Source: Nemertoderma westbladi (taxonomy: Eukaryota; Animalia; Xenacoelomorpha). Taken from it: 64,000 bases of DNA. Below, in pieces: positions 1 to 64,000 of this stretch. The number at the start of each line of letters is the position of its first letter. The first letter of the stretch is position 1. The translations under genes and the position numbers were made by a program. Location of the stretch: the NCBI GenBank assembly GCA_032718475.1, contig JAUCBJ010003233.1, positions 8,742-72,741 on the forward strand. Reading direction: 5' to 3'. The notes beneath the pieces are model-generated. The model was not told where the DNA came from, made no database searches, and saw only the letters and a program-made list of their open reading frames with translations.

Positions 1-335
1 CCCTCCATTGCATTCTCCCGCGCACATCTCTCCGCCTCCCGCGCTCTCTTATCCCCCTCCGCCTCCATCTCCAACGTCCAATCTTCCCCCCACGCGCTGT
101 TCTTTCTCGCCTCTTCTTCCAAATAATGCTTCTTCTCTATCTCCTCCCACTCGTTTCTTGGATTTAATAACCTCTCCAACCGCGCTTCTTCTTTCTCCCT
201 CGCATACATAGCCACCAATATTTCTTCATTCTCCTTCGCTATTTCAGCCGCCACATCCTCATCTTCCTCCTCTTCCACCTCTTCCTCCACATCCATATCC
301 ACCTCATCCACCACAAGCTCATTTTCCCCCAACAT
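1..335 (-). CDS. Acidic, helical Polinton-associated protein (partial, runs off window edge)
   Basis: Manual translation from ATG at 335 on the minus strand is open to position 1: MLGENELVVDEVDMDVEEEVEEEEDEDVAAEIAKENEEILVAMYAREKEEARLERLL...; absent from the ORF track because no stop lies in the window. Confidence 0.6.
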   Translation of the reverse strand, partial: MLGENELVVDEVDMDVEEEVEEEEDEDVAAEIAKENEEILVAMYAREKEEARLERLLNPRNEWEEIEKKHYLEEEARKNSAWGEDWTLEMEAEGDKRAREAERCARENAME

Positions 336-572
336 ATCCGCGTATAATAAATAAAATAAAGTAATAAATAAATAAATGTGTATAATAATGTATAATACTA
401 TAAATAAATAAATTTATATAATATTTATTTCCATCGATAATTCATTATACCAACAAATAATTTACCACCACAAAATAATAATAATAATAATTTAACCGTG
501 CCCGGCTCATTGCAGCGACACCGCCTACGAACATGGTATATTTATATAATAAAGTTTCTACCGCTCGAAGAT

Positions 573-1901
573 TCACACTGAATGTTTATTCTTCTTTATT
601 TGAGGTTGCCCATTAGTCTCGATTTCATTGAAAATGTCTTCACCATCATCCGTATCATTGACGATGTCCTCTTCAAAGTCGCTGATATCTTCATACTCAT
701 AGCTAGGTGTTTTATTCACGATGAGATCAATTTTTCGCTTAAGCGCTTGTTCTTTCATGGCTTTAGGTGTTTTCATCTTCATCTGAGCGCTCACACCCCC
801 AACGAGAGTATCAATATCCTTATAATCATTCTTTTTTTCAGCGCTGTCTACCCGTTCATTTTCTGCAATCGCGGGCAACCAGATTTTTTTCTCATCCATT
901 TTCTTAGCAGTGACTTTTACTGCTTCGGACGTCTTCAGCTGACTAGCGTTGTTCGGCATTACCACTTTCATTAGTTCCTCGTCCACTAATTCATCAATCG
1001 CAGCCTCAACAACTAACTTTTTAATCGGTAGAAACTCACACCCAGACGGAATATCGTGGTCCGCGTACTTCTGTAATTGCTTAATTATCTTGACATTTGT
1101 GTTGTTTCGAGGGATGAAAATAACCTTGGTGTCGAAGTTGTGGGACAAATATATCCCGTTTTTGTTAACAGTTGATGTGTACCTCATACTAACCTCATCG
1201 ATATTCTCGTTAACATTCATATCTATGTTAAAGTCGAGCAAACAGAATTCATCCACTCTGAGATTCAACCCATCGTAATATAGAACACCCTTCCGCTGTC
1301 TACCTATATCATCCGCTTCCCAAACGCCGACAAATCGTTGCCCTTCAAAGTCGTAGATATATCCAATGTACCCACAATCTTCGAACTCCATAAAATTATC
1401 ATCATGAATTTCCTTCTTTTTTGGTTCAATACGGGAAAGAACGACTTTGCCGTAGATGCTTTGTAAGACATATAGAATTTTTCGCGAGATAAAAATTGAT
1501 GCGCCGTTTTTCCCAATGCGTAAGTACGCATGATTTATTGGTGTTATAAGCAAATTGCCTCGGGTGTATTCCTTGTAATATTCAACGGCTATTTTATTAT
1601 AATTGAGGAAGTCAAACAGGAATCTTATGTTCTGGTAAGTAAGACTTACCGATTCTTGCACGACGTTGCGTCCTTTGGTATCACCCCAACGGTTGAATCG
1701 AACGTATTTCCCGTTAAATGCTTTTATTTCTATTCCTTCCCCCAAACACTCGAGGCCCCACACACTCTTACCTGTAATCACCGATACGTATGGGGCGGGC
1801 GCACTATCAGTAGAGCTACCGCTTAATGACATCATTTTTGGTTGTGATGGTTTCACAGATTCCATCAACAAATTTTGCGAAATATTAATAATTAAGAGCA
1901 A
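573..1901 (-). CDS. Hypothetical Polinton protein (442 aa, acidic then basic C-terminus)
   Basis: Long uninterrupted ORF in AT-rich DNA; no recognised motif. Confidence 0.65.
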   Translation of the reverse strand: MLLIINISQNLLMESVKPSQPKMMSLSGSSTDSAPAPYVSVITGKSVWGLECLGEGIEIKAFNGKYVRFNRWGDTKGRNVVQESVSLTYQNIRFLFDFLNYNKIAVEYYKEYTRGNLLITPINHAYLRIGKNGASIFISRKILYVLQSIYGKVVLSRIEPKKKEIHDDNFMEFEDCGYIGYIYDFEGQRFVGVWEADDIGRQRKGVLYYDGLNLRVDEFCLLDFNIDMNVNENIDEVSMRYTSTVNKNGIYLSHNFDTKVIFIPRNNTNVKIIKQLQKYADHDIPSGCEFLPIKKLVVEAAIDELVDEELMKVVMPNNASQLKTSEAVKVTAKKMDEKKIWLPAIAENERVDSAEKKNDYKDIDTLVGGVSAQMKMKTPKAMKEQALKRKIDLIVNKTPSYEYEDISDFEEDIVNDTDDGEDIFNEIETNGQPQIKKNKHSV

Positions 1902-2456
1902 AAATACAATAATATCGCGCTATACAATGTGCGAAAAATATGATAATGAATGAATTAACCCGAATGACGAAATAAAGTATTTTACGACGTATTTATAATA
2001 TAATGATGGGCTATCGGGAAAACGGGTATATTTTAACCACTCAACCGGATTAATCACTATTGTCCTGAGAGAATTTTTTTTTGAAAAACTTCCTATAAAT
2101 TTCAAGGGAAATATTTATTTACGCTTAAATTGGTTGACGTAAGTGGTAACAGCTTGCGGTGGCGATTAATGCGGTCTATATAAATTTTTATAGACACACC
2201 CCTGAAATTCCACAGAATATTACTCACGGTTAAATTGATTGACGTCAACTGTATTAACTGTGTAGCTTCTTAGAAGTTTCATAATTTTAAGCATGAATGA
2301 ATTTAATTTAATGTTGGCATCGCAAACTTTCTCTCCCAATAGATATTTTTCTGTAATCATTTACTAAAAATGAACGATTGCGGCGCGCGAACGACGTTTT
2401 AAAGACACACCCATTATAAATATACCCATTGGTCAAAATATTATTGATTAAGCGAC

Positions 2457-3089
2457 ATGACAATACTAGGGCAGGTTGAGTCTATAGCTAAGATCATTTT
2501 TTCAAATATATTATTCATTGTTACCTTTCTTTTCGGAATTTTTTTAGGTAAAATACGCCGTAATGAAAAAATGTTTCCAATAATACAAGCTGAAAATAGT
2601 TACCGCGGTCCTAATTCAATTATTCCAATTAAAATTGAATTGTTAAGCCCGGCAGCTCGGGCGCCTGTATGCGGTTCATATAGTCCAGCTGGGATTGATA
2701 TATATAGCGCCGTGAATAGAACAATAGAGCCGCACTCACGAATGTTAATTGAGACGGGTGTTAAAATATATTTACCCGCCAATTATTTTGGAAGAATTAC
2801 ACCGACTTTTAGCTTGACAAAAATTGGCATTGATGTTGCAGAATGTGCGGTCGATTCCAGTGTCGCGCGTGATAATATAGATCAACTTGTAATTATATTG
2901 ATTAACAACACATCTAAGGAATACGTTGTAACATCGGGCGATAAAATATGCCAGCTTATATGCCAACAATGTAATGCGGCAATACTCTACGTTTCTAATA
3001 TTTATTCGGATGATTATTTTGGGCTTTTACCGACGAATTTAACGCCGTATGGGGAAGAGATTAATTCAGCATTTCACCACACATATTAA
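2457..3089 (+). CDS. dUTPase-fold protein with degenerate catalytic motifs and N-terminal hydrophobic segment
   Basis: AGIDIYS (motif 1), IETGVKIYLP, GDKICQLI (motif 4) present; motif 2 RSG is TFS, motif 3 GVIDxDYRG is CAVDSSVARD, motif 5 RGxxGFGSTG absent. Confidence 0.8.
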   Translation: MTILGQVESIAKIIFSNILFIVTFLFGIFLGKIRRNEKMFPIIQAENSYRGPNSIIPIKIELLSPAARAPVCGSYSPAGIDIYSAVNRTIEPHSRMLIETGVKIYLPANYFGRITPTFSLTKIGIDVAECAVDSSVARDNIDQLVIILINNTSKEYVVTSGDKICQLICQQCNAAILYVSNIYSDDYFGLLPTNLTPYGEEINSAFHHTY

Positions 3090-3383
3090 ATATGTGACAT
3101 TAAACGCATAACACCAAACTCGGGGTGGTGACACATGCCAATACTATTTCAATACTCTTACACGCGATTATACAACATAGTTAATAGAGCATATAAATAG
3201 GATAATGTCAGTTCAGTAAATTTTGGTTGGTTAAACGGTTTCTAGCGTGGGTGGCTGGTTGACTGGGTATTGGATATATTTATCTACATAAAATCTGCCG
3301 CATCTCTTTCATCGGCATATTGTAAATATGTTTTCTGTACCTACGTTAATAAATATATTATAATCGTAATAATAATAATTATA

Positions 3384-6300
3384 ATGATGGAGATTAATTG
3401 CGTTTTTTGCGGTTGTACTATACTTAAGAAAAATTATTTACGGCATTTACGCACACATTTCGATGGGTATGTTTGCGATAATTGTAATTGCCGAACTACT
3501 TCTGAAAGAATAGCAATATTTCACAGTAATAGATGTTGCGGGTTGTCTCGTCCGAATTACACCTACTGAGGTTACACGCTATCCTGCCCGACATGCTCTG
3601 ATGATTTTGAAAACTTCGATTCATATATCGAACATAGTTGCCATCAAAACCATTACAATTCCCGCAAACGCAAACATAACCAAAAACAATCAGAACCGAC
3701 ATTTCAACCGGATCTCAACGTTGGTTCGCCTGTAAGCATTACAAACAGCTCAGATACACCCAACAAAGGTTTTCATCTCTCAAAAACATGTCACGAATCA
3801 CGCGTTCAGGAATATACCCATAATGTGTCATCTAATGAGATGTATCCAGATGTGCCGAATTATTTAAATTATATGGGGTTATATGCTTCGTGCGCTTTTA
3901 ACACGGCGGCATCGGCTTTTATTGATATGTTTTATAAAGTGTGGGTAATTGCTTCAGTGATAATGGAACGTGATGATGCTAATTATACTCTACAAGAAGA
4001 ATTCCATTTTACTTCGATCGGTACAGATAATTATATTGAAAATAGCTCGGATTTTGACGAATGGTACTACGCAGTCATTTCCCATATCGGTGAAAAAATA
4101 TCGCAATTTATTAGGCGGGGTAGCGGCTGGAAACTTGTAACTCTATCGCGCATCAAACTTACTATTGCGTCATACTTGCGATCGGTATATCGTTTTGGAC
4201 ATAGCGGTGATGCCAACCAATCAATCCCGACAAAATTAAAAAATAAACATTGTATAATAAATGTACCGTGTAATGAAGGTGAATGTTTTAAGTGGGCGGT
4301 CCTGACAGCAAAATTTTCAAAACATATATCGGATGATCACACACTGCGCCATGTTTCACGCCAAAGTTCTTATAATCAGTATTTAGGGTTTTTTAATTTA
4401 AGCGAATTAGATTCTACCCTATCATGGAAACTAAATATTCTAAAGTTTGAAAAAAATAATCCAAATTATTTAAAAAATTTATTGTACTTTGATAGAAGTA
4501 GCGAAAAAATTTCCTTTCTACGACAACCAAGCGCTAAAAAAGCTGAAGGTAAAAGATTGCTAAATTTATTGCTTATTGAACGTCAAAATTTAACCTCAAC
4601 AAATCACATCGTCGGGGTTTCTAACTTAAATAGATTATTTAATGGTCGTGGGGAAGGCAATAGCAACAATCATTGTCATCGTTGTGAGCGGTGTATTCGC
4701 GGTTTCTACAGTCCAAATGCGTTAGAACGCCATAGATTAGGGTGTTGGCAAGGCGGGCGCCAAATAGAGGAGATGCCATCTAAACTGAATTTACGTTTTA
4801 CTAATTACTATAAGTCTGTGAGTACACCTTTCATAGTATATATGGATTTCGAAGTGGTACTAGCCCCAACAAATAATGTAAAAAAATATTATATAGCCGA
4901 ACATCTCCCGTCGGCCGTTTCATATTTGATTGTCCCCAATAGCGAATTAATTAACCCCCCAAATTATTTTTTGTCTACATTTAGACAAAATATCGATAAT
5001 AACTCGGTACAGAATTTTATTGATAGTCTGGTTTTTGATTTATTTAAGTGTTATGAATGGTCTACCTTTAACACACACCACCCCAAACACCTGGATCACA
5101 CACAATACCAAGCTTATATGCGTACCACAAATTGCTTTAATTGTAAATCATTTTTTCGGGAAGATATAAATCCAAGTGTGATGCATCACAACCATTACAA
5201 CGGGGCTTTCATTGGTGCGGCGTGTATTTCCTATAATAAACAATTAAGTGTTAAATGTCACCTATTCCCAGTTGTCTGTCATAATTTTTTTTTTATGATT
5301 CACATTTAATTTTACAAAAAGGGTTTGCCGGTAGTAAATATAAAAATTGGAACATTGAAACCATTGCAAAAAATACTGAAAGATATATCTCACTCCGCAT
5401 CGATATTCCAATGTCAGAAGCACTTAGCGTGCTTGGTTATGCTATTCCAGAAAAGGACGTAAGAGGGCTCCCAACCAGCAAATCAATAACTATACAGTTT
5501 ATTGATTCATTCGCGTTTATGGGATTTTCCCTTTCTGCTTTGGCTGGGTTTTTGACAAAAGATGTGTCAGATTTAACAACCGTTATTCCGCACACTGTGA
5601 AGCAAATGAGAAAATTATATCCAAATGTTACCAACGAAATTTTATGCCGTAAGTCAGTTTTTCCTTACGAATATGTCGATTCCTTAAGTAAATTGGGGGA
5701 TACTAAATTACCGCATCCAAAAGAGTTTTACAGTGAATTAACATTATCATCTATTAGCCCTGAAGAATATACATTTGCTCATCTTTCGTGGGAACAATTT
5801 CAATGTGAGACACTTTTTGATTATTTGGAAGCTTACTTACATCTTGACGTGTTGCTGCTAGCCGATATTTTTGAAAATTTTCGCGCATATTGTACTAAAC
5901 ATTATTCGCTTGAGGTCTCGAACTATTACACGATGGCAGGGGTTAGTTGGGACGCGGCTTTGAGATTTTCCAAGTCACATATTCGTCTACTTGCAGACCA
6001 TGAAATGTATTTAACATTCGAAAATTCCATTAGGGGTGGAGTTTCTTACACCAACCTTCATATGGCAAATGCGAATATACCAGGCACAGAAACATACGAC
6101 CCTAATAAACCCGAAGCTCATTTATATAATTTAGATTTCAACAGTTTATATAGCGGTTCTTTGTCGGAGAAACTTCCTTATTCTGACTTTGAATGGTTGG
6201 ATGTTGATAGTGTCGATATCATGAGTCTGGAAATTGACGAAATATATGAATACTTTGCAGTTGTAGACCTTGAATACCCAATGACTATTCATGATGCCAC

Positions 6301-7453
6301 AGCCGAGCTTCCATTTGCACCGGAGCATGTTAAACTCGATAGTAGGTATCTCAGTCCACACATGAAAAGTCTTTGGCGACATTATAATGGTGATAAAATT
6401 TTCAATAGCCCAGCAAAAAAATTGATGTTAACCCAATTTGATAAGTATGAGTACGGTGTGCATCTAAAATTATTGCGCTTTTATATTCATCATGGTATGC
6501 GCTTGATTAAAGTTCATAAACTTATTAGATTTAAGCAAGGTTACATTTTTAAGGATTTTATTGAATATAACACCAAGCAAAGAAAAATAGCAAGCAATGA
6601 CTTTTATGATAAGTTTCACAAAGGAACAAATAACGCGCTTTTCGGGAAAAGCATGGAGAATATACGGGACCGTGTCTCATTTCGCTTATGTAATTCAATC
6701 GAGAAATGTGACTTATTATTATCCAAGCCGAATCACGAAAATTTAATTATGTTCACTGATTCATTATCAGGTCACGTCCTATCTAAGACTGCGGTTTGTT
6801 TGCATAAACCTATTTTTTTAGGCCAAGCTGTATTGGACCTGTCGAAGTTAGATTATTACAGTTTCTTCTACGAGAAATTAAAGCCCCTGGAAGCCGAATT
6901 AAATTGTAGTATAAATTTGTTAGGTGGGGACAAGGATTCTTTTTTTTTACAGTGTGTTGGTTTATCCCAACACCAATTTTTATCTGCGTTACAATCAAAA
7001 AAAGTTTTAGACTGTTCAAATTATCCTATTACACATCCGTTGTATACAGTAGAACAGAAAGGGAAATATAGATATTTAAAGGATGAAGGGAAGTCTATCC
7101 CGTTTGACCAGGTTATTTTACTTAGACCAAAATGTTATAGCTTTCGTGGGGGGTCAGTTCCAAAACGTGCCGCTAAAGGCGTAGGAAAAATGGTTATAAA
7201 AAAGAAACTCTCCCACGAATCATATTTAAAAGTATATAACGAGGTTAGCGAGCATTACGAATACAGTCAAAGGTTTCAATCTAATTTACATAAAATATAC
7301 ACCGTTTCACAAAGAAAAAAATCGCTAACACTGTGGGAAGATAAAAGATACTACACATCGACTAATGAAAGTCTACCTTACGGCCATTATAAAACACATT
7401 TGGATCGTAAAGCGCCTGCCCCTAAGCTTTATATACCGCCCATTATAGAATAG
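3384..7453 (+). pseudogene. Protein-primed family B DNA polymerase (pPolB), frameshifted
   Basis: Zn-finger-like N-terminal piece (3384-3569); GSGW, CFKWAV, YMDFE (ExoI); HN..YDSH across a T10 frameshift at 5285-5294; FIDS, FPYEY, DFNSLY, KxxxNALFGK, and GGDKDS in place of YxDTDS. Confidence 0.92.
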
Positions 7454-7462
7454 CGGATTGCG

Positions 7463-8022
7463 ATGTCTTTTAGTGTTGTCAACAGTAATATAAGTTTGAG
7501 GTTGGTTGATGGGTGCATATCATTCGATGTGCTGGCTAAACGAATTCGAAATGGAAAACTCATCTTAAAGCCTTTTCAATATATCGCCAAAATTTGCGGA
7601 TGGATGTGTCTCTTTTTCCCGAGCGGTAAGGTCACTGTACTCGGTAAATCGCCTAAAATAAAAAAATTATTAAGTATATATATAAGCATACTGATTATAA
7701 ACTAACTTTTATTTCAATCAATAGCCAAACTTATATTATTAACAATCTAGACATAGACTATAGCAAATTAATGAAAACGGTCGGGTTTCATTTTTTAGAT
7801 AATTATTATAATGTGGAGGTGAAATATGAGCCAGAGATATTTAATAATATTCTTGTGCAGTTTTATCGTCGGGGTAAAACTAGTTCTAATATCATAACAT
7901 TTTGCGTTTTTTACACACGAAATGTTGTGTGTATGGCAAGACCCAGGATATTTCGAGTATTTTTTCCAAAGTTTTTGAATTTTATTGGTAATTTAGATAG
8001 TCATTTAGGTAGAAATATTTAA
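7463..8022 (+). pseudogene. TATA-binding-protein-like gene split in two ORFs
   Basis: CLFFPSGKVTVLG resembles TBP repeat 1 (LIFSSGKMVCTG); YEPEIFNNILVQF and CVFYTRNVVCMA resemble repeat 2 (YEPELFPGLIYRM, LIFVSGKVVLTG). Confidence 0.7.
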
Positions 8023-8449
8023 TATTTAATTTTTTCATTTCTGGTGCCAGTTTTAGGTTTGTCCGGTGGGATCTCGTTAGGTTTTTAAATAAACATGGAT
8101 ATTAACATTATTCACATTATATATAATGTGTTTTATCGGTAGTCTTAGGTTGTCAAGGGCGTCAATTTCATTTCTGATGTCGGTTTATATTTACATAAAT
8201 CTAGTCTATCTGTCTATTTGTCGGTCTTTCTGTCAGTCAGTATGTCAAAATTAATTCATTGTTCGCGTTATATAATGTATTTTATTAATTATTGATGTTA
8301 GGTTTTAAAGAGTGCCGGTTTCTATAATTGCTCGGTTTTATTGCGTGAAAAACCCCACCCACGCATATAATCGATACTATTTATAACGGTGGTGGTGTTT
8401 TATTACTTACAATTATTGTTCTCGTTTATATAAGTTATTAATATATGTA

Positions 8450-8914
8450 ATGAAATCACTCAAAGCTTTAATTAAACAATTTGACGGGGATTTAAAGTTC
8501 TTATCTAACGCCTCCCTTAACCGTAGAAAAACCTTCTTACGCGTCGGTGGAACCGACGAACTTATAAGTTTTCTAATTAATATTATTCTAAATGTATTAA
8601 ATGGTAACGTAAAAATTCCTGAGCAAACAATCGTGAGGTTAAAACGCCATAAAAAAACAATACGCGAGATCGCTAAAAAGCCAAAAGCAGCCAAGTATCC
8701 CATTCGAATTTATCGTAAACGATTGGTGCAAAGGGGCGGATTTATAAATCTACTAATCTCTGGTTTAATGAGTGGGCTTAACGCTTATCAGAAAATATCA
8801 CCCATAATAACGGCTGTAAGAGGCATAAAATTAGCCCAATCCCGCCGGGGGTATAGACCTAGTACCTCTGGTACATGCGTCAACCGTCAAGTTTCTAGGT
8901 TTCCCATCTACTGA
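8450..8914 (+). CDS. Small basic Polinton virion core-like protein (adenovirus pX-like motif)
   Basis: LNVLNGNVKI...KRHKKTIREIA...LVQRGGFINLL pattern typical of Polintons; xxGG|F resembles an adenain cleavage site. Confidence 0.7.
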   Translation: MKSLKALIKQFDGDLKFLSNASLNRRKTFLRVGGTDELISFLINIILNVLNGNVKIPEQTIVRLKRHKKTIREIAKKPKAAKYPIRIYRKRLVQRGGFINLLISGLMSGLNAYQKISPIITAVRGIKLAQSRRGYRPSTSGTCVNRQVSRFPIY

Positions 8915-8931
8915 GTGGCTACCTATCAACA

Positions 8932-9657
8932 ATGTCCCGAGAGCCGACGATATCGCAGGAACCAATCACATCATACGACGCCTCTTTCAAGATGGGTTCG
9001 GCCATGATTATTGCGGGTCCAAGTTCTTCCGGAAAAACAGTGCTGGTATCAAAAATTGTAAAAAATAAAAATTTAGTTTTTGATATAACCCCGAAGCGTG
9101 TATTATTCTTTTATGGCGCCACCCCACCAGAATTCCCAGGTATAACACATCTATTCAAAGGTTTACCGCAAAAAATTAATTCTATTTTCCGCGAAAACGA
9201 TCTAATTATTATAGACGACTTGTTAAGCGAAAGTAAGAGTGATGAGAGTTTGACAGAAAGCTTCACAAAAACCTGCCATCATACTTCCTGTTTCATTATC
9301 TATATAACACAAAATTTCTTCAGTAAAGGGGCGGAAACACGGACTAGAAGTCTAAATGCCCAATATTGTATTTTCACAAAAAATCCCCGCGACACAAGTC
9401 AAAGCGACACAAGTCAAATAAGTTATATAGCGCGGCAAGTGTACCCAAAAAATAGCAATTTTATTGTTCAAGCATATAGTGACGCCACACAAAAACCATT
9501 CACACACCTTCTCTTAGACTTTCATCAAAAAACGGATGATAGTATAAGAGTTAGGGATGATATTTTCAACCCATTAGGGCAAACTGTTTATCAACCCACG
9601 AACACGAACTCTAACACACCTCACCAACGCCCTGAGGCTCAGTCTATACCGCAGTAG
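8932..9657 (+). CDS. A32/FtsK-like genome packaging ATPase
   Basis: Walker A GPSSSGKT, Walker B IIIDD, ITQN, RSLNAQY, KNPRD. Confidence 0.92.
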   Translation: MSREPTISQEPITSYDASFKMGSAMIIAGPSSSGKTVLVSKIVKNKNLVFDITPKRVLFFYGATPPEFPGITHLFKGLPQKINSIFRENDLIIIDDLLSESKSDESLTESFTKTCHHTSCFIIYITQNFFSKGAETRTRSLNAQYCIFTKNPRDTSQSDTSQISYIARQVYPKNSNFIVQAYSDATQKPFTHLLLDFHQKTDDSIRVRDDIFNPLGQTVYQPTNTNSNTPHQRPEAQSIPQ

Positions 9658-9778
9658 CGACGCCGCGCGAAAACCATTTTCACACCTTGTTTAGACTTTC
9701 ACCAAAATTAGGTTATTATCGGTCCATGAACGTGAACTCTAGTATATAGTATTAATATATTAATAATGATATATAACG

Positions 9779-10160
9779 ATGAAAAATAACGAGATTAGCC
9801 TCGGAAATTTTAAGAAGTTGTATCTAGTTTCTACTTTATTAACGGATACTTATAATAATAATAAGAAGAAAAGCAATAATATAATACAACCCCTAGATGG
9901 TGTGACAATTTCATCCCAGAAAGCCAAACGATTGTTGAGTTATTTGATGCGATTCTCGTGAGACAGAGTACGGTGGAGTGATAATAATAAACTCTATATA
10001 GAAAATAAACTTATACCCGGAGCGAATATTGATCATTTGATTGAATTGCTGACTACAAAAAAAATAAGAAAAACACCAAAATAATTCCAGGACAAACAAC
10101 ATTTTTGGGGTTATTAAAACGATTAAGGATACCAAAACGATTAATTGGTCGCGGTTGGTT
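9779..10160 (+). pseudogene. Conserved Polinton protein, interrupted by stops
   Basis: Reading through the TGA gives KAKRLLSYL...VRWSDNNKLYIENKLIPGANIDHLI, a W..GE...IPGSNI.DL-type motif common in Polintons. Confidence 0.5.
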
Positions 10161-10357
10161 GAAACGGTAAAGGGTCCATGTGACCCCCTCCAACGCAAAA
10201 CGCATCGATGCGTGGAAACAATACGTAGGACTACAATAAATCGACGTGCGGAAACAAAACGCGGGATAACATTAAAATAGTAGTATGTTTTTTGAACGTT
10301 TCATATTAAGTATTAACTGTCATTGCAAGTGTTTTCTACCGCGACACGACACAACCG

Positions 10358-11443
10358 ATGGGGAGAATCGTAGAAAATCGAACAAACAAACGACTGGGAA
10401 GAATATATTACGATGTTTCAAATGCTGCCGGTTTCGCGAGCATAACCAAACTAGCGAAAGCCGCTAAAGTTACGAGAAATCGTGCAAAGGAGTGGTTGAG
10501 CTCCCAACGAACGTATTCCCTACACGCGCCGGCTAGGCGCCATTACCCGACATCAAAAATTTTCACGGGCGGCATTGGAGATCTATATCAGGTGGACCTA
10601 TGCGATATGCAACCCTTTAGGGCGGAGAATAATGGTTATGGTTACATAATTACATGTATCGATTGCTTTAGTCGCAAGGCGTGGGCACTAGGGTTAAAAC
10701 GTAAAACCGGTGTCAAAATTAAACGCGCCCTAACCACGATATTCGAAGAAAGGAAGCCTAAACGACTAGCAGTTGATCAAGGAACTGAGTTTGTAAATAA
10801 ATTAGTGAAAGAATTCTTACAGAATAATAATGTTAATTTTTATACATTAGTTAGCCAATTTAAAGCTAGCTTCTGTGAGAGGCTGAACCGTACACTTAAG
10901 TCGAAAATGTATAAAGTGTTCACAAGATGGCAAAATAGGAAATGGATCAACATATTACCGAAGCTGGTAATTTCATATAATAATTCAATACATAGAACCA
11001 TCGGTATGGCGCCAAACTCAGTCAATAAAAATAATGAAACTGACTTATTTTTAAAACTATATGGCAGTGTGCGCCATCCCAATAAAAAGAAACGCCGCAA
11101 ACAGCGTCGAGTTCATTTCAAGGTTGGTGATAAGGTGCGGCTGAGTTTAGCTAGAAAGCCATTTGACAAAGGTTATATACCTAATTATACAGTAGAAATT
11201 TTCGAAATTTACAGAATAAGATTGGATCGAGAGCCGTACCCTATGTACGAAGTTGTGGATTCGAATGGGCACGTTATAAAGGGGACATTTTATCGACATG
11301 AAATCCAAAAGGTAAAAGAACCATTTAAATTCCTATCAATTGAAAAAATAATTAAAGAAAAAGTAAATAAAAGCGGCAAAAAGCAATATTTGGTTAAATT
11401 TGTTGGTTTTGCGGCACATCGATGGGTTGATCACGTACAATAA
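10358..11443 (+). CDS. Retroviral-type (c-integrase) DDE integrase with C-terminal chromodomain-like region
   Basis: QVDLCDM, IDCFSRKAW, VDQGTEF, CERLNRTLK, YNNSIHRTIGMAP, FKVGDKVR, YLVKFVGF. Confidence 0.95.
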   Translation: MGRIVENRTNKRLGRIYYDVSNAAGFASITKLAKAAKVTRNRAKEWLSSQRTYSLHAPARRHYPTSKIFTGGIGDLYQVDLCDMQPFRAENNGYGYIITCIDCFSRKAWALGLKRKTGVKIKRALTTIFEERKPKRLAVDQGTEFVNKLVKEFLQNNNVNFYTLVSQFKASFCERLNRTLKSKMYKVFTRWQNRKWINILPKLVISYNNSIHRTIGMAPNSVNKNNETDLFLKLYGSVRHPNKKKRRKQRRVHFKVGDKVRLSLARKPFDKGYIPNYTVEIFEIYRIRLDREPYPMYEVVDSNGHVIKGTFYRHEIQKVKEPFKFLSIEKIIKEKVNKSGKKQYLVKFVGFAAHRWVDHVQ

Positions 11444-11457
11444 TTAATTATATTATT

Positions 11458-12343
11458 ATGGATTACTTACATTTAACGTTGACTTCCGACGCCAGTCTAG
11501 ATAAATATCCCGATAACACTCCCAGCGATTTCACGATTGAGTTGTCCAAACCTATCCCCGTCAGCACAGATTGGGTCGCGGGTCTAAAGGAAATATAGTA
11601 TGTGTCGACAATATAGAAATATTGAACAAAGATCTGGAATTAGAATTGGTGAATATATGTATGATGAGGATTTTGAATTTCATATAGCTCCATACAATCT
11701 TATAGAAATCGATTTTAATCTTGGGCTATATGCTTCTATTGAGTCAATTTTAAACCATATTAGTGTTTATTTGAAAAATCTCTCAATATCCCACCACAGT
11801 TTCAAAGATGTTAAGTTTAACTACCAAAAACATACATCAAAAATTCATCTACATTGTAAGAAAGGTCGCTATTTCCAATTCTATGGAGATATTATAAATA
11901 TTTTCGGGTTATCGAGTTTAAAAAATAATTTAATGGGTCTTGGGGCGCTTTGGGCAATACACTACAACGAAGATGATGGTTTATTGAACTTAGGCTGTAA
12001 AGATACAAACAAAATGGATGGAGTTGAATTCCCCGAACCTTGCGATATAACGAGGGATAGACACACAATGTTTATATATACAGATATGATTGAATCTTCT
12101 CACGTAGGACATTCGATGGCGCCTCTTTTGCGGATAATCCCTTTGAAATGGGAACCATACTCATTCATCAACCAGGAATTCAAAAACACACATTACAAAC
12201 AATTAAGAAATAAAAAAGTGCTCGATACAATTAGTATAACGCTTCGCGACCATAAAGGAAAGCATATAGTCTTTCATGGAGGTAAAACAATTTTAGTTCT
12301 AGAACTCAAAAAACAACAACGGCGACAAAAACTACAAGAATGA
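11458..12343 (+). pseudogene. Minor capsid (penton) protein 1, stop plus frameshift near 11597
   Basis: LTLTSDASLDKYPDNTPSDFTIEL...WVAGLKEI* then MFIYTDMIESSHVGHSMAPLLRII...ISITLRDHKG. Confidence 0.8.
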
Positions 12344-13135
12344 ACAGTTATTACATTGTACTACCCTCAAACGCAAACCCCATAGAATTCCCGCGTAATA
12401 GCGCCAGCGATTTCCAAACAAATTTGCAAATTCCTTTACCTTTCGCTAAAGGGCAATGGTTAGTAGGTTTAACCGGTATAACGTACGTATCTAGTATCAG
12501 GTATGACAATTTATATAAAGGCCATAAAAAATAAAAAAATGTTTACAAGAGATGTTACTCTCCCCGAAGGATCTTTCCTATCATTGGAAAGGATCATTGA
12601 GTACTTCAACAAAAGCCTTATTAAAGGCTAAATTAATATAATTGATAATACAGCACGCTCTGGTAATATAACCATACATTTTAAAGGTAAACAGTTGTCG
12701 ATATTTGTCAGTAAACGTTTGGGTGGTTAACTAGGATTAACAGAACACGAGGTTGATGGCAAAGGTTTTATGTGTGTGCAAAATGCTGTAGGGGATTATC
12801 ACTTGCTAAGGATTGATTCATGGAATAATAAGTACGACTGCCATAAGCATCCTAATGCTGTCGAAATACTGGAACCCAACATAAATATACATATCAATTG
12901 CGTCGAACCTCAATTTGTAGACAATAGCGAATACCCTCTGTTGCGTAGCATACCCATAGAAGGGGAATATGGGCAAATTATTAGTCGAGAAGTTGAGGAA
13001 GTCTACTATAAAAAAGTTAATTCAACATCTAATTTACGTTATATACGAGTTTGGTTGATTGGAGATTCCGGAAATTTGTTGCGCTTTCATTATGGAAATT
13101 CAATATTGACGCTTCATTTTATACGAATTGATTGA
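12340..13135 (+). pseudogene. Minor capsid (penton) protein 2, fragmented
   Basis: YIVLPSNANPIEFPRNSASDF...WLVGLTGITY and CVEPQFVDNSEYPLLRSIP...ILTLHF are the same family motifs as penton 1. Confidence 0.75.
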
Positions 13136-13209
13136 GATAGTCACAATTTAATCGATGTAAATTATTTATTATTTATTATTATCCGATTATCTGAAGTAAT
13201 AGCGACTAT

Positions 13210-13803
13210 ATGGATAAATTTCTAAGTCGCAGCCGTGGGCGTGATTATTACCCGACGCTGGAAAACCCAGGAATAATAGTAGATTTCCAATATTATACGC
13301 ATCATCCGCAGATCGGCCAACACCCCGTTGCAACCATTTATTTTAAAGAGTTTGCGACTTATAATACTACCATCAAATCATTAGAAAACGTATGGTTTAT
13401 TAATGGTCCACCCGCAAAAATTTTAAGTTTAAGCGAATACGATCGTCTCACACAACTCGCCAATATTACGCATCACATTAATTTTGACTACGGATTTATG
13501 GACCAAAGCGTATTTAAAATGTACATACAGGAATGGTTACAAGAAAAAAAACGGTTGGGGTTTCAAATATTAATACGCGGAATACCGAAATTATTTATTT
13601 TAAAAAATGAATTTAATGTGAATGGAACACTTCTAGAAACGTACGGCATAAACGAAAAATATGTCGATTATGACACCAAATGTCTTTTCCACGATTATTC
13701 GGCAATAACAAATTGTGCCTACCATTCTGATAAAGATTCTTGTTTTAATTACTGTTCTATGAAACTCGCAGTTGGTTATGGGAAATGGTTGTCATCAAAT
13801 TAA
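13210..13803 (+). CDS. Conserved Polinton protein, possible DEDD/RNase H-like fold with Cys/His tail
   Basis: IIVDFQY...FKEFA N-terminal motif and CAYH...YCS C-terminus; the fold call is tentative. Confidence 0.55.
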   Translation: MDKFLSRSRGRDYYPTLENPGIIVDFQYYTHHPQIGQHPVATIYFKEFATYNTTIKSLENVWFINGPPAKILSLSEYDRLTQLANITHHINFDYGFMDQSVFKMYIQEWLQEKKRLGFQILIRGIPKLFILKNEFNVNGTLLETYGINEKYVDYDTKCLFHDYSAITNCAYHSDKDSCFNYCSMKLAVGYGKWLSSN

Positions 13804-14374
13804 TGTGTATATATTTATTAATTATATTGTATTATTATGTGGTACATATATTATTTGTTGATTACACATATACGTATGTAGTAAAGAATTATTATTATAC
13901 GTTATAATAAATACTCATAATAATAATGTCAGATTCTAATTTGTTTAAATTATATAGCACCCCACAAATCCAACTGGGAAGTGGGAATTATAGCGATATA
14001 CCCGTTTTTAAGGGTGGAAGCATTCTCCCCGGGTTTGGCCTATCTACTGGTATATGGAATAATAAGAATAATAAATTCGGCCAGCGATACACCCAAAATC
14101 GTCAGCGCGGGCGCGGAATATTAACAACTGGTCTGGGTATATTAGCGCGCAAGTTAGGGAGAAAGGTGCTAACTAAAGCACTCCCCAAAGCAGCGAAAGT
14201 AGCGCGGAAATACATAATACCAGAAGGAAAACGTATTTTACGCAGTAAAGCAGATGATTTGATAAATAAAGTGGCCACGCGGTTAGAACCTCATCCAAAG
14301 ACACGCCAAATCGCCCAACGGGTATACAATGAATTTACAAACCCGAAAAGTAAAAAAAAGTGGAGCGGGAAACG

Positions 14375-14403
14375 CACAGTGGGCCAGAGGTGGTCAAAAC
14401 TCA
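14375..14403 (+). repeat. Left TIR: heptamer, 12-bp spacer, nonamer-like TCAAAACTC
   Basis: CACAGTG GGCCAGAGGTGG TCAAAACTC. Confidence 0.85.
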
Positions 14404-15096
14404 AAAAAAATAATGTTTTCAAATTTTTTTTTTTGGCATCCCAAGTTAAAGGTGATATATATATTGACTAAAAAAAAGCAAAAAAAAATTTTTTTATTTC
14501 AAAATTTTCTGATTTTGGCAAAAATTTCAAAATTCTAGAATTTTTTGCACAATTTTCACATTTTATACACAAAATAAATATTTTTCCAATAAAATCAAAA
14601 CATTTTATTCAAATTGAAAAATTTTTTTTTTCAAAATGTTCTACTCTTCCAGTAGATTCCAAAAATGACACAATCGAGTTGGTAGGGGCAATAGTTTAAA
14701 ATTTATATTGTAAAATGTTCTAAAATATTTACAAAATGTGATAATTTTAAATTTTAGGAAGCCAGGGAAAAAAAGCTCCGCTGAGCTCCGCAAAAATTTG
14801 TATCAGATTTTGTTACTCGATCATTCATGGTTGAAAAACATCAAAAATTAGCTGCTACCATCTGCTACTTTTATGAGAAATCAAAAAAGTTGACCAGCAG
14901 AATTTTACGATATTTTGATTTTTAGGCTGTTTGCAGGTTCTCTGAGTGCCATGACACCATCATCTTCTCTACTCACTATTCTTATCTGGTTTCATTTAGC
15001 CAATCCCAATGGCTCTGTAATATTGAGGTTGTTAATGCATGAGCTTTGTGATTGGCTAATTGCGTAGGTTGTACCTGCCAATTCCACTATAAAGGA

Positions 15097-15390
15097 GCAG
15101 CATGGAAAGTATAATGATTCATTGTCATGTTGGAGAATTATACCTCACAGTCAGACAGTCACTACTGGATACTGGAATAATGCGATGTACTGCACAGCAC
15201 AGTGTGTTTTAAATTAGTATATAAAATACCGGTATCGTCTTATATAAGCAGCAGCATGGAAAGTATAATACTTCTTTGTCATGTTGGATAATTATATCTC
15301 ATAGTCAGACAGTCACTTGAATAATGCGATGTACTGCACAATGTGACTTAAATTAGTATAATAAATACAAGTATTGACTTATATAATCTT
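15097..15390. repeat. Two-copy ~150-bp tandem duplication in Transib 5' region
   Basis: gcagcatggaaagtataat...agtcagacagtcact...aaattagtata occurs twice. Confidence 0.8.
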
Positions 15391-15545
15391 GAGTTAACTT
15401 GCTTTGCAATCACTTCTGGCTCTGCTATCACTTCTTACTCTATAAATTAAAATTACAGCACATTTTTTAAAAGTTTATGAGAATCTATAAATACATCTTA
15501 TCACAAATATAATATTTAAATATTAAGTAAAATAGTACAAACAAA

Positions 15546-17613
15546 ATGTTGCGTATTGATCTACATAATTATATCAGGTCCAACCTAGAGGGAAAATCCC
15601 CAATCAATCCACTCAATTTGATGCTCTTTTAAATTTTGTCATGGAGCAGAACCCATCTGCCTCATCTTTGAAAGTTGGTAAAATTCTTAGAACATTCTTA
15701 ATAAAGTACAGAGCTAAGTGGCAATCAGCATGTCGAATCCTGTCTAAATTCGAAAATAAAAATTATGCATGGCTTCATTCGACCTTTGTAGCTGAAGGTG
15801 ATTGTTTACCATCGCCAGTTACACCTCAGCAACAACAACATCAGCAAGATCATATGAATGTTGAGGCGGGAGAAAATAATTATTTTTCTCGCAAAAATAA
15901 ATCAGGTAGAAGAACAATAGACTTTGGGGAAGCTTCAGATCGTACGAAACGCAGACGAGTACAGGAAATAACATCGGAATTTAAAACTCCTGCTCTTGTC
16001 GCAGCAACTGCAGCTTCCTTGAAAGCTGAAGGTAGAAAACGTACATCTGAAATAATCAAGCATGTTTCTACCGAGCCCGAATCATCTGTAGTATATTCTG
16101 ATGATGAAGCTCTTGCACTAATGCTCGATGGAAAATTAAGTAAATCAATGTACCAGATAATCAGAAACAAAGCATGTTCTAAGGGTGTCAACATCTACCC
16201 AGCATACAATCACGTCCGGGAAGCCAAAAATAGGTGTTACCCATTAGGAATAATTTCCCAGGATTATCAGGCATCTGTCCCATTGCAAAACCTGCTTGAC
16301 CATACCACCAAACGTATTTGTGACACTAGTAGTGAAGTAATTCACTCAATCATCACTAATACGGGCGAAATTTGCCGAATGGTGTTGCGAAGCAAGGTGG
16401 GTTTTGATGGGAGCACTGGACAGTCCTCATACAAACAGCTTCCAAGTTCTGGAGCAAACTTTGCTGATGACTCATCCATATTTATTACATGCTTGGTTCC
16501 ACTGGAACTCCGAGCTTTTACAGAATGCAGCCCACATCATAAGGTTGTATGGCGAAACCCCATCCTTCGTCTACCTTATATTGTAGACCAGTTCGCTTCG
16601 AGTATACCAAAGAAACAACTCAGCGAATCACCGATGAGCAAGAGAGGCTATTTAAAGAGATAGCTGATGTAAAATCAAGCTGTAGTGAAGTCATCCCTGC
16701 TGATACCTCTCTGTCTAAGCTCTCAGTAATGCACATCATTGATGTAACAATGATAGATGGCAAGGTACACACCGCGCTGTCTGATATGACTGACAGCAGC
16801 CAAAGTTGTTCTTTGTGTGGCGCCACACCTTCACTTATGAATGAAATTGACCTTCTGTTGAAGAGAAAAGTCACAGAAAAGAACTCCATGTACCACCATG
16901 GTCTTTCCACACTTCATCAGTGGATCCGTTTTCTGGAATGCTTGCTGCATATAGCCTACAGAAGAACACTTAAAGTATGGTCTGTTAGGGGTAAAACTGC
17001 AAAGCAGATTATGAAAACGGAGAAAGCACTGATCCAAGACCAGTTTCATACTGAACTTGGGTTAATCATAGATCAACCCAAATCTGGTGGCTCTGGTACT
17101 TCCAATGATGGAAATACAGCAAGAAGGGTATTCCAAAATGCTGAGGTCTCTGCCAGAATACTTGGCATTGACAAATCATTCCTAGATCGACTGCACATCA
17201 TCCTAATTTCTCTTTGTTGTGGCTTCGATGTTGATGCTGACAAATTTCAAGAATATGCCCTTGAAACAGCTAGACGTTATGTAACCCTTTTTCCATGGTA
17301 CTACATGCCACAATCAATGCATAAGGTCCTAATCCATGGACACCTTGCAATTAAATCTTTGTCCTTGCCAATAGGCATGTATAGTGAAGAGGCACAGGAA
17401 GCTCGAAACAAAGATTTCAAGAGGTTCAGAGAGGGTTTCTCACGGAAATCTTCAAGGGTTGATACGAACCGTGATCTGATGAACCGATGGCTTTATTCAT
17501 CAGACCCATATATCTCATCACTACGTAACGTTACCAACAACATCAAAAGGACTGCAATTCCTGAAGATGTGTTACATCTTCTGAAACCATTTGATGTTGA
17601 CAAAATATTTTAA
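15546..17613 (+). pseudogene. Transib transposase (RAG1-core homolog), 1-2 single-base frameshifts
   Basis: NBD*-like GRRTIDFGEASDRTKRRR; catalytic GFDG, TMIDGK and SEEAQE; CSLC plus LH and HKVLIH zinc ligands; GSGTSNDGNTARR; frameshift in C4 run at 16558-16561 (WRNP/HPSSTLYCRP). Confidence 0.93.
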
Positions 17614-17631
17614 AATTTAGTATACTGATAA

Positions 17632-17882
17632 GCTTGGGATCCCGTAAGAATCCAACATTCTGGTTTTAGGCTTCCAGCAATAGGTCAAACAAAAAGCCAA
17701 TAGCACATATAGTAAGCACTTGGCTTGGGATCCAATAAGACTCCAACATTCTGGTTTTGGGCTTCCAGCATTAGGTCAAACAAAAAGCCAATAGCACATA
17801 TAGTATGCACTTGGCTTGGGATCCAATAAGACTCCAACATTCTGGTTTTTGGCTTCCAGCCTTAGGTCAAACAAAAAGTCAA
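17632..17882. repeat. ~91-bp tandem repeat x3
   Basis: gcttgggatcc...ccaacattctggtttt...ggtcaaacaaaaag repeated. Confidence 0.85.
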
Positions 17883-18034
17883 ACTCTGTCTCCCTGCAAC
17901 ACGTTGACGTCGTGGCAGAGCTTAATGCTGAAAAAATACTTTAGTTTACTAAGTTTGCAGGAAATTGTACCACTTTTATGGAACATGTCAAAATAATCGC
18001 ATCAAAAGCTTTGAAAATTTGTGTGTGATAATTT

Positions 18035-18730
18035 GTGCCATGCTAAACAGATATGCCATGTGCCACATGCTAAAAAGTGGCACCTATATGCCACTAGATA
18101 ATTCGAAACAATTTGTAATCTAATCACCACCTTTGAAAACCTATAAAAACAGAAAATGGCACATTTCTATGAAGTAATAGAGATTTGGATATTTGGTGCC
18201 ATGCTAAACACATGTGCCAAATGCTAAAAAGTGGCATCTATGTGCACTAGATAATTCGAAACCATTTGTAATCGAATCAGCACCTTTGAAAACCTATAAA
18301 TCCCGAAAATGGAACATTTCTATGAAGCAATAGATATTTTGATATTTTGTGCCATGCTAAACACATGTGCCAAATGCTAAAAAGTGGCACCTATGTGCCA
18401 CTAGATAATTCGAAACCATTTGTAATTGAATCAGCACCTTTGAAAACCTATAAATCCCGAAAATGGAACATTTCTATGAAGCAATAGATATTTTGATATT
18501 TTGTGCCATGCTAAACACATGTGCCAAATGCTAAAAAGTGGCACCTATGTGCCACTAGATAATTCGAAACAATTTGTAATCTAATCACCACCTTTGAAAA
18601 CCTATAAATACCGAAAATGCAACATTTCTATGAAGCAATAGAGATTTTGATATTTTGTGCCATTCTTAACACATGTGCCATGTGCCACAAGCTCAAAAGT
18701 CACTTCTACGGTACTAGAGAATTTGAAACC
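18035..18730. repeat. ~154-bp subterminal tandem repeat x4-5 in Transib
   Basis: gtgccatgctaaacacatgtgcc...ctagataattcgaaac...acctttgaaaacctataaa units, e.g. starting 18349 and 18503. Confidence 0.9.
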
Positions 18731-18952
18731 ATTTGTTAACGCGTCAGCACCCTGTTAAACCTTGTGAAACCGAAATCTGTGCCATTCTGCCTGTGTCTAT
18801 TGTGTTTGCCAAATATGCCGATTTTGGCACGTGCCAGAAATGGCACAAAGCTACCATTTGAGAATTTGAAACCCATCTCAGAAGATTCGCCGCTGTCGAA
18901 AACCCTTACAGGTTAAAAATTGTGCTCAAATCATGAATATTTTTAGAAATAA

Positions 18953-18991
18953 TGAATTTTGGCCGCAAAACAGGGTTTCTGGCCCACTGTG
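18953..18991 (-). repeat. Right TIR: heptamer, 22-bp spacer, nonamer-like CCAAAATTC
   Basis: Reverse complement CACAGTG GGCCAGAAACCCTGTTTTGCGG CCAAAATTC. Confidence 0.85.
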
Positions 18992-19082
18992 AAACGGCGA
19001 CACCCAAGTGTGGGTATGAACGTTGGGCGCAAACGTAAAAAGCGAAATAATAAATGTCGTGATAGTTTTATATAACTTAACA

Positions 19083-20333
19083 ATGAGTAAATTAGAATTA
19101 TCCTTATTCTCGAGTAAAACAAATCAGCAAGAATATACATCTTCACATTTTTTGGATATCTACCCGATTTCTACTCTTGACGCGAATGCCAGGCAAATAG
19201 AGTTCTTTATACCCCAGTCAAATGTTCTATATACTGATTTAAAGAATTCGAAATTTCACATTAAATATAAAATTACATAGGATGGTAATAGGGCTAACGA
19301 CTATACAACCCTCCATCATCTTAATTACCCGGGTGGGTCACTATTTGAAAATTGTTCGTTATACCTAAATGAAAAGCTAGTTGAAACCTCGAATGGGTTC
19401 TACGCCTATAAGTCTACGTTTCAGACATTACTGTTGACAGATGCTAACGAAAAACGCGGTATTTTAAGAGCTGGCGGTTATGAAGATACAAATAATAATC
19501 TAGGCGGGGTACCTGTCGCTACTGAGAATGACGTTCGTGGGAATTATGTTAAATTCGTTGTGGCCCCAATTTTTTTAGACCTAACAAGCCAGGACAAATT
19601 ACTGCCGCCGGGAATTAACATTTGACTTCGTATAGACCGAGTATCGAATAATTTTTTTTTGAAAGTTGAACCCCCCGCAGGATTGGTAAACCCAAGAGTT
19701 GAAATCATGAATATTAATTTAAAAATAAAACGCCACAGGATTGATGCCGAGGTTATGCGGGCGCATTTGTTGGGGTCACAAAAAAATGACATTATTTATA
19801 ACTTGTTAAAACAAGAAGTGAAAACCTTCACTATTGGCGGCGGACAGTCCAGTTATACAGAATCGAACATAATCCAAGGGAAATTACCTAAGTATATTTT
19901 GATTGGAATGCTTACCAACGCCAGCTTCAACGGGGAATTAAGCAGTAATCCGCTACATTTTAACCATTTCGGTTTAAATTATGCCGAACTAAACATCGAC
20001 TCCCGTATTATACACGGATATCCATATCGCCCTAACTTTCCGGAAAACAATTTTATGTTGGAATTCGAAAGTTTAATGAACGTGTTCAAGAGCTTGAGCG
20101 GCGTATTTTGCTCGCTAACACCAGAACAGTTTCGTACCCAATTTCCTTTGATCGTATTTGATCTTACCGCTGGAGGCGATCAAAGCCACGAGATTCAACC
20201 TAGTATTCATACAAGCGGGCATTTGATTCTGAAATTTAGTAATGCGCTAGTTAACACTATTAACATTATATTAATGGCAAGCTATGACGCTCTTCTATCT
20301 ATTTCGGAAGCCAAGGAAATAATAACCGAATAA
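19083..20333 (+). pseudogene. Major capsid protein (double jelly-roll, hexon-like) with two in-frame stops
   Basis: ELSLF, IEFFIP, YTDLKNS, SLFENCSLYLNE, FYAYK, QDKLLP, GKLPKYILIGM, NPLHFNHF, FDLT; three ORFs in one frame separated by TAG 19278 and TGA 19623. Confidence 0.9.
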
Positions 20334-20427
20334 ATAAAGATCTCGCATAGTACAAAGTAAGCGAAGCCACACCGCCTGTGGAATTAGAAAAATTCTCTTA
20401 AACTTTTAATGATACGCGTACGCTAAG

Positions 20428-20868
20428 ATGCTGGACTCTATACAATTAGCGAAATTCCCGGTGGGGCCCGAATACATCGGTGTTTACGCAATCGACCAAT
20501 TACACCTAATACACGCAAAAAAAAATAAGCATAAACAAAATTATTCATTTATTATTAATAATCAACGTATAGGCCTACCGGGGCAACACTGGTCTTGCGT
20601 AAGCGTGGTTAAGAGAATTGCTTATTATTTAGATTCGTTTGGTAAAGCCCCTCCACCGAAAATATCATATTGGTTGCATAAATATACCCAAAGGCATACT
20701 TGGAATCGTAAAATATTTCAAGCGCCGCAATCGACTCAGTGTGGTCTATTTTGTCTGTATTATTTAACCGAGGTGCCGAAAAATCCCGGAGCAATGAATA
20801 TATTCACCTCTAATTTGCGGTACAATGATTTATTGTTATTACTGTGGACACTTTCATTAATAAAATAA
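20428..20868 (+). CDS. Adenain-like cysteine maturation protease
   Basis: PGQHW, YLDSFG, FQAPQSTQCGLFC give the His/Asp/Gln/Cys catalytic set. Confidence 0.92.
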   Translation: MLDSIQLAKFPVGPEYIGVYAIDQLHLIHAKKNKHKQNYSFIINNQRIGLPGQHWSCVSVVKRIAYYLDSFGKAPPPKISYWLHKYTQRHTWNRKIFQAPQSTQCGLFCLYYLTEVPKNPGAMNIFTSNLRYNDLLLLLWTLSLIK

Positions 20869-21944
20869 TTTATTTATTTCGGTTATGGGTATATTCAATT
20901 GCGGTGTGTGAACATATTATTAGCGTTAATATTAATAATAAATATTTATTTCTTGGGTATATAGTAATAGCAATATTTTTAATAAATATATGGGACGTGG
21001 TAAGTGACGTGGGTGGGGTCTTCACGCGGCACTATTCGTTTTTAATTTTCATCGACAATCACAGAAACCTTGTGAGGTGAAGTCTTTAACGTGTGGGCGC
21101 CAGTAATAAAACTGGAATAATAATTGGACATAGAGCACATTGGGACCCAACTCTTTCCATTATATACCAAGCATCTGCCGCCCAACCTATGTGGTTAACA
21201 CAAAGGCCAGAATCTCTATCCATGCTACGCGCATTAGACAATAATTAAACGCTCTAACGACAATCAAAGGTCTGGGTTCAATTTACTCGCATATGTGGCC
21301 GGTTTCACAAAAGAAGAAATAAGCTATATACGAAGCATAGATAATTAGCCTTACCAAATTAGCTAGTTCTGTTATAGTTTACTATATTAACATCGGGAAT
21401 AGCGATACCGAATTCACTTTATTAATTACATTATTAAATTATTATAAACTATCTAAATAAACTAAAACATATCGACATAATGGCTACAGGCGGTGATAAA
21501 TAAACCTCGGAGGTTGCCGCAACTTTATTGTGGGTGAGACGGCGGCAAGAGGTACGAAGCGAGGCAAACCCGAATCCAGAAGCAGAAGACTCCATCCAAC
21601 AAGTACCTGTTTCCGGCAGGGTGCCCCAAACTTACAGCGTGGGGAGTCGCGGGGGTACCATTGAACCCCTTAGAAGGCCTAATACACCGATGGCAACGTT
21701 GTATAGGCCTATCAATTTTTATCCGGCGATTGGTAGGCCTCTTAGGCCTATTGCCATGGTATTTCCAAATAGGCGGCCCCGAGGGCGAGGTCGTGGCTTA
21801 TCAACGTGGTTCCCCCCGGATCCGCTGCAAGAAGGGGTAGTCCCTGCGGAGCCGGGTAGAATTGTTGGTGGGGGAGTCCGCCCAACTTGTGCCTGCCCCC
21901 CAAGAATGATAGGGCAAACAAGAATGCTGCCTCCCACCCAACAT

Positions 21945-23400
21945 TAATGTAAGTAATAATTTAATTTCAACAATTAATATAATAACAATAAATAATTACC
22001 AAAATTCAACAATAGTACCCACACGCTAAAGGCTTTGCTCACTCCGCGCCGCCCGGGTACCCATATTCTAAGGCTTCGTTCGATTCATGGCTCGTCCTAT
22101 TTTTTCATCAAATCACTGTATAACCGAGTTATTAGCAATTAAAACTTATGTTGGCGCCGGACGGCGATAAGACAACTCACCGATAGCGCCTATATACCGC
22201 CACCTACCGAAAATTAATGTAAGTAATAATTTCGGAAATTATTATAATAACAATAATAATCAACAAATTCAACAATAGTTCCTATACATGCTAAAGGCTT
22301 TGCTTACTTCGTGCTGCACGAAGGCTCAGGATATCAGGTTAGCGTGCTATAGCCAGATGCATACCCCCGGAAGTCCAGATAGTTCTCTATACACGGGTGT
22401 GGTACCCAATCAATGTATGTATGCCCACCAAGAATAATCGATCAAACTCACCCCACAACTCGTTAATGGTACCCCTATTCTAAGGCTTCGCTCGCTTCAT
22501 GGCTCATCCCAATTTTGTCATCAAATCACTGTGTAACCGAGTTATTAGCAATTAAAATTTATGTCGGCGCCGGACGGCGATTAGGCAACTATCCGATTGC
22601 ACCTATATGCTTTCACACACTTCATGGCTCGCCCCCCTCCGCATATAAGTAGAATAATCATATTAAAAATTAATATTATAAATACTATAACTTTATACTC
22701 ACTTCACGGCTCGCCCCACAACTAGTTGCTTAGCAATAACTATAGAATTGTAATATTGGTCGTTAGTTGAATACAATAACCTTACTTCGATGCTATCACT
22801 CACTTCATGGCTCGCCCCATAAGTCTGTGTTTATTTACCTTTTTAGTTGTTGCGTCATAACCTTACTTCGATGCTATCACTCACTTCATGGCTCGCCCCA
22901 TAGGTAGAATAATCAAATTAAAATAATATTATAAATACTATAACCTTAACCCATATGCTAAGGCTTCACTCGCTTCATGGCTCACCCCATTTTTTCATCA
23001 AATCACGAAATCATGTTAAAGACTTTATAACAAACGTCTGCAACCCCCTTACTATATTGGGTTTTACCTATCGCGGTTCAAGGTCAAACGCCAATCACTC
23101 ACTTCATGGCTCGCCCCATAAGTCTGTGTTTATTTACCTTTTTAGTTGTTGCGTCATAACCTTACTTCGATGCTATCACTTACTTCATGGCTCGCCCCAT
23201 AGGTAGAATAATCAAATTAAAAATAATATTATAAATACTATATATAACCTTAACCCATATGCTAAGGCTTCACTCGCTTCATGGCTCTCCCCCATTTTTT
23301 CATCAAATCACGAAATCATGTTAAAGACTTTTATAACAAACGTCTGCAACCCACTTACTATATTGGGTTTTACCTATTGCGGTTCAAGGTCAAACGCCAA
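21945..23400. repeat. Complex direct-repeat region, probable Polinton subterminal/TIR region
   Basis: Recurrent cttcatggctcgcccc motif, ~300-bp tandem duplication 22795-23400, duplicated blocks near 21945/22215 and 22065/22475. Confidence 0.6.
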
Positions 23401-23989
23401 CCGGTAGACACGAATTAATTAAATTACTTCCGTCTGCGAACTGGCCTTATACCGCATATGTCACATATACACAGTGGTGACATATGTTACATATGCACAA
23501 TGGTAACCATAGTAAGTGGGCGGGGCAACACAATAGTAATCATAGTAAGTAGGCGGGGCAAGAGCCGTTCGGCAAATTCTTTAACATGGTAGACTATGGC
23601 AGACGCTGTTTTATTTCAGCTGTTTATCATACTACTCACCCGGGCAATGTAGCGCCAGCGGCACGCCAGGCCGAACGCCAACCCCACATAGGCGCAGTGC
23701 GGGTCCACCGCCGCTATATCGCTAAGTCGTTCGACGTCGGCTGCGAACCCCTCAACCCTCTCCTAGTATTATTTCTACTTAGATAACCCCTATAGTTTGA
23801 ATACAAGGAAAACTAGCTATTCTCTACTGTGCTAGTTTCGTACCAGGCAACCTCCTGGCCCTATATCAAACACTCTAAACTTACTCTATGGGCCGTGCAG
23901 TACAGTAGCCTGTCTCGTGCGGCCTACACGGTCTATCCTGCTGTACCCACGTGCCCCCCTCTCCCTTTCGTGGCGCTCTCAATGTCCAC

Positions 23990-24505
23990 AACCTCTACGG
24001 TACTACGTACCCTACTACTACTCTTATGGTATATCTATATACCATACTCTCTACTCTCTTACTACTAACTTTACTAACTCTAACTTCTAACTCTATCGGT
24101 ACTATGTACCCTGCCACTACTCTCGTGGTATGTTTATAAACCACACTCCCTAACTTCTAGCTGCCTACGGTACTATGTACCCTGCTACTCTTGTTGTATG
24201 TCAATATACCACACTCCCTAACTTCTAACTGCCTGTGGTACTATGTACCCTACTACTCTCGTGGTACGTCAATGTACCACACTCCCTAACTTCTAACTGC
24301 CTGCGGTACTATGTACCCTACTACTTTCCTGGTACGTCAATGTACCACACTTCCTAAATTCTAACTGCCTGCGGTACTATGTACCCTACTACTTTCGTGG
24401 TAGGTCAATGTACCACACTCCCTAACTTCTAACTGCCTGTGGTACTATGTTCCCTACTACTCTTGTGGTACGTCAATGTACCACACTCCCTAACTTCTAA
24501 CTACT
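23990..24505. repeat. ~68-bp tandem repeat (x~7) inside the remnant LTR
   Basis: taacttctaactgcctgcggtactatgtaccctactact...gtggtacgtcaatgtaccacactccc at 68-bp period (24219, 24287, 24355). Confidence 0.85.
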
Positions 24506-24666
24506 TACTTTGTGCTACGTACTATCTACTACTATTACTTTCTAATTTTCTACTATCTCACTTCTTATTTTATTATTATTTTATTATTTTTTATATTTTG
24601 TGTGGGAAGGGCGTCTCGCCATCATTCCCACCCCTCTCAGTCCAAAATTTTTTGGACAACTAAATT

Positions 24667-27173
24667 CTAAGGTGCCCCTTCTAATAGGCAGCACTTTCCT
24701 ACAGCCATCCTGTAGGTCTTCCTAACTTTTGCTCCTATCTTGCCTCCTATTCTCACTTCCACCGACTGGACTCTTCCGTCCTCATCGGGGTAAGTATCTA
24801 CCACTCTCGCTGGTCTCCACTGGTTATTGATAATTGTGTTGTCAGTGACGATTACCAAGTCACCTTTCTTCAGCTCACTATTGGTGTTTCCCCACTTACT
24901 CCTCCTGTGTAACGTGGGAAGATAATCCCTCTTCTCATCTCCTCCAATACTCAGCACTTATTGCCTTGGTGACTTTCCAACTTTGACGGGAATGTATGTC
25001 ATCTGGGTCTACACCCCGCATGTTGATGGTCGCCGGCCTCTCCATCAGAAAGTGTCCCAGTGTTAGCACATCCAGTGATTCCGGGTCGTCATTCTCTGGA
25101 TATAGTGGTCTGCTATTAATGATTCCCTCGCACTTGGCTAGCACCATTCTTAATATGTCCCCTGTGACCATGTGGGTGTTCATCAGCTTGGTCATTAGAC
25201 GCTTAGAACTTCCCACAAGTCTCTCTACACATCCTAATGTGTATGGCGTGTACGGCATCCTCCTTTCCCACTTTACTTTCCGTCTCATCATAGCCACCCT
25301 GACATCGTCTCCCTCTAAGATGTCGAAGGCCTTGGCCAACTCATTCTCCACTCCCACGAAGTTGGTCCCGTTATCTGAATATATCATGCTGATTGTTCCC
25401 TCTTTACGGTTAACAAATCTTTCTAAGGCATTAATGAATGCCGATGCCGTAGCGTCCTGCGCGAGTTCTATACCTACCACTCTCGGGTTGTTGCATACGA
25501 AAATAATGCCGTAGCGTTTCTCCGTGTGTCGTATCACCTTTATCTTAATCGGCCCGAACATGTCTACGCCGCAGTGCATGAATGACGGGTCGTGTTGTCT
25601 CACTCTATTGGCCGGTAATGGCGCCATCTCCTTTCTCGTCCGTTGGCAGGTCTGGCACTGCCCCACTACCGCCTTCACCTTCTTCCTAAGTTGTATGATC
25701 CAGAATGTCCTTCGTGTCTCTGTGAGGGTCTGATTCGTGCCTCGGTGTAATATCGACTTCTGTGAGTCCCAAATGATCTGGTGGAATATCGGTGATCTGT
25801 TAGGAATTATTATGGGTTTTGGTGGGATAACTAGGCTGTTGTTGTTCACCACTCTGAAATTCATCACCAAAATCTCGTCATTGTTCAACTGCGGGGACAG
25901 CGTGTTGAGTTCGCTGTCCCGACGAAGGTGTTGTTGCTTGCTAACTCTGTCCACTTCGTCGGCGTAGTTCTTTCTCTGCTCGTATCGTATTACGGCTTTA
26001 GCCGCTCCTTCCAGATCGATGGTTGGTTTCCTTTTGGCATCCTTGCCAACTCCCCTAAGGAAATCCCCGTAGGCCCCCCAGTATGCTACCAACTTTTTAG
26101 TCTTATACCAGCTGGAGCTGTAACTGAGCAACCTATCCGTCAGGTTGTCACATGGTTCTTCTGATTTCGGTGGCACCTCCTTGATCTCCCTCACCATCTG
26201 GCTGTATATCTCTTCTCCTTCTGAATCTTCCCCCTCTTCTTCTGGTTCTACTTCCTCTGAGCCCGGGTCCACCTTCCTCATTGGTGGCCAGGCTGATCTA
26301 TCGTTCAGGAAGTGTGGCCCGTGCTGCTACAACCCTTCCTTCTTTGAGAAAGTGTGGCGTGCCATGCCCCTCGATAACAAATCTGCTGGGTTGTCGTCGG
26401 TAGGGCAGTAATGCCACCTTTCTAGGTCAGTCGTCGCCCTTATCACTTCTACCCTATTCGCGACGAATATGGGGTATCTTGTCTTCTCATTATGTAGTCA
26501 CCCTAGCACTACCATGGAGTCCGTCCAGTAGTGTGTCTCCACTATGTTGGGTATAGTATCCATCAAGTAGGCTGTGCCCTTACTCCTAACCTCGCAGCTG
26601 TCAGCTCGAGTTTCGGGACTGACGCTGAATCTGGTGGCGTCGACTTCGCTTTACTAAATGCAAGTCTGGGCTTATGAGCCGAGCCCCCTTTCGCTGTACC
26701 AGATAAAGTGATGCTCCGTATGCTTCCAAAGATGCATCGGAGAACATGTGTAGGTCCAGGTCCGTCATGTCTCCGTCCGGGAAATAGACGCGTGGCATGC
26801 TGTACATCCCCATCTGTTCTAGACTCCCCATCCATTTACTCCACTGTTTACTTATTTCTTCCGTGACCTCCGTATCCCACTCATCCTTTAACTTGTATAC
26901 TTTCTTTAGTATCTGTTTCCCTGTGACTAACAATGGGGATGCTAGGCCTAGGGGATCGTATATCCTTGCTATGTACGATGCATAGCCCCGCTTTGTGTGG
27001 ATCTCTGAGCCCTCTTGGCTCAGTTGATACTCCAACTCGTCCGTCTCCCAGTTCCACACGATCCCTAGTGCCTTCTGCTGAGACTCCACTCTCTTGTTCA
27101 CCATGTCCTGTCCCTTTGCTGTTGTAGGGCTGTCCATGGTCGACTCTGGCCGCCTGTCTTCTATGGCTTTCAT
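24667..27173 (-). pseudogene. Bel/Pao pol (RT C-term, RNase H, integrase), multiple frameshifts
   Basis: TKRG..IYDPLG, FSDAS, PKLEL, GVDMFGP, SDNGTNF, VERLV, INSRPL, WRPARV. Confidence 0.9.
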
Positions 27174-27307
27174 AAACTATTTTGCGTGAGGCAAGCCACA
27201 TACAGTAGGGGATGTTGGATGTTACTAAAATAGGCACACAGTCAAACCCCACCGGGAGGAGGCACACAGGCCCACACTAAAATAGGCACACAGTCAAACA
27301 CAAGCGG

Positions 27308-29625
27308 CAATTCTAATGAGCTGAGGAGCCGTTGGGCTCCCTCTAATGATTCTGAGAGTACTCCTAAGTCATCAGCAAAGTCTAGATCAGTTAGGTACTT
27401 GGCAGGATTTCCTCGACTTCTGGAGCCAGTAGGTGGAGTTATCATCACCCCATCATCATTATAATGATCTAAGGACATGCGTAGAACATAGTCAACCACA
27501 ATAATGAACAAGAATGGTGCAAGTGTGTCTCCTTGGAGGACGCCCCATAACACTTCAAATGGTTCTGTGTCACCGTCAACAGTAGACACAAATGTTGTCG
27601 AACCATCATATACTGATCTGATTGCTGCAATAATTTCATCAGGAATCCCATATAGTGAAAGTATGCTGAACATACGTGAGCGAGAGACTGAATCAAAGGC
27701 CTTGAAGAAGTCAACAAAGATAACAGCCAGATGCCTGTCTTTCTTTTTGGATAACTCTTCAATTATCCTTCTAAGTGCCAAAATGGGCTCCATGGTCCCA
27801 CGACCTTTACGGAACCCATTCTGATTTCCACGGAGCAGTCTCTCAATGGGATCCCTGATGCGATTTAATAGAATCCTATTGTATAGCTTTGCAGCAATTG
27901 AGATCAATGAGATTCCCCGCAAAGAACCATAGAGTGTTAGGTTGCCCTTCTTGGGAACTGGCACCATTTGTTTTCATTTCTTGTGGGACTCTTGTTGTTC
28001 GGTACATGTCTACTATGATGGGATAGATGAGCTTTAAACACTCAGGTATTTTAAAGACCTCAGACGATTGGTCTTAATGCTCTTTGCAGCAGCCGTCACT
28101 TCTGCAAAGGAGATATCGCCAATGGGAATATCTGGGAGTACAGACTCAGACACTTTTACTTCTATAAAATTATCAGGCAATACCCTGTCATTATTGAGGA
28201 GCTTTTCAAAGTGGGCTTTCCAACCATTGAGGCGATCGGCTGGTGATTCAGCCTTAACCTTGGTGGTTGGTTGGCTTTTCCGCCCAGTAAGCAGATTGAT
28301 CGATTTCCATGCCTGGGATGATTGCCTGCTGTCGTCAGCATCATTGATCGCATCAACCTGTTGGTTTATTAGCTCCTGTAGATTAGCAGAGTACTGTCTG
28401 TTCAGGGACCTAGATGCAGACTTAACTGCATTCTTGGCTGCTGTAGTCTGTTTGAGCCGGGACTCTTTCTGCGCCTTATGAAGGTCATTTCGGCACTTCT
28501 GAATTTTGTTGTCAGTCCAGGGGGCCCTTTTCCTGTTTCGAGGGTATACAGGAACTGTTTCTGCAGCTGCTAACTTAACTGCTTCTGTAAAGGCAGTATA
28601 GCCCTCACAGTGATCTGCCGCCTCAGAGGCAAGAGCCTCATACCTGTTGCTCAGCTGTAGTGTGAAGCTGGATCTCACACTTGGCTGTTGCAACAGAGAG
28701 GACCAGTCATGCCGCGGCAAGGCAGATTTCGTTGTTCTGCTAGCACGCAGACTAAGTCTTACCTTGGCCACAATAAGGCGGTGATCACTGGAGAAGGGTC
28801 GAAGTGTAAATGCATTACAGTCTTGTATAGAGCTCCTGTATTTCCTACGAAACAGAATATGGTCTATCTGGGACTTGTGACCACTGGGTCCACTATGAGT
28901 CCATAGCTTTCCAGTTCGCTTCTTGAACTGGGTTCCAGCCGAAAACAATCCATTTCCAGAGATAAAATCCTGAAGATGGACAGAATTTCGGTTAACACTA
29001 TTGCTATAGACCCAGGGCGATGTAGGTGATTGATGCAGACTTGCATTAAAGTCTCCCAGGAATGTTAAGAATGCATGCTGATCCACTCCATCAGTAGCTG
29101 CTTGTAGATTGTGGTAGAAATTTTCCACCTCCTCTACAGGGGCAACACTAGTTGGAGAGTAGCACACAATCAGAACCACCTTAGGAAACTTCTTAGCCAG
29201 TCTTCCAGAACATGAGAAGTGGCAACGGATGATGCGGTTAGAGATTTGGTCTATTTTGTCCAATGCTGCATGTGCAGTTTGATTCATCAATAGACCAATT
29301 CCACCATTGCCACTATCATCTGCTGGCGAGTGCTCTGCGAGGGCGAGTCGCCAACCGCCCCCCATATCCTTAATCAGAACCTCATCAGTCTGTCCAGTCT
29401 GCATTCGGTGCTCTTGAACACCCACTGCGCTAAGAGAAAGCTTATCTGCCAAGGCAGTCAGCTCACCTTGTCGCATTGGGGACCCGAGTGTTAGGGTGTT
29501 TACTGAGGCTAGTCTAGTGACTTGCCTCAGATTCACCAATGGCTTTGTTGGTCGGGGTGGAACATGAGAGTAGCCTCCAACTCCAGAATCCCTCTCCCCA
29601 TCACAATCTGGCCACAGTTCTTTTA
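27308..29625 (-). pseudogene. RTE-clade non-LTR retrotransposon fragment (APE endonuclease plus RT, 3'-truncated)
   Basis: VGVQE, CYSPT, LGDFNA, QIDHIL, SDHRL; PKKGNL..RGISL, NQNGFRKGR, FVDFFKAFDSV, GVLQGDTLAP, DFADD. Confidence 0.9.
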
Positions 29626-29636
29626 GAGCAGTACTG

Positions 29637-29993
29637 TACTGTGGTAAGGCTGTCAGGTGTAGGCCTATTATTTGGAGCAGTTGCCAATGCAGCAATTTAC
29701 ATTGCTTCCATTTCATTTCTAGAACTAGTAGATTACGTAGTTGAATATATGGAATAGTTAGTTATTAGTGAATATTGCTTCTTGGATTGAAAAATTATGA
29801 AATATATAGAAAGTAGAAGTTTATTTACATTGCTTCCAGTGTGCTGGTCACTACTGTCTACTGGTGTATTCAGGTATTCCAGTATTGTAGAATTTAGGCC
29901 TACGGCTGTATGGTACCTAATGCTGTAATGCAAATTGCTGCATTGGCAACTGCTCCAAATACTAGGCCTACACCTGACAGCCTCACCACAGTA
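29637..29993. repeat. 69-bp inverted repeat with ~220-bp spacer
   Basis: 29637-29705 is the reverse complement of 29925-29993 with about 4 mismatches. Confidence 0.85.
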
Positions 29994-31790
29994 GGCCTAC
30001 GACACTGCAGTAACAGTATACTATACTGTATCAATGTAAATTCAATTAGACTTATTTAAGCAACATAAAAAGCGAATTTTTCCTAAATTTATGTTCAAAT
30101 GATGTAACTGAACGAGATAATTAATTTCGCGACTGTGTGAGGCTTACTAAATCTTTTGGGGTGTGTGTGGGCCAGTGTGCCTCCTCCCGCTTGTGTTTGA
30201 CTGTGTGCCTATTTTAGTGTGGGCCTGTGTGCCTCCTCCCGCTTGTGTTTGACTGTGTTCCTATTTTAGTAACATCCATACAATAGTAGGAAAAGTCTAG
30301 GAAAAGTAGGAAAGTATAGGAATAGTTGTGACAACAATTTTTGGTGAGATTACACATGTAATGTCGGAAACATTAAACGTCCTCTCATTTAATATCAAAT
30401 ATATATATATAATATGTAATATTTTCGAAGCAAATATATATCAACACTGAAAGTGTATAATATAATATAATAATATAATATAACATAACATATGGCAAAA
30501 AGCCAATGAAATGAATATACCTGTCAGAAGTCGTTGCGCCAATGCATAGCATGTTACCCAGGATAGGAAACCCCTTAAAAATCTTATAAATCTTATGGTC
30601 AGGTCAGGTCAGGTATTCTAGGTCATTGATCAAGAAAACTTGCCACCTCCATGCAGCATAAAGGAGGTGCCACCTGTAGCTGCATAGACCCTCTTACTAG
30701 GGCAAATCTGGTCCTGTAACTAAGACCCCCTTCGTTCTGGGATAAGGAGGCCGTTGGTCCTGGATTAAGGACCCATATACTTGGCTGCAGGGGTATATGG
30801 CCTGGCCAGGCAGATGGTGATCTACCAATGGCTGGTCAGGAGTAGAGTGTTCTCATGTTCACTCTGAGTGCACTTCACTGCGACCTGCACCTGGTAGCAG
30901 GGGTACAGGGCATGACCCAGCAGATGAGCTGCACAGCTGACTCCGCTGCGACACCCACCCTGTGGAACGGCAAACCAGGGTGTGGTATTTACCCCGAGAG
31001 CTGACTCGGCAAAAAAGCACCCCCCAACCCCCCACTATGGATTACATTAGTAATGCGGAGGTCCGGCCACTAGAGCCGTCCAGTTCGCTCGTCCAGTTTC
31101 CAGTTACCAGTCTGCGGGGAGAGAGCAAACATTATCTAGAGGATTCGTCAAAGATACTGAACAATTATCGCTGTACTGCGTTGCGTAACATCGCGAATGA
31201 ATGTAAAATAATTAATATGTCATAGAGGAATATATATCAATATTAATAAATTTATTAATATAAAACAATTAATTAATATAAGAACTATACAATAAATGGT
31301 GACCATTACACGACAAATACTACTGTACACACTTTCTACTACCTGTCTTGGATGTAATTATTCTTAAAAAGTTCTAGAACAAAATGTTATATTTTAAATA
31401 TTTATTTATATCTTTTACAGTGGTATAGAACAAAAATTATTTGTTCTAGAATGTTTTTTGAAAAATCTTAACATTAGAACATTTAGAAAAATTCTGAAAA
31501 GAAAAGTGAAAAAAATGGAAGAAGGGGAGTCTCATAGTAAAGTACACAATGATCTAATGTAGAGCTTAACAATGATATATTAATGTGTTCTAGAATACAT
31601 ATTTAAACAATTATTATTGTTTAACTCTCATAACTCACATCCCTACCTATGAAAGATATTTACAAACGGACCAAAACCAGCAGCTGGGATTATTTATATA
31701 CCTGTGCGATAATAATAATTGCTATTTTCAACAAATATTATGACTATATAATAACAGATGTACATTAAACCCAATTAAGGGATGCGTTCA

Positions 31791-31966
31791 TCAACAGACT
31801 GCATATTGCCATGGGTGGTTTTTAATTTTCCCGTATTGAATGTCTGTTAGATTTTCCAGAATCCGCCTAGCAAAAACCGCGCCATTATCCATTGTAGGGA
31901 TATGAACCATTGATCCTCTGTATAAAACCTCATTGATGGGGCAAATTACACAGGCGGTTCCTAAAC
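31791..31966 (-). CDS. BCAT: Last coding exon of host branched-chain amino acid aminotransferase
   Basis: (G)[45 protein letters not shown]...HPW* matches the BCAT C-terminus (GTACVVCPV..ILY.G...HIPTMENG....RIL..LTDIQYG); acceptor ttttatttgcag at 31978-31967. Confidence 0.88.
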
Positions 31967-32200
31967 CTGCAAATAAAATGACGCAAATAAATAAACACCT
32001 CATGATTCATGGTTTCATTACATTACGAATCTTAAATTATTTTATATTTGTGATAAAATAATGTCGACTGCCATACTGTATGGCCCAGGGCGGGATAAGT
32101 GTAATATTTTTGTGACAACACTCAACAACGGTTGATGTAATGTAAAAGGTTTTGTTCAGAAGTGGAAAAAATGAGAAAGCGCGTCACCGGGGGTTGAACC

Positions 32201-32246
32201 AGCGCTATACGTACGTTTCGGCCTAACAGGCCTCATCAGTAGTGCT
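32201..32246 (-). ncRNA. Minimal type I hammerhead ribozyme (Penelope-type)
   Basis: AGCACUA CUGAUGA GGCCUGUUAGGCC GAAAC GUAC GUA UAGCGCU: intact core, palindromic stem III, GUA cleavage triplet. Confidence 0.85.
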
Positions 32247-32559
32247 AACCAGCTCAGCCACTAGCCACTAGCCCCTGACACTCGCACTCCCACCTAATCC
32301 ACTTCTATTGAACGGGCAGTCGTCTTAAGTTGCATATATTCTATCTCTAACAGCGGACCTACCGGCCTCAAGTATGCTAGAGTGAACCAGGAGGGAAGTA
32401 CAAATAAATAAATATTCAGCTCGAGTATTGCTGCCAGGTGATATTAATTAAATAAATTGGAGATGAGCTGTTGCAACTGTAATTAATGATGTAATGTAAA
32501 TGGTTGTAAATGGATTAGGTGGGAGTGTGAGTGTCAGGGGCTAGTGGCTGAGCTGGTTT

Positions 32560-32607
32560 GCGCTACTGATGAGGCCTGCTAGGCCAAAACGTACGTGATT
32601 ATAGCGC
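32560..32607 (+). ncRNA. Degenerate hammerhead ribozyme copy
   Basis: GCGCUA CUGAUGA GGCCUGCUAGGCC AAAAC: GAAA changed to AAAA and a 4-nt insertion at the cleavage site. Confidence 0.7.
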
Positions 32608-33294
32608 TGGTTCAACCCCCGGTGACGGTAGAATACGTTATAGACGCGGACCGCTGATTACTCTCAAATAAGAAAACTATAAACTGTAATATTGGCTTAA
32701 GTTTATTGTTTTGGTTAGAATTACGTGCCACTGTAACCAGCTCATTCCCTTAATTGACCATATAATTAATAATTTCGGCTAAATTAATTTCACCAAAGTA
32801 AACATTTTAAAATTTCAACAAATTTCCTTAGTTCCACACCGCCATTGTGCTCACTTTTGGATTGGGAGTATAAAATTTGATGAAAGTTGCGTGGGGGGAA
32901 AATTCAACAATAATTTCAAAGATTTTCCCGTTGCCATCGATATGAGGTAGATGATCCAGTTTCTCAAAAATCAAATGTAATAATGTCAACAACATATCGA
33001 AATATCACGGATATCGCAAATAGGTATGATATGGACTCAGACGTACAGACAGACAATGTGGACTTGGCAAGAACTAAATTGTTATGCTAATAACGTTGAC
33101 ACAATCATGGCTTGCCCCATACCCACTCCCACGCCGAATACAAGCCATTATCACTGCCTGTCCACTGTCGGCCGCCAGGGTTTATTTTTGAAAATTTGCT
33201 GATGGCGCTGACGGTGCCCTCGACCAAATTTTCTATGGCGCCACGCCCCATAGTAACAATACTAAATACAACCGCCGTTCTACTACTTTACCAC

Positions 33295-33512
33295 GGGTGT
33301 AAACGCTACGCCGACAACCGACAGCCGACAACTACTGCCGACAACAGCAAATATGAAAATGTAACCTGAGTTCGTGACTCTTGTTTATTGTTTTGGTTAG
33401 AATAACCTTCTACTGCAACCTGTTCCTTTCCCTGAATTAATAAATAACATTAATTAGCATTAATAATGGTTGTCGGCGTTGGTTGTCGGTAGTCGGCGTA
33501 GCGTTTACACCC
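33295..33512. mobile_element. 218-bp MITE, Mutator (MULE)-like
   Basis: TIR GGGTGTAAACGCTACGCCGAC; 9-bp TSD CTTTACCAC at 33286-33294 and 33513-33521. Confidence 0.9.
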
Positions 33513-34038
33513 CTTTACCACCTATACCTATACCAGTAGTACCAGTAGGCTTACGACGTAGTTTATGTGTTCAACAAAAATCACATAAAAATTAAGCAAC
33601 TAACTTTTATAATTTTTTTCAATATTTACTAGCTAGTAAAACAAACACTAGCTGTAGCTACCAAAATAAAAATATTTACTAAGGTTCTATAATTAACTAG
33701 GCACTTGGCAAGGAAGTAGGACTAGAACATTCTACAAGAACATTCACCTAAAACACTCAAAAACACGATAAAATCAATGTTCAAAAATGGTCACACGAGC
33801 TATACTAGGGAGTGGCGTTACGTTACGTAGGGTAGGTTTGGTAGTGGTACCGGTACTGGAGGTTAGCTGTATGTTTGTTTCTGTGTTTGTTACATGTGTA
33901 AGTTCAGACTGGAAAGTTTGAAATGAAAGAACTGAACAGGAAGCAGTACCGGTAGTAGCCAGCCGATAAGTACAGTATAATTTACAGTTACACGATCCAT
34001 CAAAACAGTCGAAATCGTTGATTTAGAAAATAATAATC

Positions 34039-37000
34039 GAGGCGGCTGATGTGATGACAATGTCGATGTCGGACTCAGAGGCGGCTGATGAGATGACAAT
34101 GTCGATGTCGGACTAAGAGGGGGCTGATGAGATGACAATGTCGATGTCGGACTCAGAGACGGCTGATGAGATGACAATGTAGATGTCGGACTAAGATGCG
34201 GCTGATGAGATGACAATGTCGATGTCGGACTAAGAGAAGAGGCGGCTGATGAGATGACAATGTCGATGTCGGACTTCGAGGCGGCTGATGAGATGGCAAT
34301 GTCGATGTCGGAGTCTGAGGCGGTAGATGAGATGACAATGTCGATGTCGGACTCTGAGGCGGCTGATGAGATGACAATGTCGATGTCGGAGTCTGAGGCG
34401 GTAGATGAGATGACAATGTCGATGTCGGACTCAGAGGCGGCTGATGAGATGACAATGTCGATGTCGGACTCAGAGGCGGCTGATGAGATGACAATGTCGA
34501 TGTCGGACTCAGAGGCGGCTGATGAGATGACAATGTCGATGTCGGTCTCAGAGGCGGCTGATGAGATGACAATGTCGATGTCGGAGTCTGAGGCGGCAGA
34601 TGAGATGACAATGTCGATGTCGGTCTCAGAGGCGGCTGATGAGATGACAATGTCGATGTCGGAGTCTGAGGCGGTAGATGAGATGACAATGTCGATGTCG
34701 GTCTCAGAGGCGGCTGATGAGATGACAATGTCGATGTCGGAGTCTGAGGCGGCAGATGAGATGACAATGTCGATGTCGGACTCAGAGGCGGCTGATGAGA
34801 TGACAATGTCGATGTCGGACTCAGAGGCGGCTGATGAGATGACAATGTCGATGTCGGACTCAGAGGCGGCTGATGAGATAACAATGTCGATGTCGGTCTC
34901 AGAGGCGGCAGATGAGATGACAATGTCGATGTCGGAGTCTGAGACGGCTGATGAGATGACAATGTCGATGTCGGACTCAGAGGCGGCTGATGAGATGACA
35001 ATGTCGATGTCGGACTCAGAGACGGCTGATAGATGACAATGTTGATGTCGGACTAAGAGGCGGCTGATGAGATGAAAATGTCGATGTCGGACTCAGAGGC
35101 GGCTGATGAGATGACAACGTCGATGTCGGACTCAGAGACGGCTGATGAGATGACAATGTCGATGTCGGACTCAGAGGCGGCTGATGAGATGACAATGTCG
35201 ATGTCGGACTAAGAGAAGAGGCGGCTGATGAGATGACAATGTCGATGTTGGACTCAGAGGCGGCTGATGAGATGACAATGTCGATGTCGGACTCAGAGGC
35301 GGCTGATGAGATGACAATGTCGATGTCGGACTCAGAGGCGGCTGATGAGATGACAATGTCGATGTCGGACTAAGAGGTGGCAGGTGAGATGACAATGTCG
35401 ATGTCGGACTCAGAGGCGGATGATGAGATGACAATGTCGATGTCGGACTCAGAGGCGGCTGATGAGACGACAATGTCGATGTCGGACTCAGAGGCGGCTG
35501 ATGAGATGACAATGTCGATGTCGGACTAAGAGAAGAGGCGGCTGATGAGATGACAATGTCGATGTCGGACTTAGAGGCGGCTGATGAGATGACAATGTCG
35601 ATGTCGGAGTCTGAGGCGGCAGATGAGATGACAATGTCGATGTCGGACTCAGAGGCGGCTGATGAGATGACAATGTCGATGTCGGACTCAGAGGCGGCTG
35701 ATGAGATGACAATGTCGATGTCGGAGTCTGAGGCGGCTGATGAGATGACAATGTCGATGTCGGACTCAGAGGCGGCTGATGAGATGACAATGTCGATGTC
35801 GGACTAAGAGGGGGCTGATGAGATGACAATGTCGAAGTCGGACTCAGAGGCGGCTGATGAGATGACAATGTCGATGTCGGACTAAGAGGCGGCTGATGAG
35901 ATGACAATGTCGATGTCGGACTCAGAGACGGCTGATGAGATGACAATGTAGATGTCGGACTAAGATGCGGCTGATGAGATGACAATGTCGATGTCGGACT
36001 AAGAGAAGAGGCGGCTGATGAGATGACAATGTCGATGTCGGACTTCGAGGCGGCTGATGAGATGGCAATGTCGATGTCGGAGTCTGAGGCGGTAGATGAG
36101 ATGACAATGTCGATGTCGGTCTCAGAGGCGGCTGATGAGATGACAATGTCGATGTCGGAGTCTGAGGCGGCAGATGAGATGACAATGTCGATGTCGGATT
36201 CAGAGGCGGCTGATGAGATGACAATGTCGATGTCGGACTCAGAGGCGGCTGATGAGATGACAATGTCGATGTCGGACTCAGAGGCGGCTGATGAGATGAC
36301 AATGTCGATGTCGGTCTCAGAGGCGGCAGATGAGATGACAATGTCGATGTCGGAGTCTGAGGCGGCTGATGAGATGACAATGTCGATGTCGGACTCAGAG
36401 GCGGCTGATGAGATGACAATGTCGATGTCGGACTCAGAGACGGCTGATAGATGACAATGTTGATGTCGGACTAAGAGGCGGCTGATGAGATGAAAATGTC
36501 GATGCCGGACTCAGAGGCGGCTGATGAGACGACAACGTCGATGTCGGACTCAGAGACAGCTGATGAGATGACAATGTCGATGTCGGACGCAGAGGCGGCT
36601 GATGAGATGACAATGTCGATGTCGGACTAAGAGAAGAGGCGGCTGATGAGATGACAATGTCGATGTTGGACTCAGAGGCGGCTGATGAGATGACAATGTC
36701 GATGTCGGACTCAGAGGCGGCTGATGAGATGACAATGTCGATGTCGGACTCAGAGGCGGCTGATGAGATGACAATGTCGATGTCGGACTAAGAGGCGGCA
36801 GGTGAGATGACAATGTCGATGTCGGACTCAGAGGCGGATGATGAGATGACAATGTCGATGTCGGACTCAGAGGCGGCTGATGAGACGACAATGTCGATGT
36901 CGGACTCAGAAGCGGCTGATGAGATGACAATGTCGATGTCGGACTAAGAGAAGAGGCGGCTGATGAGATGACAATGTCGATGTCGGACTTAGAGGCGGCT

Positions 37001-40000
37001 GATGAGATGACAATGTCGATGTCGGAGTCTGAGGCGGCAGATGAGATGACAATGTCGATGTCAGACTCAGAGGCGGCTGATGAGATGACAATGTCGATGT
37101 CGGACTCAGAGGCGGCTGATGAGATGACAATGTCGATGTCGGAGTCTGAGGCGGCTGATGAGATGACAATGTCGATGTCGGACTCAGAGGCGGCTGATGA
37201 GATAACAATGTCGATGTCGGACTAAGAGGGGGCTGATGAGATGACAATGTCGAAGTCGGACTCAGAGGCGGCTGATGAGATGACAATGTCGATGTCAGAC
37301 TAAGAGAAGAGGCGGCTGATGAGATGACAATGTCGATGTCGGACTTAGAGGCGGCTGATGAGATGACAATGTCGATGTCGGACTCAGAGGCGGCTGATGA
37401 GATGACAATGTCGATGTCGGACTCAGAGGCGGCTGATGAGATGACAATGTCGATGTCGGAGTCTAAGGCGGCTGATGAGATGACAATGTCGATGTCGGAC
37501 TCAGAGGCGGCTGATGAGATGACAATGTCGATGTCGGACTAAGAGGGGGCTGATGAGATGACAATGTCGAAGTCGGACTCAGAGGCGGCTGATGAGATGA
37601 CAATGTCGATGTCGGACTTAGAGGCGGCTGATGAGATGACAATGTCGGAGTCTGAGGCGGCGGATGAGATGACAATGTCGATGTCGGACTCAGAGGCGGC
37701 TGATGAGATGACAATGTCGATGTCGGACTAAGAGGCGACAGGTGAGATGACAATGTCGATGTCGGACTCAGAGGCGGATGATGAGATGACAATGTCGATG
37801 TCGGACTCAGAGGCGGCTGATGAGACGACAATGTCGATGTCGGACTCAGAGGCGGCTGATGAGATGACAATGTCGATGTCGGACTAAGAGAAGAGGCGGC
37901 TGATGAGATGACAATGTCGATGTCGGACTTAGAGGCGGCTGATGAGATGACAATGTCGATGTCGGAGTCTGAGGCGGCAGATGAGATGACAATGTCGATG
38001 TCGGACTCAGAGGCGGCTGATGAGATGACAATGTCGATGTCGGACTCAGAGGCGGCTGATGAGATGACAATGTCGATGTCGGAGTCTGAGGCGGCTGATG
38101 AGATGACAATGTCGATGTCGGACTCAGAGGCGGCTGATGAGATGACAATGTCGATGTCGGACTAAGAGGCGGTTGATGAGATGACAATGTCGATGTCGGA
38201 CTCAGAGGCGGCTGACAAGATGACAATGTCGATGTCGGACTCAGAGGCGGCTGATGAGATGACAATGTCGATGTCGGACTCAGAGGCGGCTGATGAGATG
38301 ACAATGTCGATGTCGGACTTAGAGGCGGCTGATGAGATGACAATGTCGATGTCGGAGTCTGAGGCGGCAGATGAGATGACAATGTCGATGTCGGACTCAG
38401 AGGCGGCTGATGAGATGACAATGTCGATGTCGGACTAAGAGGCGGCAGGTGAGATGACAATGTCGATGTCGGACTCAGAGGCGGCTGATGAGATGACAAT
38501 GTCGATGTCGGACTAAGAGGCGGCAGGTGAGATGACAATGTCGATGTCGGACTCAGAGGCGGATGATGAGATGACAATGTCGATGTCGGACTCAGAGGCG
38601 GCTGATGAGACGACAATGTCGATGTCGGACTCAGAGGCGGCTGATGAGATGACAATGTCGATGTCGGACTAAGAGAAGAGGCGGCTGATGAGATGACAAT
38701 GTCGATGTCGGACTTAGAGGCGGCTGATGAGATGACAATGTCGATGTCGGACTAAGAGGGGGCTGATGAGATGACAATGTCGATGGCGGACTCAGAGGCG
38801 GCTGATGAGATGACAATGTCGATGTCGGACTTAGAGGCGGCTGATGAGATGACAATGTCGATGTCGGAGTCTGAGGCGGCGGATGAGATGACAATGTCGT
38901 TGTCGGACTCAGAGGCGGCTGATGAGATGACAATGTCGATGTCGGACTAAGAGGCGGCAGGTGAGATGACAATGTCGATGTCGGACTCAGAGGGGGATGA
39001 TGAGATGACAATGTCGATGTCGGACTCAGAGGCGGCTGATGAGACGACAATGTCGATGTCGGACTCAGAGGCGGCTGATGAGATGACAATGTCGATGTCG
39101 GACTAAGAGAAGAGGCGGCTGATGAGATGACAATGTCGATGTCGGACTTAGAGGCGGCTGATGATATGACAATGTCGATGTCGGAGTCTGAGGCGGCCGA
39201 TGAGATGACAATGTCGGACTAAGAGGCGGCAGATGAGATGACAATGTCGATGTCAGACTCAGAGGCGGCTGATGGAATGACAATGTCGATGTTGGAGTCT
39301 GAGGCGGCAGATGAGATGACAATGTCGATGTCGGACTCAGAGGCGGCTGATGAAATGACAATGTCGATGTCGGAGTCTGAGGCGGCAGATGAGATGACAA
39401 TGTCGATGTCGGACTAAGAGAAGAGGCGGCTGATGAGATGACAATGTCGATGTCGGACTTAGAGGCGGCTGATGAGATGACAATGTCGATGTCGGAGTCT
39501 GAGGCGGCAGATGAGATGACAATGTCGATGTCGGAGTCTGAGGCGGCTGATGAGATGACAATGTCGATGTCGGACTCAGAGGCGGCTGATGAGATGACAA
39601 TGTCGATGTCGGACTCAGAGGCGGCTGATGAGATGACAATGTCGATGTCGGAGTCTGAGGCGGCTGATGAGATGACAATGTCGATGTCGGACTCAGAGGC
39701 GGCTGACAAGATGACAATGTCGATGTCGGACTCAGAGGCGGCTGATGAGATGACAATGTCGATGTCGGACTCAGAGGCGGCTGATGAGATGACAATGTCG
39801 ATGTCGGACTTAGAGGCGGCTGATGAGATGACAATGTCGATGTCGGAGTCTGAGGCGGCAGATGAGATGACAATGTCGATGTCGGACTCAGAGGCGGCTG
39901 ATGAGATGACAATGTCGATGTCGGACTAAGAGGCGGCAGATGAGATATGACAATGTCGATGTCGGACTCAGAGGCGGCTGATAAGATGACAATGTCGATA

Positions 40001-43000
40001 TCGGAGTCTGAGGCGGCAGATGAGATGACAATGTCGATGTCGGACTCAGAGGCGGCTGATGAGATGACAATGTCGATGTCGGACTTAGAGGCGGCTGATG
40101 AGATGACAATGTCGATGTCGGAGTCTGAGGTGGCAGATGAGATGAAAATGTCGATGTCGGACTTAGAGGCGGCTGATGAGCTGACAATGTCGGAGTCTGA
40201 GGCGGCAGATGAGATGAAAATGTCGATGTCGGATTCAGAGGCGGCTGATGAAATGACAATGTCGATGTCGGACTAAGAGGCGGCTGATGACATGACAATG
40301 TCGATGTCGGACTCAGACGCGGCTGACGAGATGACAAAGTCGATGTCGGACTCAGAGGCGGCTGATGAGATGACAATGTCGATGTCGGACTCAGAGGCGG
40401 CTGATGAGATGACAATGTCGATGTCGGACTAAGAAAAGAGGCGGCTGATGAGATGACAATGTCGATGTCTGAGTCTGAGGCGGCAGATGAGATGACAATG
40501 TCGATGTCGGACTCAGAGGCGGCTGATGAGATGACAATGTCGATGTTGGACTAAGAGGCGGCAGATGAGATGACAATGTCGATGTCAGACTCAGAGGCGG
40601 CTGATGGGATGACAATGTCGATGTTGGAGTCTGAGGCGGCAGATGAGATGACAATGTCGATGTCGGACTCAGAGGCGGCTGATGAGATGACAATGTCGAT
40701 GGCGGAGTCTGAGGCGGCAGATGAGATGACAATGTCGATGTCGGACTCAGAGGCGGCTGATGAGATGACAATGTCGATGTCGGACTTAGAGGCGGCTGAT
40801 GAGATGACAATGTCGATGTCGGAGTCTGAGGCGGCAGATGAGATGACAATGTCGATGTCGGACTCAGAGGCGGCTGATGAGATGACAATGTCGATGTCGG
40901 ACTAAGAGGCGGCAGATGAGATATGACAATGTCGATGTCGGACTCAGAGGCGGCTGATAAGATGACAATGTCGATATCGGAGTCTAAGGCGGCAGATGAG
41001 ATGACAATGTCGATGTCGGACTCAGAGGCGGCTGATGAGATGACAATGTCGATGTCGGACTTAGAGGCGGCTGATGAGATGACAATGTCGATGTCGGAGT
41101 CTGAGGCGGCTGATGAGATGACAATGTCGATGTCGGACTCAGAGGCGGCTGATGAGATGACAATGTCGATGTCGGACTCAGAGGCGGCTGATGAGATGAC
41201 AATGTCGATGTCGGAGTCTGAGGCGGCTGATGAGATGACAATGTCGATGTCGGACTCAGAGGCGGCTGACAAGATGACAATGTCGATGTCGGACTCAGAG
41301 GCGGCTGATGAGATGACAATGTCGATGTCGGACTCAGAGGCGGCTGATGAGATGACAATGTCGATGTCGGACTTAGAGGCGGCTGATGAGATGACAATGT
41401 CGATGTCGGAGTCTGAGGCGGCAGATGAGATGACAATGTCGATGTCGGACTCAGAGGCGGCTGATGAGATGACAATGTCGATGTCGGACTAAGAGGCGGC
41501 AGATGAGATATGACAATGTCGATGTCGGACTCAGAGGCGGCTGATAAGATGACAATGTCGATATCGGAGTCTGAGGCGGCAGATGAGATGACAATGTCGA
41601 TGTCGGACTCAGAGGCGGCTGATGAGATGACAATGTCGATGTCGGACTTAGAGGCGGCTGATGAGATGACAATGTCGATGTCGGAGTCTGAGGTGGCAGA
41701 TGAGATGAAAATGTCGATGTCGGACTTAGAGGCGGCTGATGAGCTGACAATGTCGGAGTCTGAGGCGGCAGATGAGATGAAAATGTCGATGTCGGATTCA
41801 GAGGCGGCTGATGAAATGACAATGTCGATGTCGGACTAAGAGGCGGCTGATGACATGACAATGTCGATGTCGGACTCAGAGGCGGCTGACGAGATGACAA
41901 AGTCGATGTCGGACTCAGAGGCGGCTGATGAGATGACAATGTCGATGTCGGACTCAGAGGCGGCTGATGAGATGACAATGTCGATGTCGGACTAAGAAAA
42001 GAGGCGGCTGATGAGATGACAATGTCGATGTCTGAGTCTGAGGCGGCAGATGAGATGACAATGTCGATGTCAGACTCAGAGGCGGCTGATGAGATGACAA
42101 TGTCGATGTTGGACTAAGAGGCGGCAGATGAGATGACAATGTCGATGTCAGACTCAGAGGCGGCTGATGGGATGACAATGTCGATGTTGGAGTCTGAGGC
42201 GGCAGATGAGATGACAATGTCGATGTCGGACTCAGAGGCGGCTGATGAGATGACAATGTCGATGGCGGAGTCTGAGGCGGCAGATGAGATGACAATGTCG
42301 ATGTCGGACTCAGAGGCGGCTGATGAGATGACAATGTCGATGTCGGACTTAGAGGCGGCTGATGAGATGACAATGTCGATGTCGGAGTCTGAGGCGGCAG
42401 ATGAGATGACAATGTCGATGTCGGACTCAGAGGCGGCTGATGAGATGACAATGTCGATGTCGGACTAAGAGGCGGCAGATGAGATATGACAATGTCGATG
42501 TCGGACTCAGAGGCGGCTGATAAGATGACAATGTCGATATCGGAGTCTGAGGCGGCAGATGAGATGACAATGTCGATGTCGGACTCAGAGGCGGCTGATG
42601 AGATGACAATGTCGATGTCGGACTTAGAGGCGGCTGATGAGATGACAATGTCGATGTCGGACTCAGAGGCGGCTGATGAGATGACAATGTCGATGTCGGA
42701 CTTAGAGGCGGCTGATGAGATGACAATGTCGATGTCGGAGTCTGAGGTGGCAGATGAGATGAAAATGTCGATGTCGGACTTAGAGGCGGCTGATGAGCTG
42801 ACAATGTCGGAGTCTGAGGCGGCAGATGAGATGAAAATGTCGATGTCGGATTCAGAGGCGGCTGATGAAATGACAATGTCGATGTCGGACTAAGAGGCGG
42901 CTGATGACATGCCAATGTCGATGTCGGACTCAGAGGCGGCTGACGAGATGACAAAGTCGATGTCGGACTCAGAGGCGGCTGATGAGATGACAATGTCGAT

Positions 43001-46000
43001 GTCGGACTCAGAGGCGGCTGATGAGATGACAATGTCGATGTCGGACTAAGAAAAGAGGCGGCTGATGAGATGACAATGTCGATGTCTGAGTCTGAGGCGG
43101 CAGATGAGATGACAATGTCGATGTCGGACTCAGAGGCGGCTGATGAGATGACAATGTCGATGTTGGACTAAGAGGCGGCAGATGAGATGACAATGTCGAT
43201 GTCAGACTCAGAGGCGGCTGATGGGATGACAATGTCGATGTTGGAGTCTGAGGCGGCAGATGAGATGACAATGTCGATGTCGGACTCAGAGGCGGCTGAT
43301 GAGATGACAATGTCGATGGCGGAGTCTGAGGCGGCAGAAGAGATGACAATGTCGATGTCGGACTCAGAGGCGGCTGATGAGATGACAATGTCGATGTCGG
43401 ACTTAGAGGCGGCTGATGAGATGACAATGTCGATGTCGGAGTCTGAGGCGGCAGATGAGATGACAATGTCGATGTCGGACTCAGAGGCGGCTGATGAGAT
43501 GACAATGTCGATGTCGGACTAAGAGGCGGCAGATGAGATATGACAATGTCGATGTCGGACTCAGAGGCGGCTGATAAGATGACAATGTCGATATCGGAGT
43601 CTGAGGCGGCAGATGAGATGACAATGTCGATGTCGGACTCAGAGGCGGCTGATGAGATGACAATGTCGATGTCGGACTTAGAGGCGGCTGATGAGATGAC
43701 AATGTCGATGTCGGAGTCTGAGGTGGCAGATGAGATGACAATGTCGATGTCGGACTTAGAGGCGGCTGATGAGCTGACAATGTCGGAGTCTGAGGCGGCA
43801 GATGAGATGACAATGTCGATGTCGGACTCAGAGGCGGCTGATGAGATGACAATGTCGATGTCGGACTTAGAGGCGGCTGATGAGATGACAATGTCGATGT
43901 CGGAGTCTGAGGTGGCAGATGAGATGACAATGTCGATGTCGGACTTAGAGGCGGCTGATGAGCTGACAATGTCGGAGTCTGAGGTGGCAGATGAGATGAA
44001 AATGTCGATGTCGGATTCAGAGGCGGCTGATGAAATGACAATGTCGATGTCGGACTAAGAGGCGGCTGATGACATGACAATGTCGATGTCGGACTCGAGG
44101 CGGCTGACGAGATGACAATGTCGATGTCGGACTTAGAGGCGGCTGATGAGATGACAATGTCGATGTCGGAGTCTGAGGCGGCAGATGAGATGACAATGTC
44201 GATGTCGGACTCAGAGGCGGCTGATGAGATGACAATGTCGATGTCGGACTAAGAGGCGGCAGGTGAGATGACAATGTCGATGTCGGACTCAGAGGCGGCT
44301 GATGAGATGACAATGTCGATGTCGGACTAAGAGGCGGCAGGTGAGATGACAATGTCGATGTCGGACTCAGAGGCGGATGATGAGATGACAATGTCGATGT
44401 CGGACTCAGAGGCGGCTGATGAGACGACAATGTCGATGTCGGACTCAGAGGCGGCTGATGAGATGACAATGTCGATGTCGGACTAAGAGAAGAGGCGGCT
44501 GATGAGATGACAATGTCGATGTCGGACTTAGAGGCGGCTGATGAGATGACAATGTCGATGTCGGACTAAGAGGGGGCTGATGAGATGACAATGTCGATGG
44601 CGGACTCAGAGGCGGCTGATGAGATGACAATGTCGATGTCGGACTTAGAGGCGGCTGATGAGATGACAATGTCGATGTCGGAGTCTGAGGCGGCGGATGA
44701 GATGACAATGTCGTTGTCGGACTCAGAGGCGGCTGATGAGATGACAATGTCGATGTCGGACTAAGAGGCGGCAGGTGAGATGACAATGTCGATGTCGGAC
44801 TCAGAGGGGGATGATGAGATGACAATGTCGATGTCGGACTCAGAGGCGGCTGATGAGACGACAATGTCGATGTCGGACTCAGAGGCGGCTGATGAGATGA
44901 CAATGTCGATGTCGGACTAAGAGAAGAGGCGGCTGATGAGATGACAATGTCGATGTCGGACTTAGAGGCGGCTGATGAGATGACAATGTCGATGTCGGAG
45001 TCTGAGGCGGCCGATGAGATGACAATGTCGATGTCGGACTAAGAGGCGGCAGATGAGATGACAATGTCGATGTCAGACTCAGAGGCGGCTGATGGAATGA
45101 CAATGTCGATGTTGGAGTCTGAGGCGGCAGATGAGATGACAATGTCGATGTCGGACTCAGAGGCGGCTGATGAGATGACAATGTCGATGTCGGAGTCTGA
45201 GGCGGCAGATGAGATGACAATGTCGATGTCGGACTAAGAGAAGAGGCGGCTGATGAGATGACAATGTCGATGTCGGACTTAGAGGCGGCTGATGAGATGA
45301 CAATGTCGATGTCGGAGTCTGAGGCGGCAGATGAGATGACAATGTCGATGTCGGAGTCTGAGGCGGCTGATGAGATGACAATGTCGATGTCGGACTCAGA
45401 GGCGGCTGATGAGATGACAATGTCGATGTCGGACTCAGAGGCGGCTGATGAGATGACAATGTCGATGTCGGAGTCTGAGGCGGCTGATGAGATGACAATG
45501 TCGATGTCGGACTCAGAGGCGGCTGACAAGATGACAATGTCGATGTCGGACTCAGAGGCGGCTGATGAGATGACAATGTCGATGTCGGACTCAGAGGCGG
45601 CTGATGAGATGACAATGTCGATGTCGGACTTAGAGGCGGCTGATGAGATGACAATGTCGATGTCGGAGTCTGAGGCGGCAGATGAGATGACAATGTCGAT
45701 GTCGGACTCAGAGGCGGCTGATGAGATGACAATGTCGATGTCGGACTAAGAGGCGGCAGATGAGATATGACAATGTCGATGTCGGACTCAGAGGCGGCTG
45801 ATAAGATGACAATGTCGATATCGGAGTCTGAGGCGGCAGATGAGATGACAATGTCGATGTCGGACTCAGAGGCGGCTGATGAGATGACAATGTCGATGTC
45901 GGACTTAGAGGCGGCTGATGAGATGACAATGTCGATGTCGGAGTCTGAGGTGGCAGATGAGATGACAATGTCGATGTCGGACTTAGAGGCGGCTGATGAG

Positions 46001-49000
46001 CTGACAATGTCGGAGTCTGAGGCGGCAGATGAGATGAAAATATCGATGTCGGATTCAGAGGCGGCTGATGAAATGACAATGTCGATGTCGGACTAAGAGG
46101 CGGCTGATGACATGACAATGTCGATGTCGGACTCAGAGGCGGCTGACGAGATGACAAAGTCGATGTCGGACTCAGAGGCGGCTGATGAGATGACAATGTC
46201 GATGTCGGACTCAGAGGCGGCTGATGAGATGACAATGTCGATGTCGGACTAAGAAAAGAGGCGGCTGATGAGATGACAATGTCGATGTCTGAGTCTGAGG
46301 CGGCAGATGAGATGACAATGTCGATGTCGGACTCAGAGGCGGCTGATGAGATGACAATGTCGATGTTGGACTAAGAGGCGGCAGATGAGATGACAATGTC
46401 GATGTCAGACTCAGAGGCGGCTGATGGGATGACAATGTCGATGTTGGAGTCTGAGGCGGCAGATGAGATGACAATGTCGATGTCGGACTCAGAGGCGGCT
46501 GATGAGATGACAATGTCGATGTCGGAGTCTGAGGCGGCAGATGAGATGACAATGTCGATGTCGGACTCAGAGGCGGCTGATGAGATGACAATGTCGATGT
46601 CGGACTTAGAGGCGGCTGATGAGATGACAATGTCGATGTCGGAGTCTGAGGTGGCAGATGAGATGACAATGTCGATGTCGGACTTAGAGGCGGCTGATGA
46701 GCTGACAATGTCGGAGTCTGAGGCGGCAGATGAGATGAAAATGTCGATGTCGGATTCAGAGGCGGCTGATGAAATGACAATGTCGATGTCGGACTAAGAG
46801 GCGGCTGATGACATGACAATGTCGATGTCGGACTCAGAGGCGGCTGACGAGATGACAAAGTCGATGTCGGACTCAGAGGCGGCTGATGAGATGACAATGT
46901 CGATGTCGGACTCAGAGGCGGCTGATGAGATGACAATGTCGATGTCGGACTAAGAAAAGAGGCGGCTGATGAGATGACAATGTCGATGTCTGAGTCTGAG
47001 GCGGCAGATGAGATGACAATGTCGATGTCGGACTCAGAGGCGGCTGATGAGATGACAATGTCGATGTTGGACTAAGAGGCGGCAGATGAGATGACAATGT
47101 CGATGTCAGACTCAGAGGCGGCTGATGGGATGACAATGTCGATGTTGGAGTCTGAGGCGGCAGATGAGATAACAATGTCGATGTCGGACTCAGAGGCGGC
47201 TGATGAGATGACAATGTCGATGTCGGAGTCTGAGGCGGCAGATGAGATGACAATGTCGATGTCGGACTCAGAGGCGGCTGATGAGATGACAATGTCGATG
47301 TCGGACTTAGAGGCGGCTGATGAGATGACAATGTCGATGTCGGAGTCTGAGGCGGCAGATGAGATGACAATGTCGATGTCGGACTCAGAGGCGGCTGATG
47401 AGATGACAATGTCGATGTCGGACTAAGAGGCGGCAGATGAGATATGACAATGTCGATGTCGGACTCAGAGGCGGCTGATAAGATGACAATGTCGATATCG
47501 GAGTCTGAGGCGGCAGATGAGATGACAATGTCAATGTCGGACTCAGAGGCGGCTGATGAGATGACAATGTCGATGTCGGACTAAGAGGCGGCAGATGAGA
47601 TATGACAATGTCGATGTCGGACTCAGAGGCGGCTGATAAGATGACAATGTCGATATCGGAGTCTGAGGCGGCAGATGAGATGACAATGTCGATGTCGGAC
47701 TCAGAGGCGGCTGATGAGATGACAATGTCGATGTCGGACTTAGAGGCGGCTGATGAGATGACAATGTCGATGTCGGAGTCTGAGGTGGCAGATGAGATGA
47801 CAATGTCGATGTCGGACTTAGAGGCGGCTGATGAGCTGACAATGTCGGAGTCTGAGGCGGCAGATGAGATGACAATGTCGATGTCGGACTCAGAGGCGGC
47901 TGATGAGATGACAATGTCGATGTCGGACTTAGAGGCGGCTGATGAGATGACAATGTCGATGTCGGAGTCTGAGGTGGCAGATGAGATGACAATGTCGATG
48001 TCGGACTTAGAGGCGGCTGATGAGCTGACAATGTCGGAGTCTGAGGTGGCAGATGAGATGAAAATGTCGATGTCGGATTCAGAGGCGGCTGATGAAATGA
48101 CAATGTCGATGTCGGACTAAGAGGCGGCTGATGACATGACAATGTCGATGTCGGACTCGAGGCGGCTGACGAGATGACAATGTCGATGTCGGACTCAGAG
48201 GCGGCTGATGAGATGACAATGTCGATGTCGGACTCAGAGGCGGCTGATGAGATGACAATGTCGATGTCGGACTAAGAAAAGAGGCGGCTGATGAGATGAT
48301 AATGTCGATGTCTGAGTCTGAGGCGGCAGATGAGATGACAATGTCGATGTCGGACTCAGAGGCGGCTGATGAGATGACAATGTCGATGTTGGACTAAGAG
48401 GCGGCAGATGAGATGACAATGTCGATGTTGGAGTCTGAGGCGGCAGATGAGATGACAATGTCGATGTCGGACTAAGAGGCGGCTGATGAGATGACAATGT
48501 CGATGTCGGAGTCTGAGGTGGCAGATGAGATGACAATGTCGATGTCGGACTTAGAGGCGGCTGATGAGCTGACAATGTCGGAGTCTGAGGATGCAGATGA
48601 GATGACAATGTCGATGTCGGACTCAGAGGCGGCTGATGAGATGACAATGTCGATGTCGGACTTAGAGGCGGCTGATGAGATGACAATGTCGATGTCGGAG
48701 TCTGAGGTGGCAGATGAGATGACAATGTCGATGTCGGACTTAGAGGCGGCTGATGAGCTGACAATGTCGGAGTCTGAGGTGGCAGATGAGATGAAAATGT
48801 CGATGTCGGATTCAGAGGCGGCTGATGAAATGACAATGTCGATGTCGGACTAAGAGGCGGCTGATGACATGACAATGTCGATGTCGGACTCGAGGCGGCT
48901 GACGAGATGACAATGTCGATGTCGGACTCAGAGGTGGCTGATGAGATGACAATGTCGATGTCGGACTCAGAGGCGGCTGATGAGATGACAATGTCGATGT

Positions 49001-49398
49001 CGGACTAAGAAAAGAGGCGGCTGATGAGATGACAATGTCGATGTCTGAGTCTGAGGCGGCAGATGAGATGACAATGTCGATGTCGGACTCAGAGGCGGCT
49101 GATGAGATGACAATGTCGATGTTGGACTAAGAGGCGGCGGATGAGATGACAATGTCGATGTTGGAGTCTGAGGCGGCAGATGAGATGACAATGTCGATGT
49201 TGGACTAAGAGGCGGCAGATGAGATGACAATGTCGATGTTGGAGTCTGAGGCGGCAGATGAGATGACAATGTCGATGTCGGACTCAGAGGTGGCTGATGA
49301 GATGACAATGTCGATGTCGGAGTCTGAGGCGGCAGATGAGATGACAATGTCGATGTCGGACTCAGAGGCGGCTGATGAGATGACAATGTCGATGTTGG
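34039..49398. repeat. 39-bp satellite array (~390 monomers) with higher-order structure
   Basis: Consensus gaggcggctgatgagatgacaatgtcgatgtcggactca; recurrent +5, +2 and -6 bp variants. Confidence 0.98.
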
Positions 49399-51009
49399 TG
49401 TTCGCGGTATTTCAACTTTCCATAACGCGAGTTGAATATTTTTGTATTTATTTAAAATTGATTATTCCGATATTACTACTGGGTGCGGGACCATGGGTTT
49501 TGGGCACATTCAATAAACTGGGGGCGATTTATGGGCGAACTTTGGGGCAACTTACAGGGTACGGGAATAATTTCATAGTTATAAGGGCCAGGGGGGATGG
49601 AAAATGCAAGCAGTATTCAGGTTAGCCTGAGTACTATTAGGCCCTGGCCAACTTCCTGCTGCCTGTAGGGGTGGATTTGGTAATGCGCCAGGCCTAAAGG
49701 ACAAGGACTGCCCTTAGCGGTCCCTGGCCAACAGCAGCCATTACGAGACTGAAAAGAACTCGGACCGCTGACTGCTTGTGTCAGGGATTTGCGACGGGCA
49801 CCGACGGCCCCTTAGTAGCCAAGCCGTTCTGGTTCTCGATGATCGTTCCCTTCGGGGTTCGTGAGGGGTGGAGCGGACACGCGAACGGGTGGCCAACTAA
49901 CGACTGCCCCCTGACCTAAGCCGTACTGGTTCTCGATGACCGATCCCTTCGGGGTTCGTGAGGGGTGGGACGGACATGCGAAAGGGCTGGCCACAGGACG
50001 GGTTTGACGAGAACTGCCCTTAGCGGTCTCTGGTCAACGGCAGCTACTACGAGACTGAAAAGAACTCGGAACGCTGACTGCTTGTACTGGGATTTGCGAC
50101 GGGAACCGACGACAGACCCCTTAGCCAAGCCGTACTGGTTCTCGATGATCGTTCCCTTCGGGGTTCGTGAGGGGTGGAACGGACACGCGATGGGGTCGAA
50201 AGACAAAGGACTAGACTCGACTAGACTCTACAGGCCTACCGACTGTTCGGAACAGTTTCTCGGCTGCCGAAGCGACTACGAGCCTGAAAGGGACTCGGAA
50301 AGCCTAGGTGGTTGGGTTTCTGCGATGAAACGACGGACCCCTAGCCAAGCCGTTCTGGTTCTCGATGATCGAACCCTTCGGGGTTCGTGAGGGGTGGAAC
50401 GGACACGCGAACGGGTCCACCGACATGACAGACTCCTAGCCAAGCCGTACTGGTTCTCGATGACCGATCCCTTCGGGGTTCGAGAGGGGTGGTACGGATA
50501 CGCGACAGAGTCTACCGACTGGACCGACCCTTAGCCAAGCCGGGCTGGTTCTCAATGATCGTTCCCTTCGGGGTTCGTGAGGGGTGGAACGGACACGCGA
50601 CAGGGTCGACCGACACTGACACTACGGCACTAAGACTAGGACCGAGGGAAAATCTGGGGAATATTAGGTAGGCTAAAATTCTGAGCAAACAGTGGGTAAT
50701 TAAATAATATACTGTAGGGATTTATATTATCGTGTATAATTATTGTGAATATTTGGTGTATATTGATTTGGGGAAGCCCAAAATTATTCTTAATCAAGTT
50801 TCAATGATGTTGAACAGGTTTCAACTATAGGAAGTTACATTAAAGAGTATATCCAACTAATGCAGCTTTTTATCAACCGCAAACTTGCATCTCAGAAAAC
50901 ATTCCCTCCCCACAATCAATATCCGGTGACTGGCCGGGGCTCGGTGGTCTGTTAAGTCACGTCTCCAGCATCGGCGTTTTTCCCCCCTGGTGTAGGGATA
51001 ACGGCAACA
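49399..51009 (+). repeat. 5' LTR (1611 bp)
   Basis: tgttcgcgg...ggcaaca; about 9 substitutions vs the 3' LTR by eye. Confidence 0.97.
49824..50592 (+). ncRNA. Array of six 53-nt K-turn/cUUCGg hairpins (5' LTR copy)
   Basis: CCGUWC UGG UUCUC GAU GA YCG..CCC UUCG GGG..CG U GA GGGG UG GWACGG at 49824, 49921, 50130, 50350, 50445, 50540. Confidence 0.75.
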
Positions 51010-51011
51010 AA

Positions 51012-51024
51012 ATTAAGAATAATT
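51012..51024 (+). promoter_or_regulatory. Atypical primer-binding site complementary to LTR 50782-50794
   Basis: ATTAAGAATAATT lies 2 nt after the LTR and is the exact reverse complement of AATTATTCTTAAT; no TGG tRNA-type PBS next to the LTR. Confidence 0.6.
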
Positions 51025-51260
51025 CATGCGGTTAATTTTGACAGGGTGTCAAAATTAAGGATAATTACGGTCAACTTCAACTGGTGGAAGTTGAGAATCC
51101 TTCAATACTCTTCAAAAACTCTCTACGTGCTTGCCAGCACCCACTACGAGGAAACTCTGGTATTTGAGTTGAGACAAAGTCGTGGTTTAATTAAGCAACA
51201 AACTCGATCTAACCAACTCGTAGTCGGCAGATCACATATTTGGAGAGTTGTTAACAGGGA

Positions 51261-51452
51261 ATGGAAGTATCGATCACACCCATTGATATAATTCAAGTTG
51301 AGCCAGGAATCTGGCACGTCGAAGTTGAGGTACAAGGAACGAACGTTGGACGATTCAGGATTACTGTTCGGGTGGTCCAAGCTGAGTACAATACCTACGA
51401 GGAACTGTTTTACGACATCGCGTATCTAGCCATCGATGAGGCGTTACAATGA
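51261..51452 (+). CDS. 63-aa upstream ORF overlapping the gag start (ATGA)
   Basis: Its TGA stop overlaps the gag ATG at 51449-51452; alternating beta-strand pattern followed by an acidic helix. Confidence 0.5.
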   Translation: MEVSITPIDIIQVEPGIWHVEVEVQGTNVGRFRITVRVVQAEYNTYEELFYDIAYLAIDEALQ

Positions 51453-54400
51453 CAACAAATAACGTATCCGATACCGACGAGATGGATCACCACACAGACT
51501 CGGAAGCCGACGAGGTACCAAACGTCAAGAACATGACCCGTCGGTTAGGGGCTCTTAAAGGCGGAGTAACCCGAGCGTATCAACGGATGGAGAAACAACT
51601 CAAGGGAGTCAAAACCCCCCTCAATGAGGTACAAACTCAGCTTCAAAGTATCCGAAATATCCTACAGCGGTACGAAAGAATGATACAGGCGTACCAAGAG
51701 CTCGTTCCCCCCACCGATCAGGAAAACTACCCCAAGTTGGAAGAACACGTTGTACATCTAGATGGGTTCCGCAAACAACACCGGAGGACCCTCAGTCTTG
51801 TGAGAGGCTATGAGGAACAGTATTACAAGAGGGCTGACGCGGAATCAGTACGATCCTCCAGCATCAGGACAACAGTACATCGAAAGAGAACGGGGTCCGC
51901 TAGAAATCAGCACTCCAGCGCTAGGAGCGAGATATCCGGCTCGGCGCGCAGTTCTCAAGGGGCGCCGCCACTCCGAGACCAACTGTGAGAACGGAAGGCA
52001 TTAGCCCTCAAAGCTCGGATGGAAGATGAGTATATTCAACTGCAAGCCGAGCAAGATGTATTAGCCGCCGAAACACAAAAGCGAGAGGCCGAACAAGCGG
52101 CCGAACGGCAGGCCGAACAACGTGAACAGGAGGCCGAACAACATAGACGAGAGGCCGAACGGCAGGCTGAACAACGTGAACAGGAGGCCGAACAACATAG
52201 ACGAGAGGCCGAACGACAGGCCGAACAACATAGACGGGAGGACGAACGACAGGCCGAACAACGCAAACAGGAGGCCGAACAACATAGACGAGAGGCCGAA
52301 CGACAGGCCGAACAACATAGACGGGAGGACGAACGACAGGCCGAACAACGCAAACAGGAGGCCGAACAACATAGACGAGAGGCCGAACGACAGGCCGAAC
52401 AACATAGACGGGAGGACGAACGACAGGCCGAACAACGCAATCAGGAGGCCGAACAACGCGGACGAGAGGCCGAACGAGAGATCGAACAACGTAAATGGGA
52501 AGCGGAAATGCGTAAACAACACGCCGAGGCCCAAGCAATTCTCATCCACAAAAAGAATGCGGACATTGCAAAACTCGCAGAATACGAAGCCGCACTTATC
52601 GAACGAGATATTCAACTCTACGAGGACTGGGAAAGGGATATAGATAAGGAATATGAACCAATTCCGGTACCGGAGTTAGAAAAGTCATTTACACCAACAG
52701 CGGCGAAACCTCCGAAACCCGAGATCCCGCCTACCAAACAGTCTACGCTATCGGCACAAGCCCCGGTGTTCCATCCCCCACCAGCTACGCTAAAGAATGA
52801 GGAACCTTATTTCCCATCCAACACCACGACAGCGAGTGTACCCAAGTACGAGCCTGAAAGGGACTCGGAACGGGACGCCACTCCCCGATCTAACAACCCA
52901 TTTACATCCACACCACAAACTCGTAGCCGCGTCATTATTAAAACTCCACCTATTATTGATCCATCAAGTATGGGAGTGAGTGCTAATAACTATAACCCTC
53001 CGAGTCACTCTAGTTCAGACGACGTCAGCATCATCCGGGCGTTGGAGAACCGCCTTGCCATGCCTAAGATGGAGATTCGCACCTTCGAAGGAGATCCCGT
53101 CGATTACCTCAGATTCAAGAAACGGTTCTTTGCGCAGATCGGATCAACGGACATAGCCGACACACAGAAATTGGTATATTTATCGCAATACCTGGGTGAC
53201 AAACCACGCAGAATTGTTGCATGTTTTGAAGGAGGTTCTCATGAGGCATACTATGACGCATGGAAAACCCTAGATAAAAGATACGGAAATACCGGAACTA
53301 TAATTAATAAAACTCTAGAGAGACTGATACAGGACGCGGGATCACTAGGGGACCCACAGAACATACAGGAATTCTCCGACTCTATGAAGGATGCATACTA
53401 TACTTTGAAACCCTTAAATAAGGAGGACCAGGTGAACAACATTCTAAACCTCCGACAGATCGCCAAGAAGTTCCCCGGATGGCTACAAAGTAAGTGGGCT
53501 TATAAATGTGTAGATCTCCGGCGCAGACATCCAGATCGAGATCCTAGCTTCCTTGAAATGTCGGCATTCCTGGACGATATCTCCGAAGCCATGAATGACT
53601 CAATGTTTTCAAAACAAAGTCTCGCAAAGTTGGACGGAATAGAGAGCAACTCCAGGAGTAAGATAACCCCTCCGAAACCGAGATTCCGCCCCCCACCGAT
53701 AAGTACGATGGCCATTACCATGGCCGAGGATTCCGACGACGAAGACTACGAGGAACCGACATCCGCCGAGGAATGGGCATGTTATCTCGCGAGTTGGGCA
53801 CCCGAAAGGGAAGGCGTCACAAATTCCCTGCTCTGTCTCTTCTGTGGGGAGAAACACAAAGTGGAATTCTGCAGAAAGTTTCAGTTCGCCGAACTCGTCC
53901 CACGCTTCGAGGCGATAATGAAACACCGAGGATGCTTCCGGTGTCTTGGAACAGGTCACTATGTTCGGGAGTGCGACCAAAGATCATGCTGTACAGTCTG
54001 TAACGACCAACGCCATCACACGCTCCTCCACATCCCCGCGAACTTCGATTTTACTACCCTCCCCTTTCGGATCGAAGCCAGGCGAAGAGGAGAAACAAAC
54101 CACATCTTCAAAGGAACCCGGACAACCCAACGGAGAGAAACCAACCCGTTTAAGATCTCCACCGATACACCACAAGTAACCAATATTTCGGCCACGATTA
54201 ATCTTATAAATCGCCGCTACATGGTTTTCGCAAAGGTAATCCCAGTAAGGATCCAAGGAGTCAGCAAATCTTTGACGACACTCGCGTTCCTCGATAACGG
54301 GTCTGACGGAACCATCATCGACCGGGATTTCCTCGAGCAACTCGGCCTAGAATATGAACCTTGTAAACGGCCCATACAAACCATCACCGATAACAGAGAA

Positions 54401-57400
54401 GTAGAGTCCGGGGAGGTACAACTCCAGATGGAAGGAGTGATGAAGGGCTACGAAACGGCTAAGTTAACCATCAAGAACGCCTTGGTACACACAGACCTCC
54501 GGGTGCGGTTCCGACAATCAGCCGAGTACGCCCCCCTCATACAATTGGACCGAGACGATGTAGACCTGAGGTGTCCGCAGTTGGACGTGAACCGTATCAC
54601 CCTACTGATTGGACTTGATACACCGGAACTACACATCCCCACCGGAGATATCGCTCGATCTATAAACCAGGATGATGGATTTTATGCTGAACGAACAATA
54701 ATGGGATGGACACTCTGCGGCATTAAGGAGGAAACTACGGACACCTATACCTACCTTCCTAAATGTCAGATTAAAGAGAATGTAACCTCTGTGGGTTATT
54801 GCTCAGCTTCAGATCTTGACGAGGATTTGTTCCTGGAAACCGAGAAAACCCAACGAGAGATGACGAAATATTTTAATTTGGAGACCCAGGAGTTCGCGGA
54901 AAAGGACGAAAACCCATCCGAAGAGGACCAATATTGTATGGACGTTCTCGACCAGGCCACGTTTAAAGACGGACATGGGTGTTCACCTATGTTATGGAAG
55001 GACCCAAACAAACCAATGGCAAACAACGCCAGCATGGCACTTAGGCGACTTAAAGGGATTCTACGCCGGCTGAATGACCAACCCGAGATAAAGGAGAAAT
55101 ATAATACCGTAATCCAAGGATATCTCGATGATGGATTAGCAGAAATGGTACCACGGAATGAACTGCAAGGTGGTGAAAGAACATATTATCTCCCAACCCA
55201 CTATGTAGTAGAAGCCCGCAAAGGTGGGAAAATCCGAGTGGTAAATGATGCTGCCGCTATGTACCAGGGCGAATCCCTAAACAGTCAACTTTACACGGGA
55301 CCCAACATATATAGCACACTCATTGGCGTATTGATCAGGTTCAGGGAAAACCGGGTAGCATTCACCTGTGACATCAAGGCCATGTTTCATCAAGTTCGTA
55401 CGTTACCAAGAGACTCGGACTGTCTACGTATCCTATGGACGGATAAAACACTCACTCAACAGGAGATTAGCCAACTCACGATCAAGGATGTAGACGTAAT
55501 GCGTATGGTCGTCAGGATCTTCGGCGCTAAGGACTCGCCGGTAGCATGCAGTGACATGCTAAAGAGGACAGCAACTATGTGCGAAAACGAGTTCCCTCCA
55601 ACCGTCATAGAAACCATTCGACGATGCTTCTACGTGGACGACGGATGCGCCGGCGCGGATAATGTGGATGAGGCATATCGGCTAGCAATGGGGATGGTAG
55701 AATGTCTGAAGAAAGGAGGGTTTCCGCTCGTGAAATTCAGATCCCACGACAAAACACTTAAGGAAAAGTTTCCGGAGGACATCCGGCTGGATAATAACAA
55801 GATGTATTCGGAGGATGTGGAACATCGTGTACTTGGGATTGAATGGGACATAGAATCAGACGAATTCATCTTCAAGTATAAACCCCTACCCAAGCCTATG
55901 ACAAAAAGGGGATGTTTGTCGATAAAAAGCGCCATCTTCGACCCACTAAATTTCATATCTCCAGTAACCTTGGCCGGAATGAACCTGATTAAGGAAATGT
56001 GGATAGAAGGACTGGGATGGGACGAAGAGCTCCCCCCATACCTCAGCGTCAAATGGAGAAAATGGACGGAGCAGCTCGAACACCTACATCTTATGCGGAT
56101 ACCTAGACCGTTCTTCCTCGATAAATTGCCCACCGATATCTTCCAGCTCCACACCTTTTCGGATGCTTCAAATACCGGAATCGGCGTAGTCACCTTCCTA
56201 CGGAGACTAAGTAATGATGGAAACGGCGATACAAGCTTCTTATTCTCCAAAGCAAAGACAGTATCCGGGGAATTCGTAGCAACGATCCCGAGACTCGAGC
56301 TACAAGCTGCAGTTTGGGCAGTAAGACAGAATCGCATGGTCATGCGGAATCTACGGATCCCCATAGAATCACAACACTTCTGGGTAGATTCGAGTATAGT
56401 TCTCTATTATCTCCACTCTCCATCACGGCGTCACACCACGTTTGTTGCAAACCGAGCCACGGAGATTAAACAGTGTACCGGCCGAGAACAGTGGCATCAC
56501 GTGAACGGGAAGGAAAACCCAGCGGACTTATCAAGCCGAGGCGCCACCCCAAAACAACTCGGTAAAAGTGAACTCTGGCTTACAGGCCCGGAATTCCTAC
56601 GGCAGCCACAATTAACATGGAGTACCCGATTCGACCCCGAGCTCGATAGCGGAAAATACTCCGAGGACGATAAAGAGATCCGTAAAATCCATCGAAGCAA
56701 CGCGGTGGAAATTTATAGTTGTCTGACTGAGCCTGCAAAGGACTCGGGCAGGCACTATAACGTCGCGACGATCACCCAACTAGCGGCGTCTTTACATCGG
56801 TTGATCGAGCGAACTTCATCCATGAGACGGCTCGTCCACCACGTTATAACCCTTCGCAACTTCCTACGGTGGAAAAACAACAAACCGATAGTTCAACGGA
56901 ATATACAAGAACTCATTATCGCGGAGAAGTGTATTGTTAGATATGTCCAGAAAGAAAGTTTCCCCGATGAATGGGAACAACTTAGTGCGGGCAAAACGTT
57001 GAAACCGGACAGCCCAGTCTACCAACTGAGACCAATGATGGGAGAGGACGGACTGATCCGACTGAATACCCGGATGGCAAACGCCCCGGTCCAATATGAG
57101 GTTAAATACCCAGCGCTTCTGCCCGGAACGTCGACACTAGCTAAGCTATTAATTCTACAATGTCACGAGGACAACCACCACGCAGGACAGAATTGGATTA
57201 TAGCTAATATAAGACAAAGATATTGGATCACCCACATCCAGCCACTGATCCGGAAAGTGTTGAAACGTTGCTTCACCTGCAGATGTTACCTAGCGCCACC
57301 AATCACCCAAAAGATGGCCGACTTACCAGCCACCCGTCTACAAGCGGATTCCCCACCATTCTACGTCACCGGAGTGGACTGTTTCGGACCGTTCACGGTT

Positions 57401-58336
57401 ATTGAACGACGATCCAACATCAAATGCTGGGGAGCCATCTTCACCTGCCTAAGATCTAGGGCAATTTACCTAGATATCGTGGTAAATCTGACACAACACG
57501 CATTCATCAACGCTCTGCGTCGGTTCGTGGCGAACAACGGGACATGCCGCCACATGTATTCCGATAATGGTACAAACTTTGTGGGAGGAGAAAGAGAACT
57601 TAGAGAGGCGATCGAGGGATGGTTTACCGATAACACTGCATCCCAAGTCTGGAAGGAACACCAGATACAGTGGCACTTCCAGACCCCCTTAGCACCCCAT
57701 ACGAGCGGGGTATGGGAGAAACTGATCGACCTAGTGAAACGATCCATGCGCGTCGCTCTAGGCGATACCCGGGTAACCCATGACACCCTCCGCACAACAT
57801 TCTGCGAGATCACGGCTACCCTGAACAACCGACCCATTGTTCCTATCCGCGACGACCCCACAGACCTGGAACCCCTCACTCCTAACCACTTACTGGGGAG
57901 ACCCAAAACCCACCTCCTCCCGGAAACCATGTTCCCGGATCCCAACGAGATCGCGAAACACACAAACTGGAAAAAGGCCCAAGCGTTGGCAGCGCATTGG
58001 TGGAGAATTTGGGCCCAGGAATACCTCATAACCCTCCGGACCAGGAGGAAATGGAACAACACCTACCGGAACGTCACAGTTGGCGACATGGTACTAGTTA
58101 AAGAAGATCTCAAAGACCGCGTTCACTGGCCTGTGGCGCGGGTCGTGACCATACACCCAAGCAAAGACGGACTTGCGAGGACTGTGACGATACGAACGAA
58201 ATCGGGCCACTACCAACGCCCCATCCAAAAGCTGTGCCTTCTTGAAGGCAATGATAGCGGTGATTCTACGAGAGGTGATAAGATCCCTACTCAAGATACT
58301 GCTGTGGACATCGGTGACAATGATAAATGTGTTTAA
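51449..58336 (+). CDS. Bel/Pao Gag-Pol polyprotein with a single in-frame TGA (51986-51988)
   Basis: ORFs 51449 and 52019 share a frame; FEGDPVDY, three Cys/His knuckles, protease LDNGS, RT YVDD, RNase H FSDAS, integrase GVDCFGP/SDNGTNF/WEKL. Confidence 0.93.
52085..52490 (+). repeat. Coding tandem repeat forming an E/R/Q-rich coiled coil in Gag
   Basis: Repeated gaggccgaacaacatagacga / cgacaggccgaacaa units (EAERQAEQHRR). Confidence 0.9.
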
Positions 58337-58616
58337 ACCCTTCTCATCATGTTGACAAACTCCTTTTAAACTGTGATTTATCGACAACGAGTTATGGACC
58401 CCCTTTAAACCAACTGTAACCACGCAATGGTATTTGTGTTTCCTCGTGTGTTATGTGGAGTCCAGCGTCACCCTGCAGATGTTTCGGCTGACGCAGGGTC
58501 GTTTATGCATTGTTTACCCTGATTTTGGTCATCAGGACCTACGATATTGGATTATTGGAAATGGAAAAGATTTGAAGTGGAATTCATTGTATTCATCGCA
58601 GTATGTTATGTTGTCC

Positions 58617-59032
58617 GTTGCGTGCGCAGTTCGGGGCGTAGGCGGTGTAACGAGTCCAGCTGTAGATCCCGGATCGCCGCGCAACACCCCCTCTATCCCG
58701 TTATTCTGGTGGGTCCATGGTGCATCCACATGACTTCGAAGATAGAGGGTTTTATGTTTCTCAGTCGCGTTATTCTGGTGGGACCGTTGCGTGGATTTTG
58801 GGGCGTAGGCGGTGTAACGAGTCCAGCTGTAGATCCCAGAATGTTGCGTAACCCCATCCCACATGACTTCGTCGACTGAGCTTTATGTTGTTGGGAGTGT
58901 TATTCTGGTGGGTCCATGGTGCATCCACGTGACTTCACTCTCAGCGTCTTCATTGTCCGTTACGTGCGCAGTTTGGGGCGTAGGCGGTGTAACGAGTCCA
59001 GCTGTAGATCCCAGATTGCCGCGTAACACCCC
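58617..59032 (+). ncRNA. Triplicated ~75-nt structured RNA in the pol-ORF2 intergenic region
   Basis: Copies at 58617, 58786, 58959 with invariant core ggggcgtaggcggtgtaacgagtccagctgtagatccc and a compensatory closing stem. Confidence 0.6.
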
Positions 59033-59581
59033 TTCCACGACAAAGATTAACCAAAGAAAATGATTGAATATAGTTGGAAACGATGAAAAGGATCAGACAA
59101 CTCTACTATAAACCTGAATGATGACGTGTATACTGATGAAAATGTAATGATGCGCACCCTGGTGCTGCGCTTATAACAAATGATGATAGCCGGGGGGCTA
59201 TAAACCCAATGATGATGTGGAAATAAATAAATATGAAATAAATGGTGGAAATAAATGTGTTGAAATATGTGGAAATAAATGAAATGAGATGAAATAATAA
59301 TGAAATGAAAAAAGAAAAAAAAAAGGTATAAAAAAGTCTAAAGAAAAGAATTAGAAAAAAGAAAGGACAAAAAAGTCATAAAAAACTGGTTGGATATTAT
59401 GTATAGCTATAGTAACTGTAAATGCTGAATGTATTAGCAATAAGATGATAGATGCCTATATAGCAATGTTATTAATAAACTGAATTAAATAAAAAACTGA
59501 ATTATTCTGCTATCGCTATAGTTTCAGACTTTCTGGACTTATAATTAACTGATCTAATTTGTAACGGATATAATCGTAAAT

Positions 59582-62182
59582 ATGGACCCAAATCGCCAAA
59601 TTATCGGCGAATTACGTAACACGATAGATCTACTGGAATATTCGCAACCCGGATCCCCTGACTTTGATACAAATTGGAACACTCTGCTAAATGAGAACGT
59701 GCGAGTCATTAAATTCACCGGGCGAGAGGGACCGGATTCTAAGAATCTACTAGCCCTCCGGTTAGCCGATGCTAGTACGAGACTGAAAAGAACTCGGAAC
59801 GCAAAGGCAACCGGAGGGGACGATTCGTCGTTTTGGGAAACGTTCCGGCAGAGCGTCTACAGATCCCGATGTTTGATCTACGACAACGAGGGAAACGCGA
59901 CGCCCACCTCAAAAGCGATTACGTTGGCGAGATGTCAAAGTTTCGTCGACGACAAGAGTACATACCTCGCCCACTGGGGAAACCTGTCGGAGTGTACGGC
60001 GACGCTTCGAGAGGAACGCATATCGATTATCCAAAACCGCGACGACTACCAGGAAAAGTACGGGGCGAAAGAATACGGTCGATCCTTAGTCGTCGTCCTC
60101 GGAACCCTGGACGGTTTGGTACTGGTGTGCCGAATATTCCCGACACCCAGACAGGAAGTGCAGACAGCCGGAGCGATCTGGTTGCTGCCTCCGGAAATCC
60201 AAAAGATCCTCTTCGACTTCGACGTCATTAAAATCGGGGCGGATATCAAGGCGGACGTCCGGAACGACTACGCGAACGCTCCTGCAGGAAGAAACCGACG
60301 AGACGACCTCAACGCCCTTAGCCATTGCATCGACACTCAAACGCTACTAGCCTGGGTACGATTCGCCGAGTTCATGCGAGGATTCCAAGAGGTGAGACCG
60401 ACGAAATCAGGGATCGGCTACCTCGCTGTGCTCAACGGCGGTATCGACTTCAAACCCCAGAAATTCCGGGACTATAATAAAATATATGGTGGATACCCGG
60501 GATTGGAAATAAAGAGCGAGCGAGAGGGTCGATGGAAGGACGTTGATCGGAAGTGGACGATACACCAAAGGTGGGAGAATCCCGATCGACGGAACTACGT
60601 TTACGTCGTTATGGAATGCTACACCGTCGCTAAGTTTATCTGTAAAACTCTAGATAACCTCATCACGGCGGTCCCCCTTTCCTTTGTCGACTACGACTGG
60701 AACGAGGTTATAAACCACGCGTTTAAAGCGGTCGAGAACATTACACCGGGAGAATCAAAAACGCCCGCCGTTATCGATTCCTGGGACGAGAGCGGACCTT
60801 ACGACATCCCTACGATTACCGAACTTCTCGGTGCGGAGGAGCCTCTGATCTCTTCGGAAGGAGAAGAGATATGGCTAAACGAGGGTGTTCTACTCTCCAC
60901 CCCGAAGCGACAACTCGAGCCGGAGGCCGCGTATGGACCGGCCGCCAAACGGGTTGCCTCGGCCGAACCGATGAAGAGAGCAGGCGTTTACACCCCACGC
61001 GGCTCTGGTAGCCCCACGAGGGAGGTGGCTACTACAGCTGCATTGAGCGACTTCGGCGACATATGCCAACGGTTATCCCCGTATCCTTTCCCGGGCGGCG
61101 AAGATTGGTCGTCGGAGATTCCGAGTACCAGCCACCAACGGACCCGCTCAGCGATACTGGTCGAGGAGGGCCCCAGCGATGCGCCGACACCCGACGATCT
61201 CCTCGGTATCCCTCCGTCGAAAACCCCGGCACCTCTTCGTCGACCAGCGGTGGCTACTACACCCGCCGTTCCTCAGGACCCTATGCGACTAACCCGTTGG
61301 TACGCCGAGCAAACTGAATGGATCCACCGCCAGAAACGGTCATCCGAGTTGAGACCAGCGGGACACAAAGAAGGTTATCGGAGCGAGAACCTACTACGCA
61401 AAAGCCTAGCATTCCGCGGGCTACCGACCACCGAGAATATTCCGAAGAGCGACCGACGACTCGAATACTACGTCGGCGTCCCGATTCCGATATTTCCTGG
61501 TCGAGAGATGCAGTTGGAGGTATGCGGCGACTGCGGTTCGGAGCAGTGCCCACGCAGCAGAAGGAATCGGGTTACCGATTCTTGCCTCCAGCTCCTCGGG
61601 ATACTCTATTGCCCATACTGCGCGACATCAGGCCACGACGTTTCCGTCTGCCCGATCCTTTATAACCTCTGCACCACGTGCGGTTTCCGTGGACATTCCT
61701 CTAGCCCCCGCTGCTATATCAAATGTCCAACCAAAGACGTTACCGCTATGGGAAATATGGTCATGTTTGAAACATACGCAAACAGCCACTTAAAGACCAA
61801 GATTCGGAGAAACGCTCGGAATATTGCGCAGGAGATGGCGTGTGGATATTTCTCCTTCCCGGAACGCCTCCACACGTCGGCCACGCTACCTTTCCATTAC
61901 GTGGATCTGCAACTGAGCGCCGGATTATTCGGTCCATTTGAAGTCATTAGACGATTATACTCGTATAAAGAGGAGTTCGGTGACGGAGAATGGTTCCTAG
62001 AGGCACGCAAATCTGAGTTGGAAAGACGAACCGACATGATCCCCATGCCTTCGAAAGGAAGAGCCGCCAGGAGACAAGCCGAAGCGTTACTCACGATGGA
62101 TGTTGACGCTCCTCTACCAGCCATAGCGATCGATGAGAGTCGACGGGCGAAGAGACGAAAGGCGTATCAGAGAAAGAAATAG
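59582..62182 (+). CDS. Accessory ORF2: DEDDy/WRN-like 3'-5' exonuclease domain plus CCHC zinc knuckles (866 aa)
   Basis: ExoI IYDNEG; LPPEIQKILFDFDVIKIGADIKAD (ExoII); CIDTQ; YVVMECY (ExoIII, E for D); CPYCATSGHDVSVC and CTTCGFRGHSSSPRC. Confidence 0.8.
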   Translation: MDPNRQIIGELRNTIDLLEYSQPGSPDFDTNWNTLLNENVRVIKFTGREGPDSKNLLALRLADASTRLKRTRNAKATGGDDSSFWETFRQSVYRSRCLIYDNEGNATPTSKAITLARCQSFVDDKSTYLAHWGNLSECTATLREERISIIQNRDDYQEKYGAKEYGRSLVVVLGTLDGLVLVCRIFPTPRQEVQTAGAIWLLPPEIQKILFDFDVIKIGADIKADVRNDYANAPAGRNRRDDLNALSHCIDTQTLLAWVRFAEFMRGFQEVRPTKSGIGYLAVLNGGIDFKPQKFRDYNKIYGGYPGLEIKSEREGRWKDVDRKWTIHQRWENPDRRNYVYVVMECYTVAKFICKTLDNLITAVPLSFVDYDWNEVINHAFKAVENITPGESKTPAVIDSWDESGPYDIPTITELLGAEEPLISSEGEEIWLNEGVLLSTPKRQLEPEAAYGPAAKRVASAEPMKRAGVYTPRGSGSPTREVATTAALSDFGDICQRLSPYPFPGGEDWSSEIPSTSHQRTRSAILVEEGPSDAPTPDDLLGIPPSKTPAPLRRPAVATTPAVPQDPMRLTRWYAEQTEWIHRQKRSSELRPAGHKEGYRSENLLRKSLAFRGLPTTENIPKSDRRLEYYVGVPIPIFPGREMQLEVCGDCGSEQCPRSRRNRVTDSCLQLLGILYCPYCATSGHDVSVCPILYNLCTTCGFRGHSSSPRCYIKCPTKDVTAMGNMVMFETYANSHLKTKIRRNARNIAQEMACGYFSFPERLHTSATLPFHYVDLQLSAGLFGPFEVIRRLYSYKEEFGDGEWFLEARKSELERRTDMIPMPSKGRAARRQAEALLTMDVDAPLPAIAIDESRRAKRRKAYQRKK

Positions 62183-62337
62183 TGGATCGGGATATTCCAG
62201 GAACATTTATCGAACATTTATTTTTATACAAACTCTAGGCCAAATTAATTAAAAACTATGCAATATTAAATTTGGGTTTTTTATATTGGAATGACCTACG
62301 CAAACTCAATCGACCGACAGACTTCACGAAGGTCATT

Positions 62338-62346
62338 GGGGGGGAC
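62338..62346 (+). promoter_or_regulatory. Polypurine tract
   Basis: GGGGGGGAC immediately before the TG of the 3' LTR. Confidence 0.75.
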
Positions 62347-63957
62347 TGTTCGCGGTATTTCAACTTTCCATAACGCGAGTTGAATATTTTTGTATTTATT
62401 TAAAATTGATTATTCCGATATTACTACTGGGTGCGGGACCATGGGTTTTGGGCACATTCAATAAACTGGGGGCGATTTATGGGCGAACTTTGGGGCAACT
62501 TACAGGGTACGGGAATAATTTCATAGTTATAAGGGCCAGGGGGGATGGAAAATGCAAGCAGTATTCAGGTTAGCCTGAGTACTATTAGGCCCTGGCCAAC
62601 TTCCTGCTGCCTGTAGGGGTGGATTTGGTAATGCGCCAGGCCTAAAGGACAAGGACTGCCCTTAGCGGTCCCTGGCCAACAGCAGCCATTACGAGACTGA
62701 AAAGACCTCGGACCGCTGACTGCTTGTGTCAGGGATTTGCGACGGGCACCGACGGCCCCTTAGTAGCCAAGCCGTTCTGGTTCTCGATGATCGTTCCCTT
62801 CGGGGTTCGTGAGGGGTGGAGCGGACATGCGAACGGGTGGCCAACTAACGACTGCCCCCTGACCTAAGCCGTACTGGTTCTCGATGACCGATCCCTTCGG
62901 GGTTCGTGAGGGGTGGGACGGACATGCGAAAGGGCTGGCCACAGGACGGGTTTGACGAGAACTGCCCTTAGCGGTCTCTGGTCAACGGCAGCTACTACGA
63001 GACTGAAAAGAACTCGGAACGCTGACTGCTTGTACTGGGATTTGCGACGGGAACCGATGACAGACCCCTTAGCCAAGCCGTACTGGTTCTCGATGATCGT
63101 TCCCTTCGGGGTTCGTGAGGGGTGGAACGGACACGCGATGGGGTCGAAAGACAAAGGACTAGACTCGACTAGATTCTACAGGCCTACCGACTGTTCGGAA
63201 CAGTTTCTCGGCTGCCGAAGCGACTACGAGCCTGAAAGGGACTCGGAAAGCCTAGGTGGTTGGGTTTCTGCGATGAAACGACGGACACCTAGCCAAGCCG
63301 TTCTGGTTCTCGATGATCGAACCCTTCGGGGTTCGTGAGGGGTGGAACGGACACGCGAACGGGTCCACCGACACGACAGACTCCTAGCCAAGCCGTACTG
63401 GTTCTCGATGACCGATCCCTTCGGGGTTCGAGAGGGGTGGTACGGATACGCGACAGAGTCTACCGACTGGACCGACCCTTAACCAAGCCGGGCTGGTTCT
63501 CAATGATCGTTCCCTTCGGGGTTCGTGAGGGGTGGAACGGACACGCGACAGGGTCGACCGACACCGACACTACGGCACTAAGACTAGGACCGAGGGAAAA
63601 TCTGGGGAATATTAGGTAGGCTAAAATTCTGAGCGAACAGTGGGTAATTAAATAATATACTGTAGGGATTTATATTATCGTGTATAATTATTGTGAATAT
63701 TTGGTGTATATTGATTTGGGGAAGCCCAAAATTATTCTTAATCAAGTTTCAATGATGTTGAACAGGTTTCAACTATAGGAAGTTACATTAAAGAGTATAT
63801 CCAACTAATGCAGCTTTTTATCAACCGCAAACTTGCATCTCAGAAAACATTCCCTCCCCACAATCAATATCCGGTGACTGGCCGGGGCTCGGTGGTCTGT
63901 TAAGTCACGTCTCCAGCATCGGCGTTTTTCCCCCCTGGTGTAGGGATAACGGCAACA
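62347..63957 (+). repeat. 3' LTR (1611 bp), including six K-turn hairpins at 62772-63540
   Basis: Near-identical to 49399-51009 at offset 12948. Confidence 0.97.
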
Positions 63958-64000
63958 GTTGGACTAAGAGGCGGCAGATGAGATGACAATGTCGATGTTG
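63958..64000. repeat. 39-bp satellite resumes
   Basis: gttggactaagaggcggcagatgagatgacaatgtcgatg continues the interrupted monomer. Confidence 0.95.

Follow-up and report, generated by a model that had tools for sequence, protein, structure and literature searches.

A RAG2-free Transib element of Nemertoderma westbladi with RSS-like ends unequal by one helical turn and a short predicted DNA-binding arm

Introduction

Transib and RAG transposases share a chemistry of nick-hairpin cleavage followed by 5-bp staggered integration. The union of a 5'-RSS12 with a 3'-RSS23 was reported in 2005 for five Transib families, Transib5 of Drosophila and Transib2_AG and TransibN1-N3_AG of Anopheles, and copies of TransibN1_AG keep both spacings (Kapitonov & Jurka, PMC1131882). 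Asymmetric ends by themselves are thus not news, the layout being for the most part already known since then.

The need for RAG2 in the 12/23 rule, and the function of asymmetric Transib ends, are debated (PMC4840297, PMC8355894, PMC10462144). By itself, RAG1 no longer prefers 12/23 pairs, and HzTransib acting on its own transposes 12/12 RSS but not 12/23 RSS (PMC4840297). In the literature examined, tests are of HzTransib only, which is symmetric and has little of the NBD, and this qualifies its 12/12 data. Here, an element is described from a 64,000-nucleotide stretch of N. westbladi DNA (the window), in which unequal ends accompany an NBD-like domain.

Results

Extent and insertion

The Transib element occupies 14375-18991 (4,617 bp) and has a 5-bp target duplication, AAACG, on both sides. 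The preliminary description had placed it at 14370..18996; the element is there, and that span also takes in the two target-site copies. The element and its surroundings comprise:

2448..20868, forward strand: host element around the Transib, with a Polinton/Maverick-type gene set (dUTPase, protein-primed PolB, ATPase, integrase, capsid, protease)
14370..14374, no strand: left target-site duplication AAACG, the same 5-mer as at 18992-18996, with an element-skipping joint in public runs X1, X2 and X3
15092..15386, forward strand: degenerate duplication with a spacing of 139-154 bp, upstream of the transposase (D6, D10)
17632..17882, forward strand: 91-bp tandem repeat, 2.8 copies
18057..18680, forward strand: 154-bp tandem repeat, 4.1 copies
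18992..18996, no strand: right target-site duplication AAACG, copy of the left 5-mer

The Transib sits within the Polinton/Maverick, whose own ends were sought in the window and not found. Searches of the flanking ORFs against PHROGs and phage gave nothing informative. The joints in X1, X2 and X3 represent the empty site, as these contigs carry the flanks without the element. Other insertion sites are seen where contigs exit the 3' end into different flanks (9 in X1, 8 in X2 and 1 in X5), and in X2 one 5' end also has a different flank. A 5' end from outside the window, record 9 of X2, aligns over 14373-15025 and differs by 3 substitutions and 1 gap. When spacers were checked among host copies, neither end had an indel among the matches listed for these runs. 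The element is probably a recently inserted, recently mobile cut-and-paste Transib of the HzTransib type.

The two ends

The ends are arranged as follows:

14375..14403, forward strand: 5' end, with heptamer 14375-14381, distal box 14392-14403 and nonamer-like sequence 14394-14402, spacer 12
18953..18991, reverse strand: 3' end, with heptamer 18985-18991, distal box 18953-18964 and nonamer-like sequence 18954-18962, spacer 22

As first described, CACAGTG opens both ends and exactly 14 bp are common to both. After these comes the distal box, GGYCAAAA. Compared over 12 nt, the box starts at position 18 in the 5' end and at position 28 in the 3' end with 10/12 identity, which bears out the proposed shift of 10 bp; this offset is the best among 51 scanned. 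In 5,000 shuffles, the chance of such a match is 0.015 when any offset is allowed and 0.002 when offsets are limited to 9-12; for random subterminal pairs it is 0.039. The readings heptamer-12-TCAAAACTC (5') and heptamer-22-CCAAAATTC (3') each match the RSS nonamer at 6/9, as had been noted. Alone, the 6/9 match is weak: the 5' end reaches it at spacers 19, 21 and 22 too, and 5.9% of 5'-subterminal positions attain this score. CAC-start ends with a distal A-rich block are those of a Transib, and spacers of 12 and 22 agree with the asymmetric Transib layout (about 12 at the 5' end and about 23 at the 3' end).

Box position across relatives

The related loci examined are the best 80 of 143 transposase relatives. 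Seven heptamer-plus-box matches at positions 32, 34 and 39 (L043, L044, L061, L068) are left out of the box counts; they lie far from true ends or nested beside them. L003 was moved by 2 to its true end before counting. Across the 80 loci the GGYCAAAA box is general and its position is bimodal, starting at 18-19 or 28-30 in 32 family-ends with none in between. It occurs at 61 of 164 inward-facing heptamers versus 8 of 178 that face outward. The short position is found at the 5' ends of 6/16 families versus the 3' ends of 0/16 (Fisher p=0.018), and the ten families with both ends divide into three short/long, seven long/long and no short/short. For L002, L030 and L042 no 3' end was recovered.

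The 5' box position of the window recurs in L001, L030, L038 and L042. The top-ranked locus, L001, has an intact ORF and the same 18/28 ends, with spacers of 12/22; its 3' end is identical to that of the window at 31/35 bases, and the longest coding-DNA match is 64%. In L038 the spacers are 12/23, and the offset of 10-11 bp is kept in both loci. No transposase relatives were found in the viral or genome contigs searched. Loci picked out there by end motifs (58 viral and 3 genome) were set aside, 0/61 having a transposase match at E<=0.01.

Transposase

The coding region, which is split in the window copy, comprises:

15569..16663, forward strand: transposase N-terminal frame, with ATG 15641 as candidate start; HzTransib 6pqn, E 5.8e-20
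15905..16069, forward strand: NBD-like domain with a GRRT motif and three predicted helices, without a fourth helix, about 10 residues before the DDBD
16543..17613, forward strand: transposase C-terminal frame; HzTransib 6pqn, E 3e-82
16557..16561 (near 16559), forward strand: single frameshift of the window copy

The order in the N-terminal frame is a helical N-terminal region, the NBD-like domain, the DDBD and the first catalytic Asp in GFDG (16400-16411). The C-terminal frame supplies the second Asp in MIDG (16750-16761), a CxxC and two zinc-site His, the catalytic Glu (17398-17400) and a short tail. GFDG, MIDG and SEEAQE are all there, as in a RAG1-core-like DDE transposase. E286 of the C-terminal frame aligns with the catalytic Glu of RAG1 and is 214 aa from D72, within the Transib range of 206-214 aa (PMC1131882). 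One or two base fixes were thought sufficient to restore the protein; it is indeed broken, by one break in the core and not two. Spanning contigs of three public runs read through the frameshift site, and other samples carry an open frame.

The GRR...RTKRRR segment named at the outset is present, with GRRT at 15905 and RTKRRR at 15941. The absence of a RAG2-like ORF is also upheld: apart from the transposase, just two ORFs reach 60 aa (75 and 73 aa), so none is RAG2-sized. From the sequence, a spliced RAG2-like gene in the AT-rich and tandem DNA of the element appears unlikely. Together the relatives, the fold and the ORF scan support the initial picture of a RAG2-free Transib that has an NBD-like domain and conserved, RSS-like ends asymmetric by one turn.

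NBD-like domain and arm length

Model residues 88-144 align with the RAG1 NBD (3gnb) at Z 5.5 and rmsd 3.5 over 57 residues, above all unrelated comparisons; the Z is modest and the domain small and helical. By fold the domain resembles an NBD, but its motif is GRRT and not GRP[RK]. HzTransib aligns with the window model only from residue 149. A fourth helix is predicted in the symmetric relative L004 and is absent from the window prediction.

The distance from GR to the DDBD, the arm, is 47-68 aa in 6/6 short-5' families and 78-85 aa in 8/8 measured long-5' families (L068 and L079 left out), for which an additional helix is predicted. L018 has a short arm of 55 aa and no readable 5' box. HovTransib_9086 (Tao 2022 supplement), with 29/29 ends and an arm of 84 aa by our own count, fits the link. 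In zebrafish RAG1 the equivalent span is 77 residues, also by our own count; as this is close to the symmetric class, asymmetry is not predicted by total length alone. The GR...R[ST]KRR motif was considered as a marker of asymmetry and rejected, because symmetric elements have it too.

The arm/spacer link comprises just 1-2 phylogenetically independent pairs. A quick tree of 74 rows and a careful tree of 32 rows were made, neither including the published subgroup I/II proteins; on the latter, used for tests, the short class is compatible with a single origin (AU p=0.10). The link between arm length and end type was not found in the literature searched, and Fig. S5 of Tao 2022 might already show NBD length differences.

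Comparison with known systems

The element shares with Transib5, Transib2_AG and TransibN1-N3_AG an RSS12-like 5' end, an RSS23-like 3' end, a CAC-start heptamer, a 5-bp target duplication and the lack of RAG2. As far as ends alone are compared, it differs from them in box sequence and in an offset of 10 bp versus about 11 bp (our reading of their supplement). HzTransib (6pqn) is the best solved relative of both frames, and like it the window transposase has a zinc-binding region without a large insertion and no CCGHC tail. In contrast, the solved HzTransib protein is without the NBD region, and its ends are symmetric with little nonamer similarity.

HzTransib belongs to subgroup II of Tao et al. 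2022 (PMC9435367). The window transposase likewise is without the alpha11-alpha12 RAG2-binding region and the CX2CX3GHX4C (CCGHC, CTT1) tail, features that would place it in this subgroup. Subgroup II is the branch farther from RAG1; a reading as the direct ancestor of RAG1 was rejected. With RAG1 and the 12/23 RSS, the element has in common the exact consensus heptamer, spacers of 12 and 22 (within 23+/-1), an NBD-like fold and a DDE/zinc core. It differs in the lack of RAG2 and of any visible RING or N-terminal RAG1 region, in a D-to-E spacing of 214 versus 253 aa, in GRRT versus GRPR, and in a 6/9 nonamer with an added GG. PflRAGL-A, whose asymmetry is 10 bp, and ProtoRAG also have bipartite asymmetric ends (PMC10462144, PMC8289069), but both carry RAG2L and a CCGHC tail. 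The window element has neither and does not pair RAG1L with RAG2L, so membership of RAGL was rejected.

Discussion

The explanation favored here, and considered probable as a whole, is an HzTransib-type element cut at its heptamers by a dimer whose NBD binds the box, with a short arm and one end shortened. The two CACAGTG heptamers are likely where the transposase dimer cuts, and the predicted RAG1-like NBD likely grips the GGYCAAAA box, which lies one helical turn apart between the two ends. Most relatives would join a long arm, with its extra helix, to a spacer of 22-23 at both ends. In the window lineage the arm would be shorter, and shortening one end would meet this geometry, by a whole turn because the box must remain on one helical face. 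The native 5'/3' pair would therefore probably be preferred over two long ends. On the structural model, the shortened predicted DNA-binding arm is a likely explanation for the unequal ends.

Chance similarity in A-rich subterminal DNA would account for the box only with very small probability. Matches of 6/9 to the nonamer are common near the 5' end; against this, the same box stands at fixed positions in the 32 family-ends and in the published TransibN1_DM and TransibN1_SP ends. The box of the window element is real because it is conserved in relatives, and this refutes a chance match. Alternatively, with the box still a real binding site, the ends could be bound independently, with a one-turn, in-phase 5' deletion that became fixed and a pairing step indifferent to it. 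Such tolerated asymmetry is a minority possibility of some weight. It is in keeping with the acceptance of 12/12 by RAG1 without RAG2 and with the interleaving of symmetric and asymmetric families in subgroup II, and, given one or two origins, the arm correlation could reflect shared ancestry. However, short/short is absent from the 10 both-end families and the short end is always 5', the five published families share this polarity, the protein arm is altered in every short case measured, and ProtoRAG, though with RAG2L, favors the asymmetric pair (PMC8289069).

At the other extreme, the NBD dimer could pivot as in RAG1 and enforce a strict, RAG2-free rule of the 12/23 type, with coupled cleavage of one short and one long end only. 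As in RAG1, three NBD helices lead into a short linker; in RAG, the rule is enforced by the NBD dimer, which is flexibly tethered (PMC10462144). The 10-11 bp offset is kept in L001 and L038. RAG2 is nevertheless implicated in setting up the 12/23 rule, and the stem of RAG1 lies outside subgroup II; a strict rule is improbable. The favored short-arm explanation stops short of strict exclusion of symmetric pairs as in RAG1-RAG2, and the data for HzTransib and for RAG1 without RAG2 urge caution over any possible 12/23-type pairing rule.

A broader claim is that NBD arm length sets Transib end geometry, with loss of the fourth helix more than once making one end a turn shorter and giving a RAG2-free, 12/23-type pairing preference. 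This is tentative and somewhat doubtful; the correlation of arm length with end type nonetheless turns it into a specific structural hypothesis. As the family is young, with an open frame in other samples and its NBD kept, and as L001 is intact with the same ends, a usable test system exists. Natural symmetric/asymmetric pairs are available (L004 versus the window element or L001), between which a helix swap is possible. If the arm reading is true, a single-subunit transposase could give rise to 12/23 asymmetry through a small deletion.

The element and its ends

The Transib of the window spans 14375-18991 (4,617 bp) and is flanked on both sides by AAACG. Both ends open with CACAGTG and have their first 14 bp in common. 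A 12-nt box starts at position 18 of the 5' end and at position 28 of the 3' end, with 10/12 identity between the two, so that the heptamers, the shared run and the 10-bp shift of the preliminary description are all borne out. Chance gives such a box pair at a frequency of 0.015 for any offset and 0.002 for offsets 9-12 in shuffles, and of 0.039 in random subterminal pairs. The 6/9 nonamer matches also claimed are present, but are weak on their own because the 5' end reaches 6/9 at spacers 19, 21 and 22 as well. That RSS-like asymmetry was already known in Transib is correct, as the asymmetric 5'/3' layout is published (available text of PMC1131882).

The transposase and its NBD-like domain

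The transposase is read in two overlapping frames:

15569-16663, frame 1, best match HzTransib (E 5.8e-20)
16543-17613, frame 2, best match HzTransib (E 3e-82)

RAG1 and BbRAG1L match both frames far more weakly. It has the DDE triad and the zinc ligands, and the second Asp-Glu distance is 214 aa (D72 to E286, which aligns with the RAG1 catalytic Glu). This falls within the Transib range of 206-214, whereas RAG1 has 253 (available text of PMC1131882). The transposase has neither a CCGHC tail nor a large insertion relative to HzTransib, as expected for a member of subgroup II in the scheme of Tao et al. (PMC9435367). Within the element there is no RAG2-sized ORF, as had been stated.

AlphaFold2 modeling of the N-terminal frame (pLDDT 83) predicts GRRT followed by three helices, a linker of ~10 residues and the DDBD (the domain after the nonamer-binding domain, NBD). 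Model residues 88-144 align with the RAG1 NBD crystal 3gnb (Z 5.5, rmsd 3.5, 57 residues), which beats all unrelated structures compared; the HzTransib structure aligns only from residue 149. Consistent with this, Foldseek aligns RAG1 chains over ~250-275 columns vs 196 for the entry solved without the NBD. The NBD-like segment proposed earlier is thus supported as a predicted fold, but its GR-type motif is no mark of asymmetry, being present in symmetric elements too, as Tao et al. also state (PMC9435367).

Box position in relatives

Metagenome contigs were scanned for transposase relatives, and the best 80 of 143 were examined. Here, a GG[ACT]CAAAA box follows 61/164 inward-facing heptamers vs 8/178 outward-facing ones. 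When families were collapsed and 7 rows at positions 32-39 left out, the box starts at 18 (5), 19 (1), 28 (8), 29 (17) or 30 (1) in 32 family-ends. These positions and the conservation in relatives indicate, at the level of sequence, that the box is a conserved Transib element that shifts by steps of one helical turn. Short ends (18-19) make up 6/16 of the 5' ends and 0/16 of the 3' ends (p=0.018, phylogeny ignored). Both ends were recovered in 10 families: three are short/long (the window element and loci L001 and L038), seven long/long and none short/short; three short-5' loci are without a recovered 3' end. The top match among these 80, L001 (51% protein identity), has 18/28 ends like the window element; the two 3' ends are identical at 31/35 positions and the longest coding-DNA match is only 64%. 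Both belong to a clade with L002 and two Hydra-labelled proteins (support 100/99), in which recovered 5' ends are short in 3/3. Separately, a 531-bp bacterial-MAG contig (L139:15-60), possibly eukaryotic contamination, has a Transib-like short-spacer end after CACTG and no transposase.

Arm length and end type

Among the same 80 of 143 relatives, the arm from GR motif to DDBD measures 47-68 aa in 6/6 short-5' families and 78-85 aa in 8/8 measured long-5' families (Fisher p=3e-4, descent ignored), with two more left out; including three variant-box ends, the long arm is found in 11/11. The model of symmetric L004 includes a fourth helix (82-96), absent from the model of the window element. HovTransib_9086 agrees, with 29/29 ends and 84 aa as judged by eye from part of the PMC9435367 supplement. 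Only 1-2 phylogenetically independent pairs lie behind the link. The short class is a single clade in 0% of 200 bootstrap trees, yet a single origin for it is not rejected by the AU test (p=0.10). A possible exception is L018:26-75, with a short arm (55 aa) and a 5' end without a readable GGxCAAAA box. RAG1 counts against a simple arm-length rule, since by our own count it has 77 residues over this span, although the link that follows helix three is short. Short arms of another class (47-55 aa) are seen in L030, L038 (ends 18/29), L042 and L048, where helix three of the NBD appears to be missing as well.

Literature searches and the available text of PMC1131882, PMC8355894, PMC9435367, PMC4840297, PMC10462144, PMC8289069, PMC7204232 and PMC11844651 gave no such link, figures, HzTransib/ProtoRAG structure papers and some supplements aside. 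The correlation, drawn from sequences and models, would be new, and the structural hypothesis it suggests is specific and unproven.

Mobility and copies in public runs

Three public runs from two studies (2 samples), one possibly the window's own source, contain 81-87% of sampled words. Because contigs across 16559 in all three have one extra base and an open frame, the break there is private to the window copy or an assembly error. A joint without the element is present in all three runs at ~7-25 times the element's depth, which is no copy number. In addition, the 3' end runs into different flanks in 9 contigs of run X1, 8 of X2 and 1 of X5, and the 5' end in one of X2. Therefore, the family is young and multi-site. 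Compared with the transposase, contig depth is several-fold higher over the 154-bp repeats and 3' end (18042-18991); this suggests derivatives that are non-autonomous and have the 3' part in common.

Host element and other features

2448-20868, host element of Polinton/Maverick type: dUTPase, PolB, ATPase, integrase with chromodomain, capsid, protease
51989-58336, Bel/Pao ORF, 2,115 aa (Peptidase_A17, DUF1759/5641)
59558-62182, second Bel/Pao ORF, 874 aa, without Pfam match
50332 and 63278, matching Bel/Pao 95-bp repeats

In the Polinton-type flanks, Pfam identified integrase and dUTPase, and Atlas features identified a protein-primed PolB and a double-jelly-roll capsid; ATPase and protease matches are weak. 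The Transib has inserted into a basic ORF that starts at 13911, within its 3' portion, and the uninterrupted site is far deeper than the Transib in contigs. Literature titles on Transib and Polinton included none about a Transib nested within a Polinton. Elsewhere, a 15.4-kb tandem array (34039-49395; 39-bp unit, ~393 copies, 89% matches) encodes 13-residue repeats in long open frames on both strands, broken by frameshifts, and is either coding or satellite. The Bel/Pao LTR retrotransposon occupies 50332-63569, its LTRs likely marked by the 95-bp repeats. Retroelement remnants lie on the minus strand at 24935-29761, with an integrase at 24935-26326 and an endonuclease ORF at 28034-29761.

Mechanism and meaning

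By analogy with established Transib/RAG chemistry, a transposase dimer would nick and hairpin DNA at the heptamers and integrate the element with a 5-bp stagger. The predicted NBD probably binds the box, and a shorter arm would be accommodated by removing one turn from one end, so that the native pair would be preferred. It is less probable, though still worth weighing, that the asymmetry is simply tolerated, and a strict RAG-like rule here is distinctly improbable. HzTransib by itself uses 12/12 RSS and not 12/23, and RAG1 without its partner loses the 12/23 preference (available text of PMC4840297). ProtoRAG favours its own asymmetric pair (available text of PMC8289069).

The window element is a confirmed, young addition to the already known asymmetric Transibs. 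With arm-fitted binding as the preferred reading, what it contributes is a system that can be used for tests, together with an unproven hypothesis on the way in which one-turn asymmetry may arise without RAG2.

Follow-up and report, generated by a model that had tools for sequence, protein, structure and literature searches.

The locus is a young BEL/Pao retrotransposon, sited in a 39-nt satellite within the window (the whole stretch of DNA that was analyzed, 64,000 nucleotides). Two LTRs with TG...CA ends flank a gag-pol frame and a further long reading frame (ORF3), a G-rich PPT is present in the element, and a 5-bp TSD, GTTGG, was found at 49394-49398 and 63958-63962. The internal ORF gave Pfam matches to Peptidase_A17 (E 6.7e-38), DUF1759, DUF5641, a protease, and an integrase zinc-finger. 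With its Pao-specific gag-pol domains, TG...CA LTRs, and TSD, the element is a member of BEL/Pao, a group whose metazoan distribution is described in part of PMC3601003; the nearest pol proteins were ∼39% identical. Because the LTRs (1,611 nt each) differ by 9 substitutions, the insertion is young. Its main features are as follows.

49399..51009, + strand: 5' LTR (TG...CA), 1,611 nt
51449..58336, + strand: gag-pol of BEL/Pao type, with one in-frame stop codon in gag at 51986-51988
59582..62182, + strand: ORF3, 866 aa, between pol and the 3' LTR, with a DEDDy/EXD-type exonuclease-like N-domain, a low-complexity linker, and a CCHC zinc-knuckle domain
62347..63957, + strand: 3' LTR, 1,611 nt, with 9 substitutions relative to the 5' LTR

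A sequence-only reading of this DNA had described an LTR-borne array of six 53-nt kink-turn (K-turn) hairpins capped by cUUCGg tetraloops. Its placement in an LTR was borne out by the TG...CA ends, the TSD, and the PPT, and the six units (K1 to K6) were found where it had put them and again in the 3' LTR. The list was incomplete, as three interleaved hairpins of a second kind (B1 to B3) had gone unmentioned. The array comprises nine units of two kinds, in the order B K K B K B K K K.

49709..49800, + strand: B1, a long hairpin with an S-turn-like loop, a CGAG/CUCG stem, and a GAAA tetraloop
49824..49876, + strand: K1, K-turn-pattern/cUUCGg unit, basal loop AGUA/GAA (S-turn-like), whole hairpin about 49807-49893
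49921..49973, + strand: K2, K-turn-pattern unit, 3b.3n C.U, basal loop CCUAAG/CAUGC
50017..50103, + strand: B2, S-turn-like/GAAA hairpin
50130..50182, + strand: K3, K-turn-pattern unit
50259..50316, + strand: B3, S-turn-like/GAAA hairpin, its core identical to the gag copy (23/23)
50350..50402, + strand: K4, K-turn-pattern unit, the most stable (z -3.5)
50445..50497, + strand: K5, K-turn-pattern unit, 3b.3n C.A; its lower and outer helices carry two-sided changes
50540..50592, + strand: K6, K-turn-pattern unit, AAU bulge
about 62657-63560, + strand: copy of the array in the 3' LTR (offset +12948 from the 5' LTR), the 3' end of the genomic RNA

The K-turn letter pattern that had been claimed is present in all six K units, with C:G at both -1b:-1n and 4b:4n. 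A 3-nt bulge (GAU in five units, AAU in one) is followed in 6/6 by tandem G.A/A.G pairs; 3b.3n is U.U in four units, C.U in one, C.A in one, and Watson-Crick in none; above it come C-G and G-C pairs and then CCC-UUCG-GGG. The C-stem beside the bulge reads C-G, U-G, C-G, U-G in every unit. According to the rules given in parts of PMC8191799 and PMC5689011, a Watson-Crick 3b:3n pair impairs K-turn folding, C at 3b favors it, and U:U is intermediate, and C:G at -1 and 4 denotes the ion-folding class, not box C/D. By their letters, the rule pairs of the K units appear to match those published there for folding-competent K-turns.

A strict descriptor, requiring a C-stem of four pairs, a 3-nt bulge, GA/GA, two pairs of Watson-Crick type, and a centered cUUCGg stem, matched 12 times on the + strand of the 64-kb window, i.e., six units in each of two LTRs, and not at all on the - strand. 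Dinucleotide shuffles of the 951-nt array (400 in number) yielded 0 matches to this descriptor and 0.245 matches per shuffle to a loose K-turn descriptor. The K units differ pairwise by 2-9 of 65 nt and are partly tandem with a period of 95; they are duplicates and non-independent, and so amount to one unlikely motif, not six. Each contains 4-5 G-U pairs, which favor the sense RNA. Beyond the units described here, covariance models of both unit types gave no significant match in the window (the next best had E values of 0.085 and 0.23). The linkers are rich in GAC (21 versus 5.0 expected, 0/2000 shuffles), the occurrences not being independent, and a literature search on SR-protein binding to GAC repeats found none.

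The B core also lies within two coding sequences of the element.

52841..52874, + strand: B-type hairpin within the gag coding sequence, with an AGUA/GAA loop and a CCC/GGG closing stem
59754..59818, + strand: B-type hairpin within ORF3, with an unrelated 10-bp closing stem

Over the five contexts (B1-B3, gag, and ORF3), 20-23 nt of the 23-nt core are identical, against 3-15 shared positions in the 18-nt flanks. Gag and ORF3 differ in the frame in which they read the core. An S-turn-like descriptor applied to one LTR plus the internal region found 5 sites on the + strand and 0 on the - strand. The AGUA/GAA letter pattern, which we take to be that of an S-turn, occurs in the gag copy, the ORF3 copy, and K1; in the variants carried by B1-B3, the extrahelical base is U or C. 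Judged by sequence, the gag, ORF3, and K1 loops seem to fit the S-turn described in part of PMC6633198. The two kinds of unit share a further element, as the basal YUA-GC/GC-GA module of the K units is also present in B1 and B2.

Evidence for structure was drawn from paralogous copies within the one element, and arm-swap tests favor selection on RNA hairpin structure. For the K outer helices, the pairing of the own arms stood at 2 of 720 permutations; for the B flanks, the own arms were the best of 120 at 18 nt and stood at 6 of 120 at 6 nt. In a pair-count test, the observed pairing was reached in 1/500 (K) and 5/500 (B) shuffles, figures of a kind that relatedness inflates. The covariation attributed earlier to the 53-nt core was overstated, and the compensatory signal proved stronger in the outer helices and the B units. 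Within the 65-nt K core, 16/20 modelled pairs are invariant, and the sole two-sided change (A-U versus U-A, in K5) falls at a pair that is mismatched in 3/6 units. The changes opposite the U.U pairs are one-sided. Among the paralogous K copies, the G.A pairs are invariant and the outer helices compensatory. When folding was compared with that of shuffled sequences, the ORF3 copy and B1 gave z-scores of -5.5 and -5.3; K1, K2, and the gag copy were not far better than shuffled, and the whole array folded no better than its shuffles (z -1.2). Hairpin structure is well supported for this single element.

The position of the array in the RNA was approached through the following sites.

49512..49517 (62460 in the 3' LTR), + strand: AATAAA, upstream of the array
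50782..50794, + strand: putative self-primer, whose 13 nt would pair without mismatch with the PBS-position sequence; transcription probably starts here
50839 (63787 in the 3' LTR), + strand: ATTAAA, candidate R signal
51012..51024, + strand: PBS-position sequence, 2 nt past the 5' LTR

The 13-nt complementarity between self-primer and PBS position was reached in 0/3000 shuffles. A transcript start near 50782, as assumed earlier, is likely, judging only from this PBS complement, and the structured array sits upstream of the start so placed. The claim that the array is transcribed only from the 3' LTR hinges on that start; what stands under any model is its presence in the 3' end of the genomic RNA, because of LTR replication. 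The array is bracketed by two poly(A) signals, with AATAAA lying ∼300 nt upstream of the first K unit. Since this AATAAA (62460 in the 3' LTR) comes first, any shorter RNA that ended at it would be without the array. The PBS arrangement resembles the self-priming of Tf1, Tj1, and sushi in that the PBS position is complementary, over 13 nt, to the element's own LTR; the present element is BEL/Pao, whereas the parts of PMC4600332 and PMC6317226 concerned with self-priming describe it for Tf1/sushi, Tcn1, and some copia lineages.

Whether the K units kink is less certain than that they pair. In a slipped register, the C-stem strand moves two bases and pairs with the second GA, which leaves a 5-nt bulge and no kink. 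By ViennaRNA, whose model accounts for neither K-turns nor bound protein, this register was more stable than the K-turn register by 4.0-7.1 kcal/mol in 6/6 K units. The core pairs of the slipped register show no more variation than those of the K-turn. When the 3' LTR was folded up to R, the UUCG-closing pair had a probability of at least 0.97 in K4 only and at most 0.33 in the other five units. The slipped register and the restriction of the UUCG hairpin to K4 suggest that the kink may form only in the protein-bound state, or never. Natural mRNA K-turns can stay unfolded until L7Ae binds, as described in part of PMC6298567. Because the model lacks a K-turn or protein term and such L7Ae-induced folding is known, we lowered our confidence in the kink but kept the claim, and we lean modestly toward its forming in the K units, at least when they are bound by protein.

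The same observations fit a reading in which the K units are real, selected bent helices with a 5-nt bulge and no K-turn, their shape being read by ORF3, Gag, or an Egalitarian-type host adaptor. The 4-7 kcal/mol preference for the slipped register and the invariant core agree with it, as does the recognition of bulged, bent stem-loops by Egl-BicD, the I-factor signal included (described in part of PMC13186709). It does not account, however, for the agreement with the K-turn consensus seen in the geometry of the bulge, in each of the GA steps, and in the two C:G rule pairs; K5 lacks one slipped-register pair (it has G.A), and Egl signals carry the bulge on the 3' strand, whereas K units carry it on the 5' strand. 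A further point comes from sequencing run X1, of which 10 low-depth contig records were compared over 49399-59200. One contig contains the end of a diverged K unit. In the flank that can be seen, the outer pairing is preserved, and CCU stands before the bulge, a change that, in this single contig, would break the slipped register and keep the K-turn stem. We regard the bent-helix reading as unlikely.

ORF3 was considered as a possible partner of the hairpins. Pfam gave no named domain in it, and word-based searches found no relatives. HMMER searches over representatives recovered 7 distant homologues, all unnamed or "hypothetical," which share the N-terminal domain, the C-terminal CCHC region, or both. 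A profile of the ORF3 alignment matched Lin28 zinc knuckles (E 0.0015) and, weakly, Egalitarian (E 0.21) and EXD2 (E 0.79). The low-confidence predicted model of the N-domain (pLDDT 55, compared with 38 for the full-length protein) ranked EXD2, Rrp6, Nibbler, and the Egalitarian-K10 complex, and EXD1 was also a neighbor; the top rows were mostly DnaQ-type domains, but the best fold match (Z 6.0, rmsd 5.3, 113 aligned) is under the secure level of Z 8. Foldseek gave a best E of 0.011 for this domain, with none at E ≤ 0.001. In an alignment of ∼22% identity, ORF3 has Gln where five homologues have the ExoI catalytic Asp. ORF3 is thus a probable pseudo-nuclease, its first catalytic Asp apparently replaced by Gln, and a candidate RNA-binding accessory protein; that it binds the hairpins we infer through guilt by association.

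We favor the reading that the array consists of nine selected hairpins forming a multivalent 3'-end RNP scaffold on the full-length genomic RNA, for export, trafficking, or packaging, and we give it a probability of about 0.45. On this view the six K units would be occupied by a host protein of the L7Ae family, most likely Snu13/15.5K, which would convert their slipped helix to the kink, and the element-encoded ORF3 protein (a probable pseudo-exonuclease with zinc knuckles) would bind the S-turn/GAAA hairpins. The array would then license export, trafficking, or packaging of full-length genomic RNA. With a poly(A) signal placed immediately before the array, transcripts would need to extend through to R to include it, and array-bearing RNAs may thereby be marked as replication-competent genomes, as with the RcRE in HERV-K. 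A two-component RNA-routing system, with six K-turn switches that load Snu13/15.5K and S-turn/GAAA hairpins read by an Egalitarian-like pseudo-exonuclease, is a tentative proposal that we think probably wrong in that form; if true, an invertebrate-type retrotransposon would have assembled a counterpart of Rev/RRE out of motifs of ribosomal type.

A defensive role would draw on some of the same features. The stacked hairpins and their bound protein could guard the RNA 3' end against small-RNA silencing or against decay in the 3'-5' direction, or the array could be a decoy that sequesters Snu13; ORF3 would then be a nuclease, either active or dominant-negative. Nine hairpins do lie close to the RNA 3' end, the fold neighbors of ORF3 include Nibbler, EXD1, and Rrp6, and several ORF3 homologues keep an acidic ExoI residue. 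The first catalytic Asp is apparently missing from this copy of ORF3, however, and neither shielding nor sequestration accounts for single B hairpins deep within gag and ORF3. We hold such a role to be quite unlikely.

The K units might instead control RNA processing. In free units, the second strand of each K-turn, which resembles a 5' splice site, would attract U1, and the upstream AAUAAA would be suppressed as a result; bound 15.5K would hide that strand. Five of the six units contain the donor-like string UUC|GUGAGG, and the AATAAA stands ∼300 nt upstream of the first K unit. There is precedent in the yeast L30e K-turn, which incorporates a splice site (part of PMC6298567), and in 15.5K-bound K-loops that affect intron excision (part of preprint 10.64898/2026.08.03.742641). 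But any sequence with the K-turn consensus contains GUGAG automatically, the match to a donor is poor on the exonic side, the donor string is missing from K5, and a simple pattern search found no strong acceptor. We place little credence in this explanation.

The structure could also be incidental, the array being a set of tandem U3 duplications that are neutral or act in the DNA (e.g., as enhancer sites), with folding inherited from one ancestral palindromic unit. The small distances among K units, their partly tandem arrangement, and the unremarkable z-score of the whole array are in line with this, and the GAC triplet of the linkers (21 versus 5.0 expected) could be a DNA site. Against it, arms that have diverged stay complementary to one another in the arm-swap tests, the G-U pairs, tetraloops, and motif descriptors are strand-specific, and the coding-region copies have new, unrelated closing stems, so that we judge a DNA-level or neutral origin very improbable. 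The chance that the units form a ribozyme that cleaves itself, for instance a permuted hammerhead that a K-turn holds together, is close to nil, as Rfam gave no ribozyme match and CUGANGA, a block treated as required on the basis of part of PMC10085705, is absent from both LTR strands.

Several other assignments were tried and rejected. A hammerhead in any permutation fails on the missing CUGANGA block. A box C/D snoRNA was rejected by the absence of RUGAUGA from either LTR strand and by C:G at 4b:4n in 6/6 units. Docking of GAAA into an 11-nt receptor was considered for the K-unit basal loops, which have C2-G10, A4-A5, and A8 in 6/6; the core U3 of the receptor is C in 5/6, and most A8-U3 changes abolish detectable GAAA binding (part of PMC10243134). 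K2, whose basal loop is the nearest among the K units to the receptor, has U3-A8 but C.C at 1-11. One long stem looping out the array was likewise rejected, there being no such inverted repeat.

The closest known system appears, by analogy, to be the RcRE of HERV-K, which lies in U3 and is bound by the accessory protein Rec (described in part of PMC11379458). With the array placed in U3 by the likely start near 50782, the two would share a structured U3 RNA element at the 3' end of the genomic RNA and an accessory gene, the product of which is here a candidate binder. The RcRE is a single 433-nt element of a vertebrate retrovirus, whereas the BEL/Pao element has nine modular K-turn/S-turn-pattern hairpins and extra coding copies; Rec is a Rev-like peptide, in contrast to the 866-aa exonuclease-like/zinc-knuckle ORF3, and the export role proposed here is putative. 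A second parallel is offered by transport codes of retroelements built from bent or G.A stem-loops, i.e., the Egl-BicD signals, including the I-factor ILS (part of PMC13186709), and, as a looser parallel than the RcRE, the G.A motifs of BC1/ID retroposons (part of PMC4033767). The exonuclease-homology domain of Egalitarian grips bent stem-loops, and its catalysis is dispensable (part of PMC13186709). Those are single or paired signals with host-protein readers, whereas the present case would combine an array with an element-encoded exonuclease-like protein.

At the level of the motif, the K units resemble Kt-7, riboswitch, and L7Ae/L30e mRNA K-turns in the 3-nt bulge, the tandem G.A/A.G pairs, and C:G at -1 and 4 (parts of PMC8191799, PMC5689011, and PMC6298567); like standard simple K-turns, they have a non-Watson-Crick 3b:3n and possibly protein-induced folding against a competing structure. 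Standard K-turns occur singly, in the ribosome, a riboswitch, or an autoregulated leader, whereas here there are six copies at a retroelement 3' end, and the K units are unlike them in that two G-U pairs lie in the C-stem and the slipped register is the more stable one. Box C/D K-turns and an intronic K-loop share the AUGAU/UGA core and U.U at 3b:3n, the latter in 4/6 K units (parts of PMC5689011 and preprint 10.64898/2026.08.03.742641), but 4b:4n of the K units is C:G, not G:C, and GUGA/GAGA stands in the place of box D (CUGA). By their letters, the B units share with the sarcin/ricin S-turn and loop E of rRNA and Pospiviroidae the A.A pair, extrahelical base, U.A handle, and A.G pair (part of PMC6633198). 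They differ in being capped by a longer stem and a GAAA tetraloop, and in the LTR copies the extrahelical base is C or U.

Structured U3 elements are a known kind, and a K-turn array in an LTR element is apparently unreported. The U3 of an LTR is usually regarded as DNA promoter sequence with little conserved structure. One composed of nine RNA modules, with one re-used in two genes, would show strong selection on RNA architecture. The array would also offer a natural multivalent K-turn array and a candidate new class of ligand for Snu13/15.5K, and the hairpins would give an RNA target to an uncharacterized family of exonuclease-like zinc-knuckle proteins. The earlier statement that no K-turn array has been described in LTR elements agrees with our literature search, which covered titles and abstract openings of mostly non-subscription papers and found none; a search for Pao elements with an extra ORF plus an exonuclease also found none.

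Relatives and variants of the array were sought in several collections. Rfam returned 1 and 2 matches, all sub-threshold and at chance level. A pattern scan of metagenomes gave 24 loci with the K-turn second strand in 0/24, two such scans of viral contigs gave 0 and 0 matches, and prokaryote genomes gave 3 Streptomyces matches, none with the C-stem. Viral contigs searched with pol, P0121, and the pol alignment confirmed no relative, and no homologous LTR was found in the metagenome, viral, or prokaryote collections. Within run X1, one contig joins K1 to K6 and skips 716 nt, which represents an LTR that lacks most of the array or, alternatively, an assembly that collapsed at a stretch of 34 identical letters.

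The 13 nucleotides at positions 50782-50794 of the long terminal repeat (LTR) were perfectly complementary to the primer-binding site (PBS) position at 51012-51024, which lies 2 nt past the 5' LTR (49399-51009), and none of 3000 shuffles produced such a match. Judged from sequence, this pairing would represent a signature of tRNA-independent self-priming in this BEL/Pao retrotransposon. Directly 3' of the PBS lies a perfect 12-bp hairpin (within 51032-51066; z = -4.3). It overlaps the stretch at 51050-51066, where the PBS sequence recurs in near-identical form, an arrangement suggesting that priming switches between two sites. The inferred U3/R/U5 borders are spanned by a 17-nt inverted repeat (82%; 50760-50776 versus 50906-50922).

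Besides the nine hairpins of the LTR array, a tenth, weaker hairpin was identified at 49630-49700, upstream of B1 (49709-49800), the first of the interleaved S-turn-like/GAAA hairpins. It matched both the covariance model of the six K-turn-pattern hairpins (E = 4.4) and the letter-pattern descriptor for the S-turn-like loop, and is possibly a degenerate unit of the array. The single-stranded linkers of the array (49801-50642) contained 21 GAC trinucleotides versus 5.0 expected, and 10 DRACH motifs versus 4.7 expected; these enriched motifs are possible sites for m6A or for RNA-binding proteins.

The internal region contains the following repeated units.

Repeated units between the LTRs.
52085-52490, in gag: 87-nt tandem repeat encoding a Glu/Arg/Gln-rich stretch
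58611-59035, between pol and ORF3: 83-nt unit, three copies, with an invariant core of ∼35 nt
58611-59035, between pol and ORF3: 26-38-nt unit, two or three copies

The gag frame is interrupted by an in-frame stop codon (51986-51988), which may be a mutation or may be subject to readthrough. The Glu/Arg/Gln-rich stretch probably forms a coiled-coil. The two further motifs between pol and ORF3 folded no better than shuffles and had no match in Rfam. ORF3 (59582-62182; 866 residues) has seven distant homologues and is a member of a still unnamed exonuclease-like, CCHC zinc-knuckle protein family.

The element is inserted within a 39-nt satellite of strong G skew (∼393 copies), which occupies 34039-49395 and resumes after 63957. 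Farther upstream, an ORF at 16543-17613 resembles RAG1 weakly, with a match that falls below the cut-off (E = 0.00015), and is possibly the remnant of a Transib/RAG-like transposase.

Follow-up and report, generated by a model that had tools for sequence, protein, structure and literature searches.

A recurrent sense-strand hairpin in the LTRs, gag, pol and ORF2 of a BEL/Pao retrotransposon of Nemertoderma westbladi, a putative protein-docking RNA module

The BEL/Pao element and its features

The window (the whole 64-kb stretch of Nemertoderma westbladi DNA that was analysed) harbors one 14.6-kb LTR retrotransposon (49399-63957), which hosts all the hairpins described here (Table 1). Its assignment to BEL/Pao is based on the Pfam domains, the TG..CA LTRs and the short target duplication. 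The Pfam matches of the gag-pol product were Peptidase_A17 (6.7e-38), DUF5641 (2e-28), DUF1759 (4.9e-15) and Integrase_H2C2 (2.5e-07), and the closest relatives of pol are 38% identical to it. The gag-pol frame contains one in-frame TGA (51986-51988), and gag encodes one CCHC knuckle, at 53933. The element is young, its two LTRs being 99.4% identical (nine differences in 1611 nt).

ORF2 matched no Pfam family at the default threshold, and its seven remote homologues have no assigned function. Its CCHC knuckles weakly resemble the lin-28 and retroviral nucleocapsid (NC) knuckles (E 0.02-0.08), and the structure prediction for its N-terminal domain reached a pLDDT of only 37.9. In the same domain, the strings D-x-E, G-x-D-I-K-x-D and Y-x3-E can be recognized by eye, and a language model gave a weak lead (score 0.82) to proteins with PF01612 and zf-CCHC; the assignment to the PF01612 exonucleases is not supported by Pfam, where one of the eight family members gave a match (E 0.2) and none did at the default threshold. 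An extra ORF downstream of pol is also found in the bdelloid LTR elements Juno and Vesta, whose ORF3 encodes a DEDDy exonuclease, as stated in an excerpt of PMC5408684; unlike the element described here, these belong to Ty3/gypsy.

In the LTRs, the hairpins belong to larger tandemly duplicated blocks (D16, D12, D13) and interleave with the R88 repeats, which within the window are confined to the LTRs and each of which is predicted to form a long, G-U-rich hairpin with the cap CCC-UUCG-GGG. The segment at 50782..50794 is predicted to be the RNA 5' end and self-primer; the region complementary to it starts 2 nt past the 5' LTR, a complementarity of 13 nt being reached in 0/2000 and 1/2000 shuffles, and TATAAT (50746-50751) lies 31 nt upstream. 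All the LTR hairpins would be located upstream of this predicted transcription start, i.e., in U3, so that the genomic RNA would carry the gag, pol and ORF2 copies plus three copies in the 3' UTR.

Table 1. Coordinates of the element, its hairpins and associated features within the window.
Feature	Position	Strand	Core match	Remarks
5' LTR	49399..51009	+		1611 bp, TG...CA; identity scan at offset 12948
3' LTR	62347..63957	+	62692, 62998, 63227	three hairpin cores
Target-site duplication GTTGG	49394-49398 and 63958-63962			5-bp; flanks the element on both sides
gag-pol reading frame	51449..58336	+		DUF1759 gag, Asp protease, Peptidase_A17, integrase H2C2, DUF5641
ORF2	59582..62182	+		866 aa; two CCHC knuckles at 61610 and 61670
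H_a, 5' LTR	49717..49792	+	49744	covariance model 60.4 bits; core module 49736-49769; outer helix CAGC/GCUG; loop CAUUA/GACC
H_b, 5' LTR	50023..50097	+	50050	covariance model 61.9 bits; core module 50042-50075; loop UACUA/GAAC
H_c, 5' LTR	50259..50316	+	50279	covariance model 55 bits; C..G..G variant; loop GACUA/GAAA; outer helix GC/GC, then 10-bp stem with G-U pairs
H_gag	52836..52878	+	52849	covariance model 53.4 bits; outer helix CCC/GGG; loop AAGUA/GAAC
H_pol	56713..56760	+	56728	GCAA loop on a long stem, without asymmetric internal loop
H_ORF2	59754..59818	+	59778	covariance model 60.6 bits; loop UAGUA/GAAC; outer helices UGC/GCA and GCC/GGC, then 10-bp stem
R88, six 88-nt repeats per LTR	49812..50615 (5' LTR)	+		repeat family D12
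Candidate RNA 5' end / self-primer	50782..50794	+		13 nt perfectly complementary to 51012-51024

Recurrence and architecture of the hairpin

The initial annotation had described a GNRA hairpin occurring three times per LTR and again in gag and ORF2. This was confirmed by a search for the 19-nt core CGAGMCTGAAARGRACTCG with up to two mismatches on both strands of the window, using shuffled sequences as the control: nine matches were found, all on the forward strand and all inside the BEL/Pao element, versus 0.00 expected (any match in 0/100 shuffles). The three in the 5' LTR, those in gag and ORF2 and two in the 3' LTR (62998 and 63227) are exact; the remaining 3' LTR match has one mismatch, at the bulged A, and that in pol, with a GCAA loop, has two. 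An imperfect palindrome, CGAG...CUCG, is embedded in the core. Eight hairpin copies align over 47 nt (repeat family D15).

A sequence-agnostic descriptor (3-bp outer helix, NANUA, stem with a GNRA loop, GAM) recognized six true sites and one AT-rich spurious site on the sense strand of the element, none on its antisense strand, none in the other 49.4 kb (both strands) and one in 490 kb of relatives (both strands). The hairpin motif is essentially absent from background sequence. The covariance-model search that had been proposed as a check retrieved only the element's copies within the window (model R1). Among relatives, the motif was found in 0/80 related BEL/Pao loci and in none of three contig collections. 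Rfam 15, searched over 49000-64000, gave no match at E<=1, and so none to a described CTE or RRE; H_ORF2 alone gave just a chance lncRNA match (E 0.83) and no rRNA match.

In the minimum-free-energy folds, one predicted architecture is common to the five sequence contexts (three per LTR, gag and ORF2), in which an outer helix is followed by an asymmetric internal loop (NANUA/GAMM) and by a stem of 7 bp that contains a bulged A and ends in a GAAA loop. The inner hairpin and the internal loop are identical in fold across the contexts, and the outer helices vary in sequence (CAGC/GCUG, GC/GC, CCC/GGG, UGC/GCA). Watson-Crick helices are present on both sides of the loop in 5/5 contexts, the inner one being CGAG/CUCG and the outer one having at least 2-4 bp. 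The tetraloop is of the GNRA type throughout, since the closing pair of GAAA is U-A or U-G in eight copies and that of GCAA, in pol, is U-A.

The initial annotation had also compared the internal loop to the sarcin-ricin (bulged-G) motif, with AGUA/GAA strands. These strands, lying beside a C-G pair as in that motif, occur in 2/5 contexts, namely gag and ORF2; the LTR copies read AUUA/GAC, ACUA/GAA and ACUA/GAA, and thus, unlike the consensus, carry U or C in place of the bulged G. The U-A, A-G and A-A(C) positions are kept in all five contexts. According to PMC8450098, the bulged G is nearly invariant, with rare natural variants carrying C, U or A, its replacement costs about 5 kcal/mol in model duplexes, and the CC, UC and AC combinations that the element has at the "lower" non-canonical pair are natural ones. 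As far as can be judged from sequence, the loop assignment fits fully in gag and ORF2, and in the LTR copies except at the bulged base. Differently from the rRNA sarcin-ricin loop, the motif here caps a 17-nt stem-loop, not a GAGA tetraloop.

The coding copies are read as had been claimed: H_gag encodes KYEPERDSE, in a Pro/Ser/Thr-rich gag linker, and H_ORF2, located 172 nt past the ORF2 ATG, encodes ALRLADASTRLKRTRNAKATGG and is read STRLKRTRN, in a frame other than that of the gag copy. The motif is a nucleotide-level feature, independent from the reading frame and the encoded peptide, and its gag and ORF2 copies are read in two different frames. The ORF2 copy does sit on a perfect 10-bp stem, CCCUCCGGUU/AACCGGAGGG. 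As for the pol variant, the GCAA loop and the long stem stood up, and the asymmetric internal loop is missing; the covariance-model match is partial (model positions 12-28, 15 bits, E 0.06). H_pol falls within an insertion of about 20 aa missing from 17/17 aligned relatives, and the linker with H_ORF2 is about 10 aa longer than in 4/5 homologues; judging from these alignments, both hairpins occupy element-specific linker insertions.

Sense-strand folding and DNA-level alternatives

In the predicted folding, the sense strand was more stable than the antisense strand in 15/15 modules, and in 9/10 modules tested this excess was larger than that of composition-matched shuffles (native value reached by at most 17/300 shuffles). 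Base composition alone does not explain why the sense strand folds more favourably. H_a and H_b differ at seven positions in the 5' part of the hairpin and at eight over the 80-nt repeat; three of the seven were assigned to paired positions, where these changes, C>U or A>G, preserve pairing as G-U.

These data bear on the possibility that the LTR copies are DNA-level transcription-factor sites in U3 enhancer repeats, the coding copies being by-products without any RNA role. Tandem repeats in U3 are usually DNA enhancers; the LTR copies are embedded in such tandem blocks, would precede the predicted TATA box and start of transcription, and contain an imperfectly palindromic core. We consider this explanation unlikely, since it accounts neither for the copies in gag, pol and ORF2 and the pairing of their unrelated flanks, nor for the sense-strand G-U bias, nor for the RNA-specific loops (the GNRA tetraloop and the maintained U-A, A-G and A-A positions).

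The pairing of the flanks was also compared with that of synonymous recodings. H_ORF2 exceeds all other copies in stability (-33.3 kcal/mol, z -6.87), and its flanks had a z of -4.38 and were equalled in 0/1000 recodings; those of H_pol had a z of -2.75 (10/1000). The flanks of H_gag were no more stable than the recodings (z +1.24), and simple arithmetic gives a chance expectation of about 5% for its 3-bp CCC/GGG helix. Over the aligned copies, 91.7% of the pair cells contain standard pairs, versus 15-47% with the partners slid; both sides of the outer helix change in 2/3 pairs between copies, and the differences between the two core variants keep or improve pairing. All of this covariation is between paralogous copies, since only one element, with two nearly identical LTRs, was examined.

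Over 24-27 nt, the gag core is identical to that of H_c, and the ORF2 core to that of H_b; outside the core the copies lose similarity within a few bases. Such identity could mean recent copying rather than purifying selection. It might be proposed that the coding copies are neutral scars, i.e., that a hairpin-forming piece of the LTR was copied into linkers of gag, pol and ORF2 that tolerate insertions, possibly through reverse-transcriptase template switching at hairpins, and persists only through the youth of the element. In addition to the shared cores, the placement of the pol and ORF2 copies at insertions with respect to homologues, the few LTR differences and the lack of the motif in any relative speak for this idea, to which we would assign a low probability: similarity stops just beyond the core, whereas every coding copy is provided with complementary flanks of its own, among them the perfect ORF2 helix that no synonymous recoding equalled in stability; the core variants differ by changes compatible with pairing; and three in-frame, non-disruptive insertions in three genes are unlikely without selection.

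A putative docking site for an RNA-binding protein

The explanation that we favour, and to which we would give roughly an even chance, is that the hairpin is a reiterated sense-strand RNA module, a putative docking site for one RNA-binding protein. According to this model, a module of about 34 nt would be written five times per RNA-length of the element, with a looser variant in pol, and would fold in the sense RNA into the outer helix, the sarcin-ricin-like loop, the bulged-A stem and the GAAA tetraloop; we infer that the hairpin forms in vivo. A single protein might read the invariant inner hairpin and loop, candidates being the NC of Gag, the CCHC knuckles of ORF2 or a host factor, and once bound it could mark the element RNA for packaging selection, nuclear export or localisation. 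The distributed protein-binding operator suggested by the initial annotation is thus partly supported. Against the docking model stand the U or C that the LTR copies have at a nearly invariant position, the predicted location of these copies in U3, the ordinary stability of the gag flanks, the core identities that recent copying could explain, and the lack of the motif in the relatives searched.

Repeated packaging motifs include the alphavirus GGG-loop repeats and the MLV GACG hairpin pair. Like the MS2-type, coronavirus, alphavirus and MLV motifs, the hairpins are several small stem-loops with an invariant loop or bulge, partly coding and located on one RNA; unlike them, they are near-identical in sequence and spread across 10 kb, in U3 and three genes, and a subgenomic ORF2 mRNA, if made, would carry some of them as well. 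The simian type-D CTE and the Rev/RRE system, in turn, rely on structured cis RNA with reiterated internal-loop sites in the 3' part of the genome and export intron-containing RNA; the hairpin has no sequence or Rfam similarity to them and a different type of internal loop. Dispersed packaging signals and repetitive structural motifs have been treated as a concept, as excerpts of PMC8206606 and PMC4836477 indicate. In the literature searched, neither cis-acting RNA signals of BEL/Pao elements nor dispersed repeated structural packaging-type motifs in LTR retrotransposons were found described.

Three further possibilities have to be weighed. The GNRA loops might dock into helical receptors, compacting or dimerising the genomic RNA with no protein involved; every copy does carry a GAAA or GCAA tetraloop and the LTR contains many further stable hairpins, which might act as receptors, but this appears quite improbable, given that reading the repeats revealed no canonical 11-nt GAAA receptor within a helix, and that tetraloop docking alone needs neither an invariant inner stem nor a sarcin-ricin-like loop. 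The AGUAC...GGAAC flanks of the gag and ORF2 copies also occur in rRNA, where they frame the tetraloop in the 28S sarcin-ricin loop and helix IV in eukaryotic 5S rRNA. It is conceivable, and in our opinion highly improbable, that the hairpin mimics one of these ribosomal bulged-G modules, either the stem of the 28S sarcin-ricin loop or the loop E-helix IV arm of 5S rRNA, borrowing a host factor for RNA export, localisation or translation; such a factor might be an export adaptor that binds 5S rRNA (of the TFIIIA/uL18 type) or a translational GTPase, which would offer a Rev-independent route in germ cells, and the linker insertions in three genes would raise the hairpin dose on the full-length RNA. 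Lastly, that ORF2 regulates its own translation through its copy of the hairpin, as the initial annotation had suggested, with the other copies titrating the same protein, is scarcely probable: this copy is the most stable and ORF2 has two knuckles weakly resembling those of lin-28 and retroviral NC, but a site so far downstream of the start codon is a poor place to block initiation, and the N-terminal domain is predicted with such a low pLDDT.

Going back to the docking model, the hairpin represents an unusually clean candidate cis-acting RNA signal for BEL/Pao elements, with textbook loops, a distribution over the LTR and three genes, and two reading frames. If it is a copying scar instead, it would document hairpin-driven template switching that carries LTR sequence into coding regions. 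If the docking model is true, the hairpin would provide a handle, via pull-down and CLIP, on RNA selection, export or packaging, and would represent a natural case of RNA modules placed into protein linkers.

Recurrence and predicted fold of the hairpin

The hairpin core CGAGMCTGAAARGRACTCG, searched with up to two mismatches, occurs nine times in the window, always on the + strand and always within the BEL/Pao LTR retrotransposon, whereas 0.00 matches are expected from dinucleotide shuffles. The recurrence in LTR, gag, pol and ORF2 described in the initial annotation is thus borne out, as are the peptides that it had read across two of the coding copies, i.e., YEPERDSE in gag and, in a different frame, STRLKRTRN in ORF2. 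The pol copy (EPAKDS) lies in the same frame as the gag copy. Two of the coding copies share identical stretches with LTR copies, of 24 nt between gag and LTR copy c and of 27 nt between ORF2 and LTR copy b.

Positions of the features described in the window
Feature	Position	Strand	Remarks
BEL/Pao LTR retrotransposon, complete	49399-63957	+	Pfam, LTRs, target duplication
5' LTR	49399-51009		1611 bp, TG...CA
Hairpin cores, 5' LTR	49744, 50050, 50279	+	
R88, six 88-nt repeats per LTR	49812-50615 and 62760-63563		Interleaved with the hairpins
TATAAT	50746-50751		31 nt upstream of 50782
ATTAAA	50838-50843		In the LTR
Hairpin core, gag	52849	+	
Hairpin core, pol	56728	+	Two mismatches, GCAA loop
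83-nt repeat, three copies	58611-59035		pol-ORF2 spacer; contains GGGGCGUAG
ORF2, 866 aa	59582-62182		Two CCHC knuckles, no Pfam family
Hairpin core, ORF2	59778	+	
3' LTR	62347-63957		1611 bp, TG...CA
Hairpin cores, 3' LTR	62692, 62998, 63227	+	
39-nt satellite array	~34000-49398 and 63958-64000		Reach back to ~34 kb from the skew profile; repeats listed from 44000 only
Other mobile-element remains	10358-11440, 16549-17610, 24935-29713	-	

In each context, the minimum-free-energy fold contains an identical inner hairpin, CGAG-(A/C)CU-GAAA-(A/G)G(A/G)-A-CUCG, placed on a 5-nt/4-nt internal loop and then on an outer helix whose sequence depends on the context: CAGC/GCUG, GC/GC plus a 10-bp G-U-rich stem, CCC/GGG and, in ORF2, UGC/GCA plus GCC/GGC. 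The perfect 10-bp stem that had been claimed for the ORF2 copy is also predicted. Other details hold in part: the AGUA/GAA strands attributed to the hairpin are present in gag and ORF2 but not in the LTR copies (AUUA/GAC, ACUA/GAA and ACUA/GAA), and the pol variant does possess a GCAA loop but lacks the asymmetric internal loop, being matched only partially (15 bits, E 0.06) by R1, the covariance model built from the hairpin copies.

In the six-row alignment, standard pairs occupy 91.7% of the pair cells, compared with 15-47% when the partners are slid by one to three columns, and both sides have changed in 2/3 of the outer-helix pairs. At three positions the two core variants diverge: where one has an A-A mismatch plus U-A, the other has C-G plus U-G. 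The inner stem with its bulged A, the tetraloop and those internal-loop positions that pair do not change from one context to the next, while the outer helix varies freely; this combination would be expected of a module whose partner recognises both its sequence and its shape.

The flanks of the coding copies were recoded synonymously with the core kept fixed (n=1000). None of the 1000 recodings was as stable as the native ORF2 flanks (z -4.38) and ten were as stable as those of pol (z -2.75); the gag flanks showed no excess stability (z +1.24), so that the gag copy is carried by its 3-bp CCC/GGG closure alone. In all 15 modules folding is more stable for the sense than for the antisense strand, and this difference exceeds that of composition-matched shuffles in nine of the ten modules tested, the exception being ORF2, which has no G-U pairs. 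A background descriptor that disregards the inner-stem sequence retrieved six true sites and one AT-rich false site on the sense strand of the element, none on its antisense strand, none on either strand of the remaining 49.4 kb, and one in the 490 kb of related elements, both strands searched. Computation shows that the motif recurs, where its copies sit, how they are predicted to fold and which strand is favoured; the mechanism is what we infer.

The host element, ORF2 and the placement of the coding copies

The LTR pair, whose members differ at nine positions, is flanked by the 5-bp duplication GTTGG, the element being inserted within an array of GTCGGACTCAGAGGCGGCTGATGAGATGACAATGTCGAT-like 39-nt satellite repeats with a strong G-over-C skew. 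The 2105-aa frame (52019-58336) matches Peptidase_A17 (6.7e-38), DUF5641 (2e-28) and the gag domain DUF1759 (4.9e-15) in Pfam, together with Integrase_H2C2 and an aspartyl protease. From its start at 51449, gag runs into this long frame through one in-frame TGA (51986-51988), which splits its first 179 codons from the 2105-codon gag-pol frame and may be either a defect of the present copy or a read-through site. The N-terminal part of gag (52037-52558) consists of 33/21-nt tandem repeats encoding a (EAEQHRREAERQAEQ)-like charged helix. In a collection of 5.8 billion proteins, the closest pol proteins are just 38% identical, those with a named source belonging to sea urchins, a tunicate, a barnacle and other animals. 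The element therefore represents a lineage that branches deeply and has no close relatives with annotation. The other mobile-element remains of the window include a chromodomain integrase of the Ty3/gypsy type, a weak RAG1/Transib-like match and a second BEL/Pao fragment (integrase, Peptidase_A17) adjoining a LINE (RVT_1 and endonuclease). The hairpin was found in none of them.

ORF2 is separated from the gag-pol frame by a 1.2-kb spacer. No word-level homologues of it were found; a full HMMER search disclosed seven remote ones, on contigs of 2-11 kb, none with a Pfam domain or an informative name. This small unannotated family shares an N-terminal domain, a cluster of CCHC knuckles and a C-terminal FE.YA..G..T block, and a profile search of the PDB returned the knuckles only, which weakly resemble those of lin-28 and NC. 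DEDDy-exonuclease-like strings can be seen by eye in the N-terminal domain; this reading is weak, with an atlas score of 0.82, one of eight members matching PF01612 at E 0.2, and a poor predicted fold of the domain (pLDDT 37.9).

As for the coding copies, none of the 17 aligned relatives has the insertion of about 20 residues that the pol hairpin fills. The linker holding the ORF2 hairpin precedes the first conserved block and is about 10 residues longer than in four of the five homologues covering the region. In gag, the copy is embedded in the Pro/Ser/Thr-rich linker that separates the coiled-coil repeats from the DUF1759 domain. At all three sites the protein should tolerate a sequence imposed by the RNA. 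The hairpins might instead be neutral copying scars left by template switching, a view that accords with the element being young, with the insertions and with cores of identical sequence; it is at odds with the private complementary flanks and with three tolerated in-frame insertions, and we hold it to be unlikely.

Searches in related elements and in RNA families

Motif scans of metagenome, viral and prokaryotic-genome contig collections did not find the motif. In a set of 80 BEL/Pao metagenome loci (490 kb, 33-40% pol identity) fetched by pol alignment, R1 gave only two chance-level partial matches (E 7.6 and 7.8); being trained on near-identical copies, the model would overlook versions that have diverged strongly. 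The dispersed 15-mer repeats of these loci, many of which lack LTRs, fall almost entirely on terminal-repeat diagonals, and the handful of off-diagonal 15-26-nt matches form no stable hairpin. No ORF2 homologue was detected in the 80 loci by tblastn, searches with ORF2 alone returned no related loci, and viral contigs searched with the pol alignment yielded none. Within the collections searched, the motif is confined to the present lineage.

The whole element has no Rfam match at E<=1, and the ORF2 hairpin alone gave one chance lncRNA match. A hammerhead, a k-turn/box C/D or a 5S or LSU fragment, each suggested by visual inspection of the LTR repeats, are therefore without support.

Predicted transcript and possible role of the hairpins

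Just after the 5' LTR, where a primer-binding site is expected, no TGG-type tRNA site is present. A 13-nt LTR stretch (50782-50794) is perfectly complementary to 51012-51024, 2 nt past the 5' LTR, a length reached by none of 2000 whole-LTR shuffles and by one of 2000 shuffles of the AT-rich segment. Complementarity between the LTR and the region following it is the layout of self-priming elements such as Tf1, and this suggests a Tf1-like self-priming in a BEL/Pao element. On this layout transcription would begin near 50782, and a poly(A) site is predicted after the ATTAAA. In that case U3 would contain the three hairpins of each LTR together with its six R88 repeats, and the full-length RNA would carry them once, in its 3' UTR, in addition to the gag, pol and ORF2 copies. 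The fold predicted for R88 is a long G-U-rich hairpin with a CCC-UUCG-GGG cap and a 5-nt AUGAU bulge, not more stable than shuffles in five of the six copies; it was not found outside the LTRs, so that the hairpin alone is distributed. That the LTR copies are DNA enhancer repeats in U3 is comparably improbable to the copying scars: it would account for them, leaving the coding copies and the compensating flanks unexplained.

The 83-nt repeats of the pol-ORF2 spacer show a predicted 24-25-bp hairpin, a strong sense-strand bias and a compensatory change between copies (GUUGCG/CGCAAC versus GUUACG/CGUAAC), and could be a signal for ORF2 expression. ARAGORN found no tRNA genes in the window and does not support a tRNA-like identity of these GGGGCGUAG-containing repeats.

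Both sarcin-ricin-type loops and GNRA tetraloops are well known as surfaces on which proteins and RNAs dock. Given loops resembling these in an invariant module, a reiterated protein-binding site is therefore favoured, and we give an even chance to a putative site of this kind conferring a common fate on the RNA of the element. The module would be held out on any convenient helix for its partner, which might be Gag (one CCHC knuckle), ORF2 (two knuckles) or a host factor; as a rough weighting, the common fate would be packaging selection first, then export or localisation. The internal loop can be aligned with the sarcin-ricin motif at each position (flanking C-G, sheared A-G, U-A, bulged base, A-A(C) and a variable non-canonical pair). 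For this last, "lower" pair the copies show CC, UC and AC, all of them included among the natural combinations of the motif in PMC8450098, where a bulged C or U is described as rare in nature and destabilising. Docking of the hairpins to RNA rather than to protein is very unlikely, no receptor having been seen, and slightly less credible still is a translational operator in ORF2, that hairpin lying 172 nt into the ORF, a poor position for such a role.

A reiterated protein-binding site would work similarly to retroviral export elements and to the repeated structural packaging motifs of RNA viruses, with neither of which there is a sequence or Rfam match. No description of a distributed hairpin of such a kind in an LTR retrotransposon was found in the open-access literature. 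Drawn from one element and from computation, the distributed hairpin is a candidate cis-element, and a clean, testable one, in BEL/Pao, a family for which that literature knows of none.

Follow-up and report, generated by a model that had tools for sequence, protein, structure and literature searches.

A candidate self-primed Bel/Pao retrotransposon in Nemertoderma westbladi and predicted intron-split primers in its relatives

A young full-length Bel/Pao LTR retrotransposon of Nemertoderma westbladi probably primes reverse transcription with RNA derived from its own LTR, in the manner of Tf1, which would likely place a known mechanism (Tf1-type self-priming) in a new setting. Such self-priming had been proposed in a first-pass annotation of the same DNA, and LTR pairing at the primer binding site (PBS) of distant relatives now supports it; one of the observations that would speak against it was nevertheless partly made, as a tRNA-Lys(CUU) 5′ half pairs with the site over 7+7 positions.

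Structure of the element and its primer site

The 14.6-kb element is inserted in an array of a 39-nt satellite in the window (the whole 64,000-nt stretch of DNA analyzed; all features given here lie on its forward strand). The left target-site duplication, GTTGG (49394-49398), lies inside the array, which resumes beyond the right GTTGG (63958-63962). Comparison of the LTR pair places the 5′ LTR at 49399-51009 and the 3′ LTR at 62347-63957; both are 1611 nt long, run from TG to CA and differ by 9 mismatches (99.4 % identity; 7 transitions), all of them upstream of 50780, and the LTR end was found only twice in the window. Gag-pol (51440-58336) lies in one frame, in which one TGA (51986-51988), possibly read through and possibly inactivating, stands between the first 182 codons and the remainder; because this stop lies in gag, the copy may be non-autonomous. 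The encoded domains, with the matches on the 2115-codon frame, comprise DUF1759, two zinc knuckles, a protease, a reverse transcriptase (RT; YVDD), Peptidase_A17/RNase H (DAS), an integrase, and DUF5641, with Pfam-type matches for Peptidase_A17, DUF1759, DUF5641, and the integrase zinc finger (E 7e-38, 5e-15, 2e-28, and 3e-7, respectively) and a weak match for the protease, and 99 of the 100 listed protein matches carry PF05380 or PF03564. The domains in gag-PR-RT-RH-IN order, the LTRs, the 5-bp duplication, the polypurine tract (G7 plus a 2-nt spacer AC, 62338-62346), and the grouping of pol all fit, and the element belongs to Bel/Pao (Belpaoviridae), whose clades bear names such as Pao, BEL, Sinbad, Suzu, and Tas.

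An extra ORF of 874 codons (59558-62182) gave zero matches against Pfam and PDB; a weak lead points to a DEDDy/WRN-type exonuclease region, and Cys/His motifs are present. Six GC-rich repeats of ~70 nt (49816-50600) with no Rfam match and no unusual fold lie in what is predicted to be U3 of the LTR. A ribozyme reading of these repeats and of those at 58.6-59.0 kb was rejected (no Rfam match; folding z -1.2 to +0.8), and the Rfam scan of 49300-64000 returned only two chance matches.

After the final CA of the 5′ LTR come the 2-nt spacer AA (51010-51011; 0-5 nt in relatives) and then the PBS ATTAAGAATAATT (51012-51024), which is the exact reverse complement (13/13) of the LTR stretch AATTATTCTTAAT (50782-50794), the predicted self-primer, split by no intron and presumably cut after 50794. 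Both the perfect complementarity and the lack of a TGG 2 nt past the LTR had been pointed out in the first-pass annotation and are confirmed: no TGG occurs within 8 nt of the LTR end, so that the site is not a PBS of the type that matches a mature tRNA 3′ end. The LTR stretch has its 3′ end facing U5, as a primer requires, and the entire element contains no other 13-nt inverted pair except the one that involves the equivalent site in the 3′ LTR. A search for other primer candidates in the element found none. One that would be spliced within the focal LTR was rejected, as it reached at best 10 bp at spacer 5, was no better than chance and would delete the site. In Caenorhabditis elegans, Cer7 encodes its own primer; ARAGORN detected no tRNA genes in the window or in the 78 related loci, so that nothing supports an element-encoded tRNA-like primer here.

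Just upstream of the self-primer lies GCCCAA (50776-50781), a motif common upstream of pairing sites, and transcription would start at or near 50780 if its C-A is read as an initiator-like CA. The ATTAAA reported earlier is indeed found at 50839-50844, 45 nt past the predicted cut, and is a candidate polyadenylation signal. A TATA-like word had likewise been noted at 50759; it is present, but with ~21 nt to the predicted start its distance is short for a TATA box, and TATA[AT] occurs in the 45 nt upstream of only 2/24 curated elements (see below).

It is highly improbable that the match arose by coincidence between AT-rich stretches or is left over from a local rearrangement, with a decayed PBS. 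The site consists of A or T at 11/13 positions, and the region does contain a local duplication and an inverted repeat; however, dinucleotide shuffling of the AT-rich 241 nt gave a match of at least 13 in 8/20000 cases, shuffling of the entire LTR in 1/3000, and 0/47 LTR regions of other elements gave 13 with the focal PBS. Because shuffles and swaps rarely or never reach 13, AT-richness, initially raised as a caveat, does not explain the match. In addition, the LTR identity of 99.4 % leaves little time for decay, and four features are held in common with the relatives.

Primer sites and split primers in related elements

One metagenome scan yielded 78 related loci, a sample biased towards the nearest proteins of the focal element, which are ~31-40 % identical; a close relative was not found among them, nor any relative among viral contigs. 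After the exclusion of 27 loci without LTR or leader sequence, 51 loci and the focal element were searched, and the subsequent removal of 4 near-duplicates left 47 relatives plus the focal element, that is, 48 rows. Within the 750 nt that precede gag, each ACA was taken with spacers of 0-5 and compared with the element's own upstream sequence and with that of every other element. Two types of site were encountered among the relatives. Eight (L001, L002, L025, L034, L060, L064, L071, and L074) carry a TGG at most 9 nt from the LTR end and have a best self-match of only 6-9 pairs; tRNAs were not assignable to their PBSs from the viral tRNA set (best 8-11 matches). In most of the others, the site lacks TGG and is complementary to the LTR of the same element. 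The premise that Bel/Pao elements normally use tRNA fails in the present sample, biased to the nearest proteins as it is, in which most readable relatives are non-TGG.

Outside the TGG group, 24/38 elements including the focal one (23/37 without it) form at least 11 pairs with their own LTR, as compared to 21.9 % of 1786 swapped pairings (own vs. swapped p 7e-7, an optimistic value, since the rows are related and not independent), and the own hits of 9/38 stay below 10 pairs. In the TGG group of the first tree, 1/10 reaches at least 11 pairs, namely L040. Swapped pairings reach a median of 8-10, a loose null, and single matches of 10-11 bp therefore mean little alone. Checks on the start and on the splice sites are stronger than the pair counts because the search demanded only GT and AG: among hits of at least 10 pairs, the PBS starts with [AG]T in 26/30 own and 151/1011 swapped cases, donors match 3-4 RAGT positions in 15/21 vs. 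85/938, and acceptors read YAG in 20/21 vs. 409/938. Where two LTR copies fix the LTR end, the non-TGG or ambiguous elements give 13 pairs in the focal element (0/47 swaps), 15 in L005 (0), 11 in L056 (1), 10 in L062 (0), and 10 in L026 (6), and the TGG-type L001, L034, and L060 give 0, 5, and 6 pairs, respectively.

From the 30 own hits, a curated set of 24 was chosen by eye. Those of L027, L032, L063, L066, and L077 were dropped as likely chance, and L039 was left out as its exon 1 lies off the contig. In the search of all 51 loci, a 12-bp match in L017 was rejected as a local palindrome. The curated duplexes comprise 10-15 bp and start 0-5 nt past the LTR end in 24/24; upstream of them, a C at -3 (15/24) and an A at -2 (18/24) are frequent, which the GCCCAA of the focal element fits, and AWTAAA stands after the predicted cut in 14/24 and before the site in 3/24 (p 0.001). 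The focal element agrees with its relatives in the C-A motif ahead of the duplex, in a PBS that starts with [AG]T, and in a poly(A)-like signal past the cut. As the PBS 10-mers differ in 23/24 curated elements, one invariant tRNA cannot explain them. The compensatory changes that had been suggested as a check are hence seen: pairing recurs in distant Bel/Pao elements with different letters and the same geometry and is absent from the TGG type.

In 16/24 curated elements, a predicted GT-AG intron, with splice sites close to consensus, interrupts the LTR partner of the PBS (for example, 9+6 in L005, 8+5 in L009, 10+4 in L040, 6+7 in L061, 4+10 in L065, and 4+7 in L021), and in the other 8, including the intron-less focal element, the partner is contiguous. 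The predicted introns span 75-488 nt, one of them across a contig gap, and L012, L044, and L047 also yield a partner only after GT-AG removal. In L056, one LTR has the 3′ splice site and the other is joined precisely at the junction that is unspliced in the relative L072, which shows the donor for it; the L056 contig may mix copies, since its two LTRs are only 88 % alike.

In the tree, 28 rows, mostly of the self type, form a clade with a support of 99, and the focal element forms a long branch (1.29-1.40) outside of it, between this clade and the TGG group, with no starred small group around the branch. With such a position and no close relative (its nearest proteins are 37-40 % identical), its covariation support is borrowed from other lineages. 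The self-type L040 falls among TGG elements. On the tree without outgroup, PBS type clusters, with 2 changes on 28 labelled rows as compared to a shuffled mean of 6.3 (0/500 as low), and a placement of all self-type rows on one side is neither rejected (AU p 0.30) nor demonstrated.

Rival primers and predicted folding

In Drosophila copia, a tRNA half cut at nucleotide 39 serves as primer. A comparison with host tRNA 3′ ends and fragments had been advised, and the present site was compared with halves of tRNAs from viral sequences. The absence of TGG agrees with self-priming; an interrupted 7+7 match to a tRNA-Lys(CUU) half, taken from a non-host gene, speaks in part against it. This match opens an alternative in which a host tRNA-Lys(CUU) 5′ half, cut after nucleotide 39, is the primer and pairs with 51012-51030 through two helices (51012-51018 and 51023-51029), the LTR match being an occluding structure or a relic. 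We regard it as unlikely. A tRNA pattern scan listed at least 80 loci, one of them with a eukaryote-type tRNA-Lys(CUU) gene (L096, from a giant-virus bin and not the host). Its half pairs 7+7 around a 2x4 loop, with nucleotide 39 facing 51012, 2 nt from the LTR, and this non-host duplex is predicted at -12.6 to -13.3 kcal/mol vs. -10.8 for the self-primer. Against 57 viral tRNA genes (34 anticodons), 14/1500 shuffled PBS regions pair as well, or 20/1500 with the first five bases kept (~1 %), and L009 and L040 have anticodon-loop matches of 7-8 nt. Half-tRNA primers are, moreover, reported for several Ty1/copia lineages (PMC6317226).

However, the LTR match is perfect and rarer (~4e-4), whereas that of the tRNA is interrupted and comes from a post hoc search prompted by a resemblance to a tRNA anticodon arm, with a tRNA that is not the host's and a tRNA set that lacks many anticodons. 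The duplicated block downstream (see below) stops exactly at the end of the self-match and leaves out the second tRNA helix. Furthermore, 21/24 curated PBSs contain no anchored tRNA-half run of at least 7 in the 57-gene set, although each of the 24 pairs with its own LTR, so that a tRNA-Lys half cannot explain the group. Its match to the focal site is a real but weaker signal that could be due to chance, point to a primer held in reserve, or be a vestige of how the site arose.

For self-priming by the LTR, folding gives results that depend strongly on the RNA ends. With starts at 50775-50782 and an end at 51030, pairing of site and PBS is predicted at 0.94-0.98; with a start at 50700 it drops to at most 0.01, and this loss with longer 5′ ends fits the expectation if the site must be near the RNA 5′ end. 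Downstream, a near-copy of the PBS had been described, and it is located at 51054-51066 (12/13), where the one mismatch would form a G-U pair; together with the four preceding bases it repeats 51008-51024 at 16/17. A second exact PBS copy is found in the relative L073, and 22/24 curated elements have none. When the second copy is included in the RNA, the site splits between PBS (0.00-0.96) and copy (0.00-0.82) depending on the chosen ends, and the predicted pairing with the true PBS is often below that with the copy.

A conformational switch had been suspected in this region, with TTAATTTTG pairing to either copy. The competing second copy is in line with a switch; the pairing that was to operate it is not, for TTAATTTTG is complementary on paper to both copies, but its pairing with the first (51008-51016) has a probability of 0.00 in all 30 folds that contain it, and this form of the switch was rejected. 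On these fold probabilities, competition of the second copy for the primer is plausible and the TTAATTTTG switch is not. Directly past the PBS, an 11-bp hairpin with a 5-nt loop (51032-51042/51048-51058) usually forms (probability 0.17-0.96), in which TTAATTTTG pairs with the second copy; over its full length, the leader is predicted to be no more stable than its shuffled versions (z -1.47).

In a third alternative, which appears improbable as well, the pairing serves structure or regulation as a conserved duplex (for packaging, dimerization, or translation control), and the primer is something else. Two constrained conformers of near-equal energy (-65.6 and -67.6 kcal/mol at 37 °C, 0 difference at 20 °C) would suit such a role, as would a cleavage that is only predicted and the lack of shared accessory stems. 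U5-IR-like stems adjoin the self-primer duplex in Tf1-type systems; a crude duplex test found no shared stems beside the present duplexes (own = swapped, p 0.53 and 0.67), with irregular U5/leader pairing (-17.7 kcal/mol; 1/46 swaps as good) in the focal element alone. Yet the duplex starts 0-5 nt past the LTR end in 24/24, takes the place of TGG and has a common terminal pair, all properties of a primer, and the element offered no other primer candidate.

Proposed mechanism and known systems

If the self-priming reading is correct, transcription would start at or near 50780, and the RNA 5′ end would fold back to pair with 51012-51024. Cleavage after 50794 (an A-[C/U] end is common to the relatives) would then fall to a nuclease, which the Tf1 parallel suggests is the RNase H of the element itself, and RT would extend the freed 3′-OH through the 2-nt spacer into U5. 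The PBS would be rewritten from the primer, so that the two sites stay matched. The second copy (51054-51066) would probably act as a decoy that lowers priming, because priming there would misplace the LTR end. The primer would be ready-made in the focal element; in the split relatives, it would exist only once the LTR intron is spliced. Presumably, primer removal would let the LTR intron persist there, as the spliced joint would be cut off as primer, with no copying of it from the 5′ end; intron-less lineages such as the focal element could arise when the 3′ copy is now and then spliced. It is possible, although we hold this broader picture to be doubtful, that tRNA-free priming is normal in a large animal Bel/Pao branch, usually with a primer spliced from an LTR intron, and that the focal element is a deep intron-less lineage with a decoy PBS, which may record a step from tRNA-half to self-priming because its primer site still fits the tRNA-Lys half.

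If true, self-priming would extend to Bel/Pao, a third LTR superfamily, and broadly to animals, and such elements would be freed from tRNA supply and conceivably from tRNA-fragment silencing at the PBS; self-priming would also explain the failure of PBS searches on them. In the relatives, a splicing-made primer would make reverse transcription dependent on the spliceosome, and the survival of the LTR intron would be explained by a spliced joint that leaves as primer. The predictions are exact to the base (a start near 50780 and a cut after 50794).

To our knowledge, Tf1 is the only element for which self-priming has been shown; for its kin and for a few plant lineages it has been predicted. 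A literature search over listings and abstract openings, outside of which Repbase reports and subscription journals may describe such sites, found no report of Bel/Pao self-priming or of a splice-built primer, and a word search of the main text of two Bel/Pao papers gave no mention of PBS, tRNA, or priming (PMC554778, PMC3118150). Further literature was compared (PMC3601003, PMC5408684, PMC5443660).

In Tf1, the PBS is bound by the 11 bases at the start of the RNA, and RNase H cleaves between bases 11 and 12 (PMC7175516); the cDNA often keeps a copy of the primer (PMC11042837). As in Tf1 and Tf2 of Schizosaccharomyces pombe and Tj1 of S. japonicus, all members of the Tf1/sushi group of Ty3/gypsy, the focal PBS complements a short LTR stretch of the same element, close to where the RNA is predicted to begin; the lengths are similar (11 in Tf1, 10-15 in the present Bel/Pao set), and a cut is needed in both to free a 3′-OH (PMC7175516, PMC5341516, PMC4600332). 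Tf2 is controlled by a start-site choice that omits the self-primer, which parallels the start-site dependence of folding in the focal element (PMC5341516). The focal element may hence work like Tf1, but is not a member of Tf1/sushi, as its domains are those of Bel/Pao and indicate no Ty3/gypsy chromovirus ancestry. Unlike the Tf1 group, it has a duplex of 13 bp, probably 1-2 unpaired 5′ bases and a second PBS copy, and the Bel/Pao set has no detected shared accessory stems, a predicted intron that splits the primer in relatives and a mechanism predicted here from sequence.

Self-priming has also been predicted for Tcn1 chromoviruses and for TAR (Houba, Osr-1) of Ty1/copia, likewise from sequence, and TAR shows that it has been proposed outside Ty3/gypsy too (PMC6317226). 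Unlike the present set, these are plant and fungal elements of other superfamilies, for which the portion of that source compared here describes no intron-split primer (PMC6317226). The TGG-type Bel/Pao relatives have the same domain set and order and related polyproteins and differ by a TGG site without self-match. Half-tRNAs have been proposed for four copia lineages (Osser, Bryco, Gymco-II, and Bianca; PMC6317226), which have a non-TGG PBS as well, and the focal PBS partly matches a tRNA half ending at nucleotide 39. In these Ty1/copia elements, the PBS is tied to one tRNA, whereas in the Bel/Pao set its letters vary freely and follow the LTR.

Split pairings and their variants among relatives

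Among the related Bel/Pao loci from the metagenome scan, four sites (L030:90-110, L024:504, L039:229, and L013:280) are half-visible or mutated and consistent with the split self-match, a primer-binding site (PBS) that pairs with its own LTR once a predicted GT-AG intron is removed. In the half-visible cases, a single exon half is present on the contig, with matches of 8, 7, and 10 nt, while the mutated one combines an LTR end that now reads ATA with an 11-bp split match. In L012, L018, L044, and L047, pairing appeared by eye to extend by three to four bases upstream of the main duplex, beyond an unpaired AA.

The sequences that bear on the LTR intron lie at L056:130-145 and 6918-6928 and at L072:6726-6737. 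In L056, the intron is precisely missing from one of the LTRs; provided that the contig is not a mosaic, this loss would be a direct record in DNA that splicing had occurred at the primer junction.

L040 carries a 14-bp split self-match (from position 249 onward), and its Pol clusters with those of elements with a tRNA-type TGG site, for which a second origin, recombination, or misplacement are alternative explanations. At L062:56-68 and in L054, the PBS starts with TTGG, as in a tRNA site, yet a 7+3 pairing with the element's own LTR is also present when a GT-AG segment, whose donor is weak, is bridged; these sites are either ambiguous or transitional in type.

Repeats, gag region and genomic surroundings

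The LTRs of the window element are unusually long because each contains six GC-rich repeats of ~70 nt (49816-50600 and 62764-63548), which are 88-100% alike among themselves and gave neither an Rfam match nor a notable fold. Folding likewise gave nothing notable for a ~40-nt core repeat present in three copies in the spacer 3' of pol (58631-59012). In the gag region, 5' of DUF1759 and the zinc knuckles, this single copy carries an in-frame TGA (51986-51988) that may be either read through or inactivating.

The element is inserted within a 39-nt satellite of ~15 kb (about 34040-49398 and from 63958) with higher-order interruptions and strong GC skew. Elsewhere, a plus-strand ORF (16543-17613) with a weak RAG1 match that fails the cut-off (E 1.5e-4) is possibly a fragment of a Transib-like transposase. 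Remains of other elements (3570-7453, 10310-11443, and 24935-29761) comprise an rve integrase, an integrase zinc finger, and an endonuclease (Exo_endo_phos) ORF, along with two long ORFs for which the Pfam search returned no match.

An additional ORF downstream of pol

The interval between pol and the 3' LTR holds an extra plus-strand ORF of 874 codons (59558-62182), for which a DNA_pol_A_exo1 plus CCHC cluster provided a weak Atlas lead (at 0.82). Two distant relatives were found (E 4e-6 and 1e-4), and the alignment revealed a common KxGxxIxxD-like core, whereas the D-x-E motif present in both relatives is missing from the window's ORF. Owing to this shared core and missing motif, the ORF possibly encodes an inactive DEDDy-type domain. 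For bdelloid LTR elements, PMC5408684 reports ORF3s of DEDDy type.

Follow-up and report, generated by a model that had tools for sequence, protein, structure and literature searches.

The Bel/Pao element and its third gene

The window (the whole 64,000-nucleotide stretch of Nemertoderma westbladi DNA that was analysed) contains a complete LTR retrotransposon of the Bel/Pao type, which is composed of the following features.

49399..63957, + strand: whole Bel/Pao LTR retrotransposon, 14,559 bp, sitting within a 39-bp satellite
49394-49398 and 63958-63962: 5-bp target duplication, GTTGG, flanking the Bel/Pao element
49399..51009, + strand: 5′ LTR, 1611 bp, TG...CA, with six copies of hairpin A and three copies of hairpin E
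51449..51988, + strand: 179-aa ORF in the frame of gag-pol, with one in-frame TGA (51986-51988) between the two
52019..58336, + strand: gag-pol, 2105 aa, with DUF1759, aspartyl protease, RT region, Peptidase_A17, integrase zinc finger, and DUF5641
62338..62345, + strand: polypurine tract
62347..63957, + strand: 3′ LTR, 1611 bp

The element shares with the Belpaoviridae (i) the gag-pol domain set and order, with Peptidase_A17, DUF1759, and DUF5641 in a Pol of PR-RT-RH-IN arrangement, (ii) paired TG..CA LTRs, a target duplication, and a polypurine tract, and (iii) a third gene placed where env would be. Its closest proteins carry the same Pfam set. According to the ICTV, members of the family have gag, pol, and env-like genes, genomes of 4.2-10 kb, and LTRs of 0.2-1.2 kb (PMC8742986). 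The element in the window, in contrast, measures 14.6 kb with 1.6-kb LTRs, both above the stated ranges, its third gene encodes a predicted nuclease instead of a membrane protein, and no tRNA-type primer site adjoins the LTR. No TGG is found right behind the 5′ LTR, and the first TGG-led candidate site, identified from the motif, lies ~72 nt downstream.

The closest relatives of its RT-RNase H are at most 41% identical, and those that are named come from corals, echinoderms, a limpet, a hemichordate, and fish. The 5′ and 3′ LTRs differ at 9 of 1611 positions and are thus 99.4% identical, which marks the insertion as young. The 179-aa ORF is likely the gag N-terminus, in which case the in-frame TGA represents either a read-through site or a lesion of this copy. 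Rfam returned 0 matches across positions 49000-64000.

Layout of ORF2

The third gene, ORF2, occupies the env position between the pol stop at 58336 and the 3′ LTR at 62347. An open frame of 866 codons has a probability of ~1e-16 to arise by chance, as estimated from base composition. Its parts are listed below together with a candidate splice site, from which no other ATG intervenes before the ORF2 start.

59525..59527, + strand: candidate splice acceptor, pyrimidine-rich ...TTTCAG, 55 nt 5′ of the ORF2 ATG
59582..62182, + strand: ORF2, 866 aa, with a predicted DEDDy exonuclease, linker, three-knuckle module, conserved tail, and basic C-terminus
59696..60763, + strand: predicted DnaQ-like/DEDDy domain, residues 39-394, with likely catalytic D101, E103, D225, Y341, and E345
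59770..59803, + strand: copy of LTR hairpin E within ORF2, codons 64-74, a stretch absent from relatives in alignment A3
60767..61501, + strand: Pro/Ser-rich linker, residues 396-640, unconserved and predicted to be disordered
61523..61585, + strand: knuckle 1, residues 648-668, His absent (C648, C651, C656, C668)
61610..61651, + strand: knuckle 2, CCHC, residues 677-690
61670..61714, + strand: knuckle 3, CCHC, residues 697-711
61763..61906, + strand: conserved tail FE..A....T..R ... G-F/Y-F ... Y, residues 728-775, matching no named family

A first-pass annotation had described an intact 866-residue frame after pol with three nuclease motifs, a disordered Pro/Ser linker, and no transmembrane segment, and all of these descriptions hold. 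The motifs IYDNE, KIGADIKAD, and YVVME are located at residues 99-103, 217-225, and 341-345, respectively, while the linker contains 12% Pro and 9% Ser and was left unmodelled in the AF2 structure. Hydropathy peaks at 2.08 over residues 168-186, above the usual transmembrane cut-off. This sole hydrophobic peak is modelled as two strands of the nuclease sheet (169-174 and 180-186), and for that reason ORF2 is considered to lack a transmembrane segment, a reading that depends on the fold. A polar N-terminus, a basic C-terminus, and the nuclease fold matches further distinguish ORF2 from Env or membrane fusion proteins.

A predicted DnaQ-like fold

Residues 39-394 are predicted to take a DnaQ/DEDDy fold, in keeping with the first-pass annotation, which had proposed AlphaFold and Foldseek as a check. 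The ORF2 protein alone gives no useful match in Pfam or among PDB sequences, and single-sequence AF2 reaches a pLDDT of 34. The fold model was built with AF2 on an eight-row alignment, whose A3 register it inherits, and has a mean pLDDT of 42.8, with 49 of 866 residues above 70. In structure comparisons by VIA-align, the best match to residues 39-394 of this low-confidence model has a Z of 12.4 and an rmsd of 4.1 over 175 aligned residues, while Z is 12.1 for Nibbler, 10.7 for EXD1, 10.3 for both TbRND and RNase D, and 10.2 for WRN. Among the matches listed, 50 of 50 are DnaQ/RNase D-like nucleases or polymerases bearing that domain. Foldseek places RICE-like proteins, EXD2, and Nibbler at the top of the matches listed, with a best E of 0.003 and none reaching 0.001.

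Sequence profiles lead to the same group of proteins. A profile of the seven protein relatives described below matches Egalitarian (E 0.0014) and EXD2 (E 0.04), a wider family profile matches EXD2 (E 0.0013), and 25 of 30 ESM Atlas matches fall in PF01612 clusters. These lines of evidence are partly interdependent, with the profiles and ESM Atlas being independent of the AF2 model; no competing fold is seen across profiles, AF2/VIA-align, Foldseek, and ESM Atlas. DNA has to be counted among the possible substrates of ORF2, given that the structure comparison is headed by a DNA-preferring dinucleotidase and by NrnC, an enzyme reported to degrade dsDNA.

The putative active site

The catalytic residues are likely D101, E103, D225, Y341, and E345, as positioned in the model. 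Within the nine exonuclease-bearing family proteins, in which the motifs were placed by eye, D-x-E is kept in seven, Y-x3-D/E also in seven (four with Asp and three with Glu), and the Exo II Asp in five or six. Two of the nine (P0126 and P0123) are degenerate, with most of the catalytic residues gone, and the protein of locus L001 is devoid of the Exo II Asp. The column of D225, the Exo II Asp of ORF2, is invariant in alignment A9 among the sequences aligned there and is matched to the corresponding Egalitarian motif in the profile comparison. Exo III of ORF2 (Y341-x3-E345) retains the Tyr and has Glu in place of the final Asp, a substitution that had been noted from the start. Since this Glu is common to P0122 and P0125, E345 is not a private lesion. 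A Glu at the last catalytic position is required for activity in RICE1, an enzyme that is described as non-canonical in further ways (PMC5451212).

The Exo I motif is probably provided by D101 and E103. Its placement was approached with ungapped profile scans over ~386 positions and with MAFFT alignments, which differ in their outcome. When the scan is built from five protein relatives, D101 ranks first of ~386 positions with a z of 5.1, or 4.0 without the D-x-E itself. It again ranks first with three further families (z 4.5, or 3.0 without D-x-E), and it drops to rank 2 or 11 with a set dominated by three same-clade sequences. D101 falls in the Exo I column in one of the five MAFFT alignments inspected (A3, and not A1, A2, A5, or A9), while in A1, A2, and A9 that column is occupied by the I150-Q151 strand. 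A local HMM of eight relatives aligned neither candidate segment. Should Q151 mark the true Exo I position, the ORF2 copy in the window would be catalytically dead, an outcome to which we assign a minor but appreciable chance.

The knuckle module

Beyond the linker lie the two CCHC knuckles recognized in the first pass, of which the one at 677-690 has the exact C-x2-C-x4-H-x4-C spacing and the one at 697-711 has x5 ahead of the last Cys. A further group of Cys residues had been described as a separate cluster. These residues (648, 651, 656, and 668) are present, but they are better read as a degenerate first knuckle. The relatives have three knuckles, and by eye 8 of 8 aligned sequences carry the His of the first one, which is missing from ORF2. 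The knuckle-module profile matches Lin28 (E 2e-5), Air2, and TbRND (E 0.001-0.003) and, weakly, retroviral nucleocapsids, while the ORF2 protein itself gives no match to Pfam zf-CCHC. The pLDDT of the AF2 model is under 50 across the module, and the ESM Atlas leads for the module and tail, DUF8363 and zf-CCHC, all score below 0.9.

A family of relatives in distant Bel/Pao elements

By sequence comparison, ORF2 belongs to an unannotated family of predicted nuclease-plus-knuckle genes common to distant Bel/Pao elements. A word-indexed search with the single ORF2 protein gave nothing useful, and a profile search returned P0122 only. HMMER, run in full over 1.84 billion representatives, retrieved seven protein relatives, with a best E of 7e-13, and no close cellular relative. 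Pfam and NCBIfam have nothing above cut-off for 13 family members. From 241 pattern matches in metagenome contigs, 13 loci were obtained, while 0 of 89 pattern matches in viral contigs proved to be a relative. The relatives share ~25% overall identity, with most retaining the acidic residues, and the predicted products of P0129 and P0127 comprise the knuckle module without the nuclease part.

A Bel/Pao pol lies upstream on the same strand at 7 of the 13 loci (L004, L005, L007, L008, L010, L011, and L013), with weak indications at L003. None is found upstream at L001, L002, L006, L009, and L012, and three of these five contigs have scant or no upstream DNA. L005 and L007 represent one family (99% identical) with an intact pol of >2250 aa followed by the ORF, the gap between pol and ORF2 being ~270 bp at L005. 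The RT-RNase H of this family is ~30% identical to that of the element in the window.

Selection can be gauged in the L001 clade. Comparison of L001 with seven same-clade loci gives pS of 0.73-0.89, which is saturated, and pN of 0.20-0.34, in 13 of 13 domain comparisons. Strong purifying selection is thereby shown for this one clade, which belongs to another lineage than ORF2's. L005 and L007 differ by four synonymous and five nonsynonymous changes, counts that are too few to gauge selection. The recurrent position behind pol and the constraint in this one clade bear out the initial proposal that the ORF is an accessory gene of Bel/Pao elements.

The pol tree neither demonstrates nor rejects a single origin of ORF2. 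It comprises 42 rows, namely 38 of 120 matches (unscored for ORF2), the element in the window, L005, and parts of L008 and L010. The ORF2-bearing rows require two changes on this tree, in which long branches meet, and their grouping in one clade is not rejected (p-AU 0.126).

Hairpins and primer sites

The first-pass annotation had coupled ORF2 to the hairpin arrays and the atypical primer site of its element, as parts of a complex-retrovirus-like RNA/protein system in which primer maturation was one suggested role, and had named the co-occurrence of these features as the check. The relatives do not display it, and none that retains the RNA motifs was found among them. Both the dispersed 14-mer arrays and matches to the LTR hairpin model are found at 0 of 13 loci, where most contigs hold partial elements. 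A TGG comes directly behind the LTR in the L005/L007 family and three bases beyond it in L008, these LTRs measuring 243 and 407 bp, respectively. With these short LTRs and ordinary primer sites in hand, primer maturation was rejected as a family function and is an unlikely reason for retention, and neither the hairpin partnership nor the primer-site link survives as a family rule. ORF2 is independent of the hairpin arrays and the odd primer site of the element in the window. Because the relatives combine short LTRs and TGG sites with arrays at none of the 13 partial loci, ORF2 is also older and wider than the arrays.

One link is left to the RNA/protein system, which is unsupported at the family level. 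Each LTR has three copies of hairpin E, and gag and ORF2 have one each, the ORF2 copy with a 27-nt exact match as compared to at most 16 nt in 100 codon shuffles. The outer stem of hairpin E has paired changes at two of nine pairs among five sequences, five copies being too few for proof. A secondary association of ORF2 with the hairpin is thus possible in the element of the window.

Comparison with known systems

A DEDDy ORF in a retroelement is already known from rotifers, as the first-pass annotation had pointed out, and is apparently undescribed in Bel/Pao. The rotifer LTR elements Juno and Vesta and the Terminons carry such an ORF after pol (Rodriguez et al. 2017, PMC5408684; PMC6431247; PMC5718144), for which roles in 3′-end processing or silencing have been proposed (PMC5408684). 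Similar to ORF2, the rotifer ORF3 is RNase D-like, located 3′ of pol, and free of transmembrane segments (PMC5408684). The two differ in (i) their hosts, which are gypsy-like and Penelope-like elements in rotifers, (ii) the motif, which is given as DEED for ORF3 and reads D-E-D-D/E in ORF2 when compared by description, and (iii) the knuckles, since some ORF3s have a Cys-His-Cys motif and the available text of that source describes no triple-knuckle module (PMC5408684). The rotifer ORF3s are not among the named matches of the word-indexed, HMMER (1.84 billion representatives), and profile searches with ORF2. A parallel claim of DEDDy ORFs in nematode LTR elements was not confirmed, and the available text of PMC5408684 makes no mention of them. 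The literature searched holds no report of a DEDDy or other nuclease ORF in Bel/Pao, and the word "exonuclease" has 0 occurrences in PMC3118150, PMC9094657, and PMC12440569; Repbase and subscription journals, which lay outside this scope, may record one.

The closest counterpart in design is TbRND (Trypanosoma brucei RNase D, PDB 7C42), a cellular enzyme that trims guide-RNA U-tails and that binds and cleaves RNA more strongly thanks to its four CCHC fingers; its authors call the union of a DEDDy domain with such fingers very unusual (PMC7797062). Like ORF2, it has several CCHC knuckles behind a DEDDy exonuclease domain, and it matches both parts (Z 10.3; knuckle E 0.001-0.003). It has four knuckles and a 28-aa linker, as opposed to three knuckles, a 245-aa linker, and an additional conserved tail in ORF2. 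The shared design was likely reached separately, because TbRND is 16% identical to ORF2 and is the best match for neither part. Nibbler/Mut-7, EXD1, WRN, and Egalitarian have the same fold (Z 9.8-12.1), with Egalitarian and EXD2 being the best profile matches. All five are host genes with 11-16% identity to ORF2, and no knuckle-module match to any of them was found by profile. The scores of Nibbler, EXD1, WRN, and Egalitarian are too close for a donor to be named.

Third genes of Bel/Pao have so far been described as env-like with no assigned function. ORF2 adds to them a putative nuclease-plus-knuckle family whose genes are retained across elements that are only ~30% alike in RT.

Possible functions of ORF2

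The reading that we prefer, and to which we give an even chance, is that ORF2 is a knuckle-tethered 3′-5′ exoribonuclease that would counter attacks on the element by trimming small RNAs, precursors of such RNAs, or 3′ tails. The protein would be made from a separate, likely spliced subgenomic message, for which the site at 59525-59527 is a candidate acceptor. Single-stranded RNA could then be bound by the knuckles, which would pass its 3′ end on to the nuclease in the manner of trypanosome RNase D. The most likely targets would be host small RNAs, their precursors, or decay-marking 3′ tails on element RNA, and trimming of these 3′ ends might shield the element from host RNA defence. For L1, uridylation has been linked to reduced retrotransposition (PMC11014359). 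This effect operates by way of the poly(A)-primed mechanism of L1, one that LTR elements do not use. A broader version of this proposal envisages a widespread Bel/Pao lineage with an anti-silencing ribonuclease, the protein being tied in the window to the RNA arrays with a Rev/RRE-like copy in its own coding sequence; this extension we regard as improbable.

Two other activities compete with RNA trimming against host defence. ORF2 might assist replication in the particle, either by trimming cDNA or primer 3′ ends or by proofreading for RT, with the knuckles serving as a second nucleocapsid. The DNA-acting domains of Pol I, WRN, and NrnC-type enzymes match the fold about as well as RNases do, a DEDDy domain is found in Dada DNA transposons, where processing of cleaved DNA ends has been suggested for it (PMC3706591), and both the weak nucleocapsid matches of the knuckle profile and an element size and LTR length beyond the Belpaoviridae ranges would suit such a helper. 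This role nevertheless appears rather unlikely: ORF2 is a gene apart from pol and not fused to it, its presence in relatives with short LTRs and ordinary primer sites indicates that it is not bound to a large element or an unusual primer, and the strongest knuckle matches are the cellular RNA-decay factors Lin28, Air2, and TbRND. A non-catalytic adaptor of the Egalitarian/EXD1 kind, which would bind the element's hairpins for export, transport, or packaging, is likewise unlikely, if a little more so. Egalitarian is the best sequence-profile match and, according to PDB entry titles, has been solved with RNA stem-loops, the I-factor signal among them. The uncertain Exo I register, the degenerate relatives, the knuckle-only products of P0129 and P0127, and the recurrence of hairpin E in LTRs, gag, and ORF2 with paired outer-stem changes are also what an adaptor would predict. 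However, most relatives keep the acidic residues at ~25% identity, none of the 13 loci has the arrays or the LTR hairpin, the five-copy hairpin E structure falls short of proof, and its presence in gag means that Gag or a host protein could be the ligand.

That ORF2 is a captured host gene carried as neutral cargo is very improbable. In a young insertion (9 LTR differences in 1611), an open frame alone shows little, and the available text of PMC5408684 reports rotifer ORF3s (env and GDSL) without departure from neutrality within the genome. On the other hand, the same architecture and position recur in elements ~30% identical in RT-RNase H, the HMMER scan returned no close cellular relative, and the saturated synonymous sites with low amino-acid change in the L001 clade largely refute this reading.

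Should the preferred exoribonuclease indeed attack small RNAs or decay tails, it would mean that an animal retrotransposon encodes a counter-defence of the enzyme type. A role for DEDDy ORFs in retroelements has been a proposal since 2017. The soluble domain of ORF2, its defined acidic residues, and the solved structure of its cellular look-alike TbRND make that role directly assayable.

RNA hairpins and coding features of the Bel/Pao element

The hairpins and stem-loops of the 14.6-kb Bel/Pao element lie in its LTRs, inside both of its ORFs, and in the interval between pol and ORF2, the predicted DEDDy exonuclease gene.

49805-50610 (5′ LTR) and 62753-63558 (3′ LTR): 87-nt hairpin, six copies in each LTR
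49733-49773, 50039-50079, 50268-50308, 52838-52878, and 59767-59807: copies of hairpin E
51986-51988: lone in-frame TGA separating a 179-aa ORF from gag-pol
58600-59050: stem-loop repeats between pol and ORF2

The 87-nt LTR hairpin, for which an Rfam search returned no match, is capped by UUCG and contains a GAUGA/UGA internal loop that we take to resemble a C/D-type kink-turn. Hairpin E, which occurs in the LTRs and within both ORFs, has a GAAA cap and an outer stem that varies in sequence while retaining its pairing; its two coding copies contain an AGUA/GAA internal loop, presumably loop-E-like. The pol-ORF2 interval holds three copies of a third stem-loop type and two of a fourth; 3′ of these repeats lies an A/T-rich segment containing six AATAAA motifs.

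No TGG primer site is present immediately 3′ of the 5′ LTR (51010-51100); a TGG-led stretch lies ~72 nt downstream of this LTR, within a predicted hairpin. The TGA preceding gag-pol is either a break or a read-through site.

Insertion site and other mobile elements

The element is inserted within a 39-bp satellite of more than 360 copies (~15 kb), and the window holds sequences that resemble other mobile elements.

33900-49398 and 63958-64000: 39-bp satellite
573-20868: Polinton/Maverick-like gene cluster
15569-17613: transposase-like ORFs, inside this cluster
24935-29761 (-): decayed Bel/Pao pol fragments

Pfam matches in the Polinton/Maverick-like cluster comprise dUTPase, rve integrase, and, weakly, an ATPase; further ORFs, which we regard as polymerase-, capsid-, and protease-like, have no Pfam match. 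The transposase-like ORFs match RAG1 weakly (E 1.5e-4). The decayed pol fragments, adjoined by a LINE-like endonuclease-RT, share no nucleotide similarity with the 14.6-kb element.

Individual ORF2 relatives

Three relatives of ORF2 on metagenome contigs have features of note.

L001, 8507-10432: intact relative
L002, 79-2022: relative P0123
L009, 3-3485: relative with a length of 1161 aa or more

The L001 copy is intact, in contrast to the seven loci of its clade used for comparison, all of which are broken. Pol is absent from the 8.5 kb upstream of the L001 copy, which may be host-domesticated. P0123 combines a degenerate nuclease domain with a tandem duplication of the three-knuckle module (two copies). 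The L009 relative carries ~700 low-complexity residues N-terminal to its nuclease domain.
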